From: an uncultured Bacilli bacterium
GTDB lineage: Bacteria; Bacillota_I; Bacilli_A; RF39; UBA660
DNA: 64,000 nucleotides
Assembly (NCBI GenBank): GCA_947628895.1
Contig: CANRBS010000002.1
Location: 2,818-66,817 of the forward strand
Direction: 5' to 3'
Shown here: positions 1 through 64,000 of the stretch, piece after piece
How positions within the stretch are numbered: position 1 is the first letter of the stretch
Layout: each line of letters starts with the position of its first letter
Made by a program: the position numbers and the translations under genes
The notes under the pieces: generated by a model
Database searches by the model: none
What the model was told of the DNA's origin: nothing
What the model saw: the letters and a program-made list of their open reading frames with translations, nothing else

Positions 1-740
1 TCTCCATCTTTATCATTAAACATTAAGTCATCATTTGTAAAGTTATTTTTAAAAGATAATTTTATTATTTCGTCATTAATTTTTATATATAAATTATTAC
101 TTAAATCATCTATATTTTTAGCATTTATAATTGAATCATAACCATAAAAATCTAATAATATTCTGTCTGATGGTCCTTCATATATTTGAATTTCTTTATC
201 TTTATTTTTATATATTAATCTAATATTATCTGTTATATTTTGCTCATCATTAAATCTATCTATAACTTGGCCTATTTTTAAATATGATTTTTCTCTAGTA
301 GTTATTAATATTCCATCATAAATAGAGTAACTATCTGAATTTCCATAAACTTTATATACTTGTGTCTTATTATAAGTTTCAGAAAAATAATAAATTAAAA
401 ATGATATTCCAATTAATATAACAGCTAGTGATAAAAATAGGGTTGCTATTTTTGTTCTTCTATATTTTGCATTTTGACTAACTAAGTAATTTAAAAAATT
501 ATTTTTTACTTCTCTTTGATTGTTTTGATTATTTCTCTCACCATAAACTAGTTCATCTAAACTAACATTAAACATTTCACATATCTTAACTAGATATTTT
601 AAATCTGGTGTACGCTTTCCGCTCTCCCATTTACTAATAACACTTCTATCAATAAATAATAATTTAGCTAATTCTTCTTGACTCTTATTATTTTCAGTTC
701 TTAACTCTTTAATAAAATTTCCTATTTTTAATGGATCCAT
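1..740 (-). CDS. Xre-family HTH protein with membrane anchor (3' end beyond window edge)
   Basis: Reverse-strand ATG at 738-740. Translation MDPLKIGNFIKELRTENNKSQEELAKLLFIDRSVISKWESGKRTPDL is a Cro/C1-type HTH, followed by hydrophobic IATLFLSLAVILIGISFLIYYF. Frame stays open to position 1. Confidence 0.6.
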   Translation of the reverse strand, partial: MDPLKIGNFIKELRTENNKSQEELAKLLFIDRSVISKWESGKRTPDLKYLVKICEMFNVSLDELVYGERNNQNNQREVKNNFLNYLVSQNAKYRRTKIATLFLSLAVILIGISFLIYYFSETYNKTQVYKVYGNSDSYSIYDGILITTREKSYLKIGQVIDRFNDEQNITDNIRLIYKNKDKEIQIYEGPSDRILLDFYGYDSIINAKNIDDLSNNLYIKINDEIIKLSFKNNFTNDDLMFNDKDG

Positions 741-870
741 AAACACTACTTACCTACCTCTTTTTTTATTTATAATAATATTTTTACATTATCTATGATA
801 ATTTTAACATAAAACTAAAATTTTTAAAAGTGTCAATATAGCACAAAAAAAGCAATTTTATATTATTGCT

Positions 871-1503
871 TTATTCTAATTCATTTACTTTTAATGTATA
901 TAAATTTTCTGGATCCATTGGACTCTCTTTATAATAAACTTCAAAATGTAATAATGATTTATTAGTTGTATCTAATTTAGAAGCAGTAGAACTTGCAATT
1001 ATTTCACCTTGAGAAACTTTATATCCTACTGTTACTAATACATCTGTTACATTACTATAAACTGTTTTTAAATTATCATTATGTTTTATAGTTATAACCT
1101 TTCCATAAACTTCATTATCTTCAACAGATATAACTTCTCCATCTAAAACTGATAGTACATCAAAGTCTTCATCGTTAACATAATCAACACCTTTATTTTG
1201 CATATATGTATTTTCAAAATAAATGAGTGCTCCTTCTTGTTTACTTGCATCTGATTCAAAATCATAAAAATATTTTCCAACTTTCACTGTATCTGCTAAA
1301 TATGGTCTTATAATTGTATCACTATTAGTACTAACAACTGGACTTAAATCACTTTGAAAATATTCATCTATCGTATAATTATATTTTGGCTCTTCAGCTA
1401 AATAATTTTTTACTCCAGTTACAACTAACATTACACTTACAACCATTACTGCAATTACACCAATATAAATTGTTGGTATTAAATATTTAGTATACTTTTC
1501 CAT
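871..1503 (-). CDS. Membrane-anchored degenerate LytM/M23-domain protein, SpoIIQ-like
   Basis: N-terminal TM helix. M23 fold signature is present but metal/catalytic His residues are replaced (NKGVD instead of HxGxD, LLHFEV instead of HLHFEV). Adjacent to spoIID. Confidence 0.6.
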   Translation of the reverse strand: MEKYTKYLIPTIYIGVIAVMVVSVMLVVTGVKNYLAEEPKYNYTIDEYFQSDLSPVVSTNSDTIIRPYLADTVKVGKYFYDFESDASKQEGALIYFENTYMQNKGVDYVNDEDFDVLSVLDGEVISVEDNEVYGKVITIKHNDNLKTVYSNVTDVLVTVGYKVSQGEIIASSTASKLDTTNKSLLHFEVYYKESPMDPENLYTLKVNELE

Positions 1504-1545
1504 ATATTCACTCTCCTAATTATAGAGTGAGCTTTTTTTTAATAT

Positions 1546-2511
1546 TTATTCATTTATTTTAATACCAGTATAATAATATTTTAATATTTCATCATAAGAG
1601 TACCCTTTTTTAGCCATAGCATTAGCACCATATTGACTCATTCCAACTCCATGTCCGTATCCTTTTGTATCAATATAAATTTTATTATCTTTTCTTGTTA
1701 TTTCTACATCTGTACTTCTAAGACCTAAAAGTGTTCTAAAATTAGTTCCTTTAAATGATTTACCATTAACTATAACACTACTTGCTCTTCCTGTAGAACT
1801 TTTATTTACTTTTATACTATCTACTTTTAAAGAATTTATACCTAATTTCTTTAAAAAATCTTTTTCTGTAAAACTAACTGTTTTTTCTTTGTAATCATAT
1901 TCACTATCCCAACTTGAATCTACACTTTTTAAATAATCTAATTTTTGACTAAATACATTTTCACAATTTTCTGTATATCCATTTGAAATTGAAAAATAAA
2001 AAGAAATAATAACTTTATCATTATAAGTCATATATTGATTTTGAGTATCAGCTACCGCGATTTTTATTTTTTCATAATTTTTATCAAAACTACTTCCCCA
2101 ATTCTTTTTCATTTTATCAACCGAAATATAGCATTGATCTTTAGTAGTTGTTGATAACTTATAATTTTTATTAGTATTAATTTTATATAATGCAAATGTT
2201 CTTGAAGCTACTGCCATTGCTTTTAATGCTTCAATATCAAAAGTTGCTGGCATCTCACAAGCAACTACACCAATAACATAATCTTCTAAGTCCATATTAA
2301 TTGTTTTATCATCATAAATGATATCAACAGTTTGTGTTTCTTTTTCTTCGGTTACAATTTTATCTTCAGTTTTTGTATTCTCTTGTAATTCATTTACTTG
2401 TTTCTTAACTTTATTTTCTACTTCAATTTTATTTTCTTCATTATATCTATGTTGATAACTTGTTATTAAAATTATAAAGAAAATAAAAAATACTATGATT
2501 TTTCTTTTCAT
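1546..2511 (-). CDS. spoIID: Stage II sporulation protein D (SpoIID/LytB lytic transglycosylase family)
   Basis: Signal/TM anchor plus SpoIID domain signatures (VVACEMPATF, ALKAMAVASRTFAL, GHGVGMSQYGA). Confidence 0.85.
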   Translation of the reverse strand: MKRKIIVFFIFFIILITSYQHRYNEENKIEVENKVKKQVNELQENTKTEDKIVTEEKETQTVDIIYDDKTINMDLEDYVIGVVACEMPATFDIEALKAMAVASRTFALYKINTNKNYKLSTTTKDQCYISVDKMKKNWGSSFDKNYEKIKIAVADTQNQYMTYNDKVIISFYFSISNGYTENCENVFSQKLDYLKSVDSSWDSEYDYKEKTVSFTEKDFLKKLGINSLKVDSIKVNKSSTGRASSVIVNGKSFKGTNFRTLLGLRSTDVEITRKDNKIYIDTKGYGHGVGMSQYGANAMAKKGYSYDEILKYYYTGIKINE

Positions 2512-2525
2512 AGTATATTTTATGA

Positions 2526-2915
2526 TTATTGTTTATTTAGTATTCTTGATTTTTCCATTTCATATTCTTCTTTAGTTAATACTTTATCTTTATATAGTTT
2601 ACTTAGTTTTTCAAGTTCATCATATTTATCAGAATTATTACTATTAAAACTAAATGAAAAATTACTAATTGAAAAATAAAATATTAAACCTAAAATTCCT
2701 GATAATTGACAAATAAATAGAAATACTATTGACCATATTAATATTGTATCTTTATTTTTACAAATTTCTTCGTCAGATGATTTTGATAAATCATTGAATT
2801 TCATACCACCTATAATCATAGGAACTCCTACAATTAAACCTATAATTGTTAAAGAACAAATTATTCCAAGTACAATTGCTACTATACCAGAAATTTTTAA
2901 TATTGTTTTATCCAT
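2526..2915 (-). CDS. Small membrane protein with C-terminal SHOCT-like motif
   Basis: Two to three hydrophobic helices. C-terminus YDELEKLSKLYKDKVLTKEEYEMEKSRIL resembles the SHOCT short C-terminal domain. Confidence 0.55.
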   Translation of the reverse strand: MDKTILKISGIVAIVLGIICSLTIIGLIVGVPMIIGGMKFNDLSKSSDEEICKNKDTILIWSIVFLFICQLSGILGLIFYFSISNFSFSFNSNNSDKYDELEKLSKLYKDKVLTKEEYEMEKSRILNKQ

Positions 2916-2932
2916 TTTATAACTCCCTTCTT

Positions 2933-3361
2933 TTATTTTAAAGCTCTAATTTTATCTAATCTTCTTTTATGTCTTTCTTCTTCTGATGGTTTAGTATTAA
3001 TAAAATTATCTAATATTTCATCTAAATTTTCTGTATATTCTGCTAGTGTCATAACATTAGCTTGATTATGACTTCTTGCTAAGAATGCTTCTCTTGGAGT
3101 ATTAACTTTAGCTGCTATAATATTATGAATTTTATTAGCAGCTATACTCATACCAATTCCAGTACCACAAATTAATATACCTAAGTCTACTTCTTTATTA
3201 TTTATACTATTACATAAAGTAACAGCATAATCTACATAATCAACATTATTTTCTTCATCACATCCATAATTTTTATATTCAATATTGTTTTTATTTAAAT
3301 ATTCAATTATTCTTTTTTTTAATTCTATTCCATGATGATCATTTGCTATTCCTATTTTCAT
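2933..3361 (-). CDS. rpiB: Ribose-5-phosphate isomerase B (RpiB/LacA/LacB family)
   Basis: 142 aa with a typical RpiB core (IGIANDHHG, LICGTGIGMSIAANK). Confidence 0.85.
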   Translation of the reverse strand: MKIGIANDHHGIELKKRIIEYLNKNNIEYKNYGCDEENNVDYVDYAVTLCNSINNKEVDLGILICGTGIGMSIAANKIHNIIAAKVNTPREAFLARSHNQANVMTLAEYTENLDEILDNFINTKPSEEERHKRRLDKIRALK

Positions 3362-4065
3362 TTTTCACTTTCTTTCTTTTCTTTTTTTGTTTTTACTTCT
3401 TCATAATCTGCTTCTTTTACTTTAACATTTTTCTCTTTATCTTCTTCTATTGCATATCTTGAATCTACTACTAAAGTATGTGCAAGTTTATCATGAAGAC
3501 CAGCTCCATCTTCTCTTATTAAAATCATACCAATTGATGTAAATATTAATGCCATATCAATATAACCAATTATTAAATTAGCATTTATAAATTGTGATTT
3601 AGATGAATATAATAGTAAAATTATTACTGCAGATGATGTAAGTAAACTATTAATAATTGAACTTCTTATAATAACTTGTTCTATCTTTAATTTTTTACTA
3701 TTTGTAGAAACAATTTTTATATTCAATAAAGCTTTTCCAATTGTTTTTCCATCATTATAGTATTGAAATATACAAAAATATAAAAATGTTACAACTAATG
3801 TTATTACTGAATAATAAACACCATAATAAGATAAATCATAGTTTATATCATTCATAGTTTCATTATTTAATATTTCTGCTATATCTGCTGTATTATCTGA
3901 TGACATAATAGACATATAATAATTTTGATATTCTTTATATTTATTATTATATTCTTCTTTTTGTGGATTAATTAAATCAATGCTAGTAAAAATAGTCACT
4001 ATAGCAGAAATTATTATAGTATCTACTAAATATGCAATTATTCTTCTGAATGTTGGTTTTTTCAT
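3358..4065 (-). CDS. RDD-family membrane protein
   Basis: N-terminal RRIIAYLVDTIIIS RDD-type motif, three TM helices, Lys/Glu-rich tail. Confidence 0.65.
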   Translation of the reverse strand: MKKPTFRRIIAYLVDTIIISAIVTIFTSIDLINPQKEEYNNKYKEYQNYYMSIMSSDNTADIAEILNNETMNDINYDLSYYGVYYSVITLVVTFLYFCIFQYYNDGKTIGKALLNIKIVSTNSKKLKIEQVIIRSSIINSLLTSSAVIILLLYSSKSQFINANLIIGYIDMALIFTSIGMILIREDGAGLHDKLAHTLVVDSRYAIEEDKEKNVKVKEADYEEVKTKKEKKESEK

Positions 4066-5513
4066 TATTTCTTATCCTCCTTTGGCTTTTTATATAGAAA
4101 TGAGAAGAAACTTGATTTTCTTTTTATTAATCCTGTTATTTTATAATCATTATTTATATTTTGATATATTGAATTTGCTAAATCATACAGCGATCCTTCA
4201 GAAACAGTAAATTGTGCTAAATTAATTACTTCATCATCTATAATTAATGGTACTCTTCCTGAAAAATTAACTTTGCATAATTCTTGTTTTTGATTATATA
4301 AATCTACTTGAAGTCCATATAATGATGTTATAAACATTGAATAATGATTTTCTCTTATATAATTATCAAGTACACCTATTACAGCATCTATTTTAGATAG
4401 CCTATCTTTTATTTCTTCTATTGTTTTACAAGTATTAATCTCATAATTTATTATGATAAGTTCATTATTTAAAGATTTAATCACTTCTAACATTTTATTT
4501 GGATCATAAATAAAGCCATCATCTGTAGGTAAATATTTTAAATCATTATCTATTATATTTCTAAGTCCTGTTAAATAATAATTTATATTAGCACAATTAT
4601 CTTTTTTATCCATTACTATACATTTTGCATTTATACTTTTTATTGAATTTAACATATAATTTGATGAAACAGCAAAATTAAACATAAATGGTATTTGTCT
4701 GTTTTCACATTTTAATGGAAATAATGAATAAAATTTAATTGTATCTAAATTTAATGTTCTATATTTTTGTAAATATAATTCATTTATAAAAGGAGTTAAA
4801 TTTACACTAGCATAGTTAAATAATAAAACTTGATCATTTTCTTCAAATTTATAATCATTATTAACTGAAAATGTTCTAGTATCACGAGGCTTAGTTTTTG
4901 TTTGAGTTAAAACTTGTACTTTTTTATCTAAATCTTTCCATTTTTCTCCTGCTTCAGTCATTATACATTTTATATATTCTTTCATACCAAGTATATTGTT
5001 AATATAATTTTCTCCTACTACAACACCTAATTTTATATTTGATCCTAATTCATAGCTTAAAATTTGAAAACCACGATCTATATTTTTATAATCATTTATT
5101 GATTGTTGGCAAAGAATTATATGTACATATATTTTTGCATTTGTTTTATTTTGTATAAATCTTAAATATGCAACTAAATGATCTATTGTACTTGATGAAT
5201 CCCAATAACATATTATATGCAATCTTGAATTTAAATTATTAACATTATCTATTATATTATTTAATAATTCATTATTTAAATTTTCATTACTTATATTATT
5301 TTCTATTAAACTATATGTTAATGGTTCATTAATTCCCATACTAAAATTTCTATATGCACTAATATAGTCTAAATAATTATTTGGTATTGAAACAAAAACC
5401 CTTTCTTTTGTTAGTCTATCCATATTTGGCATTAATTCACCAGAATATATATTATATGAATCTGCTTTTTCAACACCAAAGCCATTAATTAGTAATAATA
5501 TATTTCTTTTCAT
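4065..5513 (-). CDS. Cofactor-independent phosphoglycerate mutase (iPGM)-like protein with degenerate active site
   Basis: Collinear resemblance to iPGM (ILLLINGFG vs IILDGFG; RLHIICYWDSSSTIDHL vs [20 protein letters not shown]). The metal-Asp, catalytic-Ser and DHGN motifs are not conserved. Start moved to the ATG at 5511-5513, preceded by GGAGG. Confidence 0.4.
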   Translation of the reverse strand: MKRNILLLINGFGVEKADSYNIYSGELMPNMDRLTKERVFVSIPNNYLDYISAYRNFSMGINEPLTYSLIENNISNENLNNELLNNIIDNVNNLNSRLHIICYWDSSSTIDHLVAYLRFIQNKTNAKIYVHIILCQQSINDYKNIDRGFQILSYELGSNIKLGVVVGENYINNILGMKEYIKCIMTEAGEKWKDLDKKVQVLTQTKTKPRDTRTFSVNNDYKFEENDQVLLFNYASVNLTPFINELYLQKYRTLNLDTIKFYSLFPLKCENRQIPFMFNFAVSSNYMLNSIKSINAKCIVMDKKDNCANINYYLTGLRNIIDNDLKYLPTDDGFIYDPNKMLEVIKSLNNELIIINYEINTCKTIEEIKDRLSKIDAVIGVLDNYIRENHYSMFITSLYGLQVDLYNQKQELCKVNFSGRVPLIIDDEVINLAQFTVSEGSLYDLANSIYQNINNDYKITGLIKRKSSFFSFLYKKPKEDKK

Positions 5514-5548
5514 TTTAGCCTCCTTTTTTATCATTTATGTATATAATA

Positions 5549-8197
5549 TTATACCATTTTTTTCTTATTTTTTAAATGCTTATATATTTCCATAATGACA
5601 AGTATTGGTAAAGATATTAAGAATAATAAAATTAAATTATAATATGGTATTTGATATGTTTGTAAGAATTTTGATAAAAATGGTACTTCCATAATTATTA
5701 TTTGTAATAAAATACTTGATACAATTGTGAATAATACAAATGGATTTTTCTTGAAACTATTTTCAAATATACTTTTGCTTTCACTTCTACAATTGATAAC
5801 ATGTATATTTTGAATAAACACCATAAGTGCTAGAACATATCCTCTTGCATGAGACACTTCCATATGTAATTCATTTATTAGAATATGCCATACTAGAAAT
5901 ACTAATACTCCAATAAATAAACCTGATATTAATATTTGTTTAACAAGTTCTCGTTCAAATAAACTTTCTTTTGTATCTCTTGGTTTTTCTTTCATTATAG
6001 TATCTGTTTCTCTTTCAAATGAAAGTGCCATATCTTGAAGTCCATCAGTAACTAAGTTTAACCAAAGCAATTGAATTGCTACAAGCGGTATTGGTAAATT
6101 AACCACAATAGATAGTACAAAGAATAATACTTCTGCAAATCCACAGGATAATAACATTATTGATATTTTTCTTATATTTGAATATGCATTTCTTCCTTCT
6201 TCTATACCAGCTACTATTGATGCAAAATTATCATCTATTACTATCATTTTAGCTGTTTCTTTTGCAACATCAGTTCCACTTCCCATAGCAACACCAATAT
6301 TTGCTGCTTTTATAGCTGGAGCATCATTTACTCCATCTCCTGTTACTGCTACAAATTCTCCTTGTCTTTGTAATGATTCAACTATTTTTAATTTTTGAAG
6401 TGGTGTTACTCTTGCAAATACTTTTTTATCTTTAATAAATTCATCAAATTTTTCTTCATCATCAATATAAAAGTCTAAATCACTTCCTGTTGTAACTTCA
6501 CTTTTTTCTTTTAACATATCTAAGTCTTTTGCAATAGCATAAGCAGTAAGAGCATGATCTCCTGTAATCATTAATACTTTAATACCGGCATTTTTACATT
6601 CTTTAACAGCAGCCTTAGCCTCTTTTCTAACCGGATCTATAAATCCTACTAAACCTACAAAATTTAAATTTTCTATATCTTTTTCACTATATTTTTCTTT
6701 TTCTTTAATTTCACCATCACAAAGAGCAATAACTCTATATCCGTTTGCTGCCATTTCTTCATTTTGATTTAATATTTCTTCTTTATTTAGTTTAGATTGT
6801 TTTCCATTTTTATATGAATATTTGCAAAACTCCAATATAACTTCTAATGAGCCTTTAGCAGTACAATACACTTTGTCATCTTTTTTATAAACTACTGCAC
6901 TAAATTTTTTTTCTGATTCATAAGGTACTTCAAATAATTTTTTATATTCTGTTTTATTTGTTTTTAATTTTCTTGATAAAGATAAAAATGCAATATCAAT
7001 TGAATCACCAAATGATTCCCATTTATTATTTGTTTTTTCTAGCATTGCTTCATTATTTATAAGACCTAGAGTTGATATATATTCAGCATTTGTAATATTA
7101 GAATCATTTATTGGAATTATATGTCCAATATCATTATAGCCATTACCTTCAATATCAAATTCTTCATTATCTGGTAACATTATTTTTTTAGCAGTTTGTT
7201 CATTTACAGTAAGTGTTCCTGTTTTATCACTTGCTATAACTGTACAACTACCTAAACTTTCTACTGAATTTAATTTTTTTACTATTACATTTCTTTTACT
7301 CATTTTATTAGATCCAATAGTAAGTGCCATAGTAAGTGCTAAAGGTAAACCTTCTGGCATTGCTGATACTGAAAGGGCTACTACTGATAAAAATATATCA
7401 ATTGCAGAATAGTTTTTTGTATATAATACAATACCTATTATTATAGATATTCCTATTATTATTATCGTTATTTGTTTTGAAAATTTTTCCATTCTAATAG
7501 TAAGTGGTGACTTAGTATCTTCTGTTGTAGTTACTTTTTCTGCTATTTTTCCTACTTCTGTTTTAATACCAGTAGCTACTACTACTGCAAGAGCCCTTCC
7601 TGTTAAAACTGATGTTCCAGCATAAAGCATACATTTTTTAGATATTTCACTAGATGAAGATGGTTCAAATGTTTTAGTAACTCCAATACTTTCACCAGTA
7701 AGAACTGATTCATTTACAGTTAAATTATTAGTAGTTAATAGTCTTGCATCAGCACAAACCAATGTACCAGGTTCAATTACTATTATATCTCCTGGAACTA
7801 TTGTAGAAGAATCTACTTCAAATCTTTTATTTTCTCTTATAACTTTTACTTTAACTTTTATTAAATTTTTAAGTGCTTCACTATTTTGTTCTGCTTTATA
7901 TTCTTGAATAGTTGAAACAACTGCATCTACTAGAATTATAAAAATAATAGCAAATCCATCAACTATTTCACCTACTACAAAAGATAAAATTGCAGAAACT
8001 ATTAAAACATATATGATTGGATCATTTAATGCAGAAATAAATATTTCTGCTTTAGTTTTCTTTTTCTCTTTAGGAAGTTCATTTAATCCATATTGTTTTA
8101 GTCTTTTTTTTGCTTCTGATACTTTAAGTCCACTAAGTGAACTATTAAATTCCTTTAGTACTTTTCCTTTTTCTAATCTACTATAGTCCTTATTCAT
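5549..8197 (-). CDS. P-type cation-transporting ATPase, Ca2+-ATPase-like (type II)
   Basis: TGES, DKTGTLT phosphorylation site and TGDGVNDAPAIK hinge. About 10 TM helices. Confidence 0.9.
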   Translation of the reverse strand: MNKDYSRLEKGKVLKEFNSSLSGLKVSEAKKRLKQYGLNELPKEKKKTKAEIFISALNDPIIYVLIVSAILSFVVGEIVDGFAIIFIILVDAVVSTIQEYKAEQNSEALKNLIKVKVKVIRENKRFEVDSSTIVPGDIIVIEPGTLVCADARLLTTNNLTVNESVLTGESIGVTKTFEPSSSSEISKKCMLYAGTSVLTGRALAVVVATGIKTEVGKIAEKVTTTEDTKSPLTIRMEKFSKQITIIIIGISIIIGIVLYTKNYSAIDIFLSVVALSVSAMPEGLPLALTMALTIGSNKMSKRNVIVKKLNSVESLGSCTVIASDKTGTLTVNEQTAKKIMLPDNEEFDIEGNGYNDIGHIIPINDSNITNAEYISTLGLINNEAMLEKTNNKWESFGDSIDIAFLSLSRKLKTNKTEYKKLFEVPYESEKKFSAVVYKKDDKVYCTAKGSLEVILEFCKYSYKNGKQSKLNKEEILNQNEEMAANGYRVIALCDGEIKEKEKYSEKDIENLNFVGLVGFIDPVRKEAKAAVKECKNAGIKVLMITGDHALTAYAIAKDLDMLKEKSEVTTGSDLDFYIDDEEKFDEFIKDKKVFARVTPLQKLKIVESLQRQGEFVAVTGDGVNDAPAIKAANIGVAMGSGTDVAKETAKMIVIDDNFASIVAGIEEGRNAYSNIRKISIMLLSCGFAEVLFFVLSIVVNLPIPLVAIQLLWLNLVTDGLQDMALSFERETDTIMKEKPRDTKESLFERELVKQILISGLFIGVLVFLVWHILINELHMEVSHARGYVLALMVFIQNIHVINCRSESKSIFENSFKKNPFVLFTIVSSILLQIIIMEVPFLSKFLQTYQIPYYNLILLFLISLPILVIMEIYKHLKNKKKMV

Positions 8198-8286
8198 ATT
8201 TTCACCTTTTACTATTTATATTTATTATAAGTTATATTACTAGTTTTTTCAATAATTCTTGCATAATAAAAAGCAGAATATCTGCT

Positions 8287-9375
8287 TTATTTACTTTCTC
8301 CGAGTGTAACTTTAAATACTTTTGTTTCTTTTCCTCTAATAACTGTAATATCAACAGTTTCATTAGGTTCATGTTTATATAGATAATATCTAAGTTTAGC
8401 TACATTACTAACTTCAACATCACCTATTTTTGTTATTACATCTCCTTTTTGAATACCCGCGATAGCTGATGGACCATCAGTAGTAGATTCTAAAACTATT
8501 ACTCCTGAAGTTATTGAACTATCTAAATTTATACCCTCTTTAATTAAATAATATGATGGTGTTGATATATCAGCCATACTAATACCTAAATAAGCTCTTT
8601 TTATTTCTACTTTATTAACAATTTTATTAGCATAATCCATTGCATCTTCAATTGGAATTGCAAAACCTATTCCTTCTATTTCAGATTGTACTATTTTCAT
8701 TGAATTAATACCAATTACTTCTCCATTAACATTACAAAGAGGTCCACCACTATTTCCTGGATTAATTGCTGCATCTGTTTGCATAACATTCATAATCCAA
8801 TCATTTGAAGATGAATTAACTGATACTTCAACCATTCTATTTTTACCACTAAGTATTCCTCTTGTAACCGTACCATAATATTCAGAACTCATAGGAGATC
8901 CAATAGTAAATACAGTATCACCAAGTTTAGTTTTCTCACTACTTCCAATTTTAGCAATATTAGTAGCATATTCTTTATCTATTTGAATAACAGCAATATC
9001 TGCATACTCATCACTTCCTATTAAAGTTGCATCTAATGTATCACCATTCATTAATAAAACTTTAATTTCGCTTGCATTATCTATAACATGATGATTAGTC
9101 ATAATATATCCTTCATTACTATAAATAAAACCTGAACCTATACTTGCAAGTTTTGATTTTTGATAATTTTCAACTACTACAACTGAATCATATACATTTT
9201 CTATACCTTCTGAAATTCCACTATCAGTAACAGTAACATCTCTTATTACTTTATTTGTTACTTCTTTTTCATTTTCTTTATTAAAAGGTACATATAAAAT
9301 TACTGCATACATTATTCCCGCTCCTAATATTGCAGATAATATACCACTAAAAACATATGATAAAGCTTTTTTCAT
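8287..9375 (-). CDS. htrA: HtrA/DegP-family serine protease with PDZ domain
   Basis: TM anchor, trypsin-like domain with GNSGGPL, C-terminal PDZ (GIQKGDVITKIGD). Confidence 0.85.
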   Translation of the reverse strand: MKKALSYVFSGILSAILGAGIMYAVILYVPFNKENEKEVTNKVIRDVTVTDSGISEGIENVYDSVVVVENYQKSKLASIGSGFIYSNEGYIMTNHHVIDNASEIKVLLMNGDTLDATLIGSDEYADIAVIQIDKEYATNIAKIGSSEKTKLGDTVFTIGSPMSSEYYGTVTRGILSGKNRMVEVSVNSSSNDWIMNVMQTDAAINPGNSGGPLCNVNGEVIGINSMKIVQSEIEGIGFAIPIEDAMDYANKIVNKVEIKRAYLGISMADISTPSYYLIKEGINLDSSITSGVIVLESTTDGPSAIAGIQKGDVITKIGDVEVSNVAKLRYYLYKHEPNETVDITVIRGKETKVFKVTLGESK

Positions 9376-9383
9376 TTTTCCTC

Positions 9384-10316
9384 CTATTCTATATAAGATA
9401 TTTGTTTATAATTATCAGGAAATCCCATTCTATATAATACTTTTTGTACATCTATACTTTTCAATTTAGATGATAACCAATCTATCTCATACTCTATCTC
9501 ATTCATCATCATTTTAAAATCAGTAAATGTTAGCATTTCTTTTAATATAATAATTAATGCAAAAATATCATGCTTACCATAAATATATTCATCTTCAACT
9601 TTAGGTATATCAAGTTCAATATGAAATTTTGTATCATTTATTGCTTTTTGTGTTTCATGATTATAAAGTATATCTTCATGAGCACATAGATTTCTATAAT
9701 TTGATAGTATTGATAAATAGTCTCCAAGAGAACTTGCATTTATATCTTTATAATAACTAGCTATTTCTTCTCTATCATCAGGTTTTAATACTGAAAAGAG
9801 TTCTCCTACAAGTCCAAAGCTTAATACTTTAACTCCTACCCACAATGGAATATATCCATAATTATTTATATAGTGAGATGTTGCAGTATGTTGGTATCCA
9901 TTAATTCTAATTTGTCTTTTTACTTTTCTTATTAAATCATTTATTTGTTTATTTTTTTCTTTACTTCTATCAAAATTTTCTTGATTTAAATAATCTTTCT
10001 CTTTATATCCATATTTTTTACTAAGAACATAACTAAATATTGATTTATAGTTATTTTCTACTATTAGTAAGTTTTTAAATATAATATTTCTAAAATATCT
10101 ATCAAAAGTAAATAAAGCATATAATTCTTCAAAAGTACATCCTTCTATAAATTTTTTAGAACCATTTACTAAAAAAGGAGATCTATATCCATTTAAAAAG
10201 AAATAATTTTCTCTTAGCAAAATTTCTTTTGCTTTATCATAATCATTTATTGTAAGACCTTTACTTTTTAATATATCTAATTGTTCTTCTATAGTTTTAA
10301 ATACTTTTGCTGCCAT
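9384..10316 (-). CDS. Abi_2 (AbiD/AbiF-like) abortive-infection family protein
   Basis: N-terminus FKTIEEQLDILKSKGLTINDYDKAKEILLRENYFFLNGYRSPF is typical of the Abi-like family. Internal CAHEDILYN motif. Confidence 0.7.
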   Translation of the reverse strand: MAAKVFKTIEEQLDILKSKGLTINDYDKAKEILLRENYFFLNGYRSPFLVNGSKKFIEGCTFEELYALFTFDRYFRNIIFKNLLIVENNYKSIFSYVLSKKYGYKEKDYLNQENFDRSKEKNKQINDLIRKVKRQIRINGYQHTATSHYINNYGYIPLWVGVKVLSFGLVGELFSVLKPDDREEIASYYKDINASSLGDYLSILSNYRNLCAHEDILYNHETQKAINDTKFHIELDIPKVEDEYIYGKHDIFALIIILKEMLTFTDFKMMMNEIEYEIDWLSSKLKSIDVQKVLYRMGFPDNYKQISYIE

Positions 10317-10452
10317 ATCACACTCTCCCTATGGTAAGATTATAGCATTATTAAGTCTTTTTTTAAATATTTTTTTGGAAAGTTAACATTTTTATTAGTA
10401 TTTAAATAAAAGAAAAAAGCTCAATAAATGAGCTTTTATAACATTGAATATA

Positions 10453-10848
10453 TTAACGCTTACTGAATTGTGGTGCTCTACGAGCTTTCTTAAGTCCGTA
10501 TTTCTTTCTTTCTTTGATTCTAGCATCACGAGTAATCATTCCGTTAGCTTTTAAAACTGGTCTATTTTCAGCATTAGCAAGAAGTAATGCTCTTGTAATA
10601 CCTAATCTAATAGCTCCTGTTTGACCTGAAAATCCTCCACCTTTAACAACTACATCAATATCATATTTATCTTTTGATTCTGTTAATTCTAAAGGTTGTA
10701 CTAAATCCATTACTAAAGTACTATAAGGCATATATTCATTAACATCTTTACCATTTACAGTAATAGATCCTTTTCCAGGAGTAAGTGTAACTTTTGCTAC
10801 ACTTCTTTTTCTTCTACCTATAGCAGTATATTTATTTTTTTCAGCCAT
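10453..10848 (-). CDS. rpsI: 30S ribosomal protein S9
   Basis: Full-length S9 ending in the conserved [12 protein letters not shown]. Confidence 0.95.
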
Positions 10849-10849
10849 A

Positions 10850-11281
10850 TTACTTTACCTCTAATCTTTCTGGTTTTTGAGCTTGATGTTTATGTTCACT
10901 ACCTGCATAAACAAATAATTGTCTAAACATTTCTCTTCCAAGTCTATTTTTAGGAAGCATTCCTTTAACAGCTCTTTCTACCATTTCTACTGGATATTTT
11001 TCTCTCATTACTCTAGCAGTTCTTTCTCTTAAACCACCTGGATATCCACTATGATTATAATAAATCTTTTTGTCTAATTTGTCTCCAGTTAAATTAACTT
11101 TTTCAGCATTAATAATAATTACATTATCTCCACAAGCTAAATGTGGTGTATAAGTTGGTTTATGTTTTCCTCTTAATACATGAGCAGCAGCTGCAGCAAC
11201 TTTACCTAAGTTCTTACCTTCTGCATCAATAACATACCACTTATGTTCAATGTCTTCTTTTTTTAACATAAATGTTTTCAT
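10850..11281 (-). CDS. rplM: 50S ribosomal protein L13
   Basis: Full-length L13 ([13 protein letters not shown]...), directly upstream of rpsI. Confidence 0.95.
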
Positions 11282-11406
11282 AATTTTTTCCCTTCTTTAA
11301 TTTCAATGCAGTCATATTTGCAACTATGACATTTCTATCCCACAGAAATTGCATCTCCATTAAAATGTACCGTGAATATTATATAAAAAGTATATTTTAA
11401 TGTCAA
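11282..11406 (-). promoter_or_regulatory. rplM-rpsI promoter plus structured 5' leader (candidate r-protein autoregulatory leader)
   Basis: Reverse strand reads TTGACA (11401-11406), a 17 nt spacer, then TATAAT (11378-11383). The roughly 88 nt leader has nested helices: ATGCA/TGCAT enclosing TTTCT..AGAAA and GTCATA..TATGAC. Confidence 0.45.
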
Positions 11407-11564
11407 ACATTTTTTACTATTTTTACGATATTTTTTGATTTTTTTATTAAAATTTTAAATTTGAATACAATTTACGACAAAAAGTATCCCTCCTGAATGC
11501 TTGACAATATAAAAGATTAATTATAAAATTGATATATAATAGCAAGTATATGGAGGTTATTATA

Positions 11565-12692
11565 ATGAAGAATAAAATTGGGATAGTAATTACATCATTA
11601 TTATTTATAATAAGTAGTGCAGCAGCTGCTACGGGGTATGTTTATAGTAAAGAAGGAAATGTTGATAAAACAAATACTGATAATAATAAAGATACAATAA
11701 CTTATGAATATTATTTAGATGATGTTAAACAAACAAATATGCCACAAAAAGAAGAATTATTAGATGAATTTGGAAATCCAACTGGAAAAAATAAATATTT
11801 ATTTTCTAGATTCAATTGTACTAATAATGTAAGTGGAAGTTTTGATGAAGAAAATTGGAACTTTAATCCTGAAAATGAAAAAGAAAGTACATGTAGTTTA
11901 TATTTTGTTAATTCACAATATACTGTTACAGTTGATGCAAGAGGTGGAATTGTAACATCTAGTAATCCTAATATTGTTGATAGAGGATCTGATATAGAAT
12001 TTAATATAACTCCTGATGAAGGATATGAATTTACAGGTACTGAAGTTACATGTTCAAATAATAAAACTGCTACTTGGGATCAATCTACAAATACTTTAAG
12101 TGTTAGTAGTGTAACTGAAGATATGGCATGTACTATCTCATTTACAATAAAAGAATTACGAGTTGATATAACAGTTAAAAATGGAACTGGTAACACTACA
12201 GAGAATACTAGTTATGGTGGTAATATTTCTGCTATAGTTGAACCTAATAGTGGATATGAAAATCCAACTGTTACTTGTACTAATAAACAAGAAGCAAAAT
12301 TTGAAAACAATAAATTAATTATAGATAAATTAACTGATAATACAGCATGTACTATTAGCTTTTCAAAAGTCGAACCTAAAAATTATAATGTTAAATTAAC
12401 AGATATACCTGAAGAAGTTACAGTAACAACTGCTAAAGAATTTACAATAGTTTCTGGTGGTACAGTTACATTTACTTTAAAAGCTAATGATGGATTTGTT
12501 GTTTCTGGTATAAGTTGTACACCACAAGTAGTTCCTGAAACAACAAATAATGCTGATGGAACTGTAAGTTATAAATTCTTATCAGTTACTCAAGATATTG
12601 ATTGTAAAATCACTGCAAGTGCTAAAATAACTGATCCAACACCAACTGATACTTCAAGTGAGCAAGAGCAACAAGAGCAAACTCAAAATTAA
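11565..12692 (+). CDS. Secreted/surface protein with three to four tandem Ig-like repeats (divergent InlB B-repeat-like)
   Basis: ATG at 11565 preceded by GGAGG. Signal/anchor helix, then about 75 aa repeats each ending in a conserved Cys motif (ACTISF / DCKITA). Gln/Glu-rich tail. Confidence 0.45.
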   Translation: MKNKIGIVITSLLFIISSAAAATGYVYSKEGNVDKTNTDNNKDTITYEYYLDDVKQTNMPQKEELLDEFGNPTGKNKYLFSRFNCTNNVSGSFDEENWNFNPENEKESTCSLYFVNSQYTVTVDARGGIVTSSNPNIVDRGSDIEFNITPDEGYEFTGTEVTCSNNKTATWDQSTNTLSVSSVTEDMACTISFTIKELRVDITVKNGTGNTTENTSYGGNISAIVEPNSGYENPTVTCTNKQEAKFENNKLIIDKLTDNTACTISFSKVEPKNYNVKLTDIPEEVTVTTAKEFTIVSGGTVTFTLKANDGFVVSGISCTPQVVPETTNNADGTVSYKFLSVTQDIDCKITASAKITDPTPTDTSSEQEQQEQTQN

Positions 12693-12693
12693 T

Positions 12694-12719
12694 AAGTTTT
12701 CTTAAATGAAAACTTTTTT
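12694..12719 (+). terminator. Rho-independent terminator
   Basis: AAGTTTTC / GAAAACTT 8 bp stem with a 6 nt loop, followed by a T-run. Confidence 0.7.
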
Positions 12720-12767
12720 ATTGCATTTATTTTCTTTAAATGTTAAATTATCTATGAGGAAAAAATT

Positions 12768-13748
12768 ATGTGGAAAATTGGTAATGTTGAAATAAAAAAT
12801 AGAGTTGTATTTGCCCCTATGGCAGGAATTTCTAATGAAAGTTTTAGAAAAATAATTAAAGAGATGGGTTCAGGACTTATATATAGTGAAATGGTAAGCA
12901 ACATGGGAATTATTTATAATAGTAAAAACACTCTAGATTTGCTTAAAATAAATGATGATGAAAGACCTATAAGCATTCAGATATTTGGAAGTGACAAAGA
13001 TAGTTTTGTTAAAGCTGCTAAATATGTTTGTGAAAATATTAAACCTGATATTCTTGATATTAATATGGGGTGCCCTGTACCTAAAGTTGCATTAAAATCT
13101 CAAGCAGGATCAGGACTTTTAAAAAATCCAGATAAAATATATGAAATAGTTTCTTCAGTAGTTAATAATGTAAATATTCCTGTTACAGTGAAAATAAGGG
13201 CTGGATGGGATAGTAAATCAATAAATTGTGTAGAAGTAGCAAAATTAATAGAAAAAGCTGGAGCTAGTGCAATTGCAATACATCCAAGGACAAGAGAACA
13301 AGGCTACACAGGAAATGCTGATTGGAAGTTAATCAAAGAAGTAAAAGAAGCTATAAATATACCTGTTATTGGAAATGGAGACATTAAAACAATTTATGAT
13401 GCAAAAAGAATGTTGGATGAAACTAAATGTGATGCCATTATGATTGGAAGAGCTGCAATAGGTAATCCTTGGTTTATAAAAGAATGTGTAGAATATATAG
13501 AAAATAATAAAATAATTGAAGAGCCTACTTATAAAGATAGAATTGATATGATTGTGAAACATTACAATTTAATTAAAAAAAATATGGGGGATAGAAAAGC
13601 CATACTTGATATAAAAACTCATGCTCTTGCTTATCTAAAATATATTCCAAAAAGTAAAGAATTAAAAACTGAACTTGCAACTTGTAAAAGTGAAGATGAG
13701 TTTATGAAATGTATCAATAAAATTTATGAACATATTAAAAAATTATAA
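12768..13748 (+). CDS. dusB: tRNA-dihydrouridine synthase
   Basis: Dus TIM-barrel signature (VFAPMAGISN, DINMGCPVPKV). Confidence 0.85.
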   Translation: MWKIGNVEIKNRVVFAPMAGISNESFRKIIKEMGSGLIYSEMVSNMGIIYNSKNTLDLLKINDDERPISIQIFGSDKDSFVKAAKYVCENIKPDILDINMGCPVPKVALKSQAGSGLLKNPDKIYEIVSSVVNNVNIPVTVKIRAGWDSKSINCVEVAKLIEKAGASAIAIHPRTREQGYTGNADWKLIKEVKEAINIPVIGNGDIKTIYDAKRMLDETKCDAIMIGRAAIGNPWFIKECVEYIENNKIIEEPTYKDRIDMIVKHYNLIKKNMGDRKAILDIKTHALAYLKYIPKSKELKTELATCKSEDEFMKCINKIYEHIKKL

Positions 13749-13834
13749 TGAAATTTATATAAAAAATACTAGCAAATTCTTGTAATGTTAGTATTTTTTA
13801 TTATATAATATTTCTAAGGAGGAAATTAGAGAAA

Positions 13835-15295
13835 ATGAAAAAAACAGGATTATTTAAAATAATCACAATAGTATTATTAGTAGTAATGGTATTAACTTGG
13901 ATTTTTTCAGCAAGTTATTTACCAAATGGTACTGAAATAGCTGAAATGGGATTTGAATATAAGATTGGATTTTTTGATTTTTTTCAATTATTATTTGGAG
14001 CCTATTCTTTTCCATATTTCATACAAATAGCTTTACTAATACTTTCTGTTGGAGCTCTTTATGAAGTATTAGGTAAAACTGGAAAATATAGAGCTTGGGT
14101 AGAAAAAATTGCAGCAAAATTAAAAAGAAAGGAATTAATATTTTTAATTGTTTCATCATTTGTTATAGCTATATTAACATCTGTATTTGATTTTGGATTT
14201 AGTTTATTTATCTTTTTGCCATTTATAATAAGTATTATTCTTGCAATAGGATATGATAAAATAACAGCTTGTTTAGCTACATTTGGATCAATGCTAATTG
14301 GTACAATTGGAAGCACAATTGGTTATAATACAACTGGACTAATAAATAAAATTTTAGGTGTAGAATTAAATAATGCAATTACATTTAAAATTGTTCTATT
14401 TGTATTATCTTTTGCAGCTTTATTATTCTTCTTATGTGCAGCTAAAAGAAGCAAAAGTGCTAATAAAGAAGATTTAGATTTGTTATTAGGAGAAAAAAAT
14501 TCTACTAAACATTCTATAATACCTATAATTATTATATTTATATTATTATTTGTATTATTAGTATTAGGTTGCACTAATTGGGAAAGTACATTTGGTATTA
14601 CAGCATTTAATGATCTTAATACAACTATTACAGAGTTCTCACCAAAATTACCATTCTTCCATATTACTACAAATGGAGTTGAATATGGAATGGAAGAAAC
14701 TGCAATATTTGCTTCAATATTTGGAAAGAGTGTTGCAGCATTTGGTTCTTGGGGTTATGGTGAAATGACTGTTATAATTTTAATAGCTACTATAGTCTTA
14801 GGATTATGTTATGGAATGAAATTAAAAGGTACATTTGAAAATATGTTCGAAGGAGCTAAAAAATTATTAGTTCCAGCTGCATTAGTAGTTCTTACATATG
14901 CTGTTGTATATTTTTCAGGAAATACTATGTTCTATACAACTCTTGAAAATACTATATTGAGTCTAACTAGTAAATTTAAAGTTGTTTCTATATTAACTAG
15001 TACAATTTCTATTTCTTTAGGTTCTTTATTAAATGTAGATATGGTTTACTTTGTTAACTATGTACTTCCATTAGTAATGAATACTTTAAATAACAATGTA
15101 GTAACTGCAATAATTTCTCAAGGAATATATGGAGTAACAATGCTTATTGCTCCTACTAGTGCTATATTGGTATTAGGACTTAGTTATCTTAACATTCCAT
15201 ATAAAGAATGGATCAAAAAGATTTGGAAATTAGTTCTTATATTACTTGCTGTAGTATTGATTGTTTCAATATTAGCATTATATATAAAACTTTAA
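13835..15295 (+). CDS. Polytopic membrane transporter, YfcC / C4-dicarboxylate anaerobic carrier-like
   Basis: About 12 TM helices and length typical of the YfcC family. Assignment is by overall resemblance only. Confidence 0.45.
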   Translation: MKKTGLFKIITIVLLVVMVLTWIFSASYLPNGTEIAEMGFEYKIGFFDFFQLLFGAYSFPYFIQIALLILSVGALYEVLGKTGKYRAWVEKIAAKLKRKELIFLIVSSFVIAILTSVFDFGFSLFIFLPFIISIILAIGYDKITACLATFGSMLIGTIGSTIGYNTTGLINKILGVELNNAITFKIVLFVLSFAALLFFLCAAKRSKSANKEDLDLLLGEKNSTKHSIIPIIIIFILLFVLLVLGCTNWESTFGITAFNDLNTTITEFSPKLPFFHITTNGVEYGMEETAIFASIFGKSVAAFGSWGYGEMTVIILIATIVLGLCYGMKLKGTFENMFEGAKKLLVPAALVVLTYAVVYFSGNTMFYTTLENTILSLTSKFKVVSILTSTISISLGSLLNVDMVYFVNYVLPLVMNTLNNNVVTAIISQGIYGVTMLIAPTSAILVLGLSYLNIPYKEWIKKIWKLVLILLAVVLIVSILALYIKL

Positions 15296-15301
15296 GAGTG
15301 T

Positions 15302-16696
15302 TTGAAAAAACATTCTTTTTTTTGTAATTTTTTAGAAGTTTTAACTCATACTATTAGTATGATAACTTATGATAATGAATTAATTAATATTTTAAAAAGC
15401 AGTGAAATAGAAGCTATGAATTTAAATTATAAATATGTTGGAAGTGAACACTTTATATTAGCTTTATTAAAAAGTGATACAAGTATAAGTAAACTGCTAA
15501 ATAAATTTAATGTAAATTATGATACTTTTTTAAATGAAGTAAAATTAATTAAAATAAAATCTAAAAGTAATATATTACTTTATACTCCACTTTTTAAAAG
15601 AATATTATTAATGGCTTATGATAATAATAAAATTACAACTAAAAAAGTGTTTTGTAGTTTAATTGAAAATGGTGAAGGAATTGCTTTTTCTATTCTTACT
15701 AATTTAAATGTAGATATTAGAAAATTATATAAAGAGTTAAATAATGATAATAAAATTTCTTATGGAATTAATTTAAATGAAGAAAATAAATTAAATCATG
15801 AAAAAGTTATAGGCAGAGAAAAAGAAATTAATGAAATTATAGAAATTTTATGTAGAAAAAATAAAAATAATCCTATTTTAATTGGACCAGCTGGTGTTGG
15901 TAAGACTGCTTTAGTGGAAGAACTTGCATATAGAATTAATGAAAAGAATGTACCACAAGAATTACTTAACAAAAAAATTATTTCAATAAATTTAGCTGAT
16001 TTAATTAGTGGAACTAGGTATAGAGGAGAATTTGAAGAAAAAATGCAATCTATGATTAAAGAATTTGAATCTAATTCTAATCTAATACTATTTATTGATG
16101 AAATACATACATTAGTAGGTGCGGGTGGTGCTGAAGGTGCTATAGATGCATCTAATATCATGAAGCCTTATTTAGCTAGAAATAAATTAAAATGTATTGG
16201 AGCTACTACTATAGAAGAATACAATAAAACTATATTAACAGACAAAGCTTTAAATAGAAGATTTTATAAAATAGAAATAAATGAACCAACTTTTGATGAA
16301 ACAATAAATATATTAAAAAATACTAAAAAATATTATGAAGATTATCACAATGTTTATATAAATAATAATCAAATTAAATTAATAGTTAGTTTAGCTAAAA
16401 AATATATAAAAAACAAATACGAGCCTGATAAAAGTTTAGATATTTTAGATAAAATTTGTACTAAAGCTAAATTATTAAATTATAAAAATAGTAATACTAA
16501 AAATGAAAAATTAAATATATTAATGAAATCTAAAGAAGAAGCAATTAAAAATAAAGAATTTAAAAATGCAACTAAAATAAATAATGAAATAAATAAATTA
16601 AAAAAGAAAAATGAAAAAATTAGTGTTAATAATTTGTTTATTAAAGAGTGTTTTAACATTCATAATAGTAATACACTAGGATTTAAAATTAATTAA
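15302..16696 (+). CDS. ClpC-like AAA+ protein truncated after the D1/UVR region (no D2 module)
   Basis: Clp_N repeats, Walker A GPAGVGKTA, Walker B LFIDEIH, UVR-like KEEAIKNKEFKNATKINNEINKL, then stop. Start uncertain: TTG at 15302 or ATG at 15359. Confidence 0.65.
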   Translation: MKKHSFFCNFLEVLTHTISMITYDNELINILKSSEIEAMNLNYKYVGSEHFILALLKSDTSISKLLNKFNVNYDTFLNEVKLIKIKSKSNILLYTPLFKRILLMAYDNNKITTKKVFCSLIENGEGIAFSILTNLNVDIRKLYKELNNDNKISYGINLNEENKLNHEKVIGREKEINEIIEILCRKNKNNPILIGPAGVGKTALVEELAYRINEKNVPQELLNKKIISINLADLISGTRYRGEFEEKMQSMIKEFESNSNLILFIDEIHTLVGAGGAEGAIDASNIMKPYLARNKLKCIGATTIEEYNKTILTDKALNRRFYKIEINEPTFDETINILKNTKKYYEDYHNVYINNNQIKLIVSLAKKYIKNKYEPDKSLDILDKICTKAKLLNYKNSNTKNEKLNILMKSKEEAIKNKEFKNATKINNEINKLKKKNEKISVNNLFIKECFNIHNSNTLGFKIN

Positions 16697-16748
16697 ATAC
16701 TTTTATATTTCACAAAATAATGTTAAAATAAATATAGGTGATTAGAAA

Positions 16749-17414
16749 ATGGATTTAATATTAATTTTAATAATTATACTTATACCAATTTATGCACAAA
16801 TTAAAGTTACATCATCATATCATAAGTATTCAATGAAAGATAATAGTAGAAATATATCTGGTAAGGATGTAGCTAGAATGATACTTGATAAAAATGGATT
16901 AGAAAATGTTTCTATAGGTGAAATAGGAGGAGAACTTTCAGATCATTATAATCCAACTTCAAAACATATAAATTTATCAAGTGGTATATATTCAGGTACT
17001 TCTGTTGCTTCTGTAGCAGTTGCTGCTCATGAATGTGGACATGCTATTCAAGACAAAGAAAATTATGGATTCTTAAGATTTAGAACAGCTATGGTTCCTA
17101 TTGTTAATTTTACATCAAGATTTGCTACAATATTTATATTTCTTGGCTTTTTTCTAGAAGTTATAAACTTAGTAGACATAGGAATATTACTTTTATTAGT
17201 TGGTTTATTTTTTCAATTAATAACTCTACCAGTTGAATTTGATGCTTCTAAAAGAGCAAAAGAAGAATTAAAAAAATGTGGTTTAATTGAGAATAATGAT
17301 GTTAAAGGAACTAATAAAGTTTTAAATGCTGCTGCATTTACCTATGTTGCAAGTTTCCTTGCTATGGCACTTCAAGTTGTTAGATTAATATTAATTAGTA
17401 GAGATAATAATTAA
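16749..17414 (+). CDS. Zinc metallopeptidase, YugP-like (Zn_peptidase_2)
   Basis: HECGHAIQ HExxH motif; membrane-embedded C-terminal half. Confidence 0.8.
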   Translation: MDLILILIIILIPIYAQIKVTSSYHKYSMKDNSRNISGKDVARMILDKNGLENVSIGEIGGELSDHYNPTSKHINLSSGIYSGTSVASVAVAAHECGHAIQDKENYGFLRFRTAMVPIVNFTSRFATIFIFLGFFLEVINLVDIGILLLLVGLFFQLITLPVEFDASKRAKEELKKCGLIENNDVKGTNKVLNAAAFTYVASFLAMALQVVRLILISRDNN

Positions 17415-17421
17415 TAACCAA

Positions 17422-17455
17422 AAAATAATAGTTTTGCTAACTATTATTTTTATTT
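17422..17455. terminator. Bidirectional Rho-independent terminator between convergent genes
   Basis: AAAATAATAGT / ACTATTATTTT 11 bp stem with a 7 nt loop; A-run before and T-run after. Confidence 0.7.
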
Positions 17456-17474
17456 GCTAACTATTAAAGATTTA

Positions 17475-17687
17475 TTATTTTGTATATGGTAATAAAGCCA
17501 TATATCTTGCTCTTTTTATTTGATTAGCAATATGTCTTTGATGTTTTGCACATGCACCAGTCATTCTTCTAGGTAAAATTTTACCTTTTTCATTAATATA
17601 TTTAGATACAATTGCTACATCTTTATAATCTACTGGTTTTCCGGCACACATTTGACATATTTTTTTTCTTCTATAAAATTCAGCCAT
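17475..17687 (-). CDS. rpsR: 30S ribosomal protein S18
   Basis: 70 aa S18 ([32 protein letters not shown]). Confidence 0.95.
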
Positions 17688-17701
17688 TATTTCCTCCTTA
17701 T

Positions 17702-18178
17702 CTAAAATGGTAAATCATTGTCACTCAATGATACTTCTTTATCATAATTTTCATAAGGATCTGAATCTGGAATATCAAATTCTGGCACTATATCAATTGG
17801 TGGTTCACTTGGTGCATCTATATAACTATTATCAGTTGTAGTTGTACTATTCATTGAATCATTCTTTCCACCAACAAATTCTACATTTTCTACTATAACT
17901 TCTGTTACATATCTTTTTGTTCCATCTTGAGCATCATAATTTCTAACTTGAACTCTACCATCTAAACAAATCATATTTCCTTTTTTGAAATATTTAGATA
18001 TAAAATCTGCTGTTTGTCTAAATGCTACACAAGGTAAAAAGTCCGCATCATAATTTCCATCTTTATTCTTAAAGTTTCTATTTACAGCTACAGTAAAATT
18101 TACAGTATTAAAGCCAGCACTTGTTGTTCTCAATTCTGGATCTCTAGTAAGTCTACCAACTAAAATTATTTTATTCAT
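17702..18178 (-). CDS. ssb: Single-stranded DNA-binding protein
   Basis: OB fold ([17 protein letters not shown]) with an acidic C-terminal DLPF tip; sits between rpsF and rpsR. Confidence 0.95.
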
Positions 18179-18181
18179 AAA

Positions 18182-18469
18182 CTACTCCTCTTCTCTTATG
18201 ATAATATGTCTTAAGATATTTTCATCAATTTTTGCTTTACGATCAAATTCTTTTACTGCAGCAGCTGATGCTTCTACATTAAATACATAGTAATTTCCTC
18301 TTACTTGTTTGTTAATTGGATATGCTAATTTCTTTTGTCCCATATCCTTTGTATTAACGATTTTAGCTTTCATATCAGTAAGTACTTTTTCAAAAGCAGA
18401 AACTGTATCTTTTTGTGCTTTTTCGTCAATATCAGTTTTAACAATAAACATTATCTCATATTTGTTCAT
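18182..18469 (-). CDS. rpsF: 30S ribosomal protein S6
   Basis: MNKYEIMFIV... is a typical S6; first gene of rpsF-ssb-rpsR. Confidence 0.95.
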   Translation of the reverse strand: MNKYEIMFIVKTDIDEKAQKDTVSAFEKVLTDMKAKIVNTKDMGQKKLAYPINKQVRGNYYVFNVEASAAAVKEFDRKAKIDENILRHIIIREEE

Positions 18470-18561
18470 TATTACACCTCCTTTTGGTCTAAACGGCTTC
18501 TAAATGAAGCAAGGAACTTTTCGTTCGAAAGTATTATAGCACACAAAGTCCTATTTAACAA
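18470..18561 (-). promoter_or_regulatory. rpsF promoter and short structured leader
   Basis: Reverse strand reads TTGTTA (18556-18561), a 17 nt spacer, then TGCTATAAT (-10 at 18533-18538). The leader has GAAC/GTTC and GCTTC/GAAGC hairpins and is more G/C-rich than its surroundings. Confidence 0.45.
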
Positions 18562-18604
18562 TATTTTTTTACAAAAAAAATTATCAATAAAAATTGATAC
18601 TTTT

Positions 18605-19258
18605 TTAATTTTTAGCTTTTATCTTTTTTAACTCTTCATAGTACATAATTCTAGCGGTTACCATATAAGGTAATATCCATATATATAAAATTCCAAATGT
18701 TAATACTGATAAAAATATCCATCCAAGAAAACTTAATTGAAAGCTAAAATAGTCTGCTTTATATCCATCCATTAGTTCATTACTTTTTTGAAGCATATTT
18801 TTAGTATGTAATTCTTCAGATGTAGCTTCTGCTAATAAGAATGTTAACATTGCATATTTTAATGCATAAATAATACCTGGTATTACAAATAATAATGCGA
18901 ATAATGATATAATTAAATTAGAATAAATTGTTATTCCAATTATTTTCCACATATACTCTTTTTTATATTTTGATAGTATTGTTTCCTTTAAATTTACTTT
19001 TTCTCCTCTAACTAATTTTATATAATATTGAGCTAATCCAACACCTAAAGGTAAAAGACCAAGTTCTATAATTGTAGAAATTATATTAAAGAAAAAATTT
19101 TCATCACTAATTTCAAAATCAAATATTATTGATAACACACCTAAAATCAAACTAATTAATAAACCTATACTCATTATTAATAAAGGTACTTTCCAAAAAT
19201 TCCATTTATTATTAAAACCAAATTCTTTAGCTTTTGCTTTTATTTCCTTTCTATTCAT
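18605..19258 (-). CDS. DUF975-family integral membrane protein (paralog 1)
   Basis: MNRKEIKAKAKEFGFNNKW start, four TM helices. Shares IPGIIYALKYAMLTFLLAEATS with the neighbouring gene. Confidence 0.7.
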   Translation of the reverse strand: MNRKEIKAKAKEFGFNNKWNFWKVPLLIMSIGLLISLILGVLSIIFDFEISDENFFFNIISTIIELGLLPLGVGLAQYYIKLVRGEKVNLKETILSKYKKEYMWKIIGITIYSNLIISLFALLFVIPGIIYALKYAMLTFLLAEATSEELHTKNMLQKSNELMDGYKADYFSFQLSFLGWIFLSVLTFGILYIWILPYMVTARIMYYEELKKIKAKN

Positions 19259-19366
19259 TTTTTACCTCCAACTTCTATCTTATAATAAAATTATATATAT
19301 ATATATTAAAAGTCAAGAAGAATTTTTTAAGCTACAAAAAAATATCAATAAAATTGATACTTTTTA

Positions 19367-20011
19367 CTATTTTGATTTTAATTGTTTTAATTTTTCAAAA
19401 TACATAATTTCTGCTGTTTGCATATATGGAAGAACCCAGATGAATAATATTCCAAAAGTTAAACCACATAAGAATCCCCAACCAATAAAACTTAATTGAA
19501 ATACAAAATAATCCCATTTATATCCATCCATTAATTCACTACTTTTTTGAAGGATATTTTCACTTTGCAACTCTTTAGAAGTAGCTTCTGCCAATAAGAA
19601 TGTTAACATTGCATATTTTAATGCATAAATAATTCCTGGAATTACTAATAGTAATGACATTAACATAATTATTAAATTAGCTAAAATTGTTGTTGTAATT
19701 ATTTTCCACATATATTCTTTTTGATACTTTGACAATAATGTTTCTTTTAAATCTACATTTTTACCTTTAATAACTTGTATTAGGTAACTTACTAATCCTA
19801 CTGACATTGGTAATAATGCTAATTCAACTACTATTACTAAAAGATCATATAATAAACTTTCCTCATCTAAACCTAATAAAATTGTGATAAGACTTACAAT
19901 AGCATAAAGTACTGAACTAATTAATCCTACAATTAATAGTGGTTTCCAAATAAGCCATTTATTATTAAATCCAAATTCTTTTGCTTTCTCTTTAATTGCC
20001 TTTCTATCCAT
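19367..20011 (-). CDS. DUF975-family integral membrane protein (paralog 2)
   Basis: Collinear paralog of 18605..19258, with the same TATCAAT/ATTGATA hairpin downstream. Confidence 0.7.
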   Translation of the reverse strand: MDRKAIKEKAKEFGFNNKWLIWKPLLIVGLISSVLYAIVSLITILLGLDEESLLYDLLVIVVELALLPMSVGLVSYLIQVIKGKNVDLKETLLSKYQKEYMWKIITTTILANLIIMLMSLLLVIPGIIYALKYAMLTFLLAEATSKELQSENILQKSSELMDGYKWDYFVFQLSFIGWGFLCGLTFGILFIWVLPYMQTAEIMYFEKLKQLKSK

Positions 20012-20158
20012 TTTACTTCACCTCCTTACTACTATATATTAATATAATTATATAATATTTTTTATTTTATTACTATAATTTATTTAAATAATGTATATAA
20101 TTTTGTAATTTTTTTAAAATCAGACTAATATTATTAATATACTCTCAAGGTGCCATTT

Positions 20159-20187
20159 TTGACATTTTACGAGTTTTATGATATAAT
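20159..20187 (+). promoter_or_regulatory. Near-consensus sigma-A promoter
   Basis: TTGACA (20159-20164), a 17 nt spacer, then TGATATAAT with extended -10 (TATAAT at 20182-20187). Confidence 0.75.
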
Positions 20188-20193
20188 GTTATT

Positions 20194-20660
20194 CGTATGG
20201 AGCATTATGCTAGTCAACCATACCACTAGAAGATGGGGCTAAAAATCCATTAATTGTGCAAGAAGGTACTTTATATATTTTGCTTCTTTCGCCCAGATTG
20301 GGGTGGATATATAATTTAAGATTTAAGGAAAATATGCAATGGCATGTATATGAAATCCTTTTATCAATCCGTGAAGTGATGATATGCACATGTCGTGAGT
20401 GATTTGTTGGGATAATTATTTTGAAAAATAAATTGCAAAAGCGAATAAAAGTGTCATATGATTGTTTGGGAAAACCTCTAGTGTGTTCTTATTATAAAGA
20501 TTGAAGTGCGGACTAAGTGGTGATCGAGTGATCATACAAGGTAACTTATGATTAATATCTTTAAAAAGAAATTGCCTACAGGTAACTAAGGGTAGATATT
20601 AGAGAAATTCAACTCGACCAAAGCCGTAAAATTAATTTATAATAATCCATACAAAATTTC
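20194..20660 (+). ncRNA. Candidate large structured RNA / long 5' leader (OLE-like hypothesis)
   Basis: About 470 nt with no ORF and its own strong promoter. Visibly richer in G/C than other spacers. Has local hairpins (CCCAGATTGGGG, GATCGAGTGATC, CTACAGGTAACTAAGGGTAG). 5' GTATGG (20195-20200) can pair with CCATAC at 20647-20652. No terminator before the downstream CDS. Confidence 0.4.
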
Positions 20661-20679
20661 TAAAGGGAGTTTATTAAAA

Positions 20680-21204
20680 ATGAAGAAAGATAATTGGATC
20701 ATTAAAGCATTTTTAATGACTTTTTTTATAGCTATAATTTTTAATAGTATATCAAATGTCATTACAAATAAATGCGAAAATATTTTTATTTTAATATTAG
20801 TTGCGATTATATTTATTTTTATAGGTATAATTTTTGATATAATTGGTACTGCTGTATTAACTGCTAATGAATCTACATTTCACTCTATGAGTTCTAAAAA
20901 GATAAAAGGTTCTAAAGAAGGAGTTTATTTAATTAAAAACTCAAGTAGAATTGCTAGTGTATGTAATGATGTAATTGGAGATATATGTGGTATAGTTAGT
21001 GGTTCTGTTAGTGCTATTATTGGAATATATATTTCTAATTTATTTAATATTTCAACAATAATTACAACATTAGTAATAAGTTCAATAGTATCATCTCTTA
21101 CAGTTGGTGGTAAAGCTATTGGTAAAAAAATAGCTATTAAAAAAAGTGATGATATTATATTTAGAGTAGCTAAAATAATTTATAAATTTAAACTTAAAAA
21201 ATAG
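20680..21204 (+). CDS. Small 4-TM membrane protein resembling a stand-alone DUF21 (CNNM/CorB transmembrane) module; OapA-like candidate
   Basis: 174 aa with four TM helices. LTANESTFHSMSSKKIKGSKEGVYLIKNSSRIASVCNDVIGDI parallels the DUF21 S-E-T-A...loop...helix pattern. RBS AAAGGGAG. Confidence 0.4.
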   Translation: MKKDNWIIKAFLMTFFIAIIFNSISNVITNKCENIFILILVAIIFIFIGIIFDIIGTAVLTANESTFHSMSSKKIKGSKEGVYLIKNSSRIASVCNDVIGDICGIVSGSVSAIIGIYISNLFNISTIITTLVISSIVSSLTVGGKAIGKKIAIKKSDDIIFRVAKIIYKFKLKK

Positions 21205-21228
21205 GATAAACAAATTATCCTATTTTTA

Positions 21229-23031
21229 TTATCTATGACTTCTAAATCTTTCTTTTTCATCAAGAATTTTCTTTCTTAATCTAATAGCATCAGGTGTTAC
21301 TTCTACAAGTTCATCACTTTCAATAAATTCAAGTGCTTCTTCTAAAGTAAATGTTTTAGGTCTTGGAAGAGCTATTGCTTCATCACTGCTAGTTGATCGT
21401 GTATTTGAAAATTCTTTATTTTTACAAGGATTTACATTTAAATCATTTTCTCTATTATTAATACCAATTATTTGACCAGAATATACGGCTACTGATGGTT
21501 CTACTATCATAGTACCTCTATCTAATAAGTTATAAAGTGCATAACCAAATGTTTTTCCACTTTCCATAGATACAAGTACACCATTTTTTCTAGAAGATAT
21601 TTCACCAGCATATGGTTTATAAGAATCAAAACTTCTAACCATAATACCTTCACCTTTAGTATTAGTAATAAAATTACTTCTATATCCAATTAAACCTCTT
21701 GTTGGAACAGAAAATTCTAATCTTACATAATTTTCTTCAGCTGGTTCCATTAATTCCATAGTACCTTTTCTTTCACTTAAATCATTTATTATTGTTCCTG
21801 AGTATTCATTAGGTACATTTATAATAACTTTTTCAAAAGGTTCTTGTTTTATACCATCTATTTCTTTAAATATAACTTCTGGTTTTGATACACCTAGTTC
21901 ATATCCTTCTCTTCTCATATTTTCAATTAATATTGATAAGTGAAGTTCACCCCGTCCAGAAACTTTAAATCCATCTCCATTTGGTAATTCTTCTACTTCA
22001 AGTCCTACATTTCTTTCAAGTTCTGCCATTAATCTATCTCTTAAATGTCTAGATGTTACAAATTTTCCTACTTTTCCTGCAAAAGGACTAGTATTTACTA
22101 AGAAGTTCATTGATAGAGTTGGTTTTTCTATTTCAATACTTGGTAGTGGATCAATATGATCATTATCACAAATTGTATCACCTATTGAAATATCAGGACA
22201 ACCTGCAATAGTTACTATATCTCCATAATATGCAGTATTTACTTCTTTTTTCTTAATACCTTCATTTACAAATATTTTAGTTATTTTTTCTTTTACAATT
22301 GTACCATCATTTTTAGAAATTGTTACGGTTTGTCCAGTAGTAATTTTACCTTTATTAATTCTACCAATACCAAGACGACCTATATAATCATCATAATCTA
22401 ATGATGAAATTTGAAATTGTAATGGGTCGTTTTCATTTCCTTCAAATGGTTTAGTTGTTTCAATAATTGTATCAAGAAGTGGTGTTATATCATTATTATC
22501 ATCATTTTCATCATATTTTGCTATACCTTCTTTTGCAATTCCATATATAATCTTAAAATCTAATTGTTCATTTGTAGCATTAAGTTCACAGAATAAATCA
22601 AAAGTCATATTAACAACTTCTTCACTTCTTGCATCTTTTTTATCTATTTTATTAATGAATAATATAGGTTTTAGTCCATTTTGTAATGCTTCTTTTAATA
22701 CAAATCTTGTTTGAGGCATTGGACCTTCTGCTGAATCTACAAGTAATACTACAGTATCAACTGTTTTAATAATTCTTTCAATTTCACTTGAAAAATCAGC
22801 ATGTCCTGGAGTATCTACTATATTCATTTTATAACCTTTATATCTAATAGCACAGTTTTTAGCAGTGATAGTAATTCCTCTTTCTCTTTCTAAATCTCCA
22901 CTATCCATAACACAATCTACAACTTGTTCATTTTCTCTAAATACACCATTTTGTTTTAATAAAGCATCAACAAGTGTACTTTTTCCAGCATCAACATGTG
23001 CTACTACTGCAAAATTAATTATTTTATCCAT
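21229..23031 (-). CDS. typA: Translational GTPase TypA/BipA
   Basis: G1 AHVDAGKST and G3 DTPGHADF; full-length BipA architecture. Confidence 0.95.
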   Translation of the reverse strand: MDKIINFAVVAHVDAGKSTLVDALLKQNGVFRENEQVVDCVMDSGDLERERGITITAKNCAIRYKGYKMNIVDTPGHADFSSEIERIIKTVDTVVLLVDSAEGPMPQTRFVLKEALQNGLKPILFINKIDKKDARSEEVVNMTFDLFCELNATNEQLDFKIIYGIAKEGIAKYDENDDNNDITPLLDTIIETTKPFEGNENDPLQFQISSLDYDDYIGRLGIGRINKGKITTGQTVTISKNDGTIVKEKITKIFVNEGIKKKEVNTAYYGDIVTIAGCPDISIGDTICDNDHIDPLPSIEIEKPTLSMNFLVNTSPFAGKVGKFVTSRHLRDRLMAELERNVGLEVEELPNGDGFKVSGRGELHLSILIENMRREGYELGVSKPEVIFKEIDGIKQEPFEKVIINVPNEYSGTIINDLSERKGTMELMEPAEENYVRLEFSVPTRGLIGYRSNFITNTKGEGIMVRSFDSYKPYAGEISSRKNGVLVSMESGKTFGYALYNLLDRGTMIVEPSVAVYSGQIIGINNRENDLNVNPCKNKEFSNTRSTSSDEAIALPRPKTFTLEEALEFIESDELVEVTPDAIRLRKKILDEKERFRSHR

Positions 23032-23197
23032 AATTTCATCCCCTTTGGTCGCGGTAATAATAATACAACATTTTTATATTATTTTCAAGAAAAATTTAAA
23101 TATTTGCATAAATTGTTTTTAATAAAAATAATTTCTCACTCACAGTAAATGGTTAAAATTTTTAAATAATGGCAAAATATTATAGTAGGAGAATGCA

Positions 23198-23458
23198 ATG
23201 GAAAAAGAATATGTATTTAAAGATGAAAAGGATTTATATGCAACAATTGGAAAGAACATCAGATATTATAGAAAACTTTATAGTCTTAATAAAAAAGAAT
23301 TAACACAGGAAAATCTTGCTGAAATTGCTAATGTTTCAACATCTTTGATTGGAAACTTAGAAAGTAAAAAAACTTATCAAGGGATAAGTATATATAATTT
23401 GTACAAAATAAGTAATATATTAGAAGTTCCAATAGAAAAATTTTTTATTGATAGATAA
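23198..23458 (+). CDS. Small Xre-family HTH protein (paralog A)
   Basis: LTQENLAEIANVSTSLIGNLES...ISIYNLYKISNILEVPIEKFF is a Cro/C1 HTH. Confidence 0.75.
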   Translation: MEKEYVFKDEKDLYATIGKNIRYYRKLYSLNKKELTQENLAEIANVSTSLIGNLESKKTYQGISIYNLYKISNILEVPIEKFFIDR

Positions 23459-23459
23459 T

Positions 23460-23750
23460 TTATTTTTCTTCTATTGACTCAAAGAATTTATCCATAGTAG
23501 TATCTAAAACTATTGAAATTTTATATAAAGATGCTAAAGATAAACCTTCACTTCCTTTAGTACTTTCAAATTTTCTAATAAATTCAGGTGATACTCCTAT
23601 ATCTAAAGCTAATTGCTCTTGAGTAATTTTGTTTAATTTTCTATATTTAATTACATTATAAGCAACTGTTTCTATAAAATTATTATCAAAATTAAAATCT
23701 CTTTTAAATCTTGTCATATTTTCACCCAATTTAATTGTACACATTTTCAT
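23460..23750 (-). CDS. Small Xre-family HTH protein (paralog B)
   Basis: ITQEQLALDIGVSPEFIRKFES...LSLASLYKISIVLDTTMDKFF. Divergent from 23820..24065. Confidence 0.75.
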   Translation of the reverse strand: MKMCTIKLGENMTRFKRDFNFDNNFIETVAYNVIKYRKLNKITQEQLALDIGVSPEFIRKFESTKGSEGLSLASLYKISIVLDTTMDKFFESIEEK

Positions 23751-23819
23751 AAAAGATTAATGTAATGTGTTACTATACATTATTAAATAATTGTTTTATA
23801 ATTAGGTAGGTGGATATTT

Positions 23820-24065
23820 ATGAATCAACAAGAATTATATAAAATTATAGGAAGAAATATAAAAAAATATAGAAAAATGTATAATAGAAATATAGGTAAA
23901 ATGACACAAGAGAAACTAGCAGAAGAAGCAGATGTATCTGTTTCATTAATTAGTAGTCTTGAAAGTGAAAAGACTAATAAAGGGATTGGAATAATAAATT
24001 TATATAAAATATCTGTGATATTAGGTGTGCCAATTGATAAATTTTTGGAGGATAAAAATGATTAA
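23820..24065 (+). CDS. Small Xre-family HTH protein (paralog C)
   Basis: MTQEKLAEEADVSVSLISSLES...IGIINLYKISVILGVPIDKFL. Close paralog of 23198..23458. Confidence 0.75.
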   Translation: MNQQELYKIIGRNIKKYRKMYNRNIGKMTQEKLAEEADVSVSLISSLESEKTNKGIGIINLYKISVILGVPIDKFLEDKND

Positions 24066-24579
24066 TGAAATATTGGAAAAACCTTATATTAAAAATAAGA
24101 AAAGATTAATTAATATTTTAAAAGATGAAGATATTATTAAATTAATGAATAATATTGATAATAACTTAATAGATTGTGATAATAATATATTTAAGAGTAA
24201 TAAAATATCTAAATTAGAAATGTTTATATATAAAATTGATAATTATATTACTTATCTAAAAAAATATTTAAATATTAATTCAAATGAGCTTACATATATA
24301 ATAATTTTAACAATTAGTAGTAAAAAAAATGATTTTCTTTTTAATGAAAATATAGATAATTTAGATAATAATTATAAAGAATTATTTATGTATAAATATA
24401 ATATAAATATTGATTTTCTATCTCATTATATGTATATAAATAAAAGAAGTTTTGAAAGCTTAATTGATAATATGAATAAAAAGAAAAAAAGAGTATATAT
24501 TTATTTTGAAAATATAACTCCTGATAATACTAATTTTTTCATACCAATAATATGTTTTTTAGAAGATATTAATTATTAA
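24058..24579 (+). CDS. Hypothetical Asn/Ile/Lys-rich protein, translationally coupled to the HTH gene
   Basis: ATG at 24058 preceded by GGAGG, overlapping the stop of the upstream gene. No recognisable domain. Confidence 0.4.
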   Translation: MINEILEKPYIKNKKRLINILKDEDIIKLMNNIDNNLIDCDNNIFKSNKISKLEMFIYKIDNYITYLKKYLNINSNELTYIIILTISSKKNDFLFNENIDNLDNNYKELFMYKYNINIDFLSHYMYINKRSFESLIDNMNKKKKRVYIYFENITPDNTNFFIPIICFLEDINY

Positions 24580-25648
24580 CAAATACATCATACATATTTT
24601 TATAACAGAAAGTTACTCTCTTTGTACCTTTCTTTTTTTCTTTAATTAAATATCCACTTTCTACTAATTTATTTAAAACTTTATTAACTGAATTTATATG
24701 TAATTTGCATTCAGTTACTAAGTCACTCGTAGTAAATACTATCTTTTTAACTATTACTGGATATACTTTATATATGGTAGTTCCACCAATAGTACTCTTA
24801 AATTCTTCATAATCATGTTCATATATTTTATTTAATTTCTTAATTTTCTTAATGTTTATAGTACATTGTTCAATAATACATTCTAACATTGTTTTTATAA
24901 ATTTATTTATATCTTCTTCTACTTCTCCACTAAGAAGTGTAAAATATGTATTTTTTAAATTATCTAAGCTTTGAGATATAAATAATATTGGTGGTTCTTT
25001 TTTATATAGAGAATATTGAATTGGTATAAGGATTCTTCCTATTTTTCCATTTCCAGATACATATGGATGGATTTTTTCATATTGAAAATGAGTAATTATT
25101 GTTGATATAAAATTAGGATCTTTGTTATTATTTATATATTCAATCAAATTTTTCATTAAATCATTTACTTCTGTATACACTGGAGGTATAAATGAAATAC
25201 TAGACCCTGCTATGCCTGGCTTTAATAAATAATTTTGTATTTTTCTAAATTTTCCGCTACCTTTTGTTTTATTATCTTTTTTACAATTTTGAAATAATAT
25301 TTTATTTATTTTATTTAGAAGTTCAATATCAATATTTCCACTTGCGGCACCAGATATTCCTAATAAGAAAGCTTTTCTTAAATTATTAACTTGTATTACA
25401 TCATTACTTTCATTTAGATATGGTGTATGAAACATATACTCTTTATTTAATTTACTTCCGTCAAGTTTAAATGAATAATATGTATCATTAACGAATGCAC
25501 ATTCTAGAAATGATTTATAATCATATGACATACTTCTTAGAAATCCTTTATATTCTCCATATATTTCTTCAGTTTCACATAAAAGATTTAATAAATCATT
25601 TGACAAATTATATTCAACTGGTAATTTTTTTGCTTTATATGGTTCCAT
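24569..25648 (-). CDS. Fic-family protein with non-canonical active-site motif and C-terminal winged helix
   Basis: Fic core HPYVSGNGKIGR (canonical HxFx[D/E]GNGRxxR). C-terminal LNKLVESGYLIKEKKKGTKRVTF is wHTH-like. Confidence 0.7.
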   Translation of the reverse strand: MEPYKAKKLPVEYNLSNDLLNLLCETEEIYGEYKGFLRSMSYDYKSFLECAFVNDTYYSFKLDGSKLNKEYMFHTPYLNESNDVIQVNNLRKAFLLGISGAASGNIDIELLNKINKILFQNCKKDNKTKGSGKFRKIQNYLLKPGIAGSSISFIPPVYTEVNDLMKNLIEYINNNKDPNFISTIITHFQYEKIHPYVSGNGKIGRILIPIQYSLYKKEPPILFISQSLDNLKNTYFTLLSGEVEEDINKFIKTMLECIIEQCTINIKKIKKLNKIYEHDYEEFKSTIGGTTIYKVYPVIVKKIVFTTSDLVTECKLHINSVNKVLNKLVESGYLIKEKKKGTKRVTFCYKNMYDVFVNN

Positions 25649-25733
25649 TGATTATTCACCTCTATTAATATGATAACATAATAATATTAAAAAATATACA
25701 TATTTTTTAATTAATATGTATATTTATAATTTA

Positions 25734-26090
25734 TTAATATGGATTAGGATAACTTTGTAAACCATATCCATCTCCTTTTAACCAATATATTTTATTACCT
25801 TTAATTTTAAATTTATATATTATTTTATATTTTACATTGTCTTCTTTTGAATATGTAAATGTTACAGTACTATTACCATTTTTATTTGGTATAAATGTCC
25901 ATTTATTATCAGTGCTTTCTTTTAATATAATGTTATCATTATCACTTACATAATTCCAATTATAACCATTATCATGATAATCATATTCAATATTAATTTC
26001 ATCCTTGTATTTAGCTAAATAATTTTGAGGATAAAATATTATAACTAAAGATAAAATTAAAGTAATTCCAAATATTAATATATATCTCAT
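25734..26090 (-). CDS. Small secreted/anchored protein of unknown function
   Basis: N-terminal hydrophobic signal, beta-rich Asn/Tyr/Lys sequence, RBS AGGAG. Confidence 0.4.
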   Translation of the reverse strand: MRYILIFGITLILSLVIIFYPQNYLAKYKDEINIEYDYHDNGYNWNYVSDNDNIILKESTDNKWTFIPNKNGNSTVTFTYSKEDNVKYKIIYKFKIKGNKIYWLKGDGYGLQSYPNPY

Positions 26091-26619
26091 TTATTCTCCT
26101 ATAATACACAAAAAGCAACCAGTCCTGATAAAACTTGATTGCTTTGAGTTTCCGAAAAACGATTATAATCATTTATATTAAAGGATTTCACTTTAATATA
26201 AATACTCCTAAATATTATCAGTATTTAGCATAATCCCTTATCATTTTGAGTTTAGCTTTCTCAACGATATATCATTTGTCCTTAGTAGATAAGTCTTCTA
26301 TATCTTAAATTAATAAGATTAATTTATTTCTTATAAATATTATTTTTTTATTACTATAACTATTTACATATAAATAATTAACAAGTTAATGCTAACTATA
26401 AACATATAAAATTCATTATAATATTTATATCTATAAGATAATAAATATTTATAGAATATTTTCACTATAGATAATATAATTTTTAAATATCATCAATCTA
26501 AATTAAATATTTAAATTTAATAAAGATATATAGATTTTAAATTTTTTATATTATCTCTATTGGACAAGTATATTGTATCAAGTATTTTTTATATTGTCAA
26601 CTACTTTTTTTAAAAAAAT

Positions 26620-26662
26620 TAAAAAAAGTAGAAATTTGTATATTTTTGACATTTTTTCTACT
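26620..26662 (-). terminator. Terminator hairpin overlapping the hydrogenase stop codon
   Basis: Reverse strand reads AGTAGAAA, a loop, TTTCTACT, then T7. The loop is long (about 20 nt). Confidence 0.45.
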
Positions 26663-28172
26663 TATTATTTAATAAATTACTTTTATCTGTATATGATGTA
26701 TGAAGAAGTTCAAAACTTTTTTCACTCATAGGATTTTTCAAATATTCTTTATACAATAACTTTATTTCTGCATTATCATGAGCACTTCTTACTGCTCTTT
26801 TTTTATCTATTTCAAATAAACCTTTACTTCTTTTTTCTCTATATTCATCAAGCTTTGGTATTTGACATAATGGTTGTCCACCTCCACCAATACAACCACC
26901 TTTACAATTCATAACTTCTATTAAATGAAATTGTTTATAATAATTATTTTCTAATATTTTTTCTAAATTTTCCATTTGTTGTACTACAGCAACTTTTACT
27001 TTATATTTACCTATTAGTATACTTGCTTCTTTTATTCCTTCAAATCCTTCTAATTCTTCAAATCTTAATTCATCTTTTGTTAAGTTTTTATTTGTTAAAA
27101 TTTTGTTTAAAGTTCTTAATATTGATTCACATACTCCACCAGATGAACCAAATATTACACCTGCTCCGCTACTTTCTCCCATTAATTGATCAAAATCTCT
27201 ATCTTCAAGTTCTGGTAATTTTATTTCTTCTTCTTTTAATAATAATTCAAGTTCACTTGCTGTTAAAACATGATCAATATTTAATGTATATTCACGAGCT
27301 TCCATCTTTTTAGCAGTACATGGTGTAATAGCAACTGTAACTATTTTTGATGGATCAAATCCTTTCTTTTCACAAAAATAACTCTTTATTATTGCACATT
27401 GCATACCAATAGGACTTTTACATGTAGATAAGTTGTCTAGAAGTTCTGGATGATATATTTCAGCATATTTTACCCATGCAGGACAACAACTAGTAAATTG
27501 TGGGAGTGCTTTTTTATTTTGTAATCTTTCAATAAATTCAGCTGCTTCTTCAAGCACAGTTAAGTCTGCTCCAAATGCTGTATCATATACGAAATCAAAT
27601 CCAAGTTGCTTTAATGCACTTACAAGTTTCTTTTCTGAATTTACACCTGGCTCTAATCCAAAACTTTCTCCAATTGAAACTCTTACAGCAGGCGAAATAA
27701 TAGCTACTACAATTTTTTCATTAGCATCTAATATTTCTTTTACTTCTTTGTATTCATATTTTGGAACTAAGGCTCCTGTTGGACAATTTAAAATACATTG
27801 ACCACATCCAATACATATTGGTTCTTTACATTTATTTAAATCATATCTTAAATTTACGATATTTTCACATGTTTTTTTACATTGACCACAATTTATACAT
27901 TTTTCAGGTATTCTTGTAATCGCGGTATTATATTCACTTATTCTTATACTTTTTTCTTCTTCTTTTTCATTTACAATTTTAGATGGCTTATTACTTTCAA
28001 TAGCATCTTCTATAACAGAATCAACAATTGCATCTATTTCATTTTCAGCTAGATTTTCATGAAACACTTCAAATGAATCCTTTAAAGCATTACATTTTGG
28101 ACAAACATAATCACTTTCTAATTCTTCTTTTGTTTCAATATATCCACAATTTTTACATACATAAGTCTTCAT
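26658..28172 (-). CDS. [FeFe] hydrogenase with N-terminal rubredoxin-like Zn-ribbon and 2x[4Fe-4S] domain
   Basis: H-cluster motifs FTSCCPAW, TPCTAKK, MNCKGGCIGGGGQP. Ferredoxin motifs CINCGQCKKTC and CIGCGQCILNCP. N-terminal CKNCG...CPKC. Confidence 0.9.
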   Translation of the reverse strand: MKTYVCKNCGYIETKEELESDYVCPKCNALKDSFEVFHENLAENEIDAIVDSVIEDAIESNKPSKIVNEKEEEKSIRISEYNTAITRIPEKCINCGQCKKTCENIVNLRYDLNKCKEPICIGCGQCILNCPTGALVPKYEYKEVKEILDANEKIVVAIISPAVRVSIGESFGLEPGVNSEKKLVSALKQLGFDFVYDTAFGADLTVLEEAAEFIERLQNKKALPQFTSCCPAWVKYAEIYHPELLDNLSTCKSPIGMQCAIIKSYFCEKKGFDPSKIVTVAITPCTAKKMEAREYTLNIDHVLTASELELLLKEEEIKLPELEDRDFDQLMGESSGAGVIFGSSGGVCESILRTLNKILTNKNLTKDELRFEELEGFEGIKEASILIGKYKVKVAVVQQMENLEKILENNYYKQFHLIEVMNCKGGCIGGGGQPLCQIPKLDEYREKRSKGLFEIDKKRAVRSAHDNAEIKLLYKEYLKNPMSEKSFELLHTSYTDKSNLLNNK

Positions 28173-28210
28173 AATTTCTCCTAAATATTCTTTTTTCTAT
28201 TATAGCAAAA

Positions 28211-29614
28211 TTATTTAGATTTGTTAATCTCAAAATAGAATGTTGTACCTTTACCTTTAATACTATTAACTCCATATTTATATCCATGAGTTTCTAATAT
28301 AGTTTTTACAATAGAAAGTCCAAGACCTGTTCCAAAAGCATTTCTCTTATGTTTCTTTTCATTATGATAATATTTATCCCATATTTTATCAATTTCTTCT
28401 TTTTCTAAACCTTTTCCTGTATCTTTAATTTCAACTCTAACAGTATTTTTATTTTCTATAACATTAATATATACTTTTTTATTTTTACCGGTATAATTTA
28501 CTGCATTATTAATTAGATTATATATAACTTGTTCTATTCTCTTTTTATCAGCACTTACTATTATTTCTTTTTGTTTATTGTTAAATTCAAATATATATTC
28601 TTCGCTATCAATAAGTATATAATATCTTTTAATAATATTTTTTATTAAATCTATTAAATCAAATTCTTCTATTTTTAATTCATAAGTATTAGATTGTAAT
28701 TTTGATAAATCTAAAATATCACTAACTAAAACATTTAATCTATCAGTTTCTTCAATAATAATACTCATGTTTTCTTTTCTTTTTTCTTCAGTTTGAGTTT
28801 CTAAGTCTCTACTCATTTCAGCATATGCTTTAATCATAGTAAGTGGTGTTCTTAAATCATGACCTACATTTGCCATTAAATCTTTTCTTAATTCATCAGT
28901 TTTAGAAAGTTCATCTTTAGCAAGTTCAAGAGCATTTGATAAATCTTTTATTTCTTCTATTTCACTAGTTGTTTCAAATGTAGTATCAAATTTACCTTTA
29001 GCTAATTTTTTAGCAGAATTACTAAGTTCTGTAATTGGCTTTGAAATTTTATCTGATAAATATAATGCTATTAAAACAGATATTAAAAATAATATTATTA
29101 ATATATATCCATATTGACTTCTAATTAATGTTATTGATGAATCTAATGGTTCTATTGATGTGTTTAAAAATATATAAGTATTATCATTATATTTTAATGC
29201 TTTTATTAAAGTTTTGTTATTATATCTAGTATTTTCAAGTAAATAAGTTTCTTCTGCTTGATTGCTTTTTATAAATTTATCCATATAATTATAGCTACTT
29301 TTTTTATCACTAAAAATACAACCCTTATTATATATTGTAGATACTGGTGTATTATTACCATCCTCAACTACAGATATACAAATACCATTATCATAAGCAA
29401 TATCTTCTAAATATTCAGTATTTATATTATTTTCTTTTCTTATTTTATCTACAATAGAAGATAATTGTTTAGTTTTATATACTTCATAATATTTATCTAA
29501 TGAAATTGTTTGCATAAAGAAAAGTAACAATAAAATTATTGCTACAAAGAATATAAAAGAAGCTAAAACTAGATTTCTTATTTTACTAAATTTATTTACC
29601 ATCTTTGATTTCAA
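28211..29614 (-). CDS. Sensor histidine kinase
   Basis: Two TM helices plus HAMP; H-box MANVGHDLRTPLT; HATPase N and G boxes (NLINNAVNYT, GTGLGLSIV). Confidence 0.9.
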   Translation of the reverse strand: MKSKMVNKFSKIRNLVLASFIFFVAIILLLLFFMQTISLDKYYEVYKTKQLSSIVDKIRKENNINTEYLEDIAYDNGICISVVEDGNNTPVSTIYNKGCIFSDKKSSYNYMDKFIKSNQAEETYLLENTRYNNKTLIKALKYNDNTYIFLNTSIEPLDSSITLIRSQYGYILIILFLISVLIALYLSDKISKPITELSNSAKKLAKGKFDTTFETTSEIEEIKDLSNALELAKDELSKTDELRKDLMANVGHDLRTPLTMIKAYAEMSRDLETQTEEKRKENMSIIIEETDRLNVLVSDILDLSKLQSNTYELKIEEFDLIDLIKNIIKRYYILIDSEEYIFEFNNKQKEIIVSADKKRIEQVIYNLINNAVNYTGKNKKVYINVIENKNTVRVEIKDTGKGLEKEEIDKIWDKYYHNEKKHKRNAFGTGLGLSIVKTILETHGYKYGVNSIKGKGTTFYFEINKSK

Positions 29615-30263
29615 ACTTATACCCCATTCTTCTTACAGTTGTAATTAAATCTCTATATTCTCCTAAATTATTTCTTAACATTTTAACATGTGTATCTATT
29701 GTTCTATCATTACCTAGATAATCATAATTCCATACATTATTTAAAAGTTGTTCTCTTGATAGAGCAATACCTTTATTATTTATAAAATATACAAGTAAAT
29801 CATATTCTTTAGGTGTTAACATTACTTCTTCATCTTTTATATAAACTGAATGTCCTAAAAAATCTACTTTTAAATCTTTATATATAAATGTATTTTCTTC
29901 ACCTTTATATCTTTTAATTACAGCATTTATTCTAGCCATTAATTCTTTTGGACTAAATGGCTTAGTCATATAATCATCTATACCTAAATCAAATCCAGCT
30001 AAAATATCATATTCTTCTCCACGAGCTGATAACATTATAGTTGGAGTATTATATCTTTCTTTTATAATTTTATATGCAGAAAAACCATCCATTTTTGGCA
30101 TCATTATATCCATTATAATAATATCAGCATCTCCAGCTTTATCAACTGCTTCTATACCATTTTCTGCTTCTAATACATCATATTGATTTCCAAGACAATA
30201 CTCTTTAATAACATCTCTTATAAGTTTTTCATCATCAGCTATCAATACTTTCATTTTTTTCAC
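29592..30263 (-). CDS. OmpR/PhoB-family response regulator
   Basis: Receiver domain (VLIADDE, IIIMDIMMPKMDG) and winged-helix output (RTIDTHVKMLRNNL..RRMGYKF). Confidence 0.9.
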   Translation of the reverse strand: MKKMKVLIADDEKLIRDVIKEYCLGNQYDVLEAENGIEAVDKAGDADIIIMDIMMPKMDGFSAYKIIKERYNTPTIMLSARGEEYDILAGFDLGIDDYMTKPFSPKELMARINAVIKRYKGEENTFIYKDLKVDFLGHSVYIKDEEVMLTPKEYDLLVYFINNKGIALSREQLLNNVWNYDYLGNDRTIDTHVKMLRNNLGEYRDLITTVRRMGYKFEIKDGK

Positions 30264-30323
30264 CTCTTTATAAATAATATAATATTAAATTATGAAATTT
30301 TAGTGAAAATATAGTGTTGAATA

Positions 30324-31127
30324 TTAAAATTCATTAATAATGTATTTATTGCAATTAAATCCTAAACATTTTAATTCATATGTATCAACTATTTTATTAT
30401 TTTTTGCTATTATTACTCTTGGATATATTCCATTATAAAAATTTATATCATTTAAAAGTTTACTATCAATAAGATTCATTTTTGAAATTAAATCATTAGT
30501 TAAATCTGAATAGTCAAAGTAATACATATTTACAGTTTGAGTATTATTTTTTTCAATTATATCAAGAGAAAGTGCACAATCTACACTTGTACATTTATCA
30601 CCTATAAATATTATTTTTGAATATTCATTTTCTTTTAATACTTCTAATAATTTTTGTTCATTTATTTTAATAGTTTCTAATATTTGTGATTTTTCCTTTT
30701 TATAATCTACCATACTTTTTCCAAAAGTAAGTTCAAATTCATAATTTACTGAATTTTCAATATCTTTAAAAAATGTAAGATTTTTTTCATCTAACTCAAT
30801 TTCTAATTTATCATTATTATAATTAACTATTTTTATTGATTTTCCACAATCTAAATTAAAAGTTTTGCTTACTTTATTATATATATAGTTTTTACAATTA
30901 TCATATTCATTAGGATTATTAGTATTATCAGCTTTATAATATTTAAAATTATTTTCACTAAATTCTAAAACATCATAATAACCATTTGTATTATTATATC
31001 TATACCATTTAGTATTTAATAAATCTTTATTTATTGTAGTAGTACTATATCTAAATAAATATGCTATTACTATAAATAAAGTAATTAACATTAAAAAAAT
31101 TATATATATTATATTCTTATTTTTCAT
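30324..31127 (-). CDS. Membrane-anchored hypothetical protein
   Basis: Single N-terminal TM helix, Asn/Tyr-rich extracytoplasmic part, several Cys pairs. No recognised domain. Confidence 0.35.
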   Translation of the reverse strand: MKNKNIIYIIFLMLITLFIVIAYLFRYSTTTINKDLLNTKWYRYNNTNGYYDVLEFSENNFKYYKADNTNNPNEYDNCKNYIYNKVSKTFNLDCGKSIKIVNYNNDKLEIELDEKNLTFFKDIENSVNYEFELTFGKSMVDYKKEKSQILETIKINEQKLLEVLKENEYSKIIFIGDKCTSVDCALSLDIIEKNNTQTVNMYYFDYSDLTNDLISKMNLIDSKLLNDINFYNGIYPRVIIAKNNKIVDTYELKCLGFNCNKYIINEF

Positions 31128-31195
31128 AATTATATGATAGCAAAAAAGTATATTTTTTTCAATCTAATAATAATTATTCTTAGTTTAAAAATGAG

Positions 31196-31459
31196 TTACT
31201 TATTAGTATTGTGATAATAATTAAATTCATTTATTTCTTTAGATACTTGATCTAAATCATCTGCATCTTCGTTATCTAATACTTCATCTATTTGATAAAT
31301 AAGTTCATTAATACTACCACATTTAGTAGCATCTATATCATATTTTAATAATACTTCCATTTGATAATCAGATAAATATATACCTTTATTTACTTCTTTA
31401 TGCATATATTTTTGATTAAATAAATCATCTATATTCACATCTTGATTATTAATTTTCAT
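31196..31459 (-). CDS. Small acidic hypothetical protein
   Basis: 87 aa ORF, Asp/Glu-rich, on the same strand as its neighbours. No recognised domain. Confidence 0.3.
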   Translation of the reverse strand: MKINNQDVNIDDLFNQKYMHKEVNKGIYLSDYQMEVLLKYDIDATKCGSINELIYQIDEVLDNEDADDLDQVSKEINEFNYYHNTNK

Positions 31460-31487
31460 AATTTACCTCTTAAATAAAAAATCACTA

Positions 31488-31688
31488 TTAATCAGTGATT
31501 CCATATTTGTCTTTAAATTTTTGTACATTTCCAGTTTTAACTGTTTTGAATTTTCCTGTATAAAATGAATGACATTTATTACAAGATTCTAATTGTATTT
31601 CATCTTTTGTTGATTTAACTTCAAATTCATTTCCACAAGCACATTTAACTTTACATACTTTTTGTACTGGATGTATTCCCTTTTTCAT
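31488..31688 (-). CDS. rpmE: 50S ribosomal protein L31
   Basis: MKKGIHPVQK start, Cys pairs CAC..CNKC, HSFYTGK motif. Confidence 0.95.
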   Translation of the reverse strand: MKKGIHPVQKVCKVKCACGNEFEVKSTKDEIQLESCNKCHSFYTGKFKTVKTGNVQKFKDKYGITD

Positions 31689-31827
31689 ATTTTTCTTATC
31701 CTCCTCGCCATAACTAATTGATAGTTATAGAAATAACTTCGTTTAGTATTATACAAGCATTTTATTTAAAAATCAAGTAAAATCGTTGCTTTTAGCAAAT
31801 TATATTGTTTCTTTTGGCATAATTTAT

Positions 31828-32433
31828 CTACTTTTTATCTATTATACTAGTTAAATTATTAAATATTTTCTCTTGTATTTTGTCATTTTTTAATTTATTA
31901 AATGTATTAAATAAGTCTATAAATTCTATATTTGAATTTGTTATTTTAAATCTTACATCTTCATTTTTATCTATTTTACAATAATTTCCTATAACTATTA
32001 TTTTAGCGGTTGATATTTTATTAATTAAATTATATAGATTCGTAATATCATTATTTATAAAAGTATTATAATTTTTAATTATATTATCATTCTTTTTACA
32101 TTTGTTGAAATATTCTTTATTATTTGCATTAATTATAATGTATTCAGCTTTAGAAATTAATTGATTTAAATATACTTCTTTATTTTTTATTATGATGTAG
32201 TCATTAGATTTTATTTTTTTGAGCATTTCTTTATATGTTATATTATCATAAGTAAAAGTATTTATATTATATTTATCTCTATCAAGATTTTCTAAATATG
32301 ATTTATTTTTTCCTGTTAATAAATAATTATCTCCAAATACTAATATATCTTTTGTTTCATTAAAAGTAATTTTATATATAAAATAAGATAATGGTATAAG
32401 CAATAAAAAAATAACTAGTATTTTTCTTTTCAT
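31828..32433 (-). CDS. Membrane-anchored hypothetical protein
   Basis: N-terminal TM/signal, Asn/Lys/Ile-rich. ILVFGDNY faintly recalls an SGNH block I, which is not enough for a call. Confidence 0.3.
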   Translation of the reverse strand: MKRKILVIFLLLIPLSYFIYKITFNETKDILVFGDNYLLTGKNKSYLENLDRDKYNINTFTYDNITYKEMLKKIKSNDYIIIKNKEVYLNQLISKAEYIIINANNKEYFNKCKKNDNIIKNYNTFINNDITNLYNLINKISTAKIIVIGNYCKIDKNEDVRFKITNSNIEFIDLFNTFNKLKNDKIQEKIFNNLTSIIDKK

Positions 32434-32453
32434 AGATAATCACCTATTAAAGT

Positions 32454-33707
32454 TTACTCAGTTATTTCTATTTTAGCACCAATTGATTCTAATTTTGCCG
32501 TTATATGGCTATATCCTCTTAATATAACATCACAGCTTTCTATTTCAGTTATACCTTCTGCTATTAAACCCGCAATTAATAATGAAGCTCCACCACGAAG
32601 ATCTGTTGCTATAACTTTTGTACCTTTTAATTTTCTAGGACCAGTAATTTCTAATTTATGTAAAGATAATACATTAGTTATTGCACCCATTCTATTTAAA
32701 TCGTATGTGTTTTTAAATCTATTTTCATATAAAGTTTCTTCTATTATTGATTTGCCTTTTGCTTGTGTTAATAAAGTTGTCATTGGTTGTTGTAAATCTG
32801 TTGGAAATCCTGGAAATACTAAAGTCTTTATATATGTAGATTTAATATTTTCACACTTAGAAATTGTCATTACATCATCTTCTATTTTATATTTAACACC
32901 TATTTCTGTTAATTTCATAAGTAATGCTTCTATATGTTCTTTAATTATTCCTTTAATTTTTAAATTATTTCCAAGTAAAGCTCCCATTATTATAAATGTT
33001 CCACATTCTATTCTATCTGGAAATACTTCAATAACTCCATCTTTTATTTGTTTACAACCTTCTATTTCTATTCTTTTTGTACCTGCTCCTCGTACTTTAA
33101 ACCCCATGTTTATTAAAAATGATGCAACATTTACTATTTCTGGTTCCATAGCAGCATTTTCAATAATAGTTGTTCCTTCTGCTCCAGTTGCAGCTAACAT
33201 TATATTTATTGTTGCACCTACACTTGGAAAATCAAAATATATTTTTTTACCTACTAATTTTTCAGCAGTTATTGTATATCTATTTTTATTTATTTCAACG
33301 GTTGCACCTAATTCTTCAAAACCTTTAATATGAATATCTATTGGTCTTGCTCCAATATTACATCCTCCTGGAAATGATATTTCAACATGACCAAATTTTG
33401 CAAGTAAAGCTCCCATAAAATAATAAGAAGCTCTCATTTGAACACTTAAATCTTCTGGGATAGGTATATTTTTTATTTTTGATGAATCTATATATAAAAC
33501 ATCTTCTTTATGATCAATTTTACAATTTAAAAGTTCCATTATTTTAATTAAATAATCTATATCTTTAATTTCTGGTACATTGTAAATAACACTTTTTTTA
33601 TTAGCAAGTATTGCTGCTGGAAGAAGTGCAACAGCACTGTTTTTGGCACCACTTATTTTAATTTCACCAGATAATTGATGTCCGCCTTCTATAGTTATTT
33701 TTGACAT
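32454..33707 (-). CDS. murA: UDP-N-acetylglucosamine 1-carboxyvinyltransferase
   Basis: Full-length MurA; catalytic Cys loop FPGGCNIGARPID. Confidence 0.95.
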   Translation of the reverse strand: MSKITIEGGHQLSGEIKISGAKNSAVALLPAAILANKKSVIYNVPEIKDIDYLIKIMELLNCKIDHKEDVLYIDSSKIKNIPIPEDLSVQMRASYYFMGALLAKFGHVEISFPGGCNIGARPIDIHIKGFEELGATVEINKNRYTITAEKLVGKKIYFDFPSVGATINIMLAATGAEGTTIIENAAMEPEIVNVASFLINMGFKVRGAGTKRIEIEGCKQIKDGVIEVFPDRIECGTFIIMGALLGNNLKIKGIIKEHIEALLMKLTEIGVKYKIEDDVMTISKCENIKSTYIKTLVFPGFPTDLQQPMTTLLTQAKGKSIIEETLYENRFKNTYDLNRMGAITNVLSLHKLEITGPRKLKGTKVIATDLRGGASLLIAGLIAEGITEIESCDVILRGYSHITAKLESIGAKIEITE

Positions 33708-33797
33708 AATTCACCTCATGCCTTTCTTTAATAATAATATACTATTAAAAGCAAGAATAATCAATGAATTATATGCTTTTTCACCCTTTTTTTGACA

Positions 33798-34343
33798 TTA
33801 AAATATATTTTTAAATAAATCTACTATTTTAAATCTGTATTCTATATTTTTTTCTTCTTCTATTTTTTCATTATTAGTTTTATTACTTTTATTAATTTCT
33901 TCATAATCTAACATACATAAAGATGGATATAATATACAAAAATAATTATTACCTTTAGCATCTCCAATTTCAATTACAAGTGATTTATAAGTTCCTGCTG
34001 GATAAGTTTTTCCTCTATATTCTTTTTTAGGAAATTCATTTAATCCATAAGATATGTTATAAGTTTTATTATAATTATTTTTTTCAAATAAAGCATCAAT
34101 TTTATTTTCAATGTTATTTAAATTTGAATAAATATTTTTATTTGTTTCTTCTTTTGTACTAGTTTTATCAAAAAGTATTCCAGATAATTCATTAACTACT
34201 TTTTCTTTCATAATAATATCATTTGCAGAATTACTATTAGCTATTACTCTAAATCTAATAGAGTCTTCTGTTAAATTATATTCATTACTATTTATAAAAA
34301 TAATAAACAAAATAATACTTAAAATTAAAATTAATTTTTTCAT
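33798..34343 (-). CDS. spoIIR: Stage II sporulation protein R
   Basis: SIRFRVIANSNS, YPAGTYKSLVIEIGDAKGNNYFCILYPSLC match SpoIIR signature blocks. Confidence 0.8.
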   Translation of the reverse strand: MKKLILILSIILFIIFINSNEYNLTEDSIRFRVIANSNSANDIIMKEKVVNELSGILFDKTSTKEETNKNIYSNLNNIENKIDALFEKNNYNKTYNISYGLNEFPKKEYRGKTYPAGTYKSLVIEIGDAKGNNYFCILYPSLCMLDYEEINKSNKTNNEKIEEEKNIEYRFKIVDLFKNIF

Positions 34344-34389
34344 TTTAAAACCAACCTTTCATTGTAATATTGGTTGGTTTTTTTATTTT

Positions 34390-35136
34390 TTATTCATTTA
34401 TTATAAAAATATATCTATCTTTATTTGATAAATCTTTTTCTAATAGTATTTTTGATTTAGGAAAATAATACTTAGCTATATCAATAATATCTTGTCCTTC
34501 ATCATATCCAATTTCAAATGCTATTATGAATTTATCATTAACATTATTGACTGCGGTTTTTAATATTTCTTTATAAAAATGTAATCCATTATCAGTAGCA
34601 TATAATGCAATATTTGGTTCATATAATCTTACACTTTCCATTATATTTTCCTGCTCTTTTACATATGGTGGATTACTTATAATAATATCAAATTTAGCAT
34701 TAATATTATTTAGCATATCATTTTCTATAAAATTAATATTTACATTATTTTCTTTTGCATTAATTTTTGCTATTTCAAGAGCCGACTTAGATATATCTAC
34801 TGCAGTAACTGTTGAGTTTAACTCTTTTGCTAGAGTTACTGCTATACATCCACTTCCTGTTCCTAAATCAATAATATTTAATTTTTTATCTTTGAATAAT
34901 TTTTTACTATAATTAATAGTTTTTTCTATTAAATATTCTGTTTCATATCTTGGTATTAAAACACTTTCATTAACGGTAATTTTATATCCATAAAAATTAA
35001 CATACCCAATCAAATATTGAATTGGGTATTTTTTTAATAGTTGTTGATAATCTTGTTCTAAATTTTTACTTACCTTTTTTAATTCTTCTAGTTCTCTATT
35101 AGAAATTCCAAGTTGTTTTATTTCACTGTCCATCAT
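34390..35136 (-). CDS. prmC: Release-factor glutamine N5-methyltransferase
   Basis: DLGTGSG SAM motif and NPPY; overlaps the prfA stop. Confidence 0.9.
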   Translation of the reverse strand: MMDSEIKQLGISNRELEELKKVSKNLEQDYQQLLKKYPIQYLIGYVNFYGYKITVNESVLIPRYETEYLIEKTINYSKKLFKDKKLNIIDLGTGSGCIAVTLAKELNSTVTAVDISKSALEIAKINAKENNVNINFIENDMLNNINAKFDIIISNPPYVKEQENIMESVRLYEPNIALYATDNGLHFYKEILKTAVNNVNDKFIIAFEIGYDEGQDIIDIAKYYFPKSKILLEKDLSNKDRYIFIINE

Positions 35137-36184
35137 GCTCTAATCTCATTCTTTCATCTTCAGCAATTAGTGCTTCTATTAAGTCTTCTAAGTCACCTTC
35201 CATAATTTTGTCTAAATGCATAACTGTGTAATTAATTCTATGATCAGTAAGTCTATTTTGTGGATAGTTATATGTTCTTATTTTTTCAGCTCTATCTCCA
35301 GTACCAATCTTACTTCTTCTTTCATTACCAAGTTTTTCTTCTTGTTCTCTTTGTCTTAAATCATAAAGTCTTGTTTTTAATATTTGCATTGCTCTTTCTT
35401 TATTTTTAATTTGACTTCTTTCTACTTGACAATAAACAACTATATTAGTTGGTAAGTGTGTAATTCTAACAGCAGAATCTGTTGTATTTACACATTGACC
35501 TCCAGCTCCACTACTTCTTGTTATATCTACTCTTATATCACTATCTTTTATTTCAATATCTATTTCTTCTGCTTCTGGCATAACAAGTACAGTAGCAGTA
35601 GATGTATGTACTCTTCCTTGAGATTCAGTTTCAGGTACTCTTTGTACTCTATGAGCTCCACTTTCATATTTTAATTTTGAATATACACTTTCTCCACTTA
35701 ACATGAATTCAATTTGAGCATATCCTCCACTTTCACCGGGAACTTCATGTGTTACTTCTAATTTCCATCCTTGCTTTTCTGCATATTTAGAATACATTCT
35801 AAATAAATCACCTGCAAAGATATTAGCTTCATCTCCACCGGCTGCTCCTCTTATTTCTATAATAACATTCTTTTCATCATTAGGATCTTTTGGTAAAAGC
35901 ATTATTTTTAATTTATGTTCTAATTCTTCTTGTTCTTTATGTAAGTTTTCTAATTCCTCAGCAGCAAAGTCTTTCATTTCAACATCTTTCATCATTTCTT
36001 TTGCTGCTTCTATATCATCAAGTACACTATTATATTTTTTATAAGCTTCTACAATTTTCTCTATTGAGTTTTTTTCTTTTGATACTTCTTGCATTTTTTT
36101 ATAGTCTTCATAAACTTCAGGTTTTAATAATTCTTCAGTTAAATGATTATATCTTTCATTTATAATTTCTAATCTTTCTTTCAT
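35123..36184 (-). CDS. prfA: Peptide chain release factor 1
   Basis: PET (PxT) anticodon tripeptide and SGAGGQCVN GGQ motif. Confidence 0.95.
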   Translation of the reverse strand: MKERLEIINERYNHLTEELLKPEVYEDYKKMQEVSKEKNSIEKIVEAYKKYNSVLDDIEAAKEMMKDVEMKDFAAEELENLHKEQEELEHKLKIMLLPKDPNDEKNVIIEIRGAAGGDEANIFAGDLFRMYSKYAEKQGWKLEVTHEVPGESGGYAQIEFMLSGESVYSKLKYESGAHRVQRVPETESQGRVHTSTATVLVMPEAEEIDIEIKDSDIRVDITRSSGAGGQCVNTTDSAVRITHLPTNIVVYCQVERSQIKNKERAMQILKTRLYDLRQREQEEKLGNERRSKIGTGDRAEKIRTYNYPQNRLTDHRINYTVMHLDKIMEGDLEDLIEALIAEDERMRLEHDGQ

Positions 36185-36227
36185 TTTAAATTTTCCTTTC
36201 TATTATATTTTTTAAGAAAGTACTTCT

Positions 36228-36674
36228 CTACATATCTATATCGTCTTCATACCCTTCATCTACGATAACTAAGTCTTTTAAATCATCCTCTTCTTTATCA
36301 TCATCCATGTCATCTATATCATCATAATAGTCTTTTTCTTCTTCAGTATCATCTTCATCATCTTTATCTTCTTCTACTATTTCATCATCAAGTTCATCTT
36401 CTATTTCTTTTATACTTATTTGAGCAGTATGATTTTCTCTTAAATCCCAATATCCTTTTTCTAGTTGAATAAATCTTTTTTCAGTTGCCATTAATGCAAA
36501 GAAATCACCCATTTGCTCTTCATAAGCTTTATCCCCTAAATTTAAAGTATCACATATTATTTTAAATATGTCAGTAATTTTCATCTTTTTTCCTTTTTCT
36601 TTTAAAATAATATATGCAATATCATCAAATGATAATGTTTCTAATTCTTCTTTTGATATTGTTTTAAATTTCAT
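36228..36674 (-). CDS. rpoE: RNA polymerase delta subunit
   Basis: N-terminal delta domain (LSFDDIAYIILKEKGKKMKITDIF...RFIQLEKGYWDLREN) plus a long poly-Asp/Glu tail. Confidence 0.85.
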   Translation of the reverse strand: MKFKTISKEELETLSFDDIAYIILKEKGKKMKITDIFKIICDTLNLGDKAYEEQMGDFFALMATEKRFIQLEKGYWDLRENHTAQISIKEIEDELDDEIVEEDKDDEDDTEEEKDYYDDIDDMDDDKEEDDLKDLVIVDEGYEDDIDM

Positions 36675-36791
36675 TTTATTAAATTCCTCCTCAAAGTTCT
36701 CACTTCTTCCATTAAAATTATACTTATTTTTTATAATAAATCAAGTATTTTTTATACATTTAATTACATAATAATACTGGGTACTTATATT

Positions 36792-38711
36792 ATGAAGAAA
36801 ATTGTATTTATTATTAAAATATTTGTTTTATTATTTTTTATTACTATTATAGCTAGTTTAAGCTTTTATGTATATGCTTTTATCACACCTAAGTTTTCAA
36901 TTAATACTACTGATAACATTTCATATTATGATAAAAATGGTGATGATATATTTGAAAGTACTGATAGTAATTATGTAAAATTAGACGATATTAGTGATTA
37001 TGTAAAAGATGCTATAATCAGTATTGAAGATAAAAATTTTTATACTCATAATGGTTTTGATTTTATGAGAATATTAAAAGCTATATTTATAAATTTAATG
37101 AGTGGAGAAATTAAGCAAGGAGCATCTACTATATCTCAACAGTATGTAAAAAATTTATATTTAACTTTTGATAAAACTTGGAAAAGAAAAATGGAAGAAG
37201 CATTTTTAACTATTGAACTTGAAACTCATTATAGTAAAGATGAAATATTAGAAGGTTATTTAAATACAATTGATTATGGTGCTGGAAACTATGGAATTAA
37301 AAGTGCTAGTAAATATTATTTTAATAAAGAACCAAAAGATTTAACTATTGAAGAAGCTACAATACTAGTAGGTATTCCAAGAAGTCCTGCATATTATAAT
37401 CCAATTACCAATTATGATAATGCTAAAAAAAGACAAAAAGCCGTACTTGTGAGTATGTACAATAATGGTATTATTAAGAAAAATGAAATTGATGAAATAT
37501 ATAATAAAGAATTAAATTTTTATGGTAAATATGATAAAGCTGAATTATCAAGTATTTATTATTATAAAGATGCTATACTTAGTGAAATGGATAATATAAA
37601 AGAAATACCTGATACACTATTAGATATTGATGGACTTAAAATATATACAAATTTAGATGTTGATGTACAAAAATTATTAGAAAAAAATGTTAGTGACGAA
37701 ATGAGTGACACAACTTTACAAGTCGCATCAATTGTTGTAAAACCTGAAAATGGTAAAATTGTAGCATTAATTGGTGGTAAAGATTATTCCAAATCACAAT
37801 TTAATAGAGCTACTTCTTCACATAGACAAGTTGGCTCTACTATTAAACCTTTTTTATACTATTCTGCTTTAGAAAATGGTTTTACTCCTTCTTCTACATT
37901 TTTAAGTGAAAGAACTACATTTAATTTAGGAAATGAAACATATAGTCCTAAAAATGCTAATAATATTTATGCTAATAAAAATATTTCAATGCTTAGTGCT
38001 ATTGCTTATTCTGATAATATTTATGCAATGAAAACTCATTTGTTTTTAGGAACTGATATGCTTTCTAAAACTATGAAAAGAGTTAAAATTAATACAACCG
38101 TAGAAGAAAATGCATCTTCTGCTCTTGGAACTAGTGAAATTAATATTATAGATTATAGTAATGGATATATTACTCTTGCTAATGAAGGACAACATGAAAC
38201 ACCACATATAATTGAAAAAATAACTGATAATAAAGGTAATATTCTTTATGAATATAAATATAAAAATGAATATGTTTTAAATAAAAAATATGTATATATT
38301 TTAAACAACTTATTAACATCTACTTATGACTATAGTTTAGTTTCTTATACATCTCCTACACTAGTTAGTATTTCTAGTTTAATAGATGGAAAATATGCTA
38401 TTAAAAGTGGTAGTACTGCAACTGATTACTGGACTATTGGATATAATAAAGATTATTTAGTTATGGTATGGGCTGGTAATGATGATAATTCTAATGTTAA
38501 ATCAGGTGAATCTAAAATTACTAAAAGAATATGGGCAAATACTATAAACAACATAAAAGATAATAATAAAACCTGGTATGATATACCACCAGGTATTACA
38601 ATAGATACGATTGATCCAATTAGTGGAGAAGAAAAAATAAAAGGTTATTTATGTTATTATGAAAAGGGTAGTGAACCTAGTTATAATTATATTGAAAATA
38701 ATATAAATTAA
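36792..38711 (+). CDS. Class A penicillin-binding protein (glycosyltransferase + transpeptidase)
   Basis: GT51 motif EDKNFYTHNGFD. Transpeptidase motifs STIKP, YSDN, KSGST. N-terminal TM anchor. Confidence 0.9.
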   Translation: MKKIVFIIKIFVLLFFITIIASLSFYVYAFITPKFSINTTDNISYYDKNGDDIFESTDSNYVKLDDISDYVKDAIISIEDKNFYTHNGFDFMRILKAIFINLMSGEIKQGASTISQQYVKNLYLTFDKTWKRKMEEAFLTIELETHYSKDEILEGYLNTIDYGAGNYGIKSASKYYFNKEPKDLTIEEATILVGIPRSPAYYNPITNYDNAKKRQKAVLVSMYNNGIIKKNEIDEIYNKELNFYGKYDKAELSSIYYYKDAILSEMDNIKEIPDTLLDIDGLKIYTNLDVDVQKLLEKNVSDEMSDTTLQVASIVVKPENGKIVALIGGKDYSKSQFNRATSSHRQVGSTIKPFLYYSALENGFTPSSTFLSERTTFNLGNETYSPKNANNIYANKNISMLSAIAYSDNIYAMKTHLFLGTDMLSKTMKRVKINTTVEENASSALGTSEINIIDYSNGYITLANEGQHETPHIIEKITDNKGNILYEYKYKNEYVLNKKYVYILNNLLTSTYDYSLVSYTSPTLVSISSLIDGKYAIKSGSTATDYWTIGYNKDYLVMVWAGNDDNSNVKSGESKITKRIWANTINNIKDNNKTWYDIPPGITIDTIDPISGEEKIKGYLCYYEKGSEPSYNYIENNIN

Positions 38712-38716
38712 AAGTG

Positions 38717-39892
38717 CTAATCTCTAGCACTTTTATCAATTTCAATAACAATTTTATATTTATCAGGTAAATCCATTTCTTGTGTTGTTATAATATTTGC
38801 TTTATTTAAATCACTTACAAGTTCTCTTACTTTACTAATCATATTTGGTAAAGTAATTTTTTTATTTTCTTCTAATACATTATTTTGTTCTTCTATATCA
38901 TTATGATTTTCATCATTATATTCATCATGTTTTTCTGGCTCTTTATCACTAAAATTATATCTATCTTTCATAGCATTATTAATTATTTCATCATAATAAC
39001 TACTATCTTTTTGATTTTGAATTTGTTCATCTATTTTTCTAATATTATTTTCAAATTCTGTTTGATAAGGATTCAATGATTCTTCTTTTTGTTCTTCTTT
39101 ATTTTCTTCATGAATTTGATTTTCTTTTGGAATATCATTAGACATATCATCAATATTTACTACTTCTGGTTTATTTAATTCACTAATGTGATCTATTTTA
39201 TTTTCTGCACTTTCTGTTTCTTTTTGCATTTCTTGTTCTAAGAACTTCATTAATCCTACTGGAATATCATTATCTATAGTTGATTTATTTAAAAGTTTAC
39301 TTATTTCTTCTTCTGTTTGTCTTACAGTTAATCTTTCATTAACTATTCTATTTAATAATTCAACTTGTAAGTTTGAATCATTTAAAGATAATAAACTTCT
39401 TGCATGTCTTTCACTTATTTTATTATGTAATAAAGCATCTTGTACTTCTTTAGGTAAACTTAAAAGTCTTAATTTATTAGCTATTGATGATTGACTTACA
39501 CCAAGCTTTTTAGCAATTTCTTCTTGTGTATAATTTTTATCAATTAATTTTTTATAAGATTGAGCTTCTTCTATTACAGTTAAATTTTTTCTTTGTAAAT
39601 TTTCTAAAAGTGCTATTTCTGAACTAGTATTATCATCAGTATTTTTTATAATTGCTGGAACTGATTTTAGACCTGCTAAAAGAGAAGCTTTATATCTTCT
39701 TTCACCTGCAATTATTTCATATTTTGAACCTATATTTCTTAAAACTAATGGTTGAATAATACCATATCTTCTAATAGAATCAGCAAGACTATTTAATTCT
39801 TGTTCATCAAAAGCAAGTCTTGGTTGAAATCTATTTGGTATTATATCTTCAACTCTAACATTTATTATTTTTTCATTTTCTTCCATACTCAT
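38717..39892 (-). CDS. noc: ParB-family protein with Noc-type DNA-recognition residues (nucleoid occlusion protein-like), atypical N-terminus and long acidic insertion
   Basis: PNRFQPR and GERR ParB boxes. QSSIANKLRLL and KISERHARSLL match B. subtilis Noc (QSTIANKLRLL, KITERHARAL) rather than Spo0J (RPHIANHLRLL, LSMGHGRTLL). Sits next to rsmG as noc does in Bacillus. Confidence 0.75.
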   Translation of the reverse strand: MSMEENEKIINVRVEDIIPNRFQPRLAFDEQELNSLADSIRRYGIIQPLVLRNIGSKYEIIAGERRYKASLLAGLKSVPAIIKNTDDNTSSEIALLENLQRKNLTVIEEAQSYKKLIDKNYTQEEIAKKLGVSQSSIANKLRLLSLPKEVQDALLHNKISERHARSLLSLNDSNLQVELLNRIVNERLTVRQTEEEISKLLNKSTIDNDIPVGLMKFLEQEMQKETESAENKIDHISELNKPEVVNIDDMSNDIPKENQIHEENKEEQKEESLNPYQTEFENNIRKIDEQIQNQKDSSYYDEIINNAMKDRYNFSDKEPEKHDEYNDENHNDIEEQNNVLEENKKITLPNMISKVRELVSDLNKANIITTQEMDLPDKYKIVIEIDKSARD

Positions 39893-39996
39893 TACCCTTT
39901 TTACTTCTATAACAATTTTAATCTATTTTTGTAATTTTATCAAGTACCTATTTATGTTAATTTCTTATAATTTAAAAGATAACATTTAAGTTACCT

Positions 39997-40701
39997 TTAT
40001 TTTATACTTTCCTTTTTTATAATATTATAATTTCTTGGATACTTTAAATCTGTAGATTTATATTTTTTAAATACTAATAATGTTCTTTTTGAATTTTCTA
40101 TTGGTAATTCATAATCTATTTGACTATCTAATCTATAACTTAATTTATCTATGTTTTTCTCTGCAAATTTTAATTCTTCTAATGCATTTGCTTTCATTGG
40201 TATAAATTCTCCATTAATTTTTAATAATGAAGATGAAAGCTCTAATATAATATTTAAATTAGATACTGCTCTACAAGTGACTATATCAAATAATTCTCTA
40301 TTATTTTTACCATAATCTTCTACTCTTGTGTTTATTATTTCTACATTTTTTAGATTTAATTTATTTTTTACGGCTTCTAAAAATGTAACTTTTTTACTAT
40401 TTGATTCTATTAATGTAAAGTTTGAATTATCAAATATTATTGCAAGTACCATTCCTGGAAAACCTGCTCCTGTACCAAAATCACATATTTTTTTATTATT
40501 TAAATTAGTTGTTTTAACTAGACATAAACTATCATAAAAATGTTTTAAATAAATATCTTTTTCTTCAATAATTGTTGTTAAATTAAATTTTTGATTCCAC
40601 TTAATTAATAAATTTTTATATTCTTCTAAACCACTCAAATTTTTAGTAGTTAAATTTATTCCAAGAATACTACAATATTTTATAAACTCTTCTTTAGTCA
40701 T
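39997..40701 (-). CDS. rsmG: 16S rRNA m7G527 methyltransferase
   Basis: GidB family; DFGTGAGFPG SAM motif; follows mnmG. Confidence 0.9.
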   Translation of the reverse strand: MTKEEFIKYCSILGINLTTKNLSGLEEYKNLLIKWNQKFNLTTIIEEKDIYLKHFYDSLCLVKTTNLNNKKICDFGTGAGFPGMVLAIIFDNSNFTLIESNSKKVTFLEAVKNKLNLKNVEIINTRVEDYGKNNRELFDIVTCRAVSNLNIILELSSSLLKINGEFIPMKANALEELKFAEKNIDKLSYRLDSQIDYELPIENSKRTLLVFKKYKSTDLKYPRNYNIIKKESIK

Positions 40702-42580
40702 TATTATATTCCTTTTTTAAATATACAAGTAACATTGTTATATCAGATGGATTTACTCCACTTATTCTACTTGCTTGACCTATTGTAAGTGGTCTTATTT
40801 TAGATAATTTTTGTCTTGCTTCTGTAGCTATATTTCTAACATTATCATAATTTATATCTTTTGGTATTTGTTTTTCTTCTAATTTTAACATCTTATTAAC
40901 TTCGTTTTCTGTCTTTTTAATATAACCTTCGTATTTAATATTTATTTCTACCATTTCAGCTATTTCTTTATTATAATCATAATTTAAATATTCAAGTAAA
41001 TCTATAATATTAATTTCTGGTCTTTTAATTAATTCTATTAATTTAATTTTAGAATTTATTTTTGATGAATTATATTTTTCTAAAAATTCATTATTTTTAT
41101 CATTTACTTCTAAATAATTATTTTTTAAATATTCTTCTAAATCATTCATCATTTTTAATTTATTTAAATATATATTATATTTTTCATCATTAATTAAACC
41201 TAATTTTCTTCCATATTCAGTTAATCTAATAGCCGCATTATCATGTCTTAATAATAATCTAAATTCAGCTCTTGATGTAAGAAGTCTATATGGTTCAGTG
41301 ATTCCTTTATTAATTAAATCATCTATTAAAACACCAATATAAGCTTCATTTCTTTTTAATATAAAAGGTTCTTTATTATCAAGTTTTAATACTGCATTTA
41401 TTCCAGCCATTAATCCTTGTGCAGCAGCTTCTTCATATCCACTTGTTCCATTTATTTGACCTGCTGTAAACAAACCACTTATTTTTTTAGTTTCTAAATT
41501 CATATTAAGTTCTGTAGGATCTATTGCATCATATTCAATAGCATATCCATATTTAGTAATTACCGCGGTTTTAAGTCCATCCATAGTATGTATTAATTTT
41601 TCTTGAATTTCATGAGGCATTGTTGTTGAAAAACCACCTACATAATATTCAATATCATCACTTCTTTCAGGTTCTAAAAATATTTGATGTCTATCTTTAT
41701 CATTAAATTTAACTACTTTATCTTCAATAGATGGACAATATCTTGGACCTACACCTTTAATCATTCCACTATAAAGAGAACATTTATCTAAATTATCCAT
41801 AATTATTTTATGTGTTGTCTTATTTGTATAAGTTAAATAACATGGTCTTTGATTATTAACATCATAAATTGGTTCATAGAAGTTACTAAATGATAATGGT
41901 TCTTTGTCCCCTTCTTCAATAGTTACTTCATCAAAATTTATAGAACTTTTTAATATTCTAGGTGGTGTTCCAGTTTTTAATCTAATTATTTTAAGACCAT
42001 TTTCTTCTAATGATTTACTCAAAAACATAGAATTTTTTTCTCCATGAGGTCCACCTTTATAACTTTCATGACCACATAATATATCTGAATTAAGATAAGT
42101 TCCAGTAGTTAGTATTGCACATTTACATTCAATAGATTTACCACTTTCAGTAGTAATACCTTTTATTTCATTATTTTCTACTATTAATGATTTTGCAAAG
42201 TCTTCTAGTAATTCTAAATTTTCTTGATTTTGTAGAGTTTTCAACATTTCTTTTGGATAATTAACTTTGCAACCTTGAGCTCTTAATGATCTTACCCCTG
42301 GTCCTTTTTTTACATTTAACATTTTTATTTGTAATAATGTTTTATCAGTATTATAGCCCATTTCTCCACCAAGAGCATCTATTTCTCTTACTACAATTCC
42401 TTTAGCAGAACCACCTATTGATGGATTACAAGGCATATCAGCTACATTTTTAAAATTACCTGTTATAAGTAATGTTTTTTTACCCATTCTAGCAGAAGCA
42501 AGACTTGCTTCACATCCAGCATGTCCACCACCTACAACTATAATATCAAATTTCATAAAATCATCTACTTTCCAAGACAA
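40694..42580 (-). CDS. mnmG: tRNA uridine 5-carboxymethylaminomethyl modification enzyme MnmG
   Basis: FAD motif VVGGGHAGCEA; full-length GidA. Confidence 0.95.
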   Translation of the reverse strand: MSWKVDDFMKFDIIVVGGGHAGCEASLASARMGKKTLLITGNFKNVADMPCNPSIGGSAKGIVVREIDALGGEMGYNTDKTLLQIKMLNVKKGPGVRSLRAQGCKVNYPKEMLKTLQNQENLELLEDFAKSLIVENNEIKGITTESGKSIECKCAILTTGTYLNSDILCGHESYKGGPHGEKNSMFLSKSLEENGLKIIRLKTGTPPRILKSSINFDEVTIEEGDKEPLSFSNFYEPIYDVNNQRPCYLTYTNKTTHKIIMDNLDKCSLYSGMIKGVGPRYCPSIEDKVVKFNDKDRHQIFLEPERSDDIEYYVGGFSTTMPHEIQEKLIHTMDGLKTAVITKYGYAIEYDAIDPTELNMNLETKKISGLFTAGQINGTSGYEEAAAQGLMAGINAVLKLDNKEPFILKRNEAYIGVLIDDLINKGITEPYRLLTSRAEFRLLLRHDNAAIRLTEYGRKLGLINDEKYNIYLNKLKMMNDLEEYLKNNYLEVNDKNNEFLEKYNSSKINSKIKLIELIKRPEINIIDLLEYLNYDYNKEIAEMVEINIKYEGYIKKTENEVNKMLKLEEKQIPKDINYDNVRNIATEARQKLSKIRPLTIGQASRISGVNPSDITMLLVYLKKEYNND

Positions 42581-43914
42581 AATTTACTGAATATTTCATC
42601 CAATAATTCTTCTTTATACACACTACCAGTTATTTCACCTAATGTTTCCCATAATTCTTTAATATTAATTTCTATTAAATCTACAGGTATTTCATTTTTA
42701 ATTTCTTCATCTATTTTATAAGTTATTTCTAAACATTTTTTTAACAATGATATTTGTCTAGCATTAGAAATATAAGTAAAATCACTATTTGCTATATCAT
42801 CTAATTTTAATATTTCAATAATTTTTTTCTTTAATAATTCTATTTTATTTTCATCTTTACTAGATATTTCTATACTATCAAAACTATCTAATTCTTTTAT
42901 TTTTGTATTTGCTAAATCTATTTTATTATAAACAACTAATACTTTTTTATTTTTAATAGCAGATAATACTTTTTTATCTTCATCTTCAAAATTGCTTGAT
43001 GAATCTATTACAAATAATATTAAATTAGAATCTTCTATTTTTTTAATACTTTTTTCTATACCAATAGACTCTACTAATTCACTAGTTTCTCTAATTCCAG
43101 CTGTATCATATAAATTTACAAGTATTCCATTTAATGTAAGACTTCCTTCTACTATGTCTCTTGTAGTACCTTTAATATTTGTTACTATTGCTTTATCTTC
43201 ACCAAGTAAACTATTTAAAATACTACTTTTACCTACATTTGGTTTACCTACTATTGATATATTTATTCCATTTTTAATGATTAATCCATTGTCACTTGTA
43301 TCAACTAATTCTTTTATTTTAGATTGTATATATGACATTTTTTCTTTTATTATTTTTCTTGTTACAACTACTGCATCTTCATATTCAGGATAATCTATAT
43401 TTACTTCTATATTTGCTATTATTGGTAAAATATTATCTTTTAAATCATTTATTTTTTTAGATAATTCCCTACTTATTCCTTTCATAGACATTTTTCTTGC
43501 AGCTTCAGTACTTGATGAAATCATATCATTTATACTTTCTGCTTGTATTAAATCTATTTTTCCATTCAAAAATCTTCTTTTAATGAATTCTCCAGGTTCT
43601 GCTAGTCTTGCTCCATTATTTAGTAATAATTCCATTATTTTATTGGCAGCTGTTTTTCCACCATGAGTATTTATTTCAACAATATCTTCACCTGTAAATG
43701 TTTTAGGACTTTTAAATACAGATACTAATACTTCGTCTATTTTTTCATCTTTATCCATAATAAAACCATAAGTTATTGTATGAGTTTCTTTTTTAGTTAA
43801 ATCTCTATCAAATAACTTATTAACTATATTTATAGATTCACTACCACTTATTCTTATTATATTAATAGAACTTTCACCTACTAAAGTTCCAATAGCACAT
43901 ATTGTATCTTCCAT
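42565..43914 (-). CDS. mnmE: tRNA modification GTPase MnmE
   Basis: G domain GKPNVGKSS and DTAGIR; C-terminal CLGK. Start placed at MEDTICAIGT (RBS AAAGGGA) rather than the longer ORF. Confidence 0.9.
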   Translation of the reverse strand: MEDTICAIGTLVGESSINIIRISGSESINIVNKLFDRDLTKKETHTITYGFIMDKDEKIDEVLVSVFKSPKTFTGEDIVEINTHGGKTAANKIMELLLNNGARLAEPGEFIKRRFLNGKIDLIQAESINDMISSSTEAARKMSMKGISRELSKKINDLKDNILPIIANIEVNIDYPEYEDAVVVTRKIIKEKMSYIQSKIKELVDTSDNGLIIKNGINISIVGKPNVGKSSILNSLLGEDKAIVTNIKGTTRDIVEGSLTLNGILVNLYDTAGIRETSELVESIGIEKSIKKIEDSNLILFVIDSSSNFEDEDKKVLSAIKNKKVLVVYNKIDLANTKIKELDSFDSIEISSKDENKIELLKKKIIEILKLDDIANSDFTYISNARQISLLKKCLEITYKIDEEIKNEIPVDLIEINIKELWETLGEITGSVYKEELLDEIFSKFCLGK

Positions 43915-44010
43915 AAATAGTCCCTTTCTTTCCACAAGATTATAGCACAAAAGCTATATGTTGTAAACAAAAAATCTCTCATTTTTATTGAGAGATTAAT
44001 AATATATTAT

Positions 44011-44634
44011 TTATTTTTCTTCTTTTTGTTCAGTATATTTAACAACAATACATCTATTAGGTTCTTCACCTTCACTTTCAGTTGTTATATATTTAAAACC
44101 TTGTAATGCTGTGTGAACTTGTCTTCTTGTGTATGCATCCATTGGATCTAATTTAACTGGTATTTTTGTTAATGTAACTTCTCTTGCTATTTTTTTAACT
44201 TTCTTTTCTAGAAAATAAGTTTGTTTTTCTTTATATCTTTCAACATCAACACTAACATTAACAAATAAATCTACTGCATTATATATTGCTTGTCTTACAT
44301 ATATTTGTAATGAATCTAATATATGTCCATTTTTACCAATTAATAATGAATTATTTTTAGAGAATATTTCATATTTAATCTGTCCTTCTCTTATTTTTGT
44401 TTCAATATTAGCCTCTATTCCTAATGATACTAATAATTCTTTTAATATTTCTTTTCCTAAATCAGCAATATCACTTAGTTTTACTACTTCTATAGTATAT
44501 TTTTTACCGCTAAATAATCCACCTTTTTCTTCATATAATCTTGTTATAACATCTTCTTCTTTTACCTTTAATTCATCTAGTGCTTTTTGTAAAAGTCCAT
44601 CTTCACTTTTTGCTTGAAATTTATACTTCTCCAT
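44011..44634 (-). CDS. jag: Jag/KhpB RNA-binding protein (Jag_N, KH, R3H)
   Basis: Conserved position after yidC. C-terminal R3H-like block (RRQVHTALQGF...TESEGEEPNRCIVV). Confidence 0.85.
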   Translation of the reverse strand: MEKYKFQAKSEDGLLQKALDELKVKEEDVITRLYEEKGGLFSGKKYTIEVVKLSDIADLGKEILKELLVSLGIEANIETKIREGQIKYEIFSKNNSLLIGKNGHILDSLQIYVRQAIYNAVDLFVNVSVDVERYKEKQTYFLEKKVKKIAREVTLTKIPVKLDPMDAYTRRQVHTALQGFKYITTESEGEEPNRCIVVKYTEQKEEK

Positions 44635-44637
44635 ATT

Positions 44638-45552
44638 TTACAACTTACCTTTCTTTAATATTAAATTTTGAACCACTGTAAATCCATTAGATACTATCCA
44701 ATATAATGCAATTGATGTTGGTAATGAAAATGAAGCTATCATAATGAATACTATCATAAATGTTGACATCATTTTCATTTGTTGTGCTTGTTCTGAATTA
44801 GCGGCTGCATTCATATTTTTAAATGAGAAATATGTTGCTGCTAAAATTAATAATATTAATATAATATACCAATAATTACCTGCTTTAAATCCTTCTAATG
44901 GTGTTGTTCCTAAATTAAATACTAGAAAATCATTTTCAAAAAATGCTGGTACTCTATAAACTGCTTCTAAAAATCCAAAGAATAATGGTAATTGTAAAAA
45001 TGCAAATAAACAACTAGACATTGGATTAATATTATATTTTTTATAAATTAATAACATTTCCTGACTTTTTGCCATCATAGCATCTTTATCTTCTCTACCA
45101 CGATATTTTTTTTCTAACTTATCTAAATCTTTTTGTGCTTTTTGTAAATTATCATTCATGTTAGTAGATTTTTTAGAAATTGGTAGTAATAAAAGTCTTA
45201 ATAATAATCCAACAATCATAATAGCAAGTCCATTATTTTTAACAATTAATCCAACTTTTACTATAATCCATGCTAATGGTTTTACAAATAATGAAGTCCA
45301 TAATCCTTCATACCCACCTGAATTAATTTTTAAATTTTTACATTCTGGTAGTTTTTCATAATCTACAATTAATTTATCAGGATTCTCACTATAAATTTTT
45401 TGTAAATCTTTACTTTCTGGCTTACATAATATATTAGAAACATAAGATTTTTGTACTTTTTCATCTTTATTTTCTACAGTTATATTAAATCTTTTAGTAC
45501 ATCCACTTAATGTTAATAATATTAGTAGCACTAATAATATTTTTTTCTTCAT
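44638..45552 (-). CDS. yidC: Membrane protein insertase YidC/SpoIIIJ
   Basis: Lipoprotein signal LSGC, YidC/Oxa1 core TM helices; sits between rnpA and jag. Confidence 0.9.
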   Translation of the reverse strand: MKKKILLVLLILLTLSGCTKRFNITVENKDEKVQKSYVSNILCKPESKDLQKIYSENPDKLIVDYEKLPECKNLKINSGGYEGLWTSLFVKPLAWIIVKVGLIVKNNGLAIMIVGLLLRLLLLPISKKSTNMNDNLQKAQKDLDKLEKKYRGREDKDAMMAKSQEMLLIYKKYNINPMSSCLFAFLQLPLFFGFLEAVYRVPAFFENDFLVFNLGTTPLEGFKAGNYWYIILILLILAATYFSFKNMNAAANSEQAQQMKMMSTFMIVFIMIASFSLPTSIALYWIVSNGFTVVQNLILKKGKL

Positions 45553-45873
45553 CTATTTTTCTCCTTTTAATGCAAATAATATTTCTTTTTCTATTTCTTT
45601 ATAATCTATATCTAAAATTGCATTCCTTAATATTATAACATAATCATAACTATCATTAATACTATTTTTCATTAATATATCTTTGATCCTTCTTTTGTAT
45701 AAATTTCTAGTATGAGCTTTTCCAATTTTTTTACTGACACTTATACAATACCTATTAAATCCTAATTTATTAGATAAATAGTATATAACAAAATATTTAT
45801 TAACAATTTTATGTGATTGTTTTATTATACTCTGTATTTCTTCATTTTTCCTTATTATATATTTTTTGTTCAT
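45553..45873 (-). CDS. rnpA: RNase P protein component
   Basis: Basic 106 aa protein (KAHTRNLYKRRIKD) immediately downstream of rpmH. Confidence 0.85.
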   Translation of the reverse strand: MNKKYIIRKNEEIQSIIKQSHKIVNKYFVIYYLSNKLGFNRYCISVSKKIGKAHTRNLYKRRIKDILMKNSINDSYDYVIILRNAILDIDYKEIEKEILFALKGEK

Positions 45874-45898
45874 ATGTCACCTAATAACAATATTATAT

Positions 45899-45927
45899 AA
45901 AAAAAATTACTTAATTGAAAGTAATTT
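45899..45927 (-). terminator. Hairpin/attenuator between rpmH and rnpA
   Basis: AAATTACTT / AAGTAATTT 9 bp stem (45904-45912 / 45919-45927) with a 6 nt loop, followed by a T-run on the reverse strand. Confidence 0.55.
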
Positions 45928-45929
45928 AT

Positions 45930-46052
45930 TTATTTTGCTAATTCTTTTCTTCCTTTTGCTCTTCTTGATTTTAATACATTAGTTCCTTTTCTTGCTAAAA
46001 AACCAGAAGTTTTACTTTTCTTTCTATTATTTGGTTGAAATGTTCTTTTCAT
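45930..46052 (-). CDS. rpmH: 50S ribosomal protein L34 (short, 40 aa)
   Basis: Below the ORF-track size cutoff. Reverse strand encodes [40 protein letters not shown]. Confidence 0.9.
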
Positions 46053-46314
46053 TAATTATAACCTCCATTTCTTCTTTGACTGACATAGATTATATAATAT
46101 GAAATTTTAAAAGTCAACCTTTTTATAGGAAATTAGGGAAAAGTAAGTTTAATTTTAACACCAAATATATTATTATTTATTTTTATTTTTTAATTTATAG
46201 ATTATTAGTATAAATATTTTAATATTTAAAATTTAATTTATATTATGTAAACTTCTAATTTTAATATAATATTATGTTAAGTTATTAACACTATATTAAC
46301 AAAATTATGTTAAC

Positions 46315-46379
46315 TTATACACAATTTATCAACATAGGTAGTAAACATAATGTTTAAAAATTGTTGATATTGTTGATAA
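46315..46379. promoter_or_regulatory. oriC part 1: DnaA-box cluster upstream of dnaA
   Basis: TTATACACA (46315-46323), TTATCAACA (46326-46334), TGTTGATAT (46362-46370), TGTTGATAA (46371-46379). Each is one or two mismatches from TTATCCACA. Extremely AT-rich flank at 46140-46300. Confidence 0.75.
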
Positions 46380-46551
46380 CTTAATTTTTTATTTGATTTT
46401 AAAAGAAAAAATTGTTTACAAAAAGTTAAAAAATTGTTAGTATAAATGTTAATTAAAAAAATTATTTTGCATTTTTTTTTAGATGTTTTATAATTTTATT
46501 AGAAGGAATAAAAGTCGGTTGATTAATAAGTTATAGAAAGGATAGATAAAT

Positions 46552-47946
46552 ATGAATACAGAAGATATTTGGAATAGTTTTTTATCTAAAATAAAATCAA
46601 AAGTATCCTTAATGACTTATAACTATGTTTTTAGTGATATGAAGTTATATTCATATGATAATAGTTCTATAAAAATTATTATTCCTGATAATGAATTACT
46701 CTTACAAAATATTAATAAAAATTATGGAACTATTATTGAAGATATATTAAATGATATAACTAATGATACATGTGAAATTGAATATGTATTTGCTAAAGAT
46801 ATAGCTTCTTTAGAATCTAATAAGAAGAAATTAACGGAAATAAAAGAAGAAAATGATGATCTTATAGACAACGATTTATCAAATTACAAATATAATAGTA
46901 ATTTTAATCCAAAGTACACATTTGATACATTTGTTGTAGGGGAAGCAAATAAACTTGCATATGGCACGGCACTTGCAGTAGCACAAAATCCTGGAAAACT
47001 ATATAATCCTTATTTCTTATATGCTAAAAGTGGTCTTGGAAAAACACATTTAATGCATGCAATAGGTAATTATATTGTTACTCACAGTGATAAAAAAGTT
47101 TTATATATAACTGCAGAACAATTTACTAATGATTATAGAGCTATTATTAATAATAAGAATAAAAATGGTAATAACATTTCATATTTAGAAGCATTTAGAG
47201 ATAAATATAGAAATGTAGATGTATTAATGATTGATGATATACAATTCCTTGAAAGTAAAACAAAAACACAAATAGAATTTACAAATACATTTAATTCACT
47301 TCATGATAATGATAAACAAATAATAATTGCATCAGACACATCAATAAATGATTATAAATATTTAGAAGATAGACTTAAAACTAGATTTAGATGGGGACTT
47401 ACTGAATCAATAAATCCACCTGAATTTGAATTAAAGAGAAATATAATTAAAAATAAAATAATGGTTAACAACTTTGATTTAACTCTTAGTGAAGAAATAA
47501 TTGATTATATTGCTAATAATTGTGGAAGTGATATAAGAAATCTTGAAAATGCAGTACTGAGAATTGTAGCATATAAAGCAGCATTTAATATTCCAGAAAT
47601 AACTATGGATATTGCACAAGATGCACTTCAAGAATATGTTAACACTCCTATATATAGAGTTAATTCAGTAGCTAAAATTATTGATGTCGTTGCTAAATAC
47701 TTTGGTATTGATTCATCAATGATAAAGGGTAAGATGAAGAAAAAGAATATAGCTGATGCTAGAGCTATCACAATGTACCTGTGCAGAATACTTACTGAAG
47801 AAAGCTTAGAAAGAATAGGACTTGAAATAGGAGGAAGGGATCATTCAACAGTTATCTATTCTTATGAAAAAATATCAAATGAATTAAAAACAAATATTAA
47901 ACTTCAAGAAGAAATAAAAATATTAAAAGATAAACTTAGTGAATAA
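46552..47946 (+). CDS. dnaA: Chromosomal replication initiator DnaA
   Basis: AAA+ Walker A GKSGLGKTHL; C-terminal DNA-binding signature (RDHSTVIYSYEKI). Confidence 0.97.
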   Translation: MNTEDIWNSFLSKIKSKVSLMTYNYVFSDMKLYSYDNSSIKIIIPDNELLLQNINKNYGTIIEDILNDITNDTCEIEYVFAKDIASLESNKKKLTEIKEENDDLIDNDLSNYKYNSNFNPKYTFDTFVVGEANKLAYGTALAVAQNPGKLYNPYFLYAKSGLGKTHLMHAIGNYIVTHSDKKVLYITAEQFTNDYRAIINNKNKNGNNISYLEAFRDKYRNVDVLMIDDIQFLESKTKTQIEFTNTFNSLHDNDKQIIIASDTSINDYKYLEDRLKTRFRWGLTESINPPEFELKRNIIKNKIMVNNFDLTLSEEIIDYIANNCGSDIRNLENAVLRIVAYKAAFNIPEITMDIAQDALQEYVNTPIYRVNSVAKIIDVVAKYFGIDSSMIKGKMKKKNIADARAITMYLCRILTEESLERIGLEIGGRDHSTVIYSYEKISNELKTNIKLQEEIKILKDKLSE

Positions 47947-47955
47947 CTTGTAAGT

Positions 47956-48027
47956 TTATCAACAATAATATAACGATAAAAATATGAATAATTAAGGAAT
48001 TACTTAACTTAACATAAGTTATCAACA
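47956..48027. promoter_or_regulatory. oriC part 2: DnaA boxes in the dnaA-dnaN spacer
   Basis: TTATCAACA at 47956-47964 and 48019-48027, followed by a very AT-rich stretch before dnaN. Confidence 0.65.
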
Positions 48028-48085
48028 ATATTAACAGTCTATAATAATATTAATAATTAATAAAAATTAAAAAGGAGGTTTTATT

Positions 48086-49204
48086 ATGAAATTGTTAATT
48101 GAAAAAAATATTTTAATGGAAGGATTAAATTCAGTTAGTAAAGCATTATCTACTAGAAATATTATTCCAGTACTTAATGGTATTAAATTTGAACTTAATA
48201 AAGATGGTCTATATTTAACAGCTACTGATAATGAAATAACTATTCAAACTTTTATAGAAAAAAGTAATATAAAAAATATAGAAGAAGAAGGATGCTCAGT
48301 AATATATGGTAAATCATTATTAGATATTATTAGAAGACTTCCTGAAAGTGATATACTAATAGAAAATTTTGAAAATAATGAGGTGTCTTTTAAAACTAAT
48401 AATTCAATATATAATTTTAATTGTTTTATGGTTGAAGATTTTCCGAATGTATCATTAGATGAAAGTAAAAATCCAATAAAGTTAGATAGTTTAAAATTTA
48501 AAGAAGTTATTAACAAAACATCATTTGCTTGTTCACTTCAAGAAAGTAGACCACTTTTAACTGGAGTTAATATAAAAGTTCAAGGTGATCTATTTGAATG
48601 CACTGCAACTGACTCATATAGACTTTCTAAAGTTACTTTAAAATTAGATAAGATGTATAATGAAAATATAAATGTTGTTATACCAGCTAGAAATATAAAT
48701 GAATTTGTTAAAATAATAGATAATGGTGAAGAAATGCAAATGCATGTATTTAGTAATAAGATAATATTCAGATTAAATAATTTAGTATTTCAATCATCTT
48801 TATTGAATGGAAATTATCCTAATACAGATAATTCAATAGCAAAAGAATTCAAATATATTATTAAAGCTGATTTAAAAGAATTATATAATACTTTAGATAG
48901 AGCATCATTACTTACACAATCTAAAGATAAGAATATTGTTGGATTAGAAATTAATGAAAATGATTTTATTATAAGAGCATCAAGTGTAGAAATGGGAAAA
49001 GTTGAAGAAAAATTAACTGTTGAAAATGAAACAAATAATAATATAAAAATATCATTTAGTGCTAAATATATGTTAGAAGCTCTAAAAATGTTCAATAAAG
49101 AATATGTATATATACTTCTAAATGGTGAAATTAATCCTATTATATTAAAAGAAATTGATAATGATGAATTAATCCAATTAATTTTACCTTTTAAAACTTA
49201 TTAA
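48086..49204 (+). CDS. dnaN: DNA polymerase III beta sliding clamp
   Basis: 372 aa three-domain clamp; follows dnaA. Confidence 0.95.
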   Translation: MKLLIEKNILMEGLNSVSKALSTRNIIPVLNGIKFELNKDGLYLTATDNEITIQTFIEKSNIKNIEEEGCSVIYGKSLLDIIRRLPESDILIENFENNEVSFKTNNSIYNFNCFMVEDFPNVSLDESKNPIKLDSLKFKEVINKTSFACSLQESRPLLTGVNIKVQGDLFECTATDSYRLSKVTLKLDKMYNENINVVIPARNINEFVKIIDNGEEMQMHVFSNKIIFRLNNLVFQSSLLNGNYPNTDNSIAKEFKYIIKADLKELYNTLDRASLLTQSKDKNIVGLEINENDFIIRASSVEMGKVEEKLTVENETNNNIKISFSAKYMLEALKMFNKEYVYILLNGEINPIILKEIDNDELIQLILPFKTY

Positions 49205-49208
49205 AAAA

Positions 49209-49230
49209 ACGGGAAATCCTGTTTTTTTTT
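49209..49230 (+). terminator. dnaN terminator
   Basis: CGGGA..TCCTG short stem followed by T9. Confidence 0.5.
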
Positions 49231-49255
49231 ACAATTTTTTAATTTTTTTAATTTT

Positions 49256-49282
49256 TTCGACAAAATTCGACATTTTTCGACA
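49256..49282. repeat. Three direct TTCGACA heptamers at exact 10 bp spacing upstream of the comK-like gene
   Basis: TTCGACA at 49256, 49266 and 49276, one helical turn apart, each flanked by A/T tracts. Confidence 0.8.
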
Positions 49283-49338
49283 AATATATTGTGTTACTAT
49301 AACAAACATTATTAAAAAGAAAGGGGGTCATTAATAGT

Positions 49339-49803
49339 ATGGATTATGAAATCACATATGATACTCAAATAATATTACCAATTGATGAGAATTCTTCAAA
49401 AATCATAGAAAATGATAGTGAATATGTTATTAATAATAGTACATTAAATATCCTAGAACATAGTTGTGAATATTTTGGTAGTTCTTATGAAGGAAGAAAA
49501 GAAGGAACTAAAAAGTTATTAGGTATTACTCATAAATCACCAATCATAGTTGAAGAAAGTAGAAAAATAATATTTTTTCCAACAAGTTCACCAGAAAATA
49601 GTAATTGTATATGGATTAATTTAGAAAAAATAGAAAAATATTATAAAGTAAATTCTAAAAAATCTGCAATATTATTTAAAAATGGTGATGTAATAGAATT
49701 TGATGTTTCTTATGGTTCACTTACTAATCAAATATTAAGAGCAACAAGATTAAAATACATTCTAGAAGAGAGAATGACTAAAAAAGAAGATATTTTATTA
49801 TAA
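49339..49803 (+). CDS. comK: ComK-family competence transcription factor
   Basis: SCEYFGSSYEGRKEGTKKLLGITHKSPIIVEESRKIIFFPTSS parallels B. subtilis ComK SCRFFGSSYAGRKAGTYEVTKISHKPPIMVDPSNQIFLFPTLS. Confidence 0.75.
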   Translation: MDYEITYDTQIILPIDENSSKIIENDSEYVINNSTLNILEHSCEYFGSSYEGRKEGTKKLLGITHKSPIIVEESRKIIFFPTSSPENSNCIWINLEKIEKYYKVNSKKSAILFKNGDVIEFDVSYGSLTNQILRATRLKYILEERMTKKEDILL

Positions 49804-49964
49804 TTATTTTCTAAAAATAAAAAAATTTTTAAAAATTTATTAGATTTATTTCTATTTTATATTTATAAGATTGAAATAAGTCTTTTTATTTAAAAAAATT
49901 AAATTTATTGTTTTTTAATTTTTATAAAAAATATGATATAATACATTTAAAGGTAGTGTTGAGA

Positions 49965-51032
49965 ATGAAGAAAACAAAAGATATTACTTATTATAGAAAT
50001 ATGTTGCATAAAGAAAATATTATTTTATTAATAATATCAGTTATATTTATTATTGTAAATTTTTTATACATATCAAAAGGAATAGAAAAAGCAATACCTA
50101 TATTTTTAAAATCAATTTTGTTTTTAATATTTTCAATATTAATAATATCTAATAAAAAAGAAAATAAAAAATTTATAGGAAATTTAAATATAATAATTAG
50201 TAGTTTAATGATTATAACATCTGTTGATGGTTCTTTATTTAGTGTAATGTATTTTTTATTAGGAATTTTTATAATAATGCATTCCATATTATATTTAAAA
50301 CAATTAAAGCAATCTAGAGAACAAAGTGATAGTGTAAGAATAGAAAGTAAATATAAATATTTACCATTAATTTCTTTTTTTATAACAATTATATTAAGTA
50401 TATTAGGTATTATATTTAATCAACCTTTAATTTTATTAGGAATATCTTGGTGTAGTATTTCAATTTTTATTATAAATATTTTTGAAATAATATTATGTAT
50501 TATATTAAATAGAAAAAATATAAAAACTTCATTGAATTATATACTTTTAGTTATATCAATAATTATTACACTATTAAATATTTTATTTTTAAAAGATGGC
50601 ATAAGACTTTATCAATTAGAAAAGAATTATAATAACAGTGAAGATTATGTTATAGATATTATAGAACAAATAGAGGACGATATTATTTTTAATGCAATGA
50701 ATATTAAAAATCAAAAATTATTTAATATACAACAAGGAAAAAATATAATACAATTAGATGATTACTTAAAAAAGACAAACTATGAGAATTTTAATTTAAA
50801 AAACTTAGAAAAAGAAGGATATAAATGTGTAGGATATTTATCTTTAATTATTAATAATACAGTTAACTATGAAAAATATTCAGAAATAATAAATGATGAA
50901 TATTATTTAAATCTAAATTTTCAATACAATGTTGATAAATATTTTGAAGAGGCAAAGACTTATATTAAATGTAATGGTAAATATAATTATCAAACAAAAA
51001 ATTTTGATGAAAGTAATATAAAATCATATTAA
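49965..51032 (+). CDS. Polytopic membrane protein with soluble C-terminal domain, unknown function
   Basis: About seven TM helices, then an Asn/Lys/Tyr-rich soluble part. Start taken at MKKTKD. Confidence 0.35.
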   Translation: MKKTKDITYYRNMLHKENIILLIISVIFIIVNFLYISKGIEKAIPIFLKSILFLIFSILIISNKKENKKFIGNLNIIISSLMIITSVDGSLFSVMYFLLGIFIIMHSILYLKQLKQSREQSDSVRIESKYKYLPLISFFITIILSILGIIFNQPLILLGISWCSISIFIINIFEIILCIILNRKNIKTSLNYILLVISIIITLLNILFLKDGIRLYQLEKNYNNSEDYVIDIIEQIEDDIIFNAMNIKNQKLFNIQQGKNIIQLDDYLKKTNYENFNLKNLEKEGYKCVGYLSLIINNTVNYEKYSEIINDEYYLNLNFQYNVDKYFEEAKTYIKCNGKYNYQTKNFDESNIKSY

Positions 51033-51167
51033 AAATATAATGTTATTTATTAGAAAAAATATAATTATATCTTTTTTTATGCCTTAAATTATGTTATAAT
51101 TAATACAGTGTGTAGGAGTACCTTAAAAAGCTAAAATTTAAATTTAGGGGGAAAAAGAGGTTTAAAA

Positions 51168-52247
51168 ATGAATATTACCAAGATTGAGTTACTAAATTTT
51201 AGAAACTATAAAAAGAAAAATTTTGATAATTTTTCAAATTTAAACATTATTATAGGTAAAAATGCAGTTGGCAAAACATCTATAATAGAAGCAATATATT
51301 TAGGTAGTTTAGCAAAATCTTTTAAAACAAATAATGATTATGCATTAATTAATAATGATAGTGATTTTTTAAAAATAAAAATACATTATTTTGATTATGG
51401 ACCTAAAAAGAATTTAGAAGTTTATTTAGATAAAAATGGTAAAAAGACTAAAATAAATTCTAAATTACAAAGAAGACTAAGTGATTTTATATCACAATAT
51501 AGAATTATAATGCTATCTCCTGATGAACTTAAATTAATTAAAGCAACTCCTAATACTAGAAGAAATTATTTAAATATTCAAATATCTCAATTACATAAAG
51601 AATACTTACATTATTTAAACAATTATAATAATCTTATTAAAAATAAGAATGATTATTTAAAAAAATTAATGTTGAACAGTAATTTAGATACTAGATATTT
51701 AGATGTATTAGATCAAAAGATAGTTAGTGAAGGATTAAAAATATATGAATATAGAAAGAAGTATATAGAATTAATTAACAAATATATTAATGATATATTC
51801 AAAAACTATGAAAAAAATAATCAAATATTTATCAAATATATAAGTGATTATGAAATAAATGATTATGATAAAATCCTAGCTGAACTAAAGAAAAATAGAA
51901 AAAGAGAAATTAATATTGGTATGACATCAATAGGTGTTCACAGAGATGATTATGAATTTATTCATAATGGTAATAATTCTAAAGAATATAGCTCACAAGG
52001 ACTTCAAAAATTGATTGTTCTTGCTATGAAATTGTCAGAAGTTCAAATATTTGTTAATGATTATGATATAAAACCTATATTACTTCTAGATGATTTGTTT
52101 AGTGAGTTAGATGAAAAAAATAGAAATAATATTTTTAAATCGTTAAATAAAGATATACAAGTATTTATAACAACAACTGATTTAAAAAATATTAATAAAA
52201 GATTAATAGATAAAGCCAAAATATTTAATTTAGATGAGAGGGTGTGA
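51168..52247 (+). CDS. recF: DNA replication and repair protein RecF
   Basis: Walker [10 protein letters not shown], signature SQGLQK, Walker [12 protein letters not shown]. Confidence 0.95.
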
Positions 52248-52251
52248 GAAA

Positions 52252-54171
52252 ATGAGTGATGAGTATGGCGTAAATGATATTCAAGTATTAGAAGGGTTAG
52301 AAGCAGTAAGAAAAAGACCAGGTATGTACATAGGTACAACTGATGTTAAAGGACTTCATCATTTAGTATGGGAAATCGTAGATAATGCAATTGATGAAGC
52401 TTTAGCTGGTTATTGTAATAATATTGAAATAATAGTAAATAAAGATAATTCAATAACAGTTAAAGATAATGGTCGTGGTATTCCAGTAGGTATCCATCCA
52501 AAAACAGGAATTTCTACTGTTGAAACTGTTTATACAGTATTACATGCAGGAGGAAAATTTGGTGGAGGTGGATATAAAGTATCTGGTGGACTTCATGGTG
52601 TTGGTGCATCTGTAGTTAATGCCTTATCAAAATGGGTTACAGTAACTGTATATAAAGATGGAAAAATATATGAAACAAAGTTTGCTGATGGTGGAAAAAC
52701 TGTTCAAAAGTTAACTGAAATAGGTGAATGTGAAAAGAATAGAACTGGTACAACTGTTTCATTTAAACCAGATCCTGATATATTTGATACAGATATTTAT
52801 GATTATGAAACATTAAAAACTAGAACTAGAGAACTTGCATTTTTAAATAAAGGATTACAACTAACATTAAGAGATGATAGAGATGAAGAAGATACTCAAG
52901 GTGATAAATTTCTTTATGAAGGTGGAATTAGTGAATATGTAAGATTTATTAATCAAGGAAAAACAGTAATTCATGATGATATTATCCATTTAACTGGTGA
53001 AAAAGATGGAATAGTATTTGAAGTAGCTATGCAATATAATTCTGGATATAATGAAAATACTTATTCATTTGTTAATAATATTAATACACATGATGGTGGT
53101 ACTCATGAAGATGGTGTTAAAAGAGCACTTGTAAGAGTAATAAATTCATATGCTAGAAAAAATAATATATTAAAAGAAAAAGATGATAATTTAACTCAAG
53201 ATGATGTAAAAGAAGGACTTACAATGATTATATCTTGTAAGCATCCAAACCCTCAATTTGAAGGGCAAACAAAAGGAAGACTTGGAAATAGTGAAGTTAA
53301 AAATCTAGCAGATAGTGTATTTTCTGAAGGTTTTGAACAATTTTTATTAGAAAATCCAGAGGATGCAAGAATTATTATAAATAAAGCAGTTCTTGCTAGA
53401 AATGCAAGAATGGCTGCTAAAAAAGCAAGAGAAGCTACAAGAAAGAGTGATTTAGCAACAACTAATTTCTTTGGTAAATTATCAGATTGTAAGAGTAAAG
53501 ACCCAACAATTTCAGAAATATTTATAGTCGAGGGAGATTCAGCCGGTGGATCTGCTAAAAAAGGTAGAGATTCAATGACACAAGCAATTCTTCCACTTAG
53601 AGGAAAAATATTAAATGTAGAAAAAGCAAGACTTGATAAAGCACTTGGAAATGAAGAAATTAAAACTATAATAACTGCATTTGGTACTGGAATAGGTGAA
53701 TATTTTGATTTATCTAAATTAAGATATGACAAAATTATAATAATGACCGATGCTGATGTTGATGGTTCACATATTAGAGTATTATTATTAACATTATTTT
53801 ATAGATTCTTTAGACCAATTGTTGAAGCAGGACATGTATATGCAGCACAACCACCATTGTTTAGAATTATGCATGGTAAAACAAGAAAATATGTGTTAGA
53901 TTTACAAGAAAAAGAAGAATATTTAGCATCTTTACCTGAAAATGTAAGAAGTCGTGCTGAAATAGCTCGTATGAAAGGTTTAGGAGAGATGGATGCTGAA
54001 GAATTAAATGAAACAACAATGGATATAAATAAAAGAGTTTTAAGAAGAATAACAGTTAATGATTGTATAGCAGCAGATGCTATATTTGAAAAACTTATGG
54101 GTGATGAAGTAGAACCAAGACGAGCATTTATAGAAGAAAATGCAATTAATGTTAAGAATTTAGATATATAG
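52252..54171 (+). CDS. gyrB: DNA gyrase subunit B
   Basis: [39 protein letters not shown]. Start at MSDEYG just after the recF stop. Confidence 0.97.
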
Positions 54172-54181
54172 GAGGTTTATA

Positions 54182-56740
54182 ATGGATAGTGAAGAATTAA
54201 ATAATAATGAAAATACAGAATTAGAAGAAACAGAAGAAACTGAATCATTAGAAAATGTTGAAAATAGTGAAGAAAATAATGATTTTGGTGGAACTTTTCA
54301 TGAAAGAGATTCACATAGAGAAAATAATATTGTAGATGAAGTCAAAGATTCTTTCTTAAATTATTCAATGAGTGTTATTACTTCTCGTGCAATACCAGAT
54401 TTAAGAGATGGTTTAAAACCAGTTCACAGAAGAATCTTATGGTCAATGTTTGAAGAAGGAAATACCCCTGATAAACCTCATAGAAAATCAGCAACTACAG
54501 TAGGTAATGTTATGGGTCATTACCATCCACATGGTGACTCATCAATATATGATGCTATGGTTCGTTTAGCACAAGATTTTAATCAAAGATATATGCTTGT
54601 TGATGGACATGGTAACTTTGGTAATATTGAAGGTGATGGACCTGCTGCATATCGTTATACAGAAGCAAGACTTGCTAAAATATCATTAGAATTATTAAGA
54701 GATATTAACAAAGATACTGTTGATATGGATTTAAACTTTGATGAAACCAGAAAAGAACCAAAAGTATTACCATCAAGATTTCCTAATATATTAGTTAATG
54801 GTTCAATGGGTATTGCTGTTGGTATGGCAACAAATATTCCACCACATAATTTAACAGAAGTTATTGATGGATGCATTGCTTATATTGATAATCCAGATAT
54901 TGATACTGATGGATTAATGCAATATATTAAAGGTCCAGATTTTCCAACAGGTGGTATTATTTTAGGAAATTCTGGTATTAAAAAAGCATATGAAACAGGT
55001 AGAGGTTCTATAACAATTAGAAGTAGAGCTGAAATAGAAGAACATAATGGACATAACACAATTGTATTTACTGAAGTTCCATATGGTGTTAATACACAAG
55101 AGTTAAAGGATAAAGTAGCAGAACTTGTAAGAGATAAAGTAATTGATGGAATAACAGATTATCATACAGATTTAAAAGATGGTGTAAAAATTACAATTAC
55201 ATTAAAAAGAGATGCGAATGCTCAAGTAGTTTTAAATAATTTATATAAACATACATCATTTCAAACAAATTATGGAATTATATTCTTAATGTTAGATGGT
55301 TTAACACCAAAAACTTTAGGATTAAAATCAATTATTTCTAAATATATAGATCATCAAAAAGAAATTATTATTAGAAGAACAAAATTTGATTTAATTAAAG
55401 ATGAAAAAAGAGTTCACATCTTAAATGGTTATAAAATAGCACAAGATAATATTGATGAAGTAGTTAAAATTATTAGAAATGCTTTAGATGATGCTGATGC
55501 TAAAGAAAAATTAATGTCAAGATTTGGATTAGATGAAATACAATCTGATGCAATATTAGAATTGAAATTAAGAAGATTAACTGGTTTAGAAAGAGATAAA
55601 ATTGAAGAAGAATTACAAAATCTATTAAAAGAAATAGAAGAATTAAAGTCAATTTTAGCTAGTGAAGAAAAAGTTCTTGAAATAATTAAGAAAGAAATGC
55701 TTGAAATTAAGAATAAATATGGTGATGAAAGAAGAACAACAATTGATATGACAGCTATTGAATATATAGAAGATGAAGCATTAATTCCACAAGAAGATGT
55801 AATTGTTACATTAACTAACAAGAATTATATTAAGAGAATTTCAAAAGATACATATAAAGCTCAACATAGAGGTGGTGTTGGAATTAAAGGTATTACTACT
55901 ACTGAAGAAGACTATGTTGAACAATTAATTTCATTAAATACACATGATAATTTATTATTCTTCTCAAATAAAGGTAAAGTCTATAGAATGAAAGGTTATG
56001 CAATTCCTGAATATTCTAGAGTTGGAAAAGGTTTACCAATAGTTAACTTATTATCATTAGAAAAAGATGAAAAAATTAATACAATGTTAAAAGTAGAAAA
56101 AGATATTTCAAACAAATGTTTGTTGTTTAGTACAAAAAATGGTCTTGTTAAACGAACTTTATTAAGTGAGTTTGATAATATAAGACAAAGTGGAAAAATA
56201 GCTATTACATTAAAAGAAAATGATGAATTAATTTCAGTTAAATTGGCAGATGAAAATAGTCAAGTATTAATGTGTTCATCAAATGGTAGAATGGTAAGAT
56301 TTAATGTTAATGAAATTAGAATAATGGGTAGAACAGCAGCAGGAGTTAGAGGTATTAATCTTAATAATGATATTTGTGTTGGATCTGAAGTATCTGAACC
56401 AGGTAAACTATTATTGGTAGTTACAGAAAATGGTTATGGAAAGAAAACGATTATTGAAGATTATAGAGAAACTAAGAGAGGAAGTAAAGGTGTTAAAACA
56501 CTAAATATTACTGAGAAGAATGGAAAAATAGTTAGCTTCAAATCTACAAATAATAATGAAGATTTAATGATAATAACAAATAATGGAATTATTATTAGAT
56601 TAGATGTTAATGCAATTTCTCAAATGGGTAGAGTTACTCAAGGCGTTAAATTAATTAATCTAAAAGATGATAATAAAGTTGCTTCAATATCATTAGTTGA
56701 AAAAGAAGAAGTAGAAGAAGAATCAGAATTAAATGATTAA
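54182..56740 (+). CDS. gyrA: DNA gyrase subunit A
   Basis: Active-site Tyr motif AAYRYTEARL; beta-pinwheel C-terminal domain; acidic tail. Confidence 0.97.
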   Translation: MDSEELNNNENTELEETEETESLENVENSEENNDFGGTFHERDSHRENNIVDEVKDSFLNYSMSVITSRAIPDLRDGLKPVHRRILWSMFEEGNTPDKPHRKSATTVGNVMGHYHPHGDSSIYDAMVRLAQDFNQRYMLVDGHGNFGNIEGDGPAAYRYTEARLAKISLELLRDINKDTVDMDLNFDETRKEPKVLPSRFPNILVNGSMGIAVGMATNIPPHNLTEVIDGCIAYIDNPDIDTDGLMQYIKGPDFPTGGIILGNSGIKKAYETGRGSITIRSRAEIEEHNGHNTIVFTEVPYGVNTQELKDKVAELVRDKVIDGITDYHTDLKDGVKITITLKRDANAQVVLNNLYKHTSFQTNYGIIFLMLDGLTPKTLGLKSIISKYIDHQKEIIIRRTKFDLIKDEKRVHILNGYKIAQDNIDEVVKIIRNALDDADAKEKLMSRFGLDEIQSDAILELKLRRLTGLERDKIEEELQNLLKEIEELKSILASEEKVLEIIKKEMLEIKNKYGDERRTTIDMTAIEYIEDEALIPQEDVIVTLTNKNYIKRISKDTYKAQHRGGVGIKGITTTEEDYVEQLISLNTHDNLLFFSNKGKVYRMKGYAIPEYSRVGKGLPIVNLLSLEKDEKINTMLKVEKDISNKCLLFSTKNGLVKRTLLSEFDNIRQSGKIAITLKENDELISVKLADENSQVLMCSSNGRMVRFNVNEIRIMGRTAAGVRGINLNNDICVGSEVSEPGKLLLVVTENGYGKKTIIEDYRETKRGSKGVKTLNITEKNGKIVSFKSTNNNEDLMIITNNGIIIRLDVNAISQMGRVTQGVKLINLKDDNKVASISLVEKEEVEEESELND

Positions 56741-56810
56741 GTTACAACAGATAATAATGTGAATAAAAAAACTGATGAACAAGAAAATAACTAATTAAAA
56801 ATATAAAAAA

Positions 56811-56826
56811 TATTTCCCGGGAAATA
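56811..56826. promoter_or_regulatory. Noc-binding-site palindrome (NBS-1); may double as the gyrA terminator
   Basis: Exact TATTTCCCGGGAAATA inside the 26 bp palindrome AAAAATATTTCCCGGGAAATATTTTT, followed by a T-run. Confidence 0.7.
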
Positions 56827-56863
56827 TTTTTTATTTTATCTGAACAAAAATTAATGTGAAAAT

Positions 56864-56879
56864 TATTTCCCGGGAAATA
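56864..56879. promoter_or_regulatory. Noc-binding-site palindrome (NBS-2)
   Basis: Exact TATTTCCCGGGAAATA inside AAAATTATTTCCCGGGAAATAATTTT. Confidence 0.7.
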
Positions 56880-56991
56880 ATTTTTGTGAAGCTAGAATTT
56901 AAAATAAAAATAATTTTGTATTTCTAATGTGAAAATTCAATTGTGAAAATTGTGAAATTTTTAGTAATTAATGTAAAAATATATATGAAAT

Positions 56992-57007
56992 TATTTCCCG
57001 GGAAATA
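56992..57007. promoter_or_regulatory. Noc-binding-site palindrome (NBS-3)
   Basis: Exact TATTTCCCGGGAAATA inside the 28 bp palindrome TGAAATTATTTCCCGGGAAATAATTTCA. Confidence 0.7.
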
Positions 57008-57205
57008 ATTTCACAATAAAAAGTAATAGTTTTTATTGTGAAATTTGTAAAAATTTAATTAAGTCATACAGTGATAGATACATTGTATTATTTATTATAA
57101 ATATAGTGTGAGATTATTAAATTGTGTAAAGTAAAATTTATAATAATTCTTTATTTTAAATTTATACAAATAAAAATATTAAAATTCAGTAAACAAAAGT
57201 GAAAT

Positions 57206-57221
57206 TATTTCCCGGGAAATA
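57206..57221. promoter_or_regulatory. Noc-binding-site palindrome (NBS-4)
   Basis: Exact TATTTCCCGGGAAATA inside the same 28 bp palindrome as NBS-3. Confidence 0.7.
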
Positions 57222-57294
57222 ATTTCAAAGCAAACATTTTATAAAAAAATATATTTCATACTTTTATGATTTATTATTTTAAAAATATTTGTTT

Positions 57295-57310
57295 TGTTTC
57301 ACGTGAAACA
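57295..57310. promoter_or_regulatory. parS site 1
   Basis: Exact TGTTTCACGTGAAACA, the perfect palindromic form of the B. subtilis parS consensus TGTTNCACGTGAAACA. Confidence 0.85.
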
Positions 57311-57477
57311 TTTATATAAAATTAAAAATTGTTCTAAAATTTTAAATAATTACAATAAATAGTAAATAAATTAAGTAATATAATCAATATAATTAATAAA
57401 TTTAATTAGTATTATATTGATATAGTAATTATTAATATAGTAAAATTTTAATAAAAAATATAAAGAAATGTAAAAAT

Positions 57478-57493
57478 TATTTCCCGGGAAATA
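57478..57493. promoter_or_regulatory. Noc-binding-site palindrome (NBS-5)
   Basis: Exact TATTTCCCGGGAAATA inside AAAATTATTTCCCGGGAAATAATTTT. Confidence 0.7.
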
Positions 57494-57530
57494 ATTTTCA
57501 ATAAACACAAAATTCAAACAGTAAAAATAA

Positions 57531-57559
57531 TTGATATTAAAATTAATTTATAGTATAAT
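57531..57559 (+). promoter_or_regulatory. SRP RNA promoter
   Basis: TTGATA (57531-57536), a 17 nt spacer, then TATAAT (57554-57559). Confidence 0.7.
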
Positions 57560-57564
57560 TTATT

Positions 57565-57643
57565 TGTGCAACAAGTCTAATATGAAACAGGTCAGAATTG
57601 GAAAATAGCAGCCTTAAGTATGAAACTTGTGTGCACATTTTTT
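57565..57643 (+). ncRNA. ffs: Small (4.5S-type) signal recognition particle RNA
   Basis: CAGGUCAGAAUUGGAAAAUAGCAGCC aligns with the E. coli 4.5S domain IV CAGGUCAGGUCCGGAAGGAAGCAGCC, with compensatory AUU/AAU in place of UCC/GGA around the GGAA loop. A 12 bp closing helix TGTGCAACAAGT/ACTTGTGTGCACA is followed by a T-run. In B. subtilis the SRP RNA gene (scr) lies between tadA and dnaX; here ffs lies just upstream of tadA, so the neighbourhood matches but the order differs. Confidence 0.85.
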
Positions 57644-57658
57644 ATTGAAATTAAATTT

Positions 57659-57674
57659 TGTTTCACGTGAAACA
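57659..57674. promoter_or_regulatory. parS site 2
   Basis: Exact TGTTTCACGTGAAACA with the same flanks (TTTTG...TTTATA) as parS site 1. Confidence 0.85.
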
Positions 57675-57706
57675 TTTATAAAACTTTACAAGTAAATGTG
57701 AAAAAT

Positions 57707-57722
57707 TATTTCCCGGGAAATA
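57707..57722. promoter_or_regulatory. Noc-binding-site palindrome (NBS-6)
   Basis: Exact TATTTCCCGGGAAATA; the copy of NBS-2 within direct repeat B. Confidence 0.7.
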
Positions 57723-57834
57723 ATTTTTGTGAAGCTAGAATTTAAAATAAAAATAATTTTATATTTCTAATGTGAAAATTCAATTGTGAAAATTGTGAAA
57801 TTTTTAGTAATTAATGTAAAAATATATATGAAAT

Positions 57835-57850
57835 TATTTCCCGGGAAATA
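57835..57850. promoter_or_regulatory. Noc-binding-site palindrome (NBS-7)
   Basis: Exact TATTTCCCGGGAAATA; the copy of NBS-3 within direct repeat B, 20 bp before the tadA start. Confidence 0.7.
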
Positions 57851-57870
57851 ATTTCACAATAAAAAGGTAG

Positions 57871-58278
57871 GTGAAATACTTGAATATTTGTGAATTTTTA
57901 AAAAAATTAAATAATAAAACATTAAAAAATGAAGATGTACCTGTTTCATGTGTTATTGTGAAAAATAATAAAATTATATCTAAATCATATAATCAAAGAG
58001 TTAAAAAAAATAATCCTCTAGCACATGCAGAAATATTAGCAATACAAAAAGCATCTAAAAAATTAAATACATATAATTTAAGTGATTGTGAATTATATGT
58101 AACATTAAAGCCATGTAAAATGTGTGAAGAAGTAATCAAATCTGCAAAAATACAAAAAGTATATTATTTTTTAGATCAAAATAAGGTTGCTAATAACAAA
58201 ATTAATTACAAAAAATTAGAAGATCAAAATGAGTATTTTTATAAGGAATTAACTGAATTTTTTAAAGATAAAAGATAG
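57871..58278 (+). CDS. tadA: tRNA-specific adenosine deaminase
   Basis: CDA Zn motifs HAE and PCKMC. GTG start as given in the ORF track, so the exact start is uncertain. Confidence 0.85.
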   Translation: MKYLNICEFLKKLNNKTLKNEDVPVSCVIVKNNKIISKSYNQRVKKNNPLAHAEILAIQKASKKLNTYNLSDCELYVTLKPCKMCEEVIKSAKIQKVYYFLDQNKVANNKINYKKLEDQNEYFYKELTEFFKDKR

Positions 58279-58323
58279 TAAAAATTAATAAAATTTGATA
58301 TAATTATTTCGGAGGTATCAATT

Positions 58324-59994
58324 ATGTCATACATTTCATTATATAGAAAATATAGACCCCATAAATTTAAAGATGTAGTTGGTCAAAATGTCGTTGTTAA
58401 AATACTTGAAAATAGTATTTTAAATAATAAAATAGGTCATGCTTATATTTTTAGTGGACCAAGGGGGACAGGTAAGACAAGTATAGCTAAAATATTTGCA
58501 AGAGCAGTAAATTGCTTAAATTCAACTGATGGTGATGTTTGTGGTGAATGTGATTCATGCAAATCTAATATAGAAGAAGAACTAGATATAGTTGAAATAG
58601 ATGCTGCTAGTAACAATGGTGTTGATGAAATAAGAGAAATTACTAACAATGTTAAACTTATGCCTAGTAATTTAAAATATAGAATATATATAATAGATGA
58701 AGTTCATATGTTATCAACAAGTGCATTTAATGCTTTATTAAAGACATTAGAAGAACCACCTGCACATGCAATATTTATTCTAGCAACAACTGAAGTTAAT
58801 AAGATTCCAGCAACAGTTATTTCTAGATGCCAAAAATTTGATTTTAAAAAAATAAATGAAAAAGATATTGTTAATAGGTTAAAATTTATTTTAGAAAGTG
58901 AAAATAGAAAATTAGATGATAGTATCATAAATACTATTGCAAAATTAAGTGATGGTGGACTTAGAGATGCAATTAACTTATTAGATCAAGCTTTATCTTT
59001 AAATAAAGAAGATATTACAGTAGATGATATATATAATTTAATTGGTGATATTAATGAAAATGCCGTATTTGATATATTAACAGCAATTACATCTGGTAAT
59101 ATTAAAGATGTTATTAAAATAGTAAATCAATACTATGAATCAGGAAAAAATTTTATTAAAGTATGTGAAAAATTAGAAATACTTATAAAAGATATATTAA
59201 TTTATAATAATACAGAAAATTATTTTGATAAAGAATATGAAGATAAACTATCAAATTATTCAAGAATAGATACAGATTTATTTATTGAATTGTCAACACA
59301 ATTATTTGATTTAAATTATGATTTAAAGAAAAGCAATAATCAAAAGACAGTAGCTGAAATTTATTTAATAAAAATGACACTTCTTTTTATAGAAAAAACA
59401 AATACACCAAAAGCAATATCAACTAAAGAAGATGATAACATACAAATACAAGAAATAGCTGAAAACACAAACAAAACCGTTAATAAAAAGCAAGAAACAG
59501 AAACAGAAGAATCTAGTGAATTAGATGAATTGTTAATAGAAAATAAAAAAATAAATATAAACAATTGTTTGTATAATGCTAATAAACAATTAAAAAATGA
59601 ATTTGTTAATAACTTTGTTTCAATAAAAGAATTCGTAACAAATAAAAAATACAATTCAATAGCAAATTTATTATTGAAGTCAACTCCAGAAGTTGTTGGT
59701 GAAACTAACATCTTATTCACATTTAAAAATAATTTTGAAGTAGTATTATTTGAAAAAAATATAAATGAAATAGTAAAATTATTGAAAATGATATATAATA
59801 AAGATTATGTGGTAGTAGCAGTAACAACTGATGAGTGGAATGATATAAAAGCTGAATATATTAAAAACATTAATTCAGGTAAAAAATATGAATATCAAGA
59901 ATTAAAAAAAATACCACAAAAAAAGAAAAAAAGCACTGAATTGCAAGAAAGTATTGAAAGTATATTTGGTGAAGAATATATAAGTGAAGATTGA
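58324..59994 (+). CDS. dnaX: DNA polymerase III subunit tau/gamma
   Basis: Walker A GPRGTGKTS, Zn module CGECDSC, SRCQKF sensor motif. Confidence 0.95.
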   Translation: MSYISLYRKYRPHKFKDVVGQNVVVKILENSILNNKIGHAYIFSGPRGTGKTSIAKIFARAVNCLNSTDGDVCGECDSCKSNIEEELDIVEIDAASNNGVDEIREITNNVKLMPSNLKYRIYIIDEVHMLSTSAFNALLKTLEEPPAHAIFILATTEVNKIPATVISRCQKFDFKKINEKDIVNRLKFILESENRKLDDSIINTIAKLSDGGLRDAINLLDQALSLNKEDITVDDIYNLIGDINENAVFDILTAITSGNIKDVIKIVNQYYESGKNFIKVCEKLEILIKDILIYNNTENYFDKEYEDKLSNYSRIDTDLFIELSTQLFDLNYDLKKSNNQKTVAEIYLIKMTLLFIEKTNTPKAISTKEDDNIQIQEIAENTNKTVNKKQETETEESSELDELLIENKKININNCLYNANKQLKNEFVNNFVSIKEFVTNKKYNSIANLLLKSTPEVVGETNILFTFKNNFEVVLFEKNINEIVKLLKMIYNKDYVVVAVTTDEWNDIKAEYIKNINSGKKYEYQELKKIPQKKKKSTELQESIESIFGEEYISED

Positions 59995-60009
59995 AAGGAA
60001 TGAGAAAAT

Positions 60010-60303
60010 ATGAATATACAAGCTATGATGGCTCAAGCAAGAAAATTACAAAAAGACATTGAAAAAACTACAGGAGAAATAGAAAATTCTACATTTACAT
60101 ATGAAAATGAAAACATATTAGTAGAATGCTTAGGAACTAATGAAATAAAGAAAATTAATATCAAAAATGAATCTATTTTAGAAGATAAAGAAATGTTAGA
60201 AGATATAGTATTAGTTGCTATAAATGATGTACTAAATCAAGTAAAGAAAGAAAAAGAAAATAAATTAGGTAAATATGCTAGTGGCCTTGGAGGAATATTA
60301 TAA
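60010..60303 (+). CDS. ybaB: YbaB/EbfC nucleoid-associated protein
   Basis: MNIQAMMAQARKLQKDIEK start; conserved position between dnaX and recR. Confidence 0.9.
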   Translation: MNIQAMMAQARKLQKDIEKTTGEIENSTFTYENENILVECLGTNEIKKINIKNESILEDKEMLEDIVLVAINDVLNQVKKEKENKLGKYASGLGGIL

Positions 60304-60306
60304 TCT

Positions 60307-60903
60307 ATGGCTTTACCTAAAAGTTTTCAAGATTTAGTAAACAATTTAACTATCTTACCAGGTGTAGGTGAAAAAACTGCAGAAAGATATGTTTATTCAC
60401 TATATGAAAGAGACACACAAGAAATAGAAAATTTATCTAATTCATTAATTGAATTTAAAAAAAATATTAGAAACTGTACTACTTGTGGATGCTTAAGTGA
60501 TAGTGACATATGTGAAATATGTAGTGATAATACAAGAGATAAAACTACAATTTGCATAGTAGAAGACTCAAAAAGTGTATTTTCTATTGAAAAAACTAAA
60601 AAATATAATGGCTATTACCATGTTTTAAATGGCCTAATTTCACCAATTGAAGGAATTAATCCAGAAGATTTAAACATTAGTACACTAATTAGTAGAATAA
60701 CTGATGCCGTAAAAGAAATAATCATAGCATTAAATCCATCAATAGAAGGTGAAGTTACATCATTATATATTCAAAAAATATTAGAAAAATACAATGTAAA
60801 AGTATCTAGACTATCTTATGGTATTCCAATGGGTAGTGATATTGAATATTTAGATCCAATAATGATATCAAAAGCTTGGGATGATAGAAAAGTAATATCA
60901 TAA
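60307..60903 (+). CDS. recR: Recombination protein RecR
   Basis: HhH (LPGVGEKTAERY), Zn finger CTTCG..CEIC, Toprim domain. Confidence 0.95.
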   Translation: MALPKSFQDLVNNLTILPGVGEKTAERYVYSLYERDTQEIENLSNSLIEFKKNIRNCTTCGCLSDSDICEICSDNTRDKTTICIVEDSKSVFSIEKTKKYNGYYHVLNGLISPIEGINPEDLNISTLISRITDAVKEIIIALNPSIEGEVTSLYIQKILEKYNVKVSRLSYGIPMGSDIEYLDPIMISKAWDDRKVIS

Positions 60904-60941
60904 ATTAATATATAATTCATATTGTAAATTAAGGAGCAAAT

Positions 60942-61118
60942 ATGATTATTAGTATTTTAAAGAAAATAGTTTGGTCACTATGCCTACTATATACTGTTAA
61001 TATAGTAATAAGCACCAAAGGTAAAATAATACCAATAAATCCTTATACAATATTTATTATATATTTCTTTGACTTTTTTGGAATAATAGCTATAATATAT
61101 TTGAAATATTATTGTTAA
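60942..61118 (+). CDS. bofA: BofA-like pro-sigma-K processing inhibitor (short, 58 aa)
   Basis: Below the ORF-track cutoff. MIISILKKIVWSLCLLYTVNIVISTKGKIIPINPYTIFIIYFFDFFGIIAIIYLKYYC parallels BofA (..VCVNMFGGSLGIHVPINLVTT..GIPGIAALVVIK). Lies downstream of recR as in B. subtilis. RBS AAGGAG. Confidence 0.55.
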   Translation: MIISILKKIVWSLCLLYTVNIVISTKGKIIPINPYTIFIIYFFDFFGIIAIIYLKYYC

Positions 61119-61131
61119 TGGAGGTGCAAAA

Positions 61132-61923
61132 ATGGGTAAAATATTTGATTACTTTGATAAATTAAGTAAAGAAAATATGCTTACTCAAGCCTTCATTATT
61201 GGAAATACAACATATGATGAAATCAAAGATGAATTAAATAAAGTTTTAAAATCATATTTTTTTCAAAATTGTGAAAATATGGATGAAAATCCTGATTTAT
61301 ATGTTTTAAAACAAGAAGATGGTATTGTATCAAAAGATGATATAAAAAATTTATTAAATGAAATATCAACAACATCACAGTTTAATAGTACTAAAGTATA
61401 TATAATAGATAAATGTGAAAAACTAAATGACTTTGCATACAATGCAATACTTAAAACATTAGAAGAACCACAAGAAAATATATATGCAATATTACTTACA
61501 ACTAATATGGATAGTGTTAAACCTACAATATTAAGTAGATGTCAAAAAATATTTATTTCATCATCAACTAAAGATGAAATTGATGAAAAATATGCAGATA
61601 TTTCATTAGAAATAATAAAACAAATAGAAGAAAATAATATAAAGTCAATAGCATTAAATTATAAAATGTATAGTATCATTGAAGATAGAAATTATTTACA
61701 AAATGTATTAAAATATATATTGAATAAATATCATCAATCATTAGAAAACATAGTAAATGATAAAGTTGATAAAGATGATATAATAGTTAAAAACAACGAT
61801 ATTGTTATGATATCTAAAAAAATATTAATAATTAACAATAATATTAATAGATTAGAAAATAATTTAAATAAAAATTTAAGTATTGATAGATTTATTATTG
61901 AAATGTGGAGATGTAATATATGA
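61132..61923 (+). CDS. holB: DNA polymerase III delta-prime subunit
   Basis: AYNAILKTLEEP and SRCQKIF motifs, no intact P-loop; sits upstream of ricT. Confidence 0.75.
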   Translation: MGKIFDYFDKLSKENMLTQAFIIGNTTYDEIKDELNKVLKSYFFQNCENMDENPDLYVLKQEDGIVSKDDIKNLLNEISTTSQFNSTKVYIIDKCEKLNDFAYNAILKTLEEPQENIYAILLTTNMDSVKPTILSRCQKIFISSSTKDEIDEKYADISLEIIKQIEENNIKSIALNYKMYSIIEDRNYLQNVLKYILNKYHQSLENIVNDKVDKDDIIVKNNDIVMISKKILIINNNINRLENNLNKNLSIDRFIIEMWRCNI

Positions 61924-62732
61924 ATTTAATAGGAGTAGAATTTAAAAAAGGTGGTAAACAATATATATTTAATGATAATGGTTTTAAATTAAATATAGGT
62001 GATAATGTAATAGTTGATACAGAAAGAGGAAGTCAATTTGCAACAGTCGCATGTATATATGAAAAGAATGATAATTTAGAACATGCAAATATATTAAAAG
62101 TAGCCACAAAAGAAGATGAAAGACAAAACAATACAAATATAAAAGAAGCTAAAAAAGCAATATCAAAAGCAGAAGAACTAGCTAATAAATTAAATCTTGA
62201 TATGAAATTTTTAGATGCATATTTCACATTTGATAGAAAACAATTAGTATTTCAATTTCTAGCAGATAATAGAGTTGATTTTAGAGAACTAGCAAAGAAT
62301 CTAGCAGCTATCTATAAAACAAGAATAGAATTAAGACAAGTAGGAGTAAGAGATAAAGCAAAAGAAATTTCTGGTATTGGACAATGTGGTAGAAAATTAT
62401 GTTGTTCTACATTCTTAAATGATTTAGATTCAGTAGGTATAGCACAAGTAAAAAATCAAAACTTAGCACTTAATCCTAATAAAATAAATGGATTATGTGG
62501 AAGACTTTTATGTTGTTTAAAATATGAAGATGATTTATATTCTTTATATAGAGAAGACTTACCAGAAGTAGGAGATAAAGTAAATTATGAAGGAGTAGAG
62601 GGTACTGTAGTATCATTAGATATACCAAGAAGAAAATATACAATTTTAACAGATGAAAGTAATAAAATTGAAGTAGAAGTACCTTTTAAAAAAGATACAA
62701 AAGATGCAAAAAGAAGAAAAAGTAATAAATGA
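61920..62732 (+). CDS. ricT: PSP1-domain protein RicT/YaaT
   Basis: PSP1 C-terminal domain with Cys clusters GQCGRKLCC and GLCGRLLCCLKYE. Confidence 0.85.
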   Translation: MNLIGVEFKKGGKQYIFNDNGFKLNIGDNVIVDTERGSQFATVACIYEKNDNLEHANILKVATKEDERQNNTNIKEAKKAISKAEELANKLNLDMKFLDAYFTFDRKQLVFQFLADNRVDFRELAKNLAAIYKTRIELRQVGVRDKAKEISGIGQCGRKLCCSTFLNDLDSVGIAQVKNQNLALNPNKINGLCGRLLCCLKYEDDLYSLYREDLPEVGDKVNYEGVEGTVVSLDIPRRKYTILTDESNKIEVEVPFKKDTKDAKRRKSNK

Positions 62733-63465
62733 TTTAGTATATTTTAATAAATTAAAAATAGTTCAAAATAAGAATTATTTTAATTTTAGTTTGGATTCAG
62801 TTTTACTACCAGACTTTGCTATTGTAAATGAAAATACTAAAAATATATTAGATTTATGTACTGGAAATGCACCAGTTCCTTTAATTTTATCAACTAAAAC
62901 AAATAAAAATACAAGTATAACAGGTGTAGAATTACAAAAAGAAATATATGATTTAGCTATTGAAAGTGTAAAAATAAACAATTTAGAAAATAAAATAAAA
63001 GTATTAAATATTGATGCTAAAGAATTAACTAAAATTTATGAAACAGATACATTTGATTTAATTACTTGTAATCCTCCATATTTTAAATACAATAAAGAAA
63101 GTATTACTAATGAAAATGAAATAAAAGCAACAGCAAGACATGAGAAATATATTACGGTTGAAGATATTATAAAAATATCTAGAAAATTATTAAAAAATAC
63201 CGCATCTTTATGTATAATACATAGAACCGAAAGATTACTAGATATAATTGAACTTATGAGAAAAAATAATATAGAACCAAAAAGAATAAGGTTAATTTAT
63301 CCAAAAATGAATAGTGAATCAAATTTAGTACTTATTGATGGTCATAAAAATGGTAAAAGTTCTTTAAAAATATTACCACCATTATATATTCATAATGAAG
63401 ATGGTACATATACAGAAGAAGTATTAAAAATATTTGGTAAAAAAATAGAAAGGTATAGAAAATGA
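62704..63465 (+). CDS. SAM-dependent N6-adenine methyltransferase, YabB/TrmN6-like
   Basis: DLCTGNA SAM motif and NPPY catalytic motif; conserved position before rsmI. Confidence 0.75.
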   Translation: MQKEEKVINDLVYFNKLKIVQNKNYFNFSLDSVLLPDFAIVNENTKNILDLCTGNAPVPLILSTKTNKNTSITGVELQKEIYDLAIESVKINNLENKIKVLNIDAKELTKIYETDTFDLITCNPPYFKYNKESITNENEIKATARHEKYITVEDIIKISRKLLKNTASLCIIHRTERLLDIIELMRKNNIEPKRIRLIYPKMNSESNLVLIDGHKNGKSSLKILPPLYIHNEDGTYTEEVLKIFGKKIERYRK

Positions 63466-64000
63466 TACAAAAAAGTTATGAAAAAAGTGAATATGGAAAT
63501 TTATATTTAATACCAACACCAATTGGTAATCTAGAAGATATAACATTTAGAGCAATTAGAACATTAAAAAGTGTTGATATAGTTTTTGCAGAAGATACAA
63601 GAGAAACTTTTACTTTACTTAAATATTATGATATTAATAAGAAAATAGAATCATGTCATAAATATACTGAAATGAAACATAAAGATAAAATAATTAATAT
63701 ATTAAAAAGTGGTAAAAATATAGGTTATGTAACAGATAGAGGAACACCACTTATTAGTGATCCAGGGAATGTTATTGTAGAAGAAGCAATAAAAAATAAT
63801 ATAACCGTAATTAGCTTACCTGGACCAAATGCAGTATTGCCAGCTTTAAATATGTCTGGAATAAGTAATGAAAGATTCCTATTTTATGGATTTTTAAATA
63901 CTAAAAAAAGTCAAATGATTAAAGAATTAACTGAATTAAAAAATATAAAATATACGATAGTATTTTATGAGTCACCATATAGAATTGTAGATACACTTAA
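63462..64000 (+). CDS. rsmI: 16S rRNA C1402 2'-O-methyltransferase RsmI (3' end beyond window)
   Basis: ATG at 63462 overlaps the upstream stop. MIQKSYEKSEYGNLYLIPTPIGNLEDITFRAIRTLKSVDIVFAEDTR is the tetrapyrrole-methylase-fold RsmI N-terminus. Confidence 0.85.
   Translation, partial: MIQKSYEKSEYGNLYLIPTPIGNLEDITFRAIRTLKSVDIVFAEDTRETFTLLKYYDINKKIESCHKYTEMKHKDKIINILKSGKNIGYVTDRGTPLISDPGNVIVEEAIKNNITVISLPGPNAVLPALNMSGISNERFLFYGFLNTKKSQMIKELTELKNIKYTIVFYESPYRIVDTL

What the first reader, a model, noticed from the sequence alone, without database searches (positions are those of the whole stretch)
20159..21204. Strong promoter driving a roughly 480 nt ORF-free structured leader upstream of a stand-alone DUF21-like 4-TM protein (OLE/OapA-like?)
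A near-perfect promoter (TTGACA-17-TGATATAAT) at 20159-20187 is followed by about 470 nt with no ORF. This stretch is noticeably more G/C-rich than other spacers here and has multiple hairpins. Its 5' segment GTATGG can pair either locally (CCATAC at 20218) or with the 3' end (CCATAC at 20647). No terminator precedes the downstream gene. That gene encodes a 174 aa four-TM protein whose TM2-loop-TM3 region resembles the DUF21 module of CNNM/CorB Mg2+ transporters but lacks their CBS/CorC domains. From memory, OLE RNA is a roughly 600 nt RNA of anaerobic and extremophilic Firmicutes that lies immediately upstream of oapA, a small four-TM membrane protein. The OLE RNP has been linked to Mg2+ stress. 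This locus may be a short or divergent OLE-like RNA, or a new large RNA class.
Basis: partly seen in the sequence, partly recalled or inferred. Interest (0 to 1): 0.65.

Follow-up and report, generated by a model that had tools for sequence, protein, structure and literature searches.

The report
Compact OLE RNA with its oapA gene

Summary
Window 20181-20666 (+) matches Rfam OLE (RF01071) end to end at 215 bits (threshold 50, E 3e-59). The RNA proper most likely runs from 20195 to 20652, about 458 nt. It is about 130 nt shorter than classical OLE because stems P7 and P8, the distal part of P9 and the small P11 hairpin are missing. This fits the published "variant 2" OLE of reduced-genome gut Bacilli (order RF39; Fernando & Breaker 2024).

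Thirty-four related compact OLEs support the fold. For the Rfam helices, 89.5% of cells pair against about 40% in slid controls, and 57 of 105 pairs show compensatory changes. For the long-range helices P1-P3.1 and P4a the figure is 96.9%.

The consensus promoter is real and keeps its position in relatives. The 174-aa gene is oapA: it has four TM helices, an invariant DxxxD motif and a CNNM/CorB-like fold without CBS or CorC domains. It is 45% identical to the protein downstream of a full-length OLE in Aeribacillus.

In three RNA-seq runs, OLE was the only substantial match in a 10-kb stretch that a DNA run covers evenly.

The proposed local hairpin (GUAUGG with CCAUAC at 20218) is not supported. 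The 3' partner forms P1, and the local CCAUA belongs to P3.

Verdict: correct identification of an already known RNA class; low novelty.

The parts
20159..20187 (+). Sigma-70-type promoter of the ole-oapA unit: -35 TTGACA (20159-20164), 17-nt spacer with extended -10 TG (20179-20180), -10 TATAAT (20182-20187). The start site is predicted at about 20194-20195.
   Evidence: The site scores 12/12 with TG. The same arrangement is seen in about 30 related loci, with the -10 ending 7 nt before P1 in most. The start site is inferred, not measured.
20195..20652 (+). OLE RNA, compact form of about 458 nt, bounded by helix P1. The Rfam hit spans 20181-20666.
   Evidence: RF01071 scores 215.2 bits, E 3e-59, covering model positions 1-616 of 616. 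Covariation is shown. RNA-seq contigs cover it.
20195..20201 (+). P1 5' strand GUAUGGA, pairing with UCCAUAC at 20646-20652. This helix closes the whole RNA.
   Evidence: 91.6% of cells pair across 34 compact OLEs, with an A-U/U-A swap (17 vs 14) and a G-C/U-A swap. In 15 full-length OLEs the longest 5'/3' helix ranged 4-8 bp (mean 6.5) with different sequences, e.g. GGGAUGGU/ACCAUCCC.
20206..20213 (+). P2 5' strand UAUGCUAG, pairing with CUAGUGUG at 20478-20485. It joins the two invariant CUAG palindromes. The literature maps an OapA-binding palindrome 'in or near P2'.
   Evidence: 100% of cells pair. The one variable position shows GC:12, AU:7, UA:6, CG:5, GU:4. The helix name is my inference from the text of PMC12265935.
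20215..20227 (+). P3 (20215-20219, probably extending to 20222) and P3.1 (20224-20227) 5' strands. They pair with 20460-20464 (extending to 20457) and 20450-20453. The literature proposes this helix as the membrane-spanning one.
   Evidence: P3 pairs in 96.5% of cells and P3.1 in 99.3%, and 7 of their 9 pairs show compensatory changes. The extension is examined.
20232..20251 (+). P4 hairpin with the invariant A-rich loop CUAAAAAUCC, a dimer contact in cryo-EM structures of full-length OLE.
   Evidence: helix 1, 100% paired. The role comes from PMC12265935.
20255..20259 (+). P4a 5' strand UGUGC, pairing with GCACA at 20386-20390. It encloses P5, P6 and the stub that replaces P7/P8.
   Evidence: 97.6% of cells pair and 3 of 5 pairs show compensatory changes.
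20270..20315 (+). P5/P5.1 hairpin with loop GCCCA. The promoter/terminator scan flagged its tip (20288-20307) as terminator-like.
   Evidence: helix 2, 11 pairs with compensatory changes.
20320..20365 (+). P6/P6.1 hairpin with loop AAUGGCAU, complementary to the P5.1 loop. In full-length OLE dimers these two loops form a kissing contact.
   Evidence: helices 3 and 4. The loop is invariant in 34 sequences.
20366..20385 (+). A poorly conserved 20-nt linker where full-length OLEs carry P7 and P8 (about 75-120 nt).
   Evidence: The Rfam alignment shows 44+36 model positions replaced by 8+10 nt. Side-by-side alignment with L076, L058, L048 and L063 confirms it. These columns are not conserved.
20392..20445 (+). 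P9, truncated. The distal 46 or so model positions, which include the GGCC kissing loop of full-length OLEs, are reduced to a short AU-rich tip (GGGAUAAUUAUUUUGAAA).
   Evidence: and (helices 5-7).
20467..20477 (+). P10 hairpin (UGG-GAAAA-CCU). The P11 hairpin that follows in full-length OLEs is absent.
20489..20645 (+). Domain 2 core: P12 (20489-20498 with 20636-20645), P12.1 (20507-20511 with 20624-20628), P12.2 (20524-20529 with 20612-20617), P13 (20531-20552, GUAA tetraloop with a 5' bulge) and P14 (20553-20601).
   Evidence: helices 9-14: P12.2 is invariant, and P13 and P14 have 7 and 8 pairs with compensatory changes. The GNRA loop reads GNRA in every row of the alignment printed.
20662..20669 (+). 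Ribosome-binding site AAAGGGAG, 10 nt before the oapA ATG.
   Evidence: Read directly from the sequence.
20680..21204 (+). oapA: a 174-aa protein with four TM helices, a CNNM-like fold and a DxxxD motif (D97-D101).
21197..21235 (.). Bidirectional intrinsic terminator shared by oapA (+) and typA (-): a 13-bp stem (21197-21209 with 21215-21227) with U runs on both strands.
   Evidence: Free energy is -12.2 and -12.6 kcal/mol, z -4.5 and -3.9, with 0 of 200 shuffles as stable. The simple scan missed it because the stem has few G-C pairs.

Best explanation
The locus is a two-gene ole-oapA unit. A strong housekeeping-type promoter starts transcription at about 20195. The first 458 nt or so fold into OLE RNA, a large structured noncoding RNA. 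The same transcript continues without a terminator into oapA and ends at a bidirectional terminator at 21197-21227.

By analogy with the studied Halalkalibacterium halodurans and Clostridium systems, the RNA is expected to bind dimers of the four-TM protein OapA through its CUAG palindromes. It would then be held at the membrane, dimerise through the P4 A-rich loop and the P5.1/P6.1 kissing loops, and act as a stress-adaptation ribonucleoprotein (cold, short-chain alcohols, excess Mg2+, carbon source).

This copy is the reduced form. It has no P7, P8 or P11 and only a stub of P9. The J4a/5 segment, which in full-length OLEs carries AUCGAU and the OapC kink-turn, is remodelled.

**Shown here:** family membership, the fold and its covariation, conservation of the promoter, identity of oapA, and presence of the RNA in RNA-seq assemblies.

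**Inferred from the literature, not tested here:** OapA binding, membrane localisation, dimerisation, processing out of the co-transcript, and physiological role.
For: **RNA family and fold**
- Rfam OLE scores 215.2 bits (gathering score 50), E 3e-59, over the full model.
- OLE lies directly upstream of the oapA homologue in all 17 loci tested with Rfam. By nhmmer, 77 of 80 loci carry OLE, all but one (L038) directly upstream.
- The RNAs fall into two length classes, 462-505 nt and 570-660 nt.
- On 34 compact OLEs, the 105 Rfam-projected pairs are 89.5% paired, against 38-43% when the partner is slid. Fifty-seven pairs show compensatory changes.
- RNAalifold independently recovers P1, P2, P3, P3.1 and P4a. 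These are 96.9% paired, with 14 of 29 pairs compensatory.
- The missing blocks map to P7, P8, distal P9 and P11. This agrees with the published variant 2.

**Transcription**
- The promoter scores 12/12 and keeps its position in relatives.
- In RNA-seq runs X9, X12 and X13, OLE pieces of 135-209 nt at 99% identity or more, up to depth 125, are the only substantial matches in 10.3 kb. DNA run X1 covers that stretch evenly.

**OapA**
- The DxxxD motif is invariant.
- It is 45% identical (E 3e-47) to the Aeribacillus protein downstream of a 533-bit full-length OLE.
- The AlphaFold2 model (pLDDT 83) has CorB/CorC CNNM transmembrane domains (7M1T, 7M1U, 7CFG) as its top five PDB matches. The literature reports the same for H. 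halodurans OapA.
Against: - Nothing contradicts the assignment.
- RNA evidence comes from assembled contigs without strand or end information. The 5' and 3' ends, and any processing away from oapA mRNA, are therefore not measured.
- Helix names P1-P4a are assigned from text descriptions, because the published figure could not be viewed.
- The RF39 placement of the host rests on record titles of the nearest MAGs (uncultured Bacilli, Tenericutes, Mycoplasmatota, Erysipelotrichaceae), not on a GTDB lookup.
- No function has been tested for any compact OLE.
Confidence: 0.95

Rival explanations
1. The 460-nt segment is a cis-acting 5' leader (riboswitch or attenuator) that only regulates oapA translation or transcription. 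On this view it is not a free-standing functional RNA.
For: It shares one promoter with oapA. There is no terminator between the RNA and oapA. The RBS lies only about 10 nt after P1.
Against: It is a full-model member of OLE, whose representatives act as an RNP component in trans-complementation and binding studies. In RNA runs the RNA is recovered while the oapA coding region is essentially not. No expression platform or terminator is present.
Confidence: 0.03
2. It is a decaying remnant of OLE in a reduced genome: recognisable, but no longer functional.
For: It has lost P7, P8, distal P9, P11 and the AUCGAU/kink-turn segment. Its bit score is less than half that of full-length OLEs.
Against: The same compact architecture is kept in at least 34 diverged genomes, with 57+14 pairs showing compensatory changes and long invariant blocks. 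The promoter is conserved. The linked oapA is intact and conserved, with 3761 homologues. The RNA is present in RNA libraries.
Confidence: 0.02
3. It is a new large RNA class that only resembles OLE superficially.
For: It is about 130 nt shorter than classical OLE, and the Rfam model does not annotate its long-range helices.
Against: It scores 215 bits over model positions 1-616 and shares all signature blocks: CUAGUCA, CUAAAAAUCC, GCCCA, AAUGGCAU, GGACUAAGUGG and GACCAAAGCCGUAAAAUU. The oapA synteny is identical to that of full-length OLEs. The short form has been published as an OLE variant.
Confidence: 0.005

Closest known systems
OLE RNA 'variant 2' (Fernando & Breaker 2024, mSphere; common in order RF39 of Bacilli)
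   Same: It lacks P7 and P8 and keeps the highly conserved OLE nucleotides. It sits next to oapA. Its nearest relatives are uncultured gut Bacilli/Mollicutes-like MAGs with low G+C.
   Different: No substantive difference was found. This clade also has a very short P9 and no P11. I could not check those features against the published variant-2 diagram, because figures are not held. GTDB placement of the host was not verified.
Full-length OLE RNA (RF01071; H. halodurans, C. acetobutylicum, C. botulinum; cryo-EM dimers 2025)
   Same: It shares P1-P6, P9 (proximal part), P10 and P12-P14. It also shares the P4 A-rich loop, the complementary P5.1 and P6.1 loops, the GNRA-capped bulged P13, and a downstream oapA.
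   Different: It is about 130 nt shorter. P7, P8, distal P9 (with the GGCC kissing loop that forms the 'arch') and P11 are absent. J4a/5 lacks AUCGAU and the GA steps of the OapC kink-turn. It has its own promoter in a two-gene unit. My recollection, not checked here, is that classical hosts carry ole inside a longer operon.
OLE RNA 'variant 1' (TANB77 Clostridia)
   Same: It is a shortened OLE in reduced-genome gut bacteria.
   Different: Variant 1 keeps short P7 and P8 stems and often loses the P13 tip. Here P7 and P8 are absent, and the P13 GNRA loop and bulge are conserved.
MpfA / CorB / CorC (CNNM, DUF21) Mg2+ transporters
   Same: The OapA model superposes on the CNNM transmembrane domain (7M1T, 7M1U, 7CFG; probability 1.00, TM 0.49-0.60). 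It gives a weak Pfam PF01595 hit.
   Different: OapA has no CBS pair and no CorC domain. It has four TM helices rather than three and carries the OapA-specific DxxxD motif. It is a relative of these transporters, not a member.

Membership tests
OLE RNA (Rfam RF01071) | Covariance-model score at or above the curated gathering score | tested here: met
   215.2 bits against 50, E 3e-59, model positions 1-616 of 616.
OLE RNA (Rfam RF01071) | Conserved multi-stem secondary structure supported by covariation | tested here: met
   The 105 model pairs are 89.5% paired (slid controls 38-43%), and 57 pairs are compensatory. P1-P3.1 and P4a are 96.9% paired, with 14 of 29 compensatory.
OLE RNA (Rfam RF01071) | Signature invariant sequence blocks (CUAGUCA, P4 loop CUAAAAAUCC, GCCCA, AAUGGCAU, GGACUAAGUGG, GACCnAAGCCGnAAA) | tested here: met
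   All are present in the window and invariant or nearly so across 34 compact OLEs. They are shared with full-length OLEs.
OLE RNA (Rfam RF01071) | oapA gene immediately downstream | tested here: met
   The oapA ATG lies 28 nt after P1. The same arrangement is seen in 17 of 17 loci by Rfam; by nhmmer 77 of 80 loci carry OLE, all but one (L038) directly upstream.
OLE RNA (Rfam RF01071) | Full complement of stems P1-P15 (full-length form, about 600 nt) | tested here: not met
   P7, P8, distal P9 and P11 are absent. This excludes the 'full-length' subtype, not the family. The literature recognises short variants.
OLE RNA variant 2 | P7 and P8 entirely lacking while other conserved nucleotides are kept | tested here: met
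   A non-conserved 20-nt linker (20366-20385) lies between P6 and the 3' strand of P4a.
OLE RNA variant 2 | Host in the reduced-genome gut order RF39 (typical, not obligatory) | tested here: inconclusive
   The organism is from rabbit gut metagenomes. The nearest MAGs are titled uncultured Bacilli, Tenericutes, Mycoplasmatota or Erysipelotrichaceae. No GTDB lookup was available.
OLE RNA (Rfam RF01071) | Accumulates as an RNA in cells | tested here: met
   In three RNA-seq runs, OLE pieces of 135 nt or more are the only substantial matches in a 10.3-kb stretch that a DNA run covers evenly. Contigs give no ends or strand.
OLE RNP | RNA binds OapA and localises to the membrane; the RNA dimerises | not testable with these tools
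   Known for H. halodurans and Clostridium OLEs. Here only the sequence elements involved are seen: the CUAG palindromes, the P4 loop and the P5.1/P6.1 loops.
OLE RNP | OapB site: GNRA-capped P13 with a 5' bulge docked on P12.2 | tested here: met
   The loop reads GNRA in every row of the printed alignment (GUAA here) and P12.2 is invariant. The window has a 2-nt bulge (A, C) rather than 1 nt. Whether an OapB protein exists in this genome is unknown.
OLE RNP | OapC kink-turn formed by J4a/5, J5/6 and the P6 shoulder | tested here: inconclusive
   J4a/5 reads AAGAAGGUAC here and AAAAUGAUAC in most relatives, against CACAUCGAUGAAG in full-length OLEs. The GA step is not conserved in the compact class. 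The kink-turn was not modelled.
OLE RNP | oapB and oapC genes present in the genome | not testable with these tools
   None of 10 small or unassigned ORFs in the window has a KOW or L7Ae domain, but the window is only 64 kb. The literature says RF39 genomes largely lack both.
OapA protein | About 170-aa protein with four TM helices and basic cytoplasmic clusters | tested here: met
   The model has helices at residues 6-31, 35-61, 88-122 and 126-154. Basic clusters are KKIKGSK and GGKAIGKKIAIKK.
OapA protein | DxxxD motif (distinguishes OapA from CNNM domains) | tested here: met
   D97-V-I-G-D101, with both aspartates invariant in 34 sequences.
OapA protein | CNNM-like fold without CBS or CorC domains | tested here: met
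   Foldseek's top five matches are CorB/CorC. Pfam CNNM scores 25.8 bits, below the 28.4 cut-off, and is the only credible hit; the one other listed match (MFA1_2, E 0.11, an 11-residue stretch) is negligible.
OapA protein | Homology to proteins encoded next to full-length OLE | tested here: met
   45% identity, E 3e-47, to the Aeribacillus pallidus protein downstream of a 533-bit OLE.
CNNM/CorB/MpfA Mg2+ transporters | DUF21 domain followed by a CBS pair and (usually) a CorC_HlyC domain | tested here: not met
   The protein ends after TM4 and a short amphipathic helix, with no CBS or CorC hit.

The most novel reading that the evidence does not exclude
The compact OLE may be a natural minimal OLE. 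It would work with OapA alone, from its own promoter. It lacks the P9 arch contact, P7, P8, P11 and the OapC kink-turn segment, yet it still keeps a GNRA-capped, bulged P13. The retained P13 would then either serve RNA tertiary folding only, or bind an unidentified protein in genomes reported to lack OapB. If so, the roughly 458 nt here would define the functional core of the OLE particle and give a smaller target for structural work.
Probability: 0.35. Interest if true: 0.35.

Novelty: already known. Interest (0 to 1): 0.2.

Why it matters
OLE is one of the largest and best conserved bacterial noncoding RNAs whose biochemical function is still unknown. Recent structures suggest that it spans the membrane. 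This locus adds no new class.

It does document a compact representative in detail. The record covers a conserved dedicated promoter, exact helix boundaries, which dimer contacts and protein sites are kept or lost, and evidence of RNA accumulation in gut samples.

Such natural minimal versions show which parts of the RNA are dispensable. P7, P8, the P9 arch, P11 and the kink-turn segment are lost. P1-P6, P12-P14, the CUAG palindromes and the P4, P5.1 and P6.1 loops are kept. For the scan itself, it shows that the first-stage reader can recognise OLE and oapA from raw sequence.

Tried and rejected
1. **Local hairpin GUAUGG (20195) with CCAUAC (20218).** It is 73.5% paired across the compact OLEs, with one swapping position. 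Its best helix length is barely above shuffled controls: 5.2 vs 4.4 nt in compact OLEs and 5.7 vs 4.8 nt in full-length ones. The CCAUA segment belongs to the 5' strand of the covarying P3 helix. I rejected it as an established element. A transient co-transcriptional pairing cannot be excluded.
2. **Terminator-like site at 20288-20307.** This is the conserved P5.1 hairpin, not a terminator.
3. **Palindromic P9 tip as a retained kissing loop.** AAUU-type palindromes occur in most compact OLEs. In sequence this AT-rich that is expected by chance, so I make no claim.
4. **PDB sequence search with OapA.** No hit. Only fold comparison finds CorB/CorC.
5. **SNORD45 hit (20.5 bits, E 0.39).** This is chance similarity to the AAUGGCAUG loop.
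6. **Supplement of PMC11332333.** I searched it for accession numbers or RF39 lists to confirm the host's clade. Only figure legends are held.
7. **Raw-read RNA runs for mapping ends.** None exist for this sequence. All RNA runs are assembled contigs.
8. **OapB- or OapC-like small ORFs in the window.** None were found among the 10 scanned.
Full report
**Observation**

- A 12/12 sigma-70 promoter with an extended -10 TG lies at 20159-20187.
- The stretch from there to the ATG at 20680 holds only mechanical ORFs of 30-59 aa.
- Its G+C is 0.30-0.355. The spacer just upstream is 0.18 and the flanking genes are 0.20-0.26.
- GTATGG lies at 20195-20200. CCATAC lies at 20218-20223 and at 20647-20652.
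- The only terminator-like match before the gene (20288-20307) is an internal hairpin of the RNA.

**Identity of the RNA**

A scan of the whole window against Rfam 15 gives a single strong hit here. OLE (RF01071) matches 20181-20666 on the + strand at 215.2 bits against a gathering score of 50, with E 3e-59 and model positions 1-616 of 616.

The alignment shows the OLE signature blocks: CUAGUCA, CUAAAAAUCC, GCCCA, AAUGGCAUG, GGACUAAGUGG and GACCAAAGCCGUAAAAUU. It also shows three gaps:
- 80 model positions after P6 are reduced to 18 nt;
- a 46-position hairpin tip is reduced to 2 nt;
- a small hairpin is absent.

Aligned beside four full-length OLEs from other genomes, these gaps correspond to P7 plus P8, the distal part of P9 and P11.

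Fernando & Breaker (2024, PMC11332333) describe exactly such forms. Their 'variant 2' lacks P7 and P8 entirely and is common in the reduced-genome gut order RF39. Those organisms largely lack OapB and OapC.

**Relatives**

The 174-aa protein has 3761 database homologues, the best at 95% identity. A scan of one genome per species returned 80 loci.
- The closest proteins (65-75% identity) come from gut MAGs titled uncultured Bacilli, Erysipelotrichaceae, Tenericutes or Mycoplasmatota.
- More distant ones (41-50%) include Aeribacillus pallidus, Anaerosolibacter, Petromonas, Congzhengia and Faecousia.

Rfam finds OLE directly upstream of the protein gene in all 17 loci tested.
- Thirteen are compact, at 481-490 nt and 202-242 bits.
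- Four are full length, at 603-646 nt and 404-558 bits.

An nhmmer profile finds OLE in 77 of 80 loci, directly upstream of the gene in all but L038, with the same two length classes.

The window's own sequence occurs in ENA assemblies and rabbit gut metagenomes.

**Structure**

I projected the Rfam structure from the window onto a MAFFT alignment of 34 compact OLEs.
- 89.5% of cells form standard pairs, against 38-43% when the 3' partners are slid by 1-3 columns.
- 57 of 105 pairs show changes on both sides.
- No shuffle reaches the observed values.

RNAalifold on the same alignment adds long-range helices that the Rfam model does not annotate. I assigned them names from the domain order given in PMC12265935:

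| Helix | 5' strand | 3' strand | Note |
|---|---|---|---|
| P1 | 20195-20201 | 20646-20652 | closes the RNA |
| P2 | 20206-20213 | 20478-20485 | joins the two CUAG palindromes |
| P3 | 20215-20219 | 20460-20464 | probably extends |
| P3.1 | 20224-20227 | 20450-20453 | |
| P4a | 20255-20259 | 20386-20390 | encloses P5, P6 and the P7/P8 stub |

These 29 pairs are 96.9% paired (slid controls 25-57%), and 14 show compensatory changes. Between P6 and the 3' strand of P4a only 20 non-conserved nucleotides remain (20366-20385). P7 and P8 are therefore absent, not merely diverged.

**What is kept and what is lost, relative to published OLE biology**

Kept:
- the P4 A-rich loop and the complementary P5.1 and P6.1 loops, which are three of the four dimer contacts seen by cryo-EM;
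- the CUAG palindromes at P2, near a mapped OapA site;
- the P12.2/P13/P14 junction, with a GNRA loop on P13 in every aligned row and a 5' bulge, which are the OapB-site features. The window has a 2-nt bulge rather than 1 nt.

Lost or altered:
- P7 and P8, which the literature notes are not dimer contacts;
- the long P9 arch with its GGCC kissing loop;
- P11;
- the J4a/5 segment. In full-length OLEs it reads CACAUCGAUGAAG and contributes to the OapC kink-turn. Here it reads AAGAAGGUAC, with no conserved GA step in the compact class.

Whether a kink-turn can still form was not resolved.

**The two pairings proposed for GUAUGG**

The long-range pairing is P1.
- It is 91.6% paired, with an A-U/U-A swap (17 vs 14) in the compact class.
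- In the 15 full-length OLEs examined the longest 5'/3' helix ranged 4-8 bp (mean 6.5), with quite different sequences in different genomes.

The local pairing is weak.
- It is 73.5% paired.
- Its helix length is barely above shuffled controls.
- Its CCAUA segment belongs to the P3 5' strand.

I treat the local pairing as unsupported. At most it is a transient fold during transcription.

**Transcription unit**

In about 30 related loci a TTGACA-17-TATAAT promoter, often with TG, sits so that the -10 ends 7 nt before P1, while the flanking sequence differs. This places the start at about 20194-20195, so the RNA begins at P1. The start site is inferred.

No terminator lies between P1 and oapA. 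The RBS AAAGGGAG precedes the ATG by 10 nt. A 13-bp hairpin with U runs on both strands at 21197-21227 ends both oapA and the convergent typA.

In three RNA-seq runs (X9, X12, X13), OLE pieces are the only substantial matches over 10.3 kb. They are 135-209 nt long, at least 99% identical, and reach depth 125. A DNA run from rabbit gut covers the same stretch evenly at 3-15x. A sheep gut metatranscriptome holds a 393-nt contig of a related compact OLE.

This argues for an abundant, stable RNA and against DNA carry-over. Contigs give no strand or end information, however.

**The protein**

- Pfam CNNM/DUF21 hits at 25.8 bits, under the 28.4 cut-off, and no other domain is found.
- The DxxxD motif that distinguishes OapA from CNNM domains is present as D97-VIG-D101 and is invariant in 34 sequences.
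- The protein is 45% identical (E 3e-47) to the Aeribacillus protein downstream of a full-length OLE.
- An AlphaFold2 model (pLDDT 83, pTM 0.75) has four long TM helices.
- Its top five PDB matches are the CNNM transmembrane domains of CorB and CorC (7M1T, 7M1U, 7CFG; probability 1.00). The literature reports the same top match, 7M1U, for H. halodurans OapA.

It is OapA.

**Mechanism**

The best-supported reading is the published OLE RNP model applied to a reduced RNA. The promoter drives an ole-oapA transcript. OLE folds into domain 1 (P3-P9) and domain 2 (P1, P2, P10-P14). OapA dimers bind near the palindromes and hold the RNA at the membrane. The particle contributes to stress adaptation.

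Only the sequence-level parts are shown here. Binding, localisation, dimerisation, processing and physiology are inferred from H. halodurans and Clostridium work.

**Novelty and verdict**

The class is known and curated in Rfam. The short form and its typical hosts are published. The gene pair is the standard one. The finding is a correct recognition of a known RNA, and I score interest low.

The most novel reading still open is that this about 458-nt form is a natural minimal OLE working with OapA alone while keeping a P13 'OapB site' of unknown use.

Noticed in passing
window 26208-26300 (-): A PGK RNA motif (RF03040) scores 84.1 bits, E 8e-10. It lies just upstream of a 118-aa ORF (25734-26090, -) that has no convincing Pfam family.
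   Followed up: partly
window 57555-57652 (+): Bacterial small SRP RNA (RF00169), 55.6 bits.
   Followed up: no
window 18605-20011 (-): Two tandem DUF975 membrane-protein paralogues lie between rpsF and the ole promoter. In the closest genome (GCA_947629235.1, OapA 95% identical) no genes are called in that interval, so this is an insertion or deletion difference between close relatives.
   Followed up: partly
window 45553-56740: By my reading of the N-terminal sequences in the ORF map, this looks like a replication-origin neighbourhood: rnpA-like, dnaA-like (46552-47946), dnaN-like (48086-49204), recF-, gyrB- and gyrA-like ORFs (not confirmed by domain search). A clear ComK homologue (49339-49803; Pfam ComK E 1e-46) sits between dnaN and the next genes.
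   Followed up: partly
L037, L062, L038: Two oapA homologues (L037, L062) have no OLE within 4 kb upstream, by either nhmmer or Rfam. In L038 a full-length OLE lies about 1.8 kb upstream of oapA instead of adjacent to it.
   Followed up: partly
L024, L050 versus L001-L023: MAGs labelled 'uncultured Bacilli' carry either compact or full-length OLE. L024 has 598 nt at 383 bits. The two forms therefore coexist among related gut lineages.
   Followed up: no
window 17275 to 19334, DNA run X1: One rabbit-gut DNA contig joins 17275 to 19334, skipping 2058 nt. Only 21 letters lie on the shorter side, at depth 8.7. It may be a strain variant or an assembly artefact.
   Followed up: no
L023 4600-4633: An L31-Firmicutes ribosomal protein leader (RF03156, 37.1 bits) lies just downstream of oapA in a related locus.
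   Followed up: no

Follow-up and report, generated by a model that had tools for sequence, protein, structure and literature searches.

The stretch of DNA under study, hereafter the window, is 64 kb long and carries one ParB-family gene. That it is the only one, as the preliminary description had stated, is borne out by the list of open reading frames and by a six-frame motif scan. The gene lies directly downstream of rsmG, the position that noc occupies near oriC in Bacillus, and is followed by a convergent PBP gene on the opposite strand and not by soj and spo0J. Both traits had been pointed out before, and both extend to relatives, where Pfam GidB is found at the same position and soj and spo0J are likewise absent. 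The features of the gene and its surroundings are:

38717-39892, minus strand: Noc-type ParB-family gene (list of open reading frames; Pfam ParB_N and HTH_ParB; closest solved structures are Noc)
39593-39871, minus strand: N-terminal CTP-binding domain, residues 8-100 (Pfam ParB_N; motifs PNRFQPR, GERRYKA and ENLQRKNL)
39293-39589, minus strand: DNA-binding domain, residues 102-200 (Pfam HTH_ParB; specificity residues Q134, K140, S145 and R162)
38852-39286, minus strand: expanded acidic linker, residues ~201-345 (composition; conserved short motifs; one predicted helix)
38720-38851, minus strand: small Noc-like C-terminal domain (AlphaFold, one helix and a beta-hairpin; conserved in family alignment A1)
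38709-38735, unstranded: hairpin terminator shared with the convergent PBP gene, covering the last codons (SARD)
39915-39943, minus strand: promoter-like site between rsmG and the Noc-like gene (consensus scan, 10 of 12 matches; weak evidence)
39997-40701, minus strand: rsmG (gidB), directly upstream of the Noc-like gene

The reading frame is real and encodes 391 amino acids; the protein search returned an identical protein (P0001) and more than 120 close clusters. An in-frame TAA stands 10 codons upstream of the first ATG, with no ATG, GTG or TTG in between, so that the stop noted earlier is present, although not at the 11 codons then given. Translation probably begins at the second ATG (39886), which is predicted to yield a protein of 389 residues starting MEENEK, as the homologues all begin MEE or MNE and an AGGG Shine-Dalgarno sequence is located 8 nt upstream. 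Note that promoter-like sites in the intergenic region upstream of the gene are no more numerous than in shuffled sequence, and that one terminator-like site was found at its end against 0.1 expected.

The CTP-binding boxes PNRFQPR, GERR and ENLQR are invariant in family alignment A1 and shared with Noc, and the differences begin at the N-terminus. Residue 4 of the Noc-like protein pairs with residue 23 of G. thermoleovorans Noc, and the first residue covered by the TIGR04285 profile is number 29 in B. subtilis Noc as opposed to 6-8 in this protein. From these offsets it follows that about 22 N-terminal residues are missing with respect to B. subtilis Noc, in good agreement with the 20 or so first estimated, and with them both helix alpha1, which targets Noc to the membrane, and helix alpha2. 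The first 11 residues have a hydrophobic moment of 0.12 and a net charge of -1, matching the acidic character described previously, as compared to 0.43 and +2 for the membrane-targeting sequence of B. subtilis Noc. The suggested lack of the tethering helix is thus supported by alignment offset, upstream stop and hydrophobic moment alike. An upstream start that would add an amphipathic helix is ruled out by the in-frame TAA and the lack of an alternative start codon in between. A Noc-like N-terminal extension is absent from all 150 best-scoring representative clusters (clustered at 50% identity); a few representatives carry apparent extensions of 10-13 residues, which have no motif in common and look like start codons called too far upstream. 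The function of Noc, the block of division over the nucleoid, depends on membrane recruitment through this helix (PMC8429893), and a search of the literature on Mollicutes- or Erysipelotrichia-like bacteria for a Noc that lacks the anchor returned nothing relevant.

The recognition helices of the DNA-binding domain, QSSIANKLRLLSLP and KISERHARSLL, read as originally quoted. Residues Q134, K140, S145 and R162, in the numbering of the 391-residue form, are the equivalents of positions 173, 179, 184 and 201, so that the DNA-reading set is Q-K-S-R here, Q-K-K-R in Noc and R-x-x-G in ParB. In a census of 388 family members the equivalents of Q173 and R201 are invariant, taking the place of the R173 and G201 that confer parS specificity, and K179 is nearly so. 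Position 184, one of the four specificity positions proposed for scoring and the only one at which the agreement with Noc fails, is a serine here and an asparagine in most relatives, while the Noc lysine is nearly invariant at this place. According to Jalal et al. 2020 (PMC7383237), A1 and C6 of the NBS are recognized through Q173 and R201, and a lysine at either 179 or 184 suffices as the permissive residue. The protein is hence still expected to bind NBS in spite of S/N184, albeit with a non-canonical signature, and the AlphaFold model superposes on the complex of the Noc DNA-binding domain with NBS (6y93) with a TM score of 0.89-0.91 and an rmsd of 1.4-1.7. The NBS specificity predicted at the outset gains support from the conserved Q..K..R set and from seven perfect NBS in the window, described below.

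Between the DNA-binding and C-terminal domains lies a linker of ~145 residues (18% E, 14% N, 10% K and 10% D) with a net charge of -23, corresponding to what had been taken for a low-complexity insertion of about 130 residues. The Glu/Asn/Lys/Asp-rich composition was correctly recognized, but the stretch is better described as a linker between domains that has expanded and contains conserved motifs, and not as mere filler: DIPxx[IL]x[KR]F[LI], PEVV, INPFQ and YYDxIIN are family-invariant in alignment A1, including the P and Q of INPFQ, although the motifs are not identical between subfamilies. In the AlphaFold model most of the linker has a pLDDT below 50; an acidic helix at residues 273-293 reaches a pLDDT of about 78, and a weakly predicted helix at 210-226 spans the first motif. 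Linker length varies widely, with family proteins ranging from 227 to 775 residues, and a long linker combined with a short N-terminus is common to all 150 of the best-scoring 50%-identity clusters. What had appeared as an unusual form in a single genome is the standard in a very large family of uncultured low-GC Bacilli. As judged from these sequences, the Noc variant with short N-terminus and long linker is new.

The C-terminal domain, predicted to consist of a helix (346-363) and two strands (366-372 and 377-383), had been described as Noc-like, and once the linker is deleted in silico the Noc HMM indeed aligns from end to end (profile 1-255), while B. subtilis Spo0J, used as a control, stops at position 214. 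The TIGR04285 score is 265.8 bits, or 276.7 without the linker, and remains under the curated cutoff of 315, unlike that of B. subtilis Noc (373.3). As the Spo0J control scores almost the same as the Noc-like protein (256.6), this score was dropped as a discriminator between Noc and ParB. Sequence matches to solved structures reach 207, 205 and 182 bits for Noc versus 165 and 162 for Spo0J, the top Foldseek matches are Noc, and family members are on average 47% identical to Noc as against 40% to ParB. All of 100 bootstraps recover the family as monophyletic; in the observed neighbor-joining tree it joins Noc, and the split uniting the two has a bootstrap support of only 46%.

The DNA sites that correspond to these binding specificities were located by pattern searches and evaluated against shuffled sequence. 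They are confined to the intergenic gap between gyrA and tadA:

56812-57849, unstranded: composite NBS/parS array in the gyrA-tadA gap (pattern searches against shuffles)
56812, 56865, 56993, 57207, 57479, 57708 and 57836: seven perfect NBS, interleaved with parS
57295 and 57659: two perfect parS among the NBS, ~17.5 kb from the Noc-like gene
57555-57652, plus strand: small SRP RNA gene inside the array (Rfam RF00169, 55.6 bits)

The preliminary description had listed perfect parS sites at a distance of 18 kb, which are the two given here, and had overlooked the seven NBS. Chance expectation from shuffles is 0.12 near-matches for NBS and 0.06 for parS, and no further site of either class occurs elsewhere in the 64-kb window, even at two mismatches. 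The array is contained in a gap of ~1.1 kb that lies ~9 kb (8.9 kb) from dnaA. Six NBS have a 24-bp palindrome in common, a 165-nt duplication carries two NBS, and an NBS abuts the start of tadA. The SRP RNA gene is preceded by an NBS at a distance of ~75 bp and directly followed by a parS; both positions are kept in close relatives as evidenced by an alignment of the gap from four genomes.

Sites occupy the same gap in 47 of 48 relatives. Across 30 near-clade loci, covering ~620 kb, the gap contains 50 of 51 NBS and all 110 parS cores, and NBS positions are conserved at the same locus amid diverged AT-rich flanks. In relatives, no NBS or parS was found within 10 kb of the Noc-like gene. Distant relatives have parS arrays in the same gap and no NBS there. 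Half-sites across all loci are either pure parS (G..A) or pure NBS (A..C), the two diagnostic positions co-varying perfectly among more than 170 sites; hybrid or mixed-half sites, which would have hinted at dual specificity or decay, were absent from all loci. Two pure classes of sites side by side favour a second ParB, specific for parS, whose gene lies outside the window.

Neither soj, spo0J nor a ParA-type Walker A motif was detected in the 64-kb window or in the clade loci by six-frame motif scan and by tblastn with B. subtilis Soj and Spo0J as queries; Soj matches came only from two unrelated cyanobacterial loci. The 7 kb past the right end of the window contain rsmI, pth, mfd and spoVT and no second ParB or ParA, and extension at the left end yielded short contigs only. 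A pattern scan of metagenome DNA for AT-rich canonical ParB (GERRxRA...ENxQR) returned 120 loci, those fetched all coming from outside the window's own clade. In one very AT-rich gut lineage, whose ribosomal proteins are only 67% identical to those of the window, a canonical soj-parB pair resides between rplM-rpsI and ychF-rpsF-ssb-rpsR, away from noc; the syntenic interval from rplM-rpsI to ssb in the window has no such pair. The last protein search for a canonical ParB was dominated by copies at least 98% identical from one AT-rich species. An N-terminal LG(R/K)GL peptide for contacting ParA is retained in canonical ParBs from other AT-rich lineages and is missing from the Noc-like protein and from family alignment A1.

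With Noc of B. subtilis and G. thermoleovorans (TIGR04285; PDB 7nfu, 7ol9 and 6y93), the protein thus has in common the ParB_N and HTH fold, with 46-53% identity over 200 residues, the residues Q173, K179 and R201, the short C-terminal domain devoid of the last helix of ParB, and perfect ATTTCCCGGGAAAT sites in the genome. It differs in the ~145-residue linker, which exceeds 500 residues in relatives as opposed to the ~15-20 basic residues of Noc, in lacking adjacent soj-spo0J, and in the distribution of sites: those of Noc are scattered over the chromosome with the terminus left free, while NBS here, at ~64 kb sampled per genome, are clustered with parS in one origin-proximal gap. Chromosomal ParB/Spo0J (TIGR00180; PDB 6sdk, 1vz0 and 6t1f) has the same fold and CTP-binding motifs, forms a CTP-gated sliding clamp, as the Noc-like protein by analogy probably does, and likewise uses an origin-proximal, centromere-like cluster of sites, a likeness in mode of working and not in membership. 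At 40-45% identity it is set apart by the final C-terminal helix, by the LG(R/K)GL peptide and a ParA partner, for which no gene is found nearby here, and by the invariant R173/G201, so that parS binding is not predicted for the Noc-like protein. KorB of plasmid RK2 (PDB 8qa8/8qa9), a ParB-family CTP clamp that serves transcriptional repression and not ParA-driven partition, is among the sequence and structure matches and shows that the fold can be re-purposed. It is only 26-28% identical, plasmid-borne, recognizes another operator and works with KorA.

On balance we consider it probable that the gene is this lineage's orthologue of noc in a derived form, anchor-less and reading NBS, with a separate parS-specific ParB encoded elsewhere. 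From its sequence, the product is a dimeric ParB-family protein whose CTP-binding motifs are intact, and Q173, R201 and the permissive K179 are predicted to give it recognition of NBS, a palindrome of 14/16 bp. By analogy to its relatives, loading at NBS would be followed by closure of a CTP-bound sliding clamp and spreading on neighbouring DNA. As every loading site in the 64-kb window, and nearly every one in ~620 kb from relatives, falls within a single ~1-kb gap 9 kb from dnaA, the clamp would be expected to coat the origin-proximal region and not the whole chromosome, and without the N-terminal amphipathic helix the protein alone could not tether DNA to the membrane. The acidic, mostly disordered linker with its conserved motifs would most likely recruit a partner protein or form a bulky, charged brush that surrounds the origin. 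The interleaved parS would be read by another, canonical ParB encoded outside the window, as the two unmixed classes of sites suggest. A further-reaching possibility, which we regard as improbable, is that Noc of this large clade of gut Bacilli no longer tethers DNA to the membrane genome-wide and has become a second complex of the centromere type near the origin, an anchor-less clamp on the NBS array interleaved with parS, whose linker motifs would couple the origin to the divisome, the replisome or SMC, alongside ParB or, if there is none, in its place.

Several other explanations have to be weighed against a derived Noc. The protein could be the only ParB-family member of these genomes, a dual-specificity or re-purposed Noc that serves as centromere-binder for NBS and parS alike and has replaced Spo0J after loss of soj-spo0J. 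The lack of soj, spo0J and a ParA Walker A in the origin region, past the right end and beside the genes of relatives would agree with this, as would the rplM-rpsI to ssb interval that lacks the soj-parB pair of another AT-rich lineage, the interleaving of NBS and parS as in a single centromere, and the departure from Noc at position 184. Nevertheless, perfect co-variation without hybrids is the prediction of two separate readers, the ParA-contact peptide kept by canonical ParBs of other AT-rich lineages is absent, and Q173/R201 read A1/C6, while dual-specificity variants mostly have T or S, not R, at 201 (PMC7383237); we therefore hold a sole ParB to be rather unlikely. It is also conceivable that classical nucleoid occlusion has been retained and that a motif in the linker, such as DIPxx[IL]x[KR]F[LI] or NPFQ/NKFF, has taken over the contact to membrane or divisome from the helix by binding a membrane-associated partner. 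Short invariant motifs in an otherwise freely drifting linker are in line with such a shift, as is the weakly predicted helix 210-226 over the first of them. This motif loosely resembles DIPxFLR, the C-terminal peptide of FtsZ, and might mimic it. Moreover, Noc needs membrane recruitment to function (PMC8429893), so that losing it without a substitute would abolish this function. However, the motifs vary between subfamilies, the confident helix 273-293 is acidic, unlike membrane-binding helices, and a single cluster of NBS near the origin cannot label the nucleoid at large in the way that the dispersed sites of Bacillus do, which makes a relocated contact unlikely.

Finally, the protein might act as a local DNA-loaded regulator, a CTP clamp in the manner of KorB that controls the SRP RNA, tadA and dnaX genes, or initiation at the nearby oriC. 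KorB, the ParB-family clamp that represses transcription, is one of the structural matches, and Noc of S. aureus reportedly restrains replication initiation. The NBS ~75 bp upstream of the SRP RNA gene, the one abutting the start of tadA and the 8.9-kb distance of the array from dnaA fit such a role, but no repressor-partner or KorA-like gene is present nearby, and in distant relatives parS arrays fill the same gap where NBS are lacking. The gap is thus primarily a centromere region and not a promoter-specific operator, and we judge local regulation quite unlikely.

The proposed derived Noc and its array define a layout that is common to a large and unstudied group of uncultured gut bacteria, in which database labels mask the class, as the proteins are named generic 'ParB/RepB/Spo0J partition proteins'. 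Paralogous ParB-family clamps that share one loading zone without cross-talk would constitute a natural experiment, and the defined sites, protein and linker motifs make it a concrete system open to testing. That a whole radiation has retained an NBS-specific Noc, lost its helix, lengthened its linker and assembled NBS beside parS at the origin points to at least one other mode of action for Noc, with a bearing on origin organisation and division-site placement in reduced-genome gut Bacilli that have peptidoglycan and sporulation genes.

The minus-strand ORF 38717..39892 encodes 391 aa, of which Pfam assigns 8-100 to ParB_N and 102-200 to HTH_ParB. It is indeed the sole ParB-family gene of the 64-kb window, as stated in the preliminary description: a six-frame scan gave single GERR and ENLQR boxes and no Walker A motif of ParA type, and tblastn of the window with B. 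subtilis Soj and Spo0J matched this gene only. The upstream in-frame stop is also present, 10 codons 5' of the first ATG, and no ATG, GTG or TTG lies between the two. The homologues all start with MEE or MNE and a Shine-Dalgarno sequence is found 8 nt ahead of the second ATG, so that translation probably begins there, at 39886, yielding a protein of 389 aa that is identical to database entry P0001. Two signals flank the gene:

overlapping its stop codon: hairpin terminator
104-nt gap between rsmG and the noc-like gene, 3' of rsmG: weak promoter-like site

Among relatives of known structure, Noc from G. thermoleovorans and B. subtilis scored best by sequence (207, 205 and 182 bits), ahead of Spo0J (165 and 162). 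Noc was likewise the first structural match of the AlphaFold model, which has a mean pLDDT of 70.7 (mostly above 80 over residues 1-200) and whose DNA-binding domain superimposed on the Noc complex with the Noc-binding site (NBS) at a TM of 0.9. Over 205 aligned columns the family is on average 47% identical to Noc and 40% to ParB. All 100 bootstraps recover it as monophyletic, and in the observed neighbour-joining tree it joins Noc, a split with a bootstrap support of only 46%. Note that the score of 265.8 bits on the curated Noc model, below the cutoff of 315, does not discriminate, since B. subtilis Spo0J reached 256.6 bits as a control.

The four positions that determine specificity for parS or NBS (173, 179, 184 and 201; here Q134, K140, S145 and R162 in 391-aa numbering) read Q-K-S-R, as compared to Q-K-K-R in Noc and R-x-x-G in ParB. 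The protein thus has the Q and R of Noc, in line with the assignment originally made from its recognition helices. In Noc, Q173 reads adenine 1 of NBS and R201 cytosine 6, and a lysine at either 179 or 184 is sufficient as the permissive residue (Jalal et al. 2020, PMC7383237). In a census of 388 family members Q and R were invariant and K179 nearly so, and position 184 was mostly N or S.

Residue 4 aligns with residue 23 of G. thermoleovorans Noc, and the Noc HMM, which in B. subtilis Noc starts at residue 29, starts here at 6-8. Helix alpha1 of Noc, the membrane-targeting element (residues 1-10), and helix alpha2 (PMC8429893) are both absent. As further evidenced by the acidic, non-amphipathic residues 1-11, the suspected loss of the membrane helix holds. 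The linker between the DNA-binding and C-terminal domains comprises about 145 E/N/K/D-rich residues with a net charge of -23. The low-complexity insertion of some 130 residues described initially is therefore real as a long charged stretch, but it is not featureless. In an alignment of 42 relatives short motifs proved invariant or almost so, namely DIPxx[IL]x[KR]F[LI], PEVV, INPFQ and YYDxIIN, and AlphaFold predicts a helix at 273-293 (pLDDT near 78) within an otherwise disordered linker. Conservation of these motifs points to a partner protein; the first may resemble the FtsZ C-terminal peptide. Many family members (P0302, P0207, P0269 and others) carry Pro/Thr/Glu/Val-rich tandem repeats in the linker, many database entries end inside it, and distant subfamilies share other motifs (PGFMDIDxIQxEAxDI; [GN]KFF). 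The C-terminal domain consists of one helix and a beta-hairpin. With the linker deleted in silico the Noc HMM aligned over its full length of 1-255, whereas Spo0J ends at profile position 214, in keeping with the Noc-like character proposed for this domain.

An exhaustive search over 1.84 billion cluster representatives showed that this form is widespread and not a one-off. The best 150 all align from the first few residues and range from 227 to 775 aa, so that a short N-terminus and a long linker, very variable from one to the next, are common to them. Close clusters, at 52-92% identity, number more than 120; they stem from gut assemblies of humans, rabbits and ruminants and are labeled, where at all, as 'ParB/RepB/Spo0J family partition protein', with 'Tenericutes' or 'Bacilli' MAGs as the source. 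A more distant subfamily includes MAGs labeled Acholeplasma. The gene order dnaA, rpmH-rnpA-yidC-jag-mnmE-mnmG-rsmG-noc-like gene is conserved in relatives, and soj-spo0J, already noted as missing here, never follow 3' in them either. Several relatives have an extra gene, absent from the window, that separates the noc-like gene from the convergent PBP gene and encodes either a protein of 381-396 aa with a Band_7_1/SPFH domain or one of 298 aa without Pfam match:

L003/L004 11296-12441: extra gene
L005 11174-12364: extra gene
L001 11213-12109: extra gene

The perfect sites for ParB (parS) reported previously number two, at 57295 and 57659, and are interleaved with seven perfect NBS (ATTTCCCGGGAAAT) that had been overlooked, at 56812, 56865, 56993, 57207, 57479, 57708 and 57836:

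56741-57870, gap between gyrA and a tadA-like gene: centromere-like composite array, seven NBS and two parS around the SRP RNA gene

All nine sites fall within this 1.1-kb gap, 8.9 kb from dnaA, which also holds the small SRP RNA gene. At up to two mismatches 0.12 NBS are expected by chance, and the 64 kb contain no match beyond the seven. A 24-bp palindrome is common to six of them, and two lie in a 165-nt duplication of 99% identity. The predicted target of the noc-like protein thus exists, in a centromere-like cluster. The gap further contains numerous isolated GTGAAA(A)TT repeats that look like half-sites.

The dnaX locus was fetched from 57 species genomes, 48 of them related low-GC Bacilli. 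The nearer clade is represented by 30 loci (619 kb), whose gyrA-dnaX gaps, 6% of the sequence, contain 50 of 51 NBS and all 110 parS cores. The four closest genomes retain the site positions around the SRP RNA gene, with diverged AT-rich flanks. More distant relatives (DnaX about 40% identical) have parS only in the gap, in up to 11 copies, and single NBS elsewhere. Their tandem parS arrays (L045 8948-9284, ten TGTTCCACGTGAAACA sites spaced 37-38 bp; L040 6171-6282; L043 33-282; L052 and L053, six perfect sites spaced about 100-170 bp) are unusually plasmid-like for a chromosome. Throughout the fetched loci the two diagnostic site positions co-vary perfectly, each site being pure parS or pure NBS without hybrids.

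The lack of mixing between the two site classes speaks for two readers, and a canonical ParB should hence be encoded elsewhere. No other ParB or ParA was found in the window, past its right end or in the fetched clade loci, but the separation of site classes makes it unlikely that the noc-like protein reads both kinds of site as the only ParB. A metagenome pattern scan located a canonical soj-parB pair between rplM-rpsI and ychF-rpsF-ssb-rpsR in another very AT-rich gut lineage, a distant one with ribosomal proteins 67% identical to those of the window; the syntenic interval here (about 11.3-17.7 kb) holds other genes. A very prevalent, very AT-rich human-gut species has a canonical soj-parB pair away from rsmG (L068 935-2588; L188 9226-10879), on contigs of up to 1.3 Mb, and the recognition helix of its ParB, HITNILGLLKLP, has GLL in place of the usual RLL.

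Further features were observed in the window. A full-length OLE (ornate large extremophilic) RNA (20181-20666, plus strand, 215 bits), in a gut bacterium of 23% GC, is directly followed by a small membrane protein (20680-21204, plus strand) whose match to a CNNM-type transmembrane domain is weak (25.8 bits, under the Pfam cut-off of 28.4), possibly the usual OapA-like partner of this RNA. A PGK RNA motif (RF03040, 84 bits; 26208-26300, minus strand) lies about 360 nt downstream of a [FeFe]-hydrogenase gene on the same strand (26658..28172) and upstream of a Fic-domain gene (24569..25648). A ComK homologue (49339-49803, plus strand) separates dnaN and recF in an otherwise classical dnaA-dnaN-recF-gyrB-gyrA block, as in the relatives L005 and L067. 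A 148-aa protein (36228-36674, minus strand) is HARE-HTH-like in its N-terminal part and ends in a D/E tail of strongly acidic character; by our own reading and a weak Pfam match in relatives, it resembles RpoE, the delta subunit of RNA polymerase. Genomes labeled 'Tenericutes' or 'Mollicutes' contain class A PBPs and sporulation-type genes (SpoIID, SpoIIR, BofA, SpoVT), marking these organisms as walled and possibly spore-forming Bacilli:

window 1546-2511, 33798-34343 and 60942-61118: sporulation-type genes
L063 5588-6082: sporulation-type gene

In its mode of working the noc-like protein is most alike to Noc/ParB. Of the defining features of Noc that were tested, it departs in two, lacking the membrane-targeting helix and scoring below the cutoff of the curated HMM, and it departs from ParB in the specificity and ParA-partner features. 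The most economical reading is that it represents the Noc orthologue of this clade in a derived form. It would act as an NBS-loaded clamp without a membrane anchor of its own, probably CTP-gated as judged by homology and the conserved motifs, and would load from an origin-proximal array shared with parS. A literature search retrieved no paper on an anchor-less Noc or on NBS arrays beside parS, and the variant is of real interest to the ParB/Noc field.

Follow-up and report, generated by a model that had tools for sequence, protein, structure and literature searches.

The spacer between gyrA and tadA, close to the replication origin of a gut Bacilli bacterium, is probably an origin-proximal, composite zone where two paralogous CTP clamps of the ParB family are loaded and which effectively amounts to a double centromere. 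The window, i.e., the whole 64-kb stretch of DNA that was analysed, holds in this spacer seven exact Noc-binding sites (NBS) and two exact parS sites. The best reading of the sequence is that the NBS are used here in a centromere-like rather than a scattered manner: similarly to parS, they are clustered beside oriC and often stand in tandem with parS, and their predicted reader is devoid of the part responsible for nucleoid occlusion. A composite loading platform had already been proposed in a preliminary description of the window. This proposal is supported by related genomes, in which NBS and parS are interleaved and co-amplified as one tandem unit; binding data are lacking for all of these inferences.

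Sites and repeats in the gyrA–tadA spacer

The spacer spans 1130 bp from the gyrA stop to the tadA start, and its longest open reading frame has 48 amino acids, which agrees with the earlier account of an ORF-free region of 1.1 kb. The seven exact copies of the NBS 16-mer TATTTCCCGGGAAATA, which contains the palindromic core ATTTCCCGGGAAAT, have no further match in the 64 kb with up to two mismatches allowed. Shuffled sequences give an expectation of 0.02 copies, and none of 100 shuffles reaches seven. The parS 16-mer TGTTTCACGTGAAACA is observed in two exact copies, 11 kb from dnaA, and no other is present in the window at up to three mismatches. The hexamer CCCGGG occurs seven times in the window, in every case within an NBS (0.17 expected from base composition), and CACGTG occurs twice, both times within parS. 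The number and positions of both types of sites, as well as the absence of CCCGGG from the rest of the window, had been described correctly before. The same applies to the perfect palindrome surrounding each NBS, but not to its length, given as 26–28 bp; the range is 26–32 bp, with the longest palindrome at copy 1. The sites do not follow a single, scattered pattern, as all seven are confined to 1.05 kb and the remaining 63 kb contain none. The features of the spacer and its surroundings are listed in Table 1.

Table 1. Coordinates of the sites, repeats and genes discussed in the text (positions in the 64-kb window)
Feature	Position	Strand	Remarks
Noc-like ParB-family gene, predicted NBS reader	38717..39892	-	391 aa; adjoins rsmG
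rnpA–dnaA intergenic region, probable oriC	45874..46551	.	GC-skew sign change; dnaA from 46552
gyrA–tadA intergenic spacer	56741..57870	.	whole array inside; gyrA 54182–56740, tadA 57871–58278
NBS copy 1	56811..56826	.	in 32-bp perfect palindrome 56803–56834, ~60 bp past gyrA stop
Direct repeat A, 165 nt (family D2)	56859..57023	+	99% identical to repeat B
NBS copy 2	56864..56879	.	26-bp palindrome, in direct repeat A
NBS copy 3	56992..57007	.	28-bp palindrome TGAAATTATTTCCCGGGAAATAATTTCA, in direct repeat A
NBS copy 4	57206..57221	.	28-bp palindrome
parS copy 1, TGTTTCACGTGAAACA	57295..57310	.	
NBS copy 5	57478..57493	.	26-bp palindrome
Small SRP RNA gene	57555..57652	+	inside array; Rfam RF00169, 55.6 bits
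parS copy 2, TGTTTCACGTGAAACA	57659..57674	.	
Direct repeat B, 165 nt (family D2)	57702..57866	+	99% identical to repeat A
NBS copy 6	57707..57722	.	28-bp palindrome, in direct repeat B, duplicate of copy 2
NBS copy 7	57835..57850	.	28-bp palindrome, in direct repeat B, duplicate of copy 3

The 165-nt direct repeat, missed in the preliminary description, reduces the number of independent NBS to five, because copies 6 and 7 are a recent duplicate of copies 2 and 3. The two repeats differ slightly, which makes an assembly artefact less likely. Other assemblies of this species are interrupted at the array, with L001, L002 and L004 beginning 44–52 bp upstream of tadA, and it is because of the arrays that short-read assembly breaks between gyrA and tadA in these genomes. 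A separate observation concerns the heptamer TGTGAAA, enriched in the spacer of the window (nine occurrences vs. 0.3 expected). It was dropped as a general feature, as it is not enriched in the spacers of other species and derives partly from the NBS flank and partly from the duplication.

The SRP RNA gene inside the array has a near-consensus promoter at 57531–57559, which matches at 11 of 12 positions in a promoter scan. The origin is placed in the rnpA–dnaA region by the GC skew, whose sign flips at ~46 kb, between the intervals of 44–46 kb and 46–48 kb. Kilobase 46 also holds three DnaA-box-like 9-mers (at most one mismatch), the highest count of any kilobase. The array lies 9–10 kb from dnaA (46552–47946), so its earlier placement about 10 kb from this gene, around the SRP RNA gene, holds. 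The lineage carries the sporulation genes spoIIR and BofA.

The Noc-like protein

The NBS and parS oligonucleotides used in vitro for Noc and ParB of Bacillus subtilis, GGATATTTCCCGGGAAATATCC and GGATGTTTCACGTGAAACATCC, respectively (PMC8429893), contain the two 16-mers as their cores, which bears out the initial identification of the 16-mers as the Noc-binding site and the parS of ParB. The only ParB-family gene of the window is the Noc-like gene next to rsmG (39997–40701). Its annotated gene call (P0001) begins two codons downstream of the 391-aa start, so that an exact look-up of the 391-aa protein gave no hit, and the source databases name the homologues only 'ParB/RepB/Spo0J family partition protein'. 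The protein contains the Pfam domains ParB_N and HTH_ParB, with the CTP motifs of the ParB N-domain, GERR and ENLQR, intact in the protein and invariant over 25 homologues. Among the NCBIfam families, Noc (TIGR04285) scores best, with 265.8 bits, under the cut-off of 315. Against solved structures, the protein scores 207 bits with Noc and 165 bits with Spo0J. A helix and two strands form a dimerisation-like domain at the C-terminus in the AF2 model, and an acidic linker insertion of ~140 aa bears two conserved helices, at about residues 212–228 and 275–311.

The residues required for NBS specificity are Q173, K179 and/or K184, and R201, where one lysine (179 or 184) suffices (PMC7383237). At the specificity positions, the alignment to solved Noc structures shows Q-K-S-R. 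The QKAR type is not among the non-functional, switched or promiscuous variants of the published mutagenesis (PMC7383237), and elimination from these data places the Q-K-S-R combination with the NBS-preferring variants, which makes the preference of the protein a predicted one.

The N-terminal helix is the basis of the membrane activity of Noc (PMC8429893). In the structure alignment, this amphipathic membrane-targeting helix of ~10 aa, together with helix alpha2, is absent from the Noc-like protein, whose residues 4 and 6 correspond to residue 23 of the Geobacillus thermoleovorans protein and residue 27 of the B. subtilis protein, respectively. No upstream start is available for the open reading frame, which could be extended by no more than 10 codons before the preceding stop, and none of the 14 homologous sequences examined has an N-terminal extension. 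A conserved segment, 'IPxGLMKFL', has a hydrophobic moment of 0.43–0.46, similar to the value of 0.43 for the N-terminus of B. subtilis Noc. A relocated membrane helix in this segment remains speculation and was not retained; the segment is not among the most amphipathic of the protein and has a pLDDT of ~50.

Recurrence in related genomes

The 22-mer palindrome AATTATTTCCCGGGAAATAATT was scanned against 185,579 species genomes, and at least 120 genome blocks were matched. The scan covers the blocks bearing the 22-mer and not whole genomes, and NBS with other flanks located elsewhere are not excluded. Among the matches listed, almost all blocks come from low-GC gut 'Bacilli/Tenericutes' MAGs, and the genomes behind the blocks include one complete, circular MAG of 1.52 Mb (OZ006970.1). 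Restriction to the origin region is seen among these matches: 116 of the 120 blocks listed lie within about 25–35 kb of oriC. Marker genes of the origin region are found in 110 of these 120, and six others share synteny with the region that directly follows psp1. The block between polA and mutM (L195) is clearly not origin-proximal.

This distribution bears on the possibility that the array serves ordinary nucleoid occlusion, for which the Noc-like character of the protein in sequence, synteny (adjoining rsmG) and specificity residues would speak. The known Noc sites are also biased to the origin half of the chromosome, but they are single and spread over ±700 kb (PMC5540599), and an even spread would place only a few percent of the blocks near oriC, against the 116 of 120 among the matches listed. 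No NBS or parS with up to one mismatch was found left of oriC in the six related loci that extend from dnaA/rnpA past noc (L009, L010, L278–L281), and ~20-kb stretches on this side in five related contigs are free of NBS at the same tolerance. The N-terminal membrane-targeting helix that nucleoid occlusion requires is missing from all 14 homologues examined. In favour of this possibility, the 165-nt duplication accounts for two of the NBS copies, and the scan by the 22-mer covers at least 120 blocks and not whole genomes. With these points weighed together, ordinary nucleoid occlusion is regarded as unlikely.

Perfect cores in the 120 blocks among the matches listed amount to 244 NBS and 196 parS, and the hybrid half-site combinations TTCCCGTGAA and TTCACGGGAA are both absent from the same blocks (0 each). 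The lack of hybrid sites indicates two discrete specificities, read by two homodimers. Again among the matches listed, 181 of 197 parS fall in the gyrA–tadA spacer, and each of the 45 complete spacers contains NBS, parS or both (both in 21). The spacer can barely be aligned between related species; NBS, parS and the SRP RNA are nonetheless retained. An example of such conservation is given by the nearest relatives of the window, L270 and L236, whose aligned spacers keep the SRP RNA gene, together with perfect and near-perfect parS in otherwise diverged sequence.

The palindromes could also be understood as RNA or DNA hairpins, i.e., insulators or terminators active in both directions near gyrA, the SRP RNA gene and tadA, with the match to NBS being coincidental. 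NBS copy 1, located after the gyrA stop, forms as RNA a stem of 14 bp (−10 kcal/mol) with a U-rich tail behind it, and may double as the gyrA terminator hairpin. Many NBS in relatives (among the matches listed) lie just 3′ of genes, namely gyrA, jag, rsmG and psp1. No other copy in the window combines a hairpin with a U-rich tail, and a consensus terminator scan of the spacer finds none. In relatives, 33 sites (among the matches listed) fall inside the dnaX coding sequence, and a terminator role cannot account for tandem arrays that reach ~10 units. The 16-mer is invariant and its flanks are variable in the 120 blocks listed, which fits recognition by a protein and not a stem, and the origin-restricted sites co-occur with a protein bearing NBS-type residues. 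The hairpin interpretation is therefore barely tenable. A generic terminator or REP element, which the preliminary description had named as the outcome that would refute its reading, was rejected on the origin restriction of the sites among the matches listed, the intragenic position of some of them and the absence of a consensus terminator from the spacer.

In some relatives, parS and NBS form tandem composite units: 125 bp repeated 10.7 times in L269, 62 bp repeated 6.7 times in L159, and a period of ~126 bp in L160. The two sites are sometimes only 23–27 bp apart, centre to centre, within one unit. The parS+NBS unit is amplified independently in different lineages. The 88–91% identity of the tandem units and the 99% identical duplication in the window would be compatible with neutral repeat dynamics, where one ancestral NBS and one parS are multiplied by slippage or gene conversion and the copy number is not under selection. 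Such a scenario does not readily explain the separate amplifications with different unit lengths (62, 125 and 126 bp), nor the non-tandem spacers, which keep the sites perfect while the intervening sequence diverges. Adjacent NBS also hold their helical phase (R=0.55). Neutral multiplication is thus considered very unlikely as the source of the arrays.

The ParB/Soj partner

The loading-zone interpretation needs a second protein for the parS sites. No parS-type ParB, ParA or second ParB was found in the 64 kb beyond the Noc-like gene, either by motif scan or by tblastn with the Soj and Spo0J proteins of L223 and L280. The window contains noc and rpsF-ssb-rpsR, the genes that ancestrally flank soj-spo0J on either side. 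In a sister lineage, the noc-like gene, soj and spo0J are adjacent, and the Spo0J protein is of the parS type (R...G, by the criterion R173...G201). Where relatives share the noc-(x)-PBP arrangement of the window, their soj-spo0J block is kept elsewhere, in a translocated position. In relatives, Noc-like and ParB genes are observed apparently on the same contigs, as judged from three protein pairs with matching lengths of the longest contig (543403, 385614 and 348979), a link which applies at the family level only and not to the species of the window. The ParB homologue P0248 derives from other samples. The location of a canonical ParB/Soj of the window's genome outside the window is inferred, not shown.

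The missing partner genes allow another interpretation, in which ParB and Soj were lost in the genus of the window, the NBS array is the sole working centromere, and the parS sites are either vestigial or recognised by the Noc-like protein. It draws on the absence of ParA and ParB from the 64 kb around oriC despite both ancestral flanks, and on the many NBS and few parS of the window (7:2) and its nearest relatives. Two perfect 16-bp parS, however, would not persist without selection in DNA of 23% GC, and L270 and L236 retain parS in a diverged spacer. The lack of intermediate or hybrid sites among the matches listed speaks against one promiscuous reader, and the translocated soj-spo0J block in relatives of the same noc-PBP arrangement speaks against a loss. 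A sole NBS-based centromere is for these reasons highly improbable.

Proposed mechanism and comparison with known systems

In the composite loading zone favoured here, homodimers of the Noc-like protein would nucleate on the seven NBS palindromes, and a canonical ParB/Spo0J with its gene outside the window would do so, also as homodimers, on the two parS; binding is inferred in both cases. With CTP bound, each protein would form a closed clamp that slides off into the neighbouring DNA, and loading would be faster with several sites present inside 1 kb. As a result of this inferred clamping and spreading, the oriC region ~10 kb away would be coated by both proteins. The downstream function is likewise an inference: ParB would link Soj and/or SMC to the origin, and the Noc-like protein would bring a second, unidentified partner (the membrane, the pole or the division machinery) to the origin specifically. 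The second partner is proposed because the protein is devoid of the N-terminal membrane helix and carries the long acidic linker with two conserved helices.

A broader proposal is only tentative, with doubt slightly outweighing confidence. According to it, this large uncultured gut Bacilli lineage uses a helix-less Noc paralogue not for genome-wide nucleoid occlusion but for a second, NBS-based centromere-like complex that shares a few hundred base pairs with the ParB-parS centromere, and clamps loaded next to each other from co-amplified composite units would mark oriC for two different machineries.

In the textbook example of Noc and ParB, a DNA-binding protein was duplicated and changed in both its site and its job. 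A few clustered parS allow ParB to mark the origin, whereas Noc covers most of the chromosome by way of NBS scattered along it, and tethers the chromosome to the membrane. To our knowledge, the transition from ParB to Noc has so far been studied by mutagenesis only. The system described here shares with the Noc-NBS systems of B. subtilis and Staphylococcus aureus the identical 16-bp site, the paralogue next to rsmG, the NBS-type residues and the CTP motifs. It differs in the arrangement of NBS, which are single in the known systems and form arrays within 1 kb, almost only tens of kb from oriC, in this lineage. The protein differs as well, being without the 10-aa amphipathic helix and the next helix, and with the acidic linker. 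With chromosomal ParB-parS clusters it shares perfect parS 16-mers clustered within kilobases of oriC and, in relatives, canonical Soj and Spo0J (R...G). Here, in contrast, parS are interleaved with the sites of a second paralogue, some within one tandem unit, for which no description was found.

In the sopC locus of the F plasmid, a 43-bp unit is repeated 12 times, and every unit contains a 16-bp inverted repeat to which SopB of the ParB family binds. The tandem arrays of the relatives (62 bp x 6.7, 125 bp x 10.7) resemble it in their head-to-tail units with a palindromic ParB-family site, but they are chromosomal, and each unit has two sites for two paralogues. The array of the window itself is dispersed and not strictly tandem. 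In sporulating B. subtilis, RacA anchors the origin through ram sites; RacA does not belong to the ParB-family CTPases, and the ram sequence is unrelated. A second set of sites near oriC, a reader other than Spo0J and a possible origin tether make the likeness to RacA-ram one of functional analogy only.

If the proposed mechanism is true, the lineage offers a natural case of two CTP-dependent sliding clamps being loaded on one short DNA, and lends itself to asking whether the clamps bypass one another, obstruct one another or cooperate. It would also be a candidate for an evolutionary intermediate of the ParB-to-Noc transition. The Noc-like protein could be the missing intermediate, with the specificity switched and the membrane targeting and site dispersal not yet acquired, or it could equally represent a secondary re-use of Noc for origin positioning. 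A widespread Noc-type protein would then be labelled just 'ParB family', and its biology overlooked in a common gut bacterial lineage. The literature search for NBS arrays, parS+NBS composites, and Noc in RF39 or Mollicutes returned nothing relevant, and the interleaved NBS-parS layout does not appear in the literature that was searched. Outside bacterial chromosomes, 27 stretches of viral contigs carry one NBS 16-mer each.

Site array in the gyrA-tadA spacer

The spacer between gyrA and tadA carries seven exact copies of the Noc-binding site (NBS) 16-mer TATTTCCCGGGAAATA and two of the parS 16-mer TGTTTCACGTGAAACA, the centromere site of ParB/Spo0J. At up to two mismatches the rest of the 64 kb holds no further NBS, where shuffled sequences give an expectation of 0.02, and at up to three mismatches no other parS occurs in the window. 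The G+C content is 23%; CCCGGG is found solely within the seven NBS (0.17 expected) and CACGTG solely within the two parS. The preliminary description had claimed the nine sites from reading alone, and mismatch scans of the whole window bear out their positions and exactness. Its remark that CCCGGG has no other copy holds, as does its placing of the array in an ORF-free spacer around the SRP RNA gene, about 10 kb from dnaA. The palindromes around each NBS are perfect as it stated, with a measured range of 26–32 bp in place of 26–28 bp. The position of dnaA, where the sign of the GC skew switches, sets the array on the right arm, approximately 9–11 kb from oriC.

Two stretches of the spacer form a 165-nt direct repeat with 99% identity, which makes NBS copies 6 and 7 recent duplicates of copies 2 and 3; the preliminary description had missed this duplication. 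Contigs of the same species from other samples (L001, L002, L004) begin 44–52 bp upstream of tadA, L001 within an NBS. Such contig ends are the behavior expected of a real repeat, and the array is a breakpoint of short-read assemblies. The spacer also contains nine copies of TGTGAAA (0.3 expected), which resembles the parS half-site (GTGAAA); no such enrichment was observed in the spacers of other species.

Coordinates of features in the window and of tandem arrays in three sampled 8-kb blocks with the 22-bp palindrome (L269, L159, L160)
Feature	Sequence	Coordinates	Strand	Remarks
rpsF-ssb-rpsR	window	17478-18469	-	still near oriC
OLE (ornate large extremophilic) RNA	window	20181-20666	+	full-length; 215 bits
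Small ORF right after OLE RNA	window	20680-21204	+	CNNM/DUF21-type, 25.8 bits, under cut-off
PGK RNA motif RF03040	window	26208-26300	-	84 bits; upstream of ORF 25734-26090
Noc-like protein gene	window	38717-39892	-	
Linker motifs DIPxxhxKFL, NPFQxxFxxNIxKIEE	window	38960-39271		residues ~208-228, 273-311; conserved; predicted helical
dnaA	window	46552		
ComK-family ORF	window	49339-49803	+	between dnaN and recF
374-aa ORF	window	49908-51032	+	between dnaN and recF; no Pfam match
gyrA	window	54182-56740		
gyrA-tadA spacer	window			1130 bp; longest ORF 48 aa
NBS, seven copies	window	56811-57850		
165-nt direct repeat	window	56859-57023; 57702-57866		
TGTGAAA(A/T)T runs	window	56928-56960; 57036-57045		duplicate at 57771-57803
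parS, two copies	window	57295; 57659		
Small SRP RNA gene	window	57555-57652		within spacer; near-consensus promoter ahead
tadA	window	57871-58278		
Tandem unit	L269	2363-3702		125 bp, 10.7 copies
Tandem unit	L159	18-435		62 bp, 6.7 copies
Tandem unit	L160	2264-2905		period ~126 bp

The same sites in related genomes

The 22-mer AATTATTTCCCGGGAAATAATT was scanned in one genome per species (185,579 species), which yielded at least 120 blocks of 8 kb. Eighty of the matches listed lie on 79 different contigs, almost all from low-GC gut MAGs labelled as uncultured Bacilli, Tenericutes or Mycoplasmatota, which we presume to belong to orders such as RF39. A tblastn comparison with the window's proteins assigns 110 of the 120 listed blocks to the origin-proximal prfA-psp1 gene set; another six show synteny with the stretch immediately past psp1. 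The remaining four include one polA-mutM locus and two blocks whose GC is far higher (0.42 and 0.46), one of them labelled Syntrophomonadaceae. The only listed block whose genes show a non-origin position is L195, with three more unplaced; the restriction to the origin is therefore strong among the matches listed, not absolute. In L195, from a low-GC MAG, NBS palindromes stand at 2919 and 6022, either side of polA. The preliminary description had proposed a search of related genomes for both 16-mers; the scan with the 22-mer gives at least 120 blocks, 116 of the 120 listed being origin-proximal, and mixed arrays recur among them.

The 120 listed blocks contain 244 perfect 14-bp NBS cores, in which the T and A extending the core to 16 bp are invariant, and 196 perfect parS cores. 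Hybrid combinations of half-sites are absent from these blocks, from which two discrete site classes, read by homodimers, are inferred. The gyrA-tadA spacer holds 181 of 197 parS and 124 NBS; a further 33 NBS lie inside dnaX and 31 past psp1, and the jag-mnmE and rsmG-noc intervals hold a few. Each of the 45 complete spacers among the listed blocks has at least one of the two sites, and 21 combine them. In several spacers that at first showed NBS alone, parS occurs at one or two mismatches. At least two parS were found in 14 of the 16 complete spacers whose block was sampled through an NBS outside the spacer. In the nearest sampled relatives (gyrA 76–82% identical), the spacer shows hardly any alignment to the window beyond NBS, parS and the SRP RNA. 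The 33 intragenic NBS are perfect and lie at a similar position, ~1.0–1.15 kb into dnaX (blocks L158, L170, L181, L209, L225 and others); no such site occurs in the dnaX of the window.

Some lineages carry head-to-tail repeats whose unit combines one parS with one NBS (125 bp in L269, 62 bp in L159, about 126 bp in L160). A neutral repeat expansion does not explain this pattern, since the amplifications are separate and the sites stay perfect within otherwise diverged spacers. A terminator or insulator role of the palindromes fits only NBS copy 1, located right after gyrA, where a hairpin of -10 kcal/mol is followed by a U-rich tail; it fails on the intragenic sites and tandem arrays. Among the matches listed, the sites do not behave as a generic terminator or REP-like element, the outcome that would have refuted the preliminary description.

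Across the sampled blocks (L158-L277) and the window, distances between neighboring NBS keep phase with a 10.5-bp period (R=0.55, p ≈ 2e-5), and NBS-parS neighbors are displaced by ~0.43 turn (R=0.23, p ≈ 0.004). The tightest pairs are 23–27 bp apart, centre to centre. As shared ancestry was not corrected for, helical phasing may be regarded as suggestive only. The unit lengths in L269, L159 and L160 approximate whole numbers of helical turns.

The Noc-like protein

The sole ParB-family protein encoded in the window lies directly downstream of rsmG, the place of noc in Bacillus. Its top NCBIfam family is nucleoid_noc (266 bits, under the curated cut-off of 315), and among solved structures it scores 207 bits against Noc and 165 bits against Spo0J. 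Alignment to those structures gives Q, K, S and R at the four positions deciding between parS and NBS, which are QKKR in Noc and RxxG in ParB (PMC7383237). In the published variant screen, a single lysine at 179 or 184 was sufficient, and QKAR is absent from the dead, switched and promiscuous variants (PMC7383237); a preference of the Noc-like protein for NBS would therefore be expected. GERR and ENLQR, its CTP motifs, do not vary among 25 homologues.

The protein starts only ~5 residues ahead of the first strand of the N-domain, so that the ~20 residues making up both the membrane-targeting amphipathic helix and helix alpha2 of Noc are absent. The sequences of 14 homologues were read, and this N-terminal region is missing from all of them. 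The missing helix and the origin restriction of sampled sites among the matches listed speak against ordinary dispersed nucleoid occlusion, which only a complete genome could rule out. The DNA-binding domain and the small C-terminal domain are separated by a ~140-residue insertion, acidic (40 D/E vs 16 K/R) and mostly disordered, with two conserved helical segments. Of these, DIPxxhxKFL shares its hydrophobic/basic pattern with the B. subtilis Noc membrane helix, albeit at low model confidence. The linker helices are obvious candidates for binding a putative partner of the loaded protein, which lacks the known membrane anchor.

The inferred reader of parS

The window encodes neither a ParA nor a second ParB. 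It keeps both ancestral neighbors of soj-spo0J, namely noc and rpsF-ssb-rpsR. Sister lineages have the classical order rsmG-noc-like-soj-spo0J-...-ychF-rpsF, with a Spo0J of the parS type (R...G) and a Noc-like protein with Q-K-S/T-R and without the helix. Within the family of the window, the arrangement reads rsmG-noc-like-(variable gene)-PBP. In relatives from this rsmG-noc-like-PBP group, and in the low-GC gut contigs L311 and L366, soj-spo0J-DUF951-abgT-ychF occupies another conserved place. In window-family relatives, the moved block follows an AMP-ligase gene and a ~330-aa gene (loci L362-L373; L311). Three Noc-like and three canonical ParB proteins agree pairwise in the length of their longest contig (543403, 385614 and 348979 bp), and each pair most likely shares one contig. 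From the translocation and these probably shared contigs, it is inferred, not shown, that this genome encodes Soj and Spo0J beyond the window. A loss of ParB, leaving a centromere of NBS only, is unlikely, as perfect parS are present in the window and its nearest relatives.

A proposed composite loading zone

For both Noc and ParB, nucleation at the cognate 16-bp site is followed by CTP binding, clamp closure and sliding (PMC8429893), and Noc-enriched zones cover 8–10 kb around a site (PMC5540599). The Noc-like protein, most likely loaded in the same way as canonical Noc, would nucleate on NBS and ParB on parS; each clamp would slide after CTP binding, and both could reach oriC from an array 10 kb away. 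The high site density per kb, the perfection of the sites and their repeated co-amplification suggest that rapid loading of the two proteins at a single location has been selected for. The best-supported reading, proposed in the preliminary description and favored by co-amplification and conservation of the sites, is a composite zone adjoining oriC where two ParB-family CTP clamps would load. It is inferred from sequence comparison only, as are the NBS preference and the homodimers.

The NBS and parS sequences and the ParB/Noc-type proteins are already known. In the literature searched, we found no description of NBS clustered in arrays, confined to the oriC neighborhood, or interleaved and co-amplified with parS, in line with the earlier remark that such an arrangement was not known. 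A widespread Noc-type protein without a membrane helix is likewise undescribed there; its database name is merely "ParB family". The Noc system is defined by scattered sites and an N-terminal helix, and since the window's array and protein fail both, they are not filed as canonical Noc-NBS.

Other features of the window

A perfect DnaA box TTATCCACA is absent from the 64-kb window, and the kilobase with the rnpA-dnaA spacer has only three one-mismatch 9-mers. The host of the OLE RNA is here a low-GC gut bacterium, and the ORF that follows, with its weak match, resembles the membrane protein gene commonly found beside OLE RNA. The ComK-family ORF is found at the same position in many related genomes.
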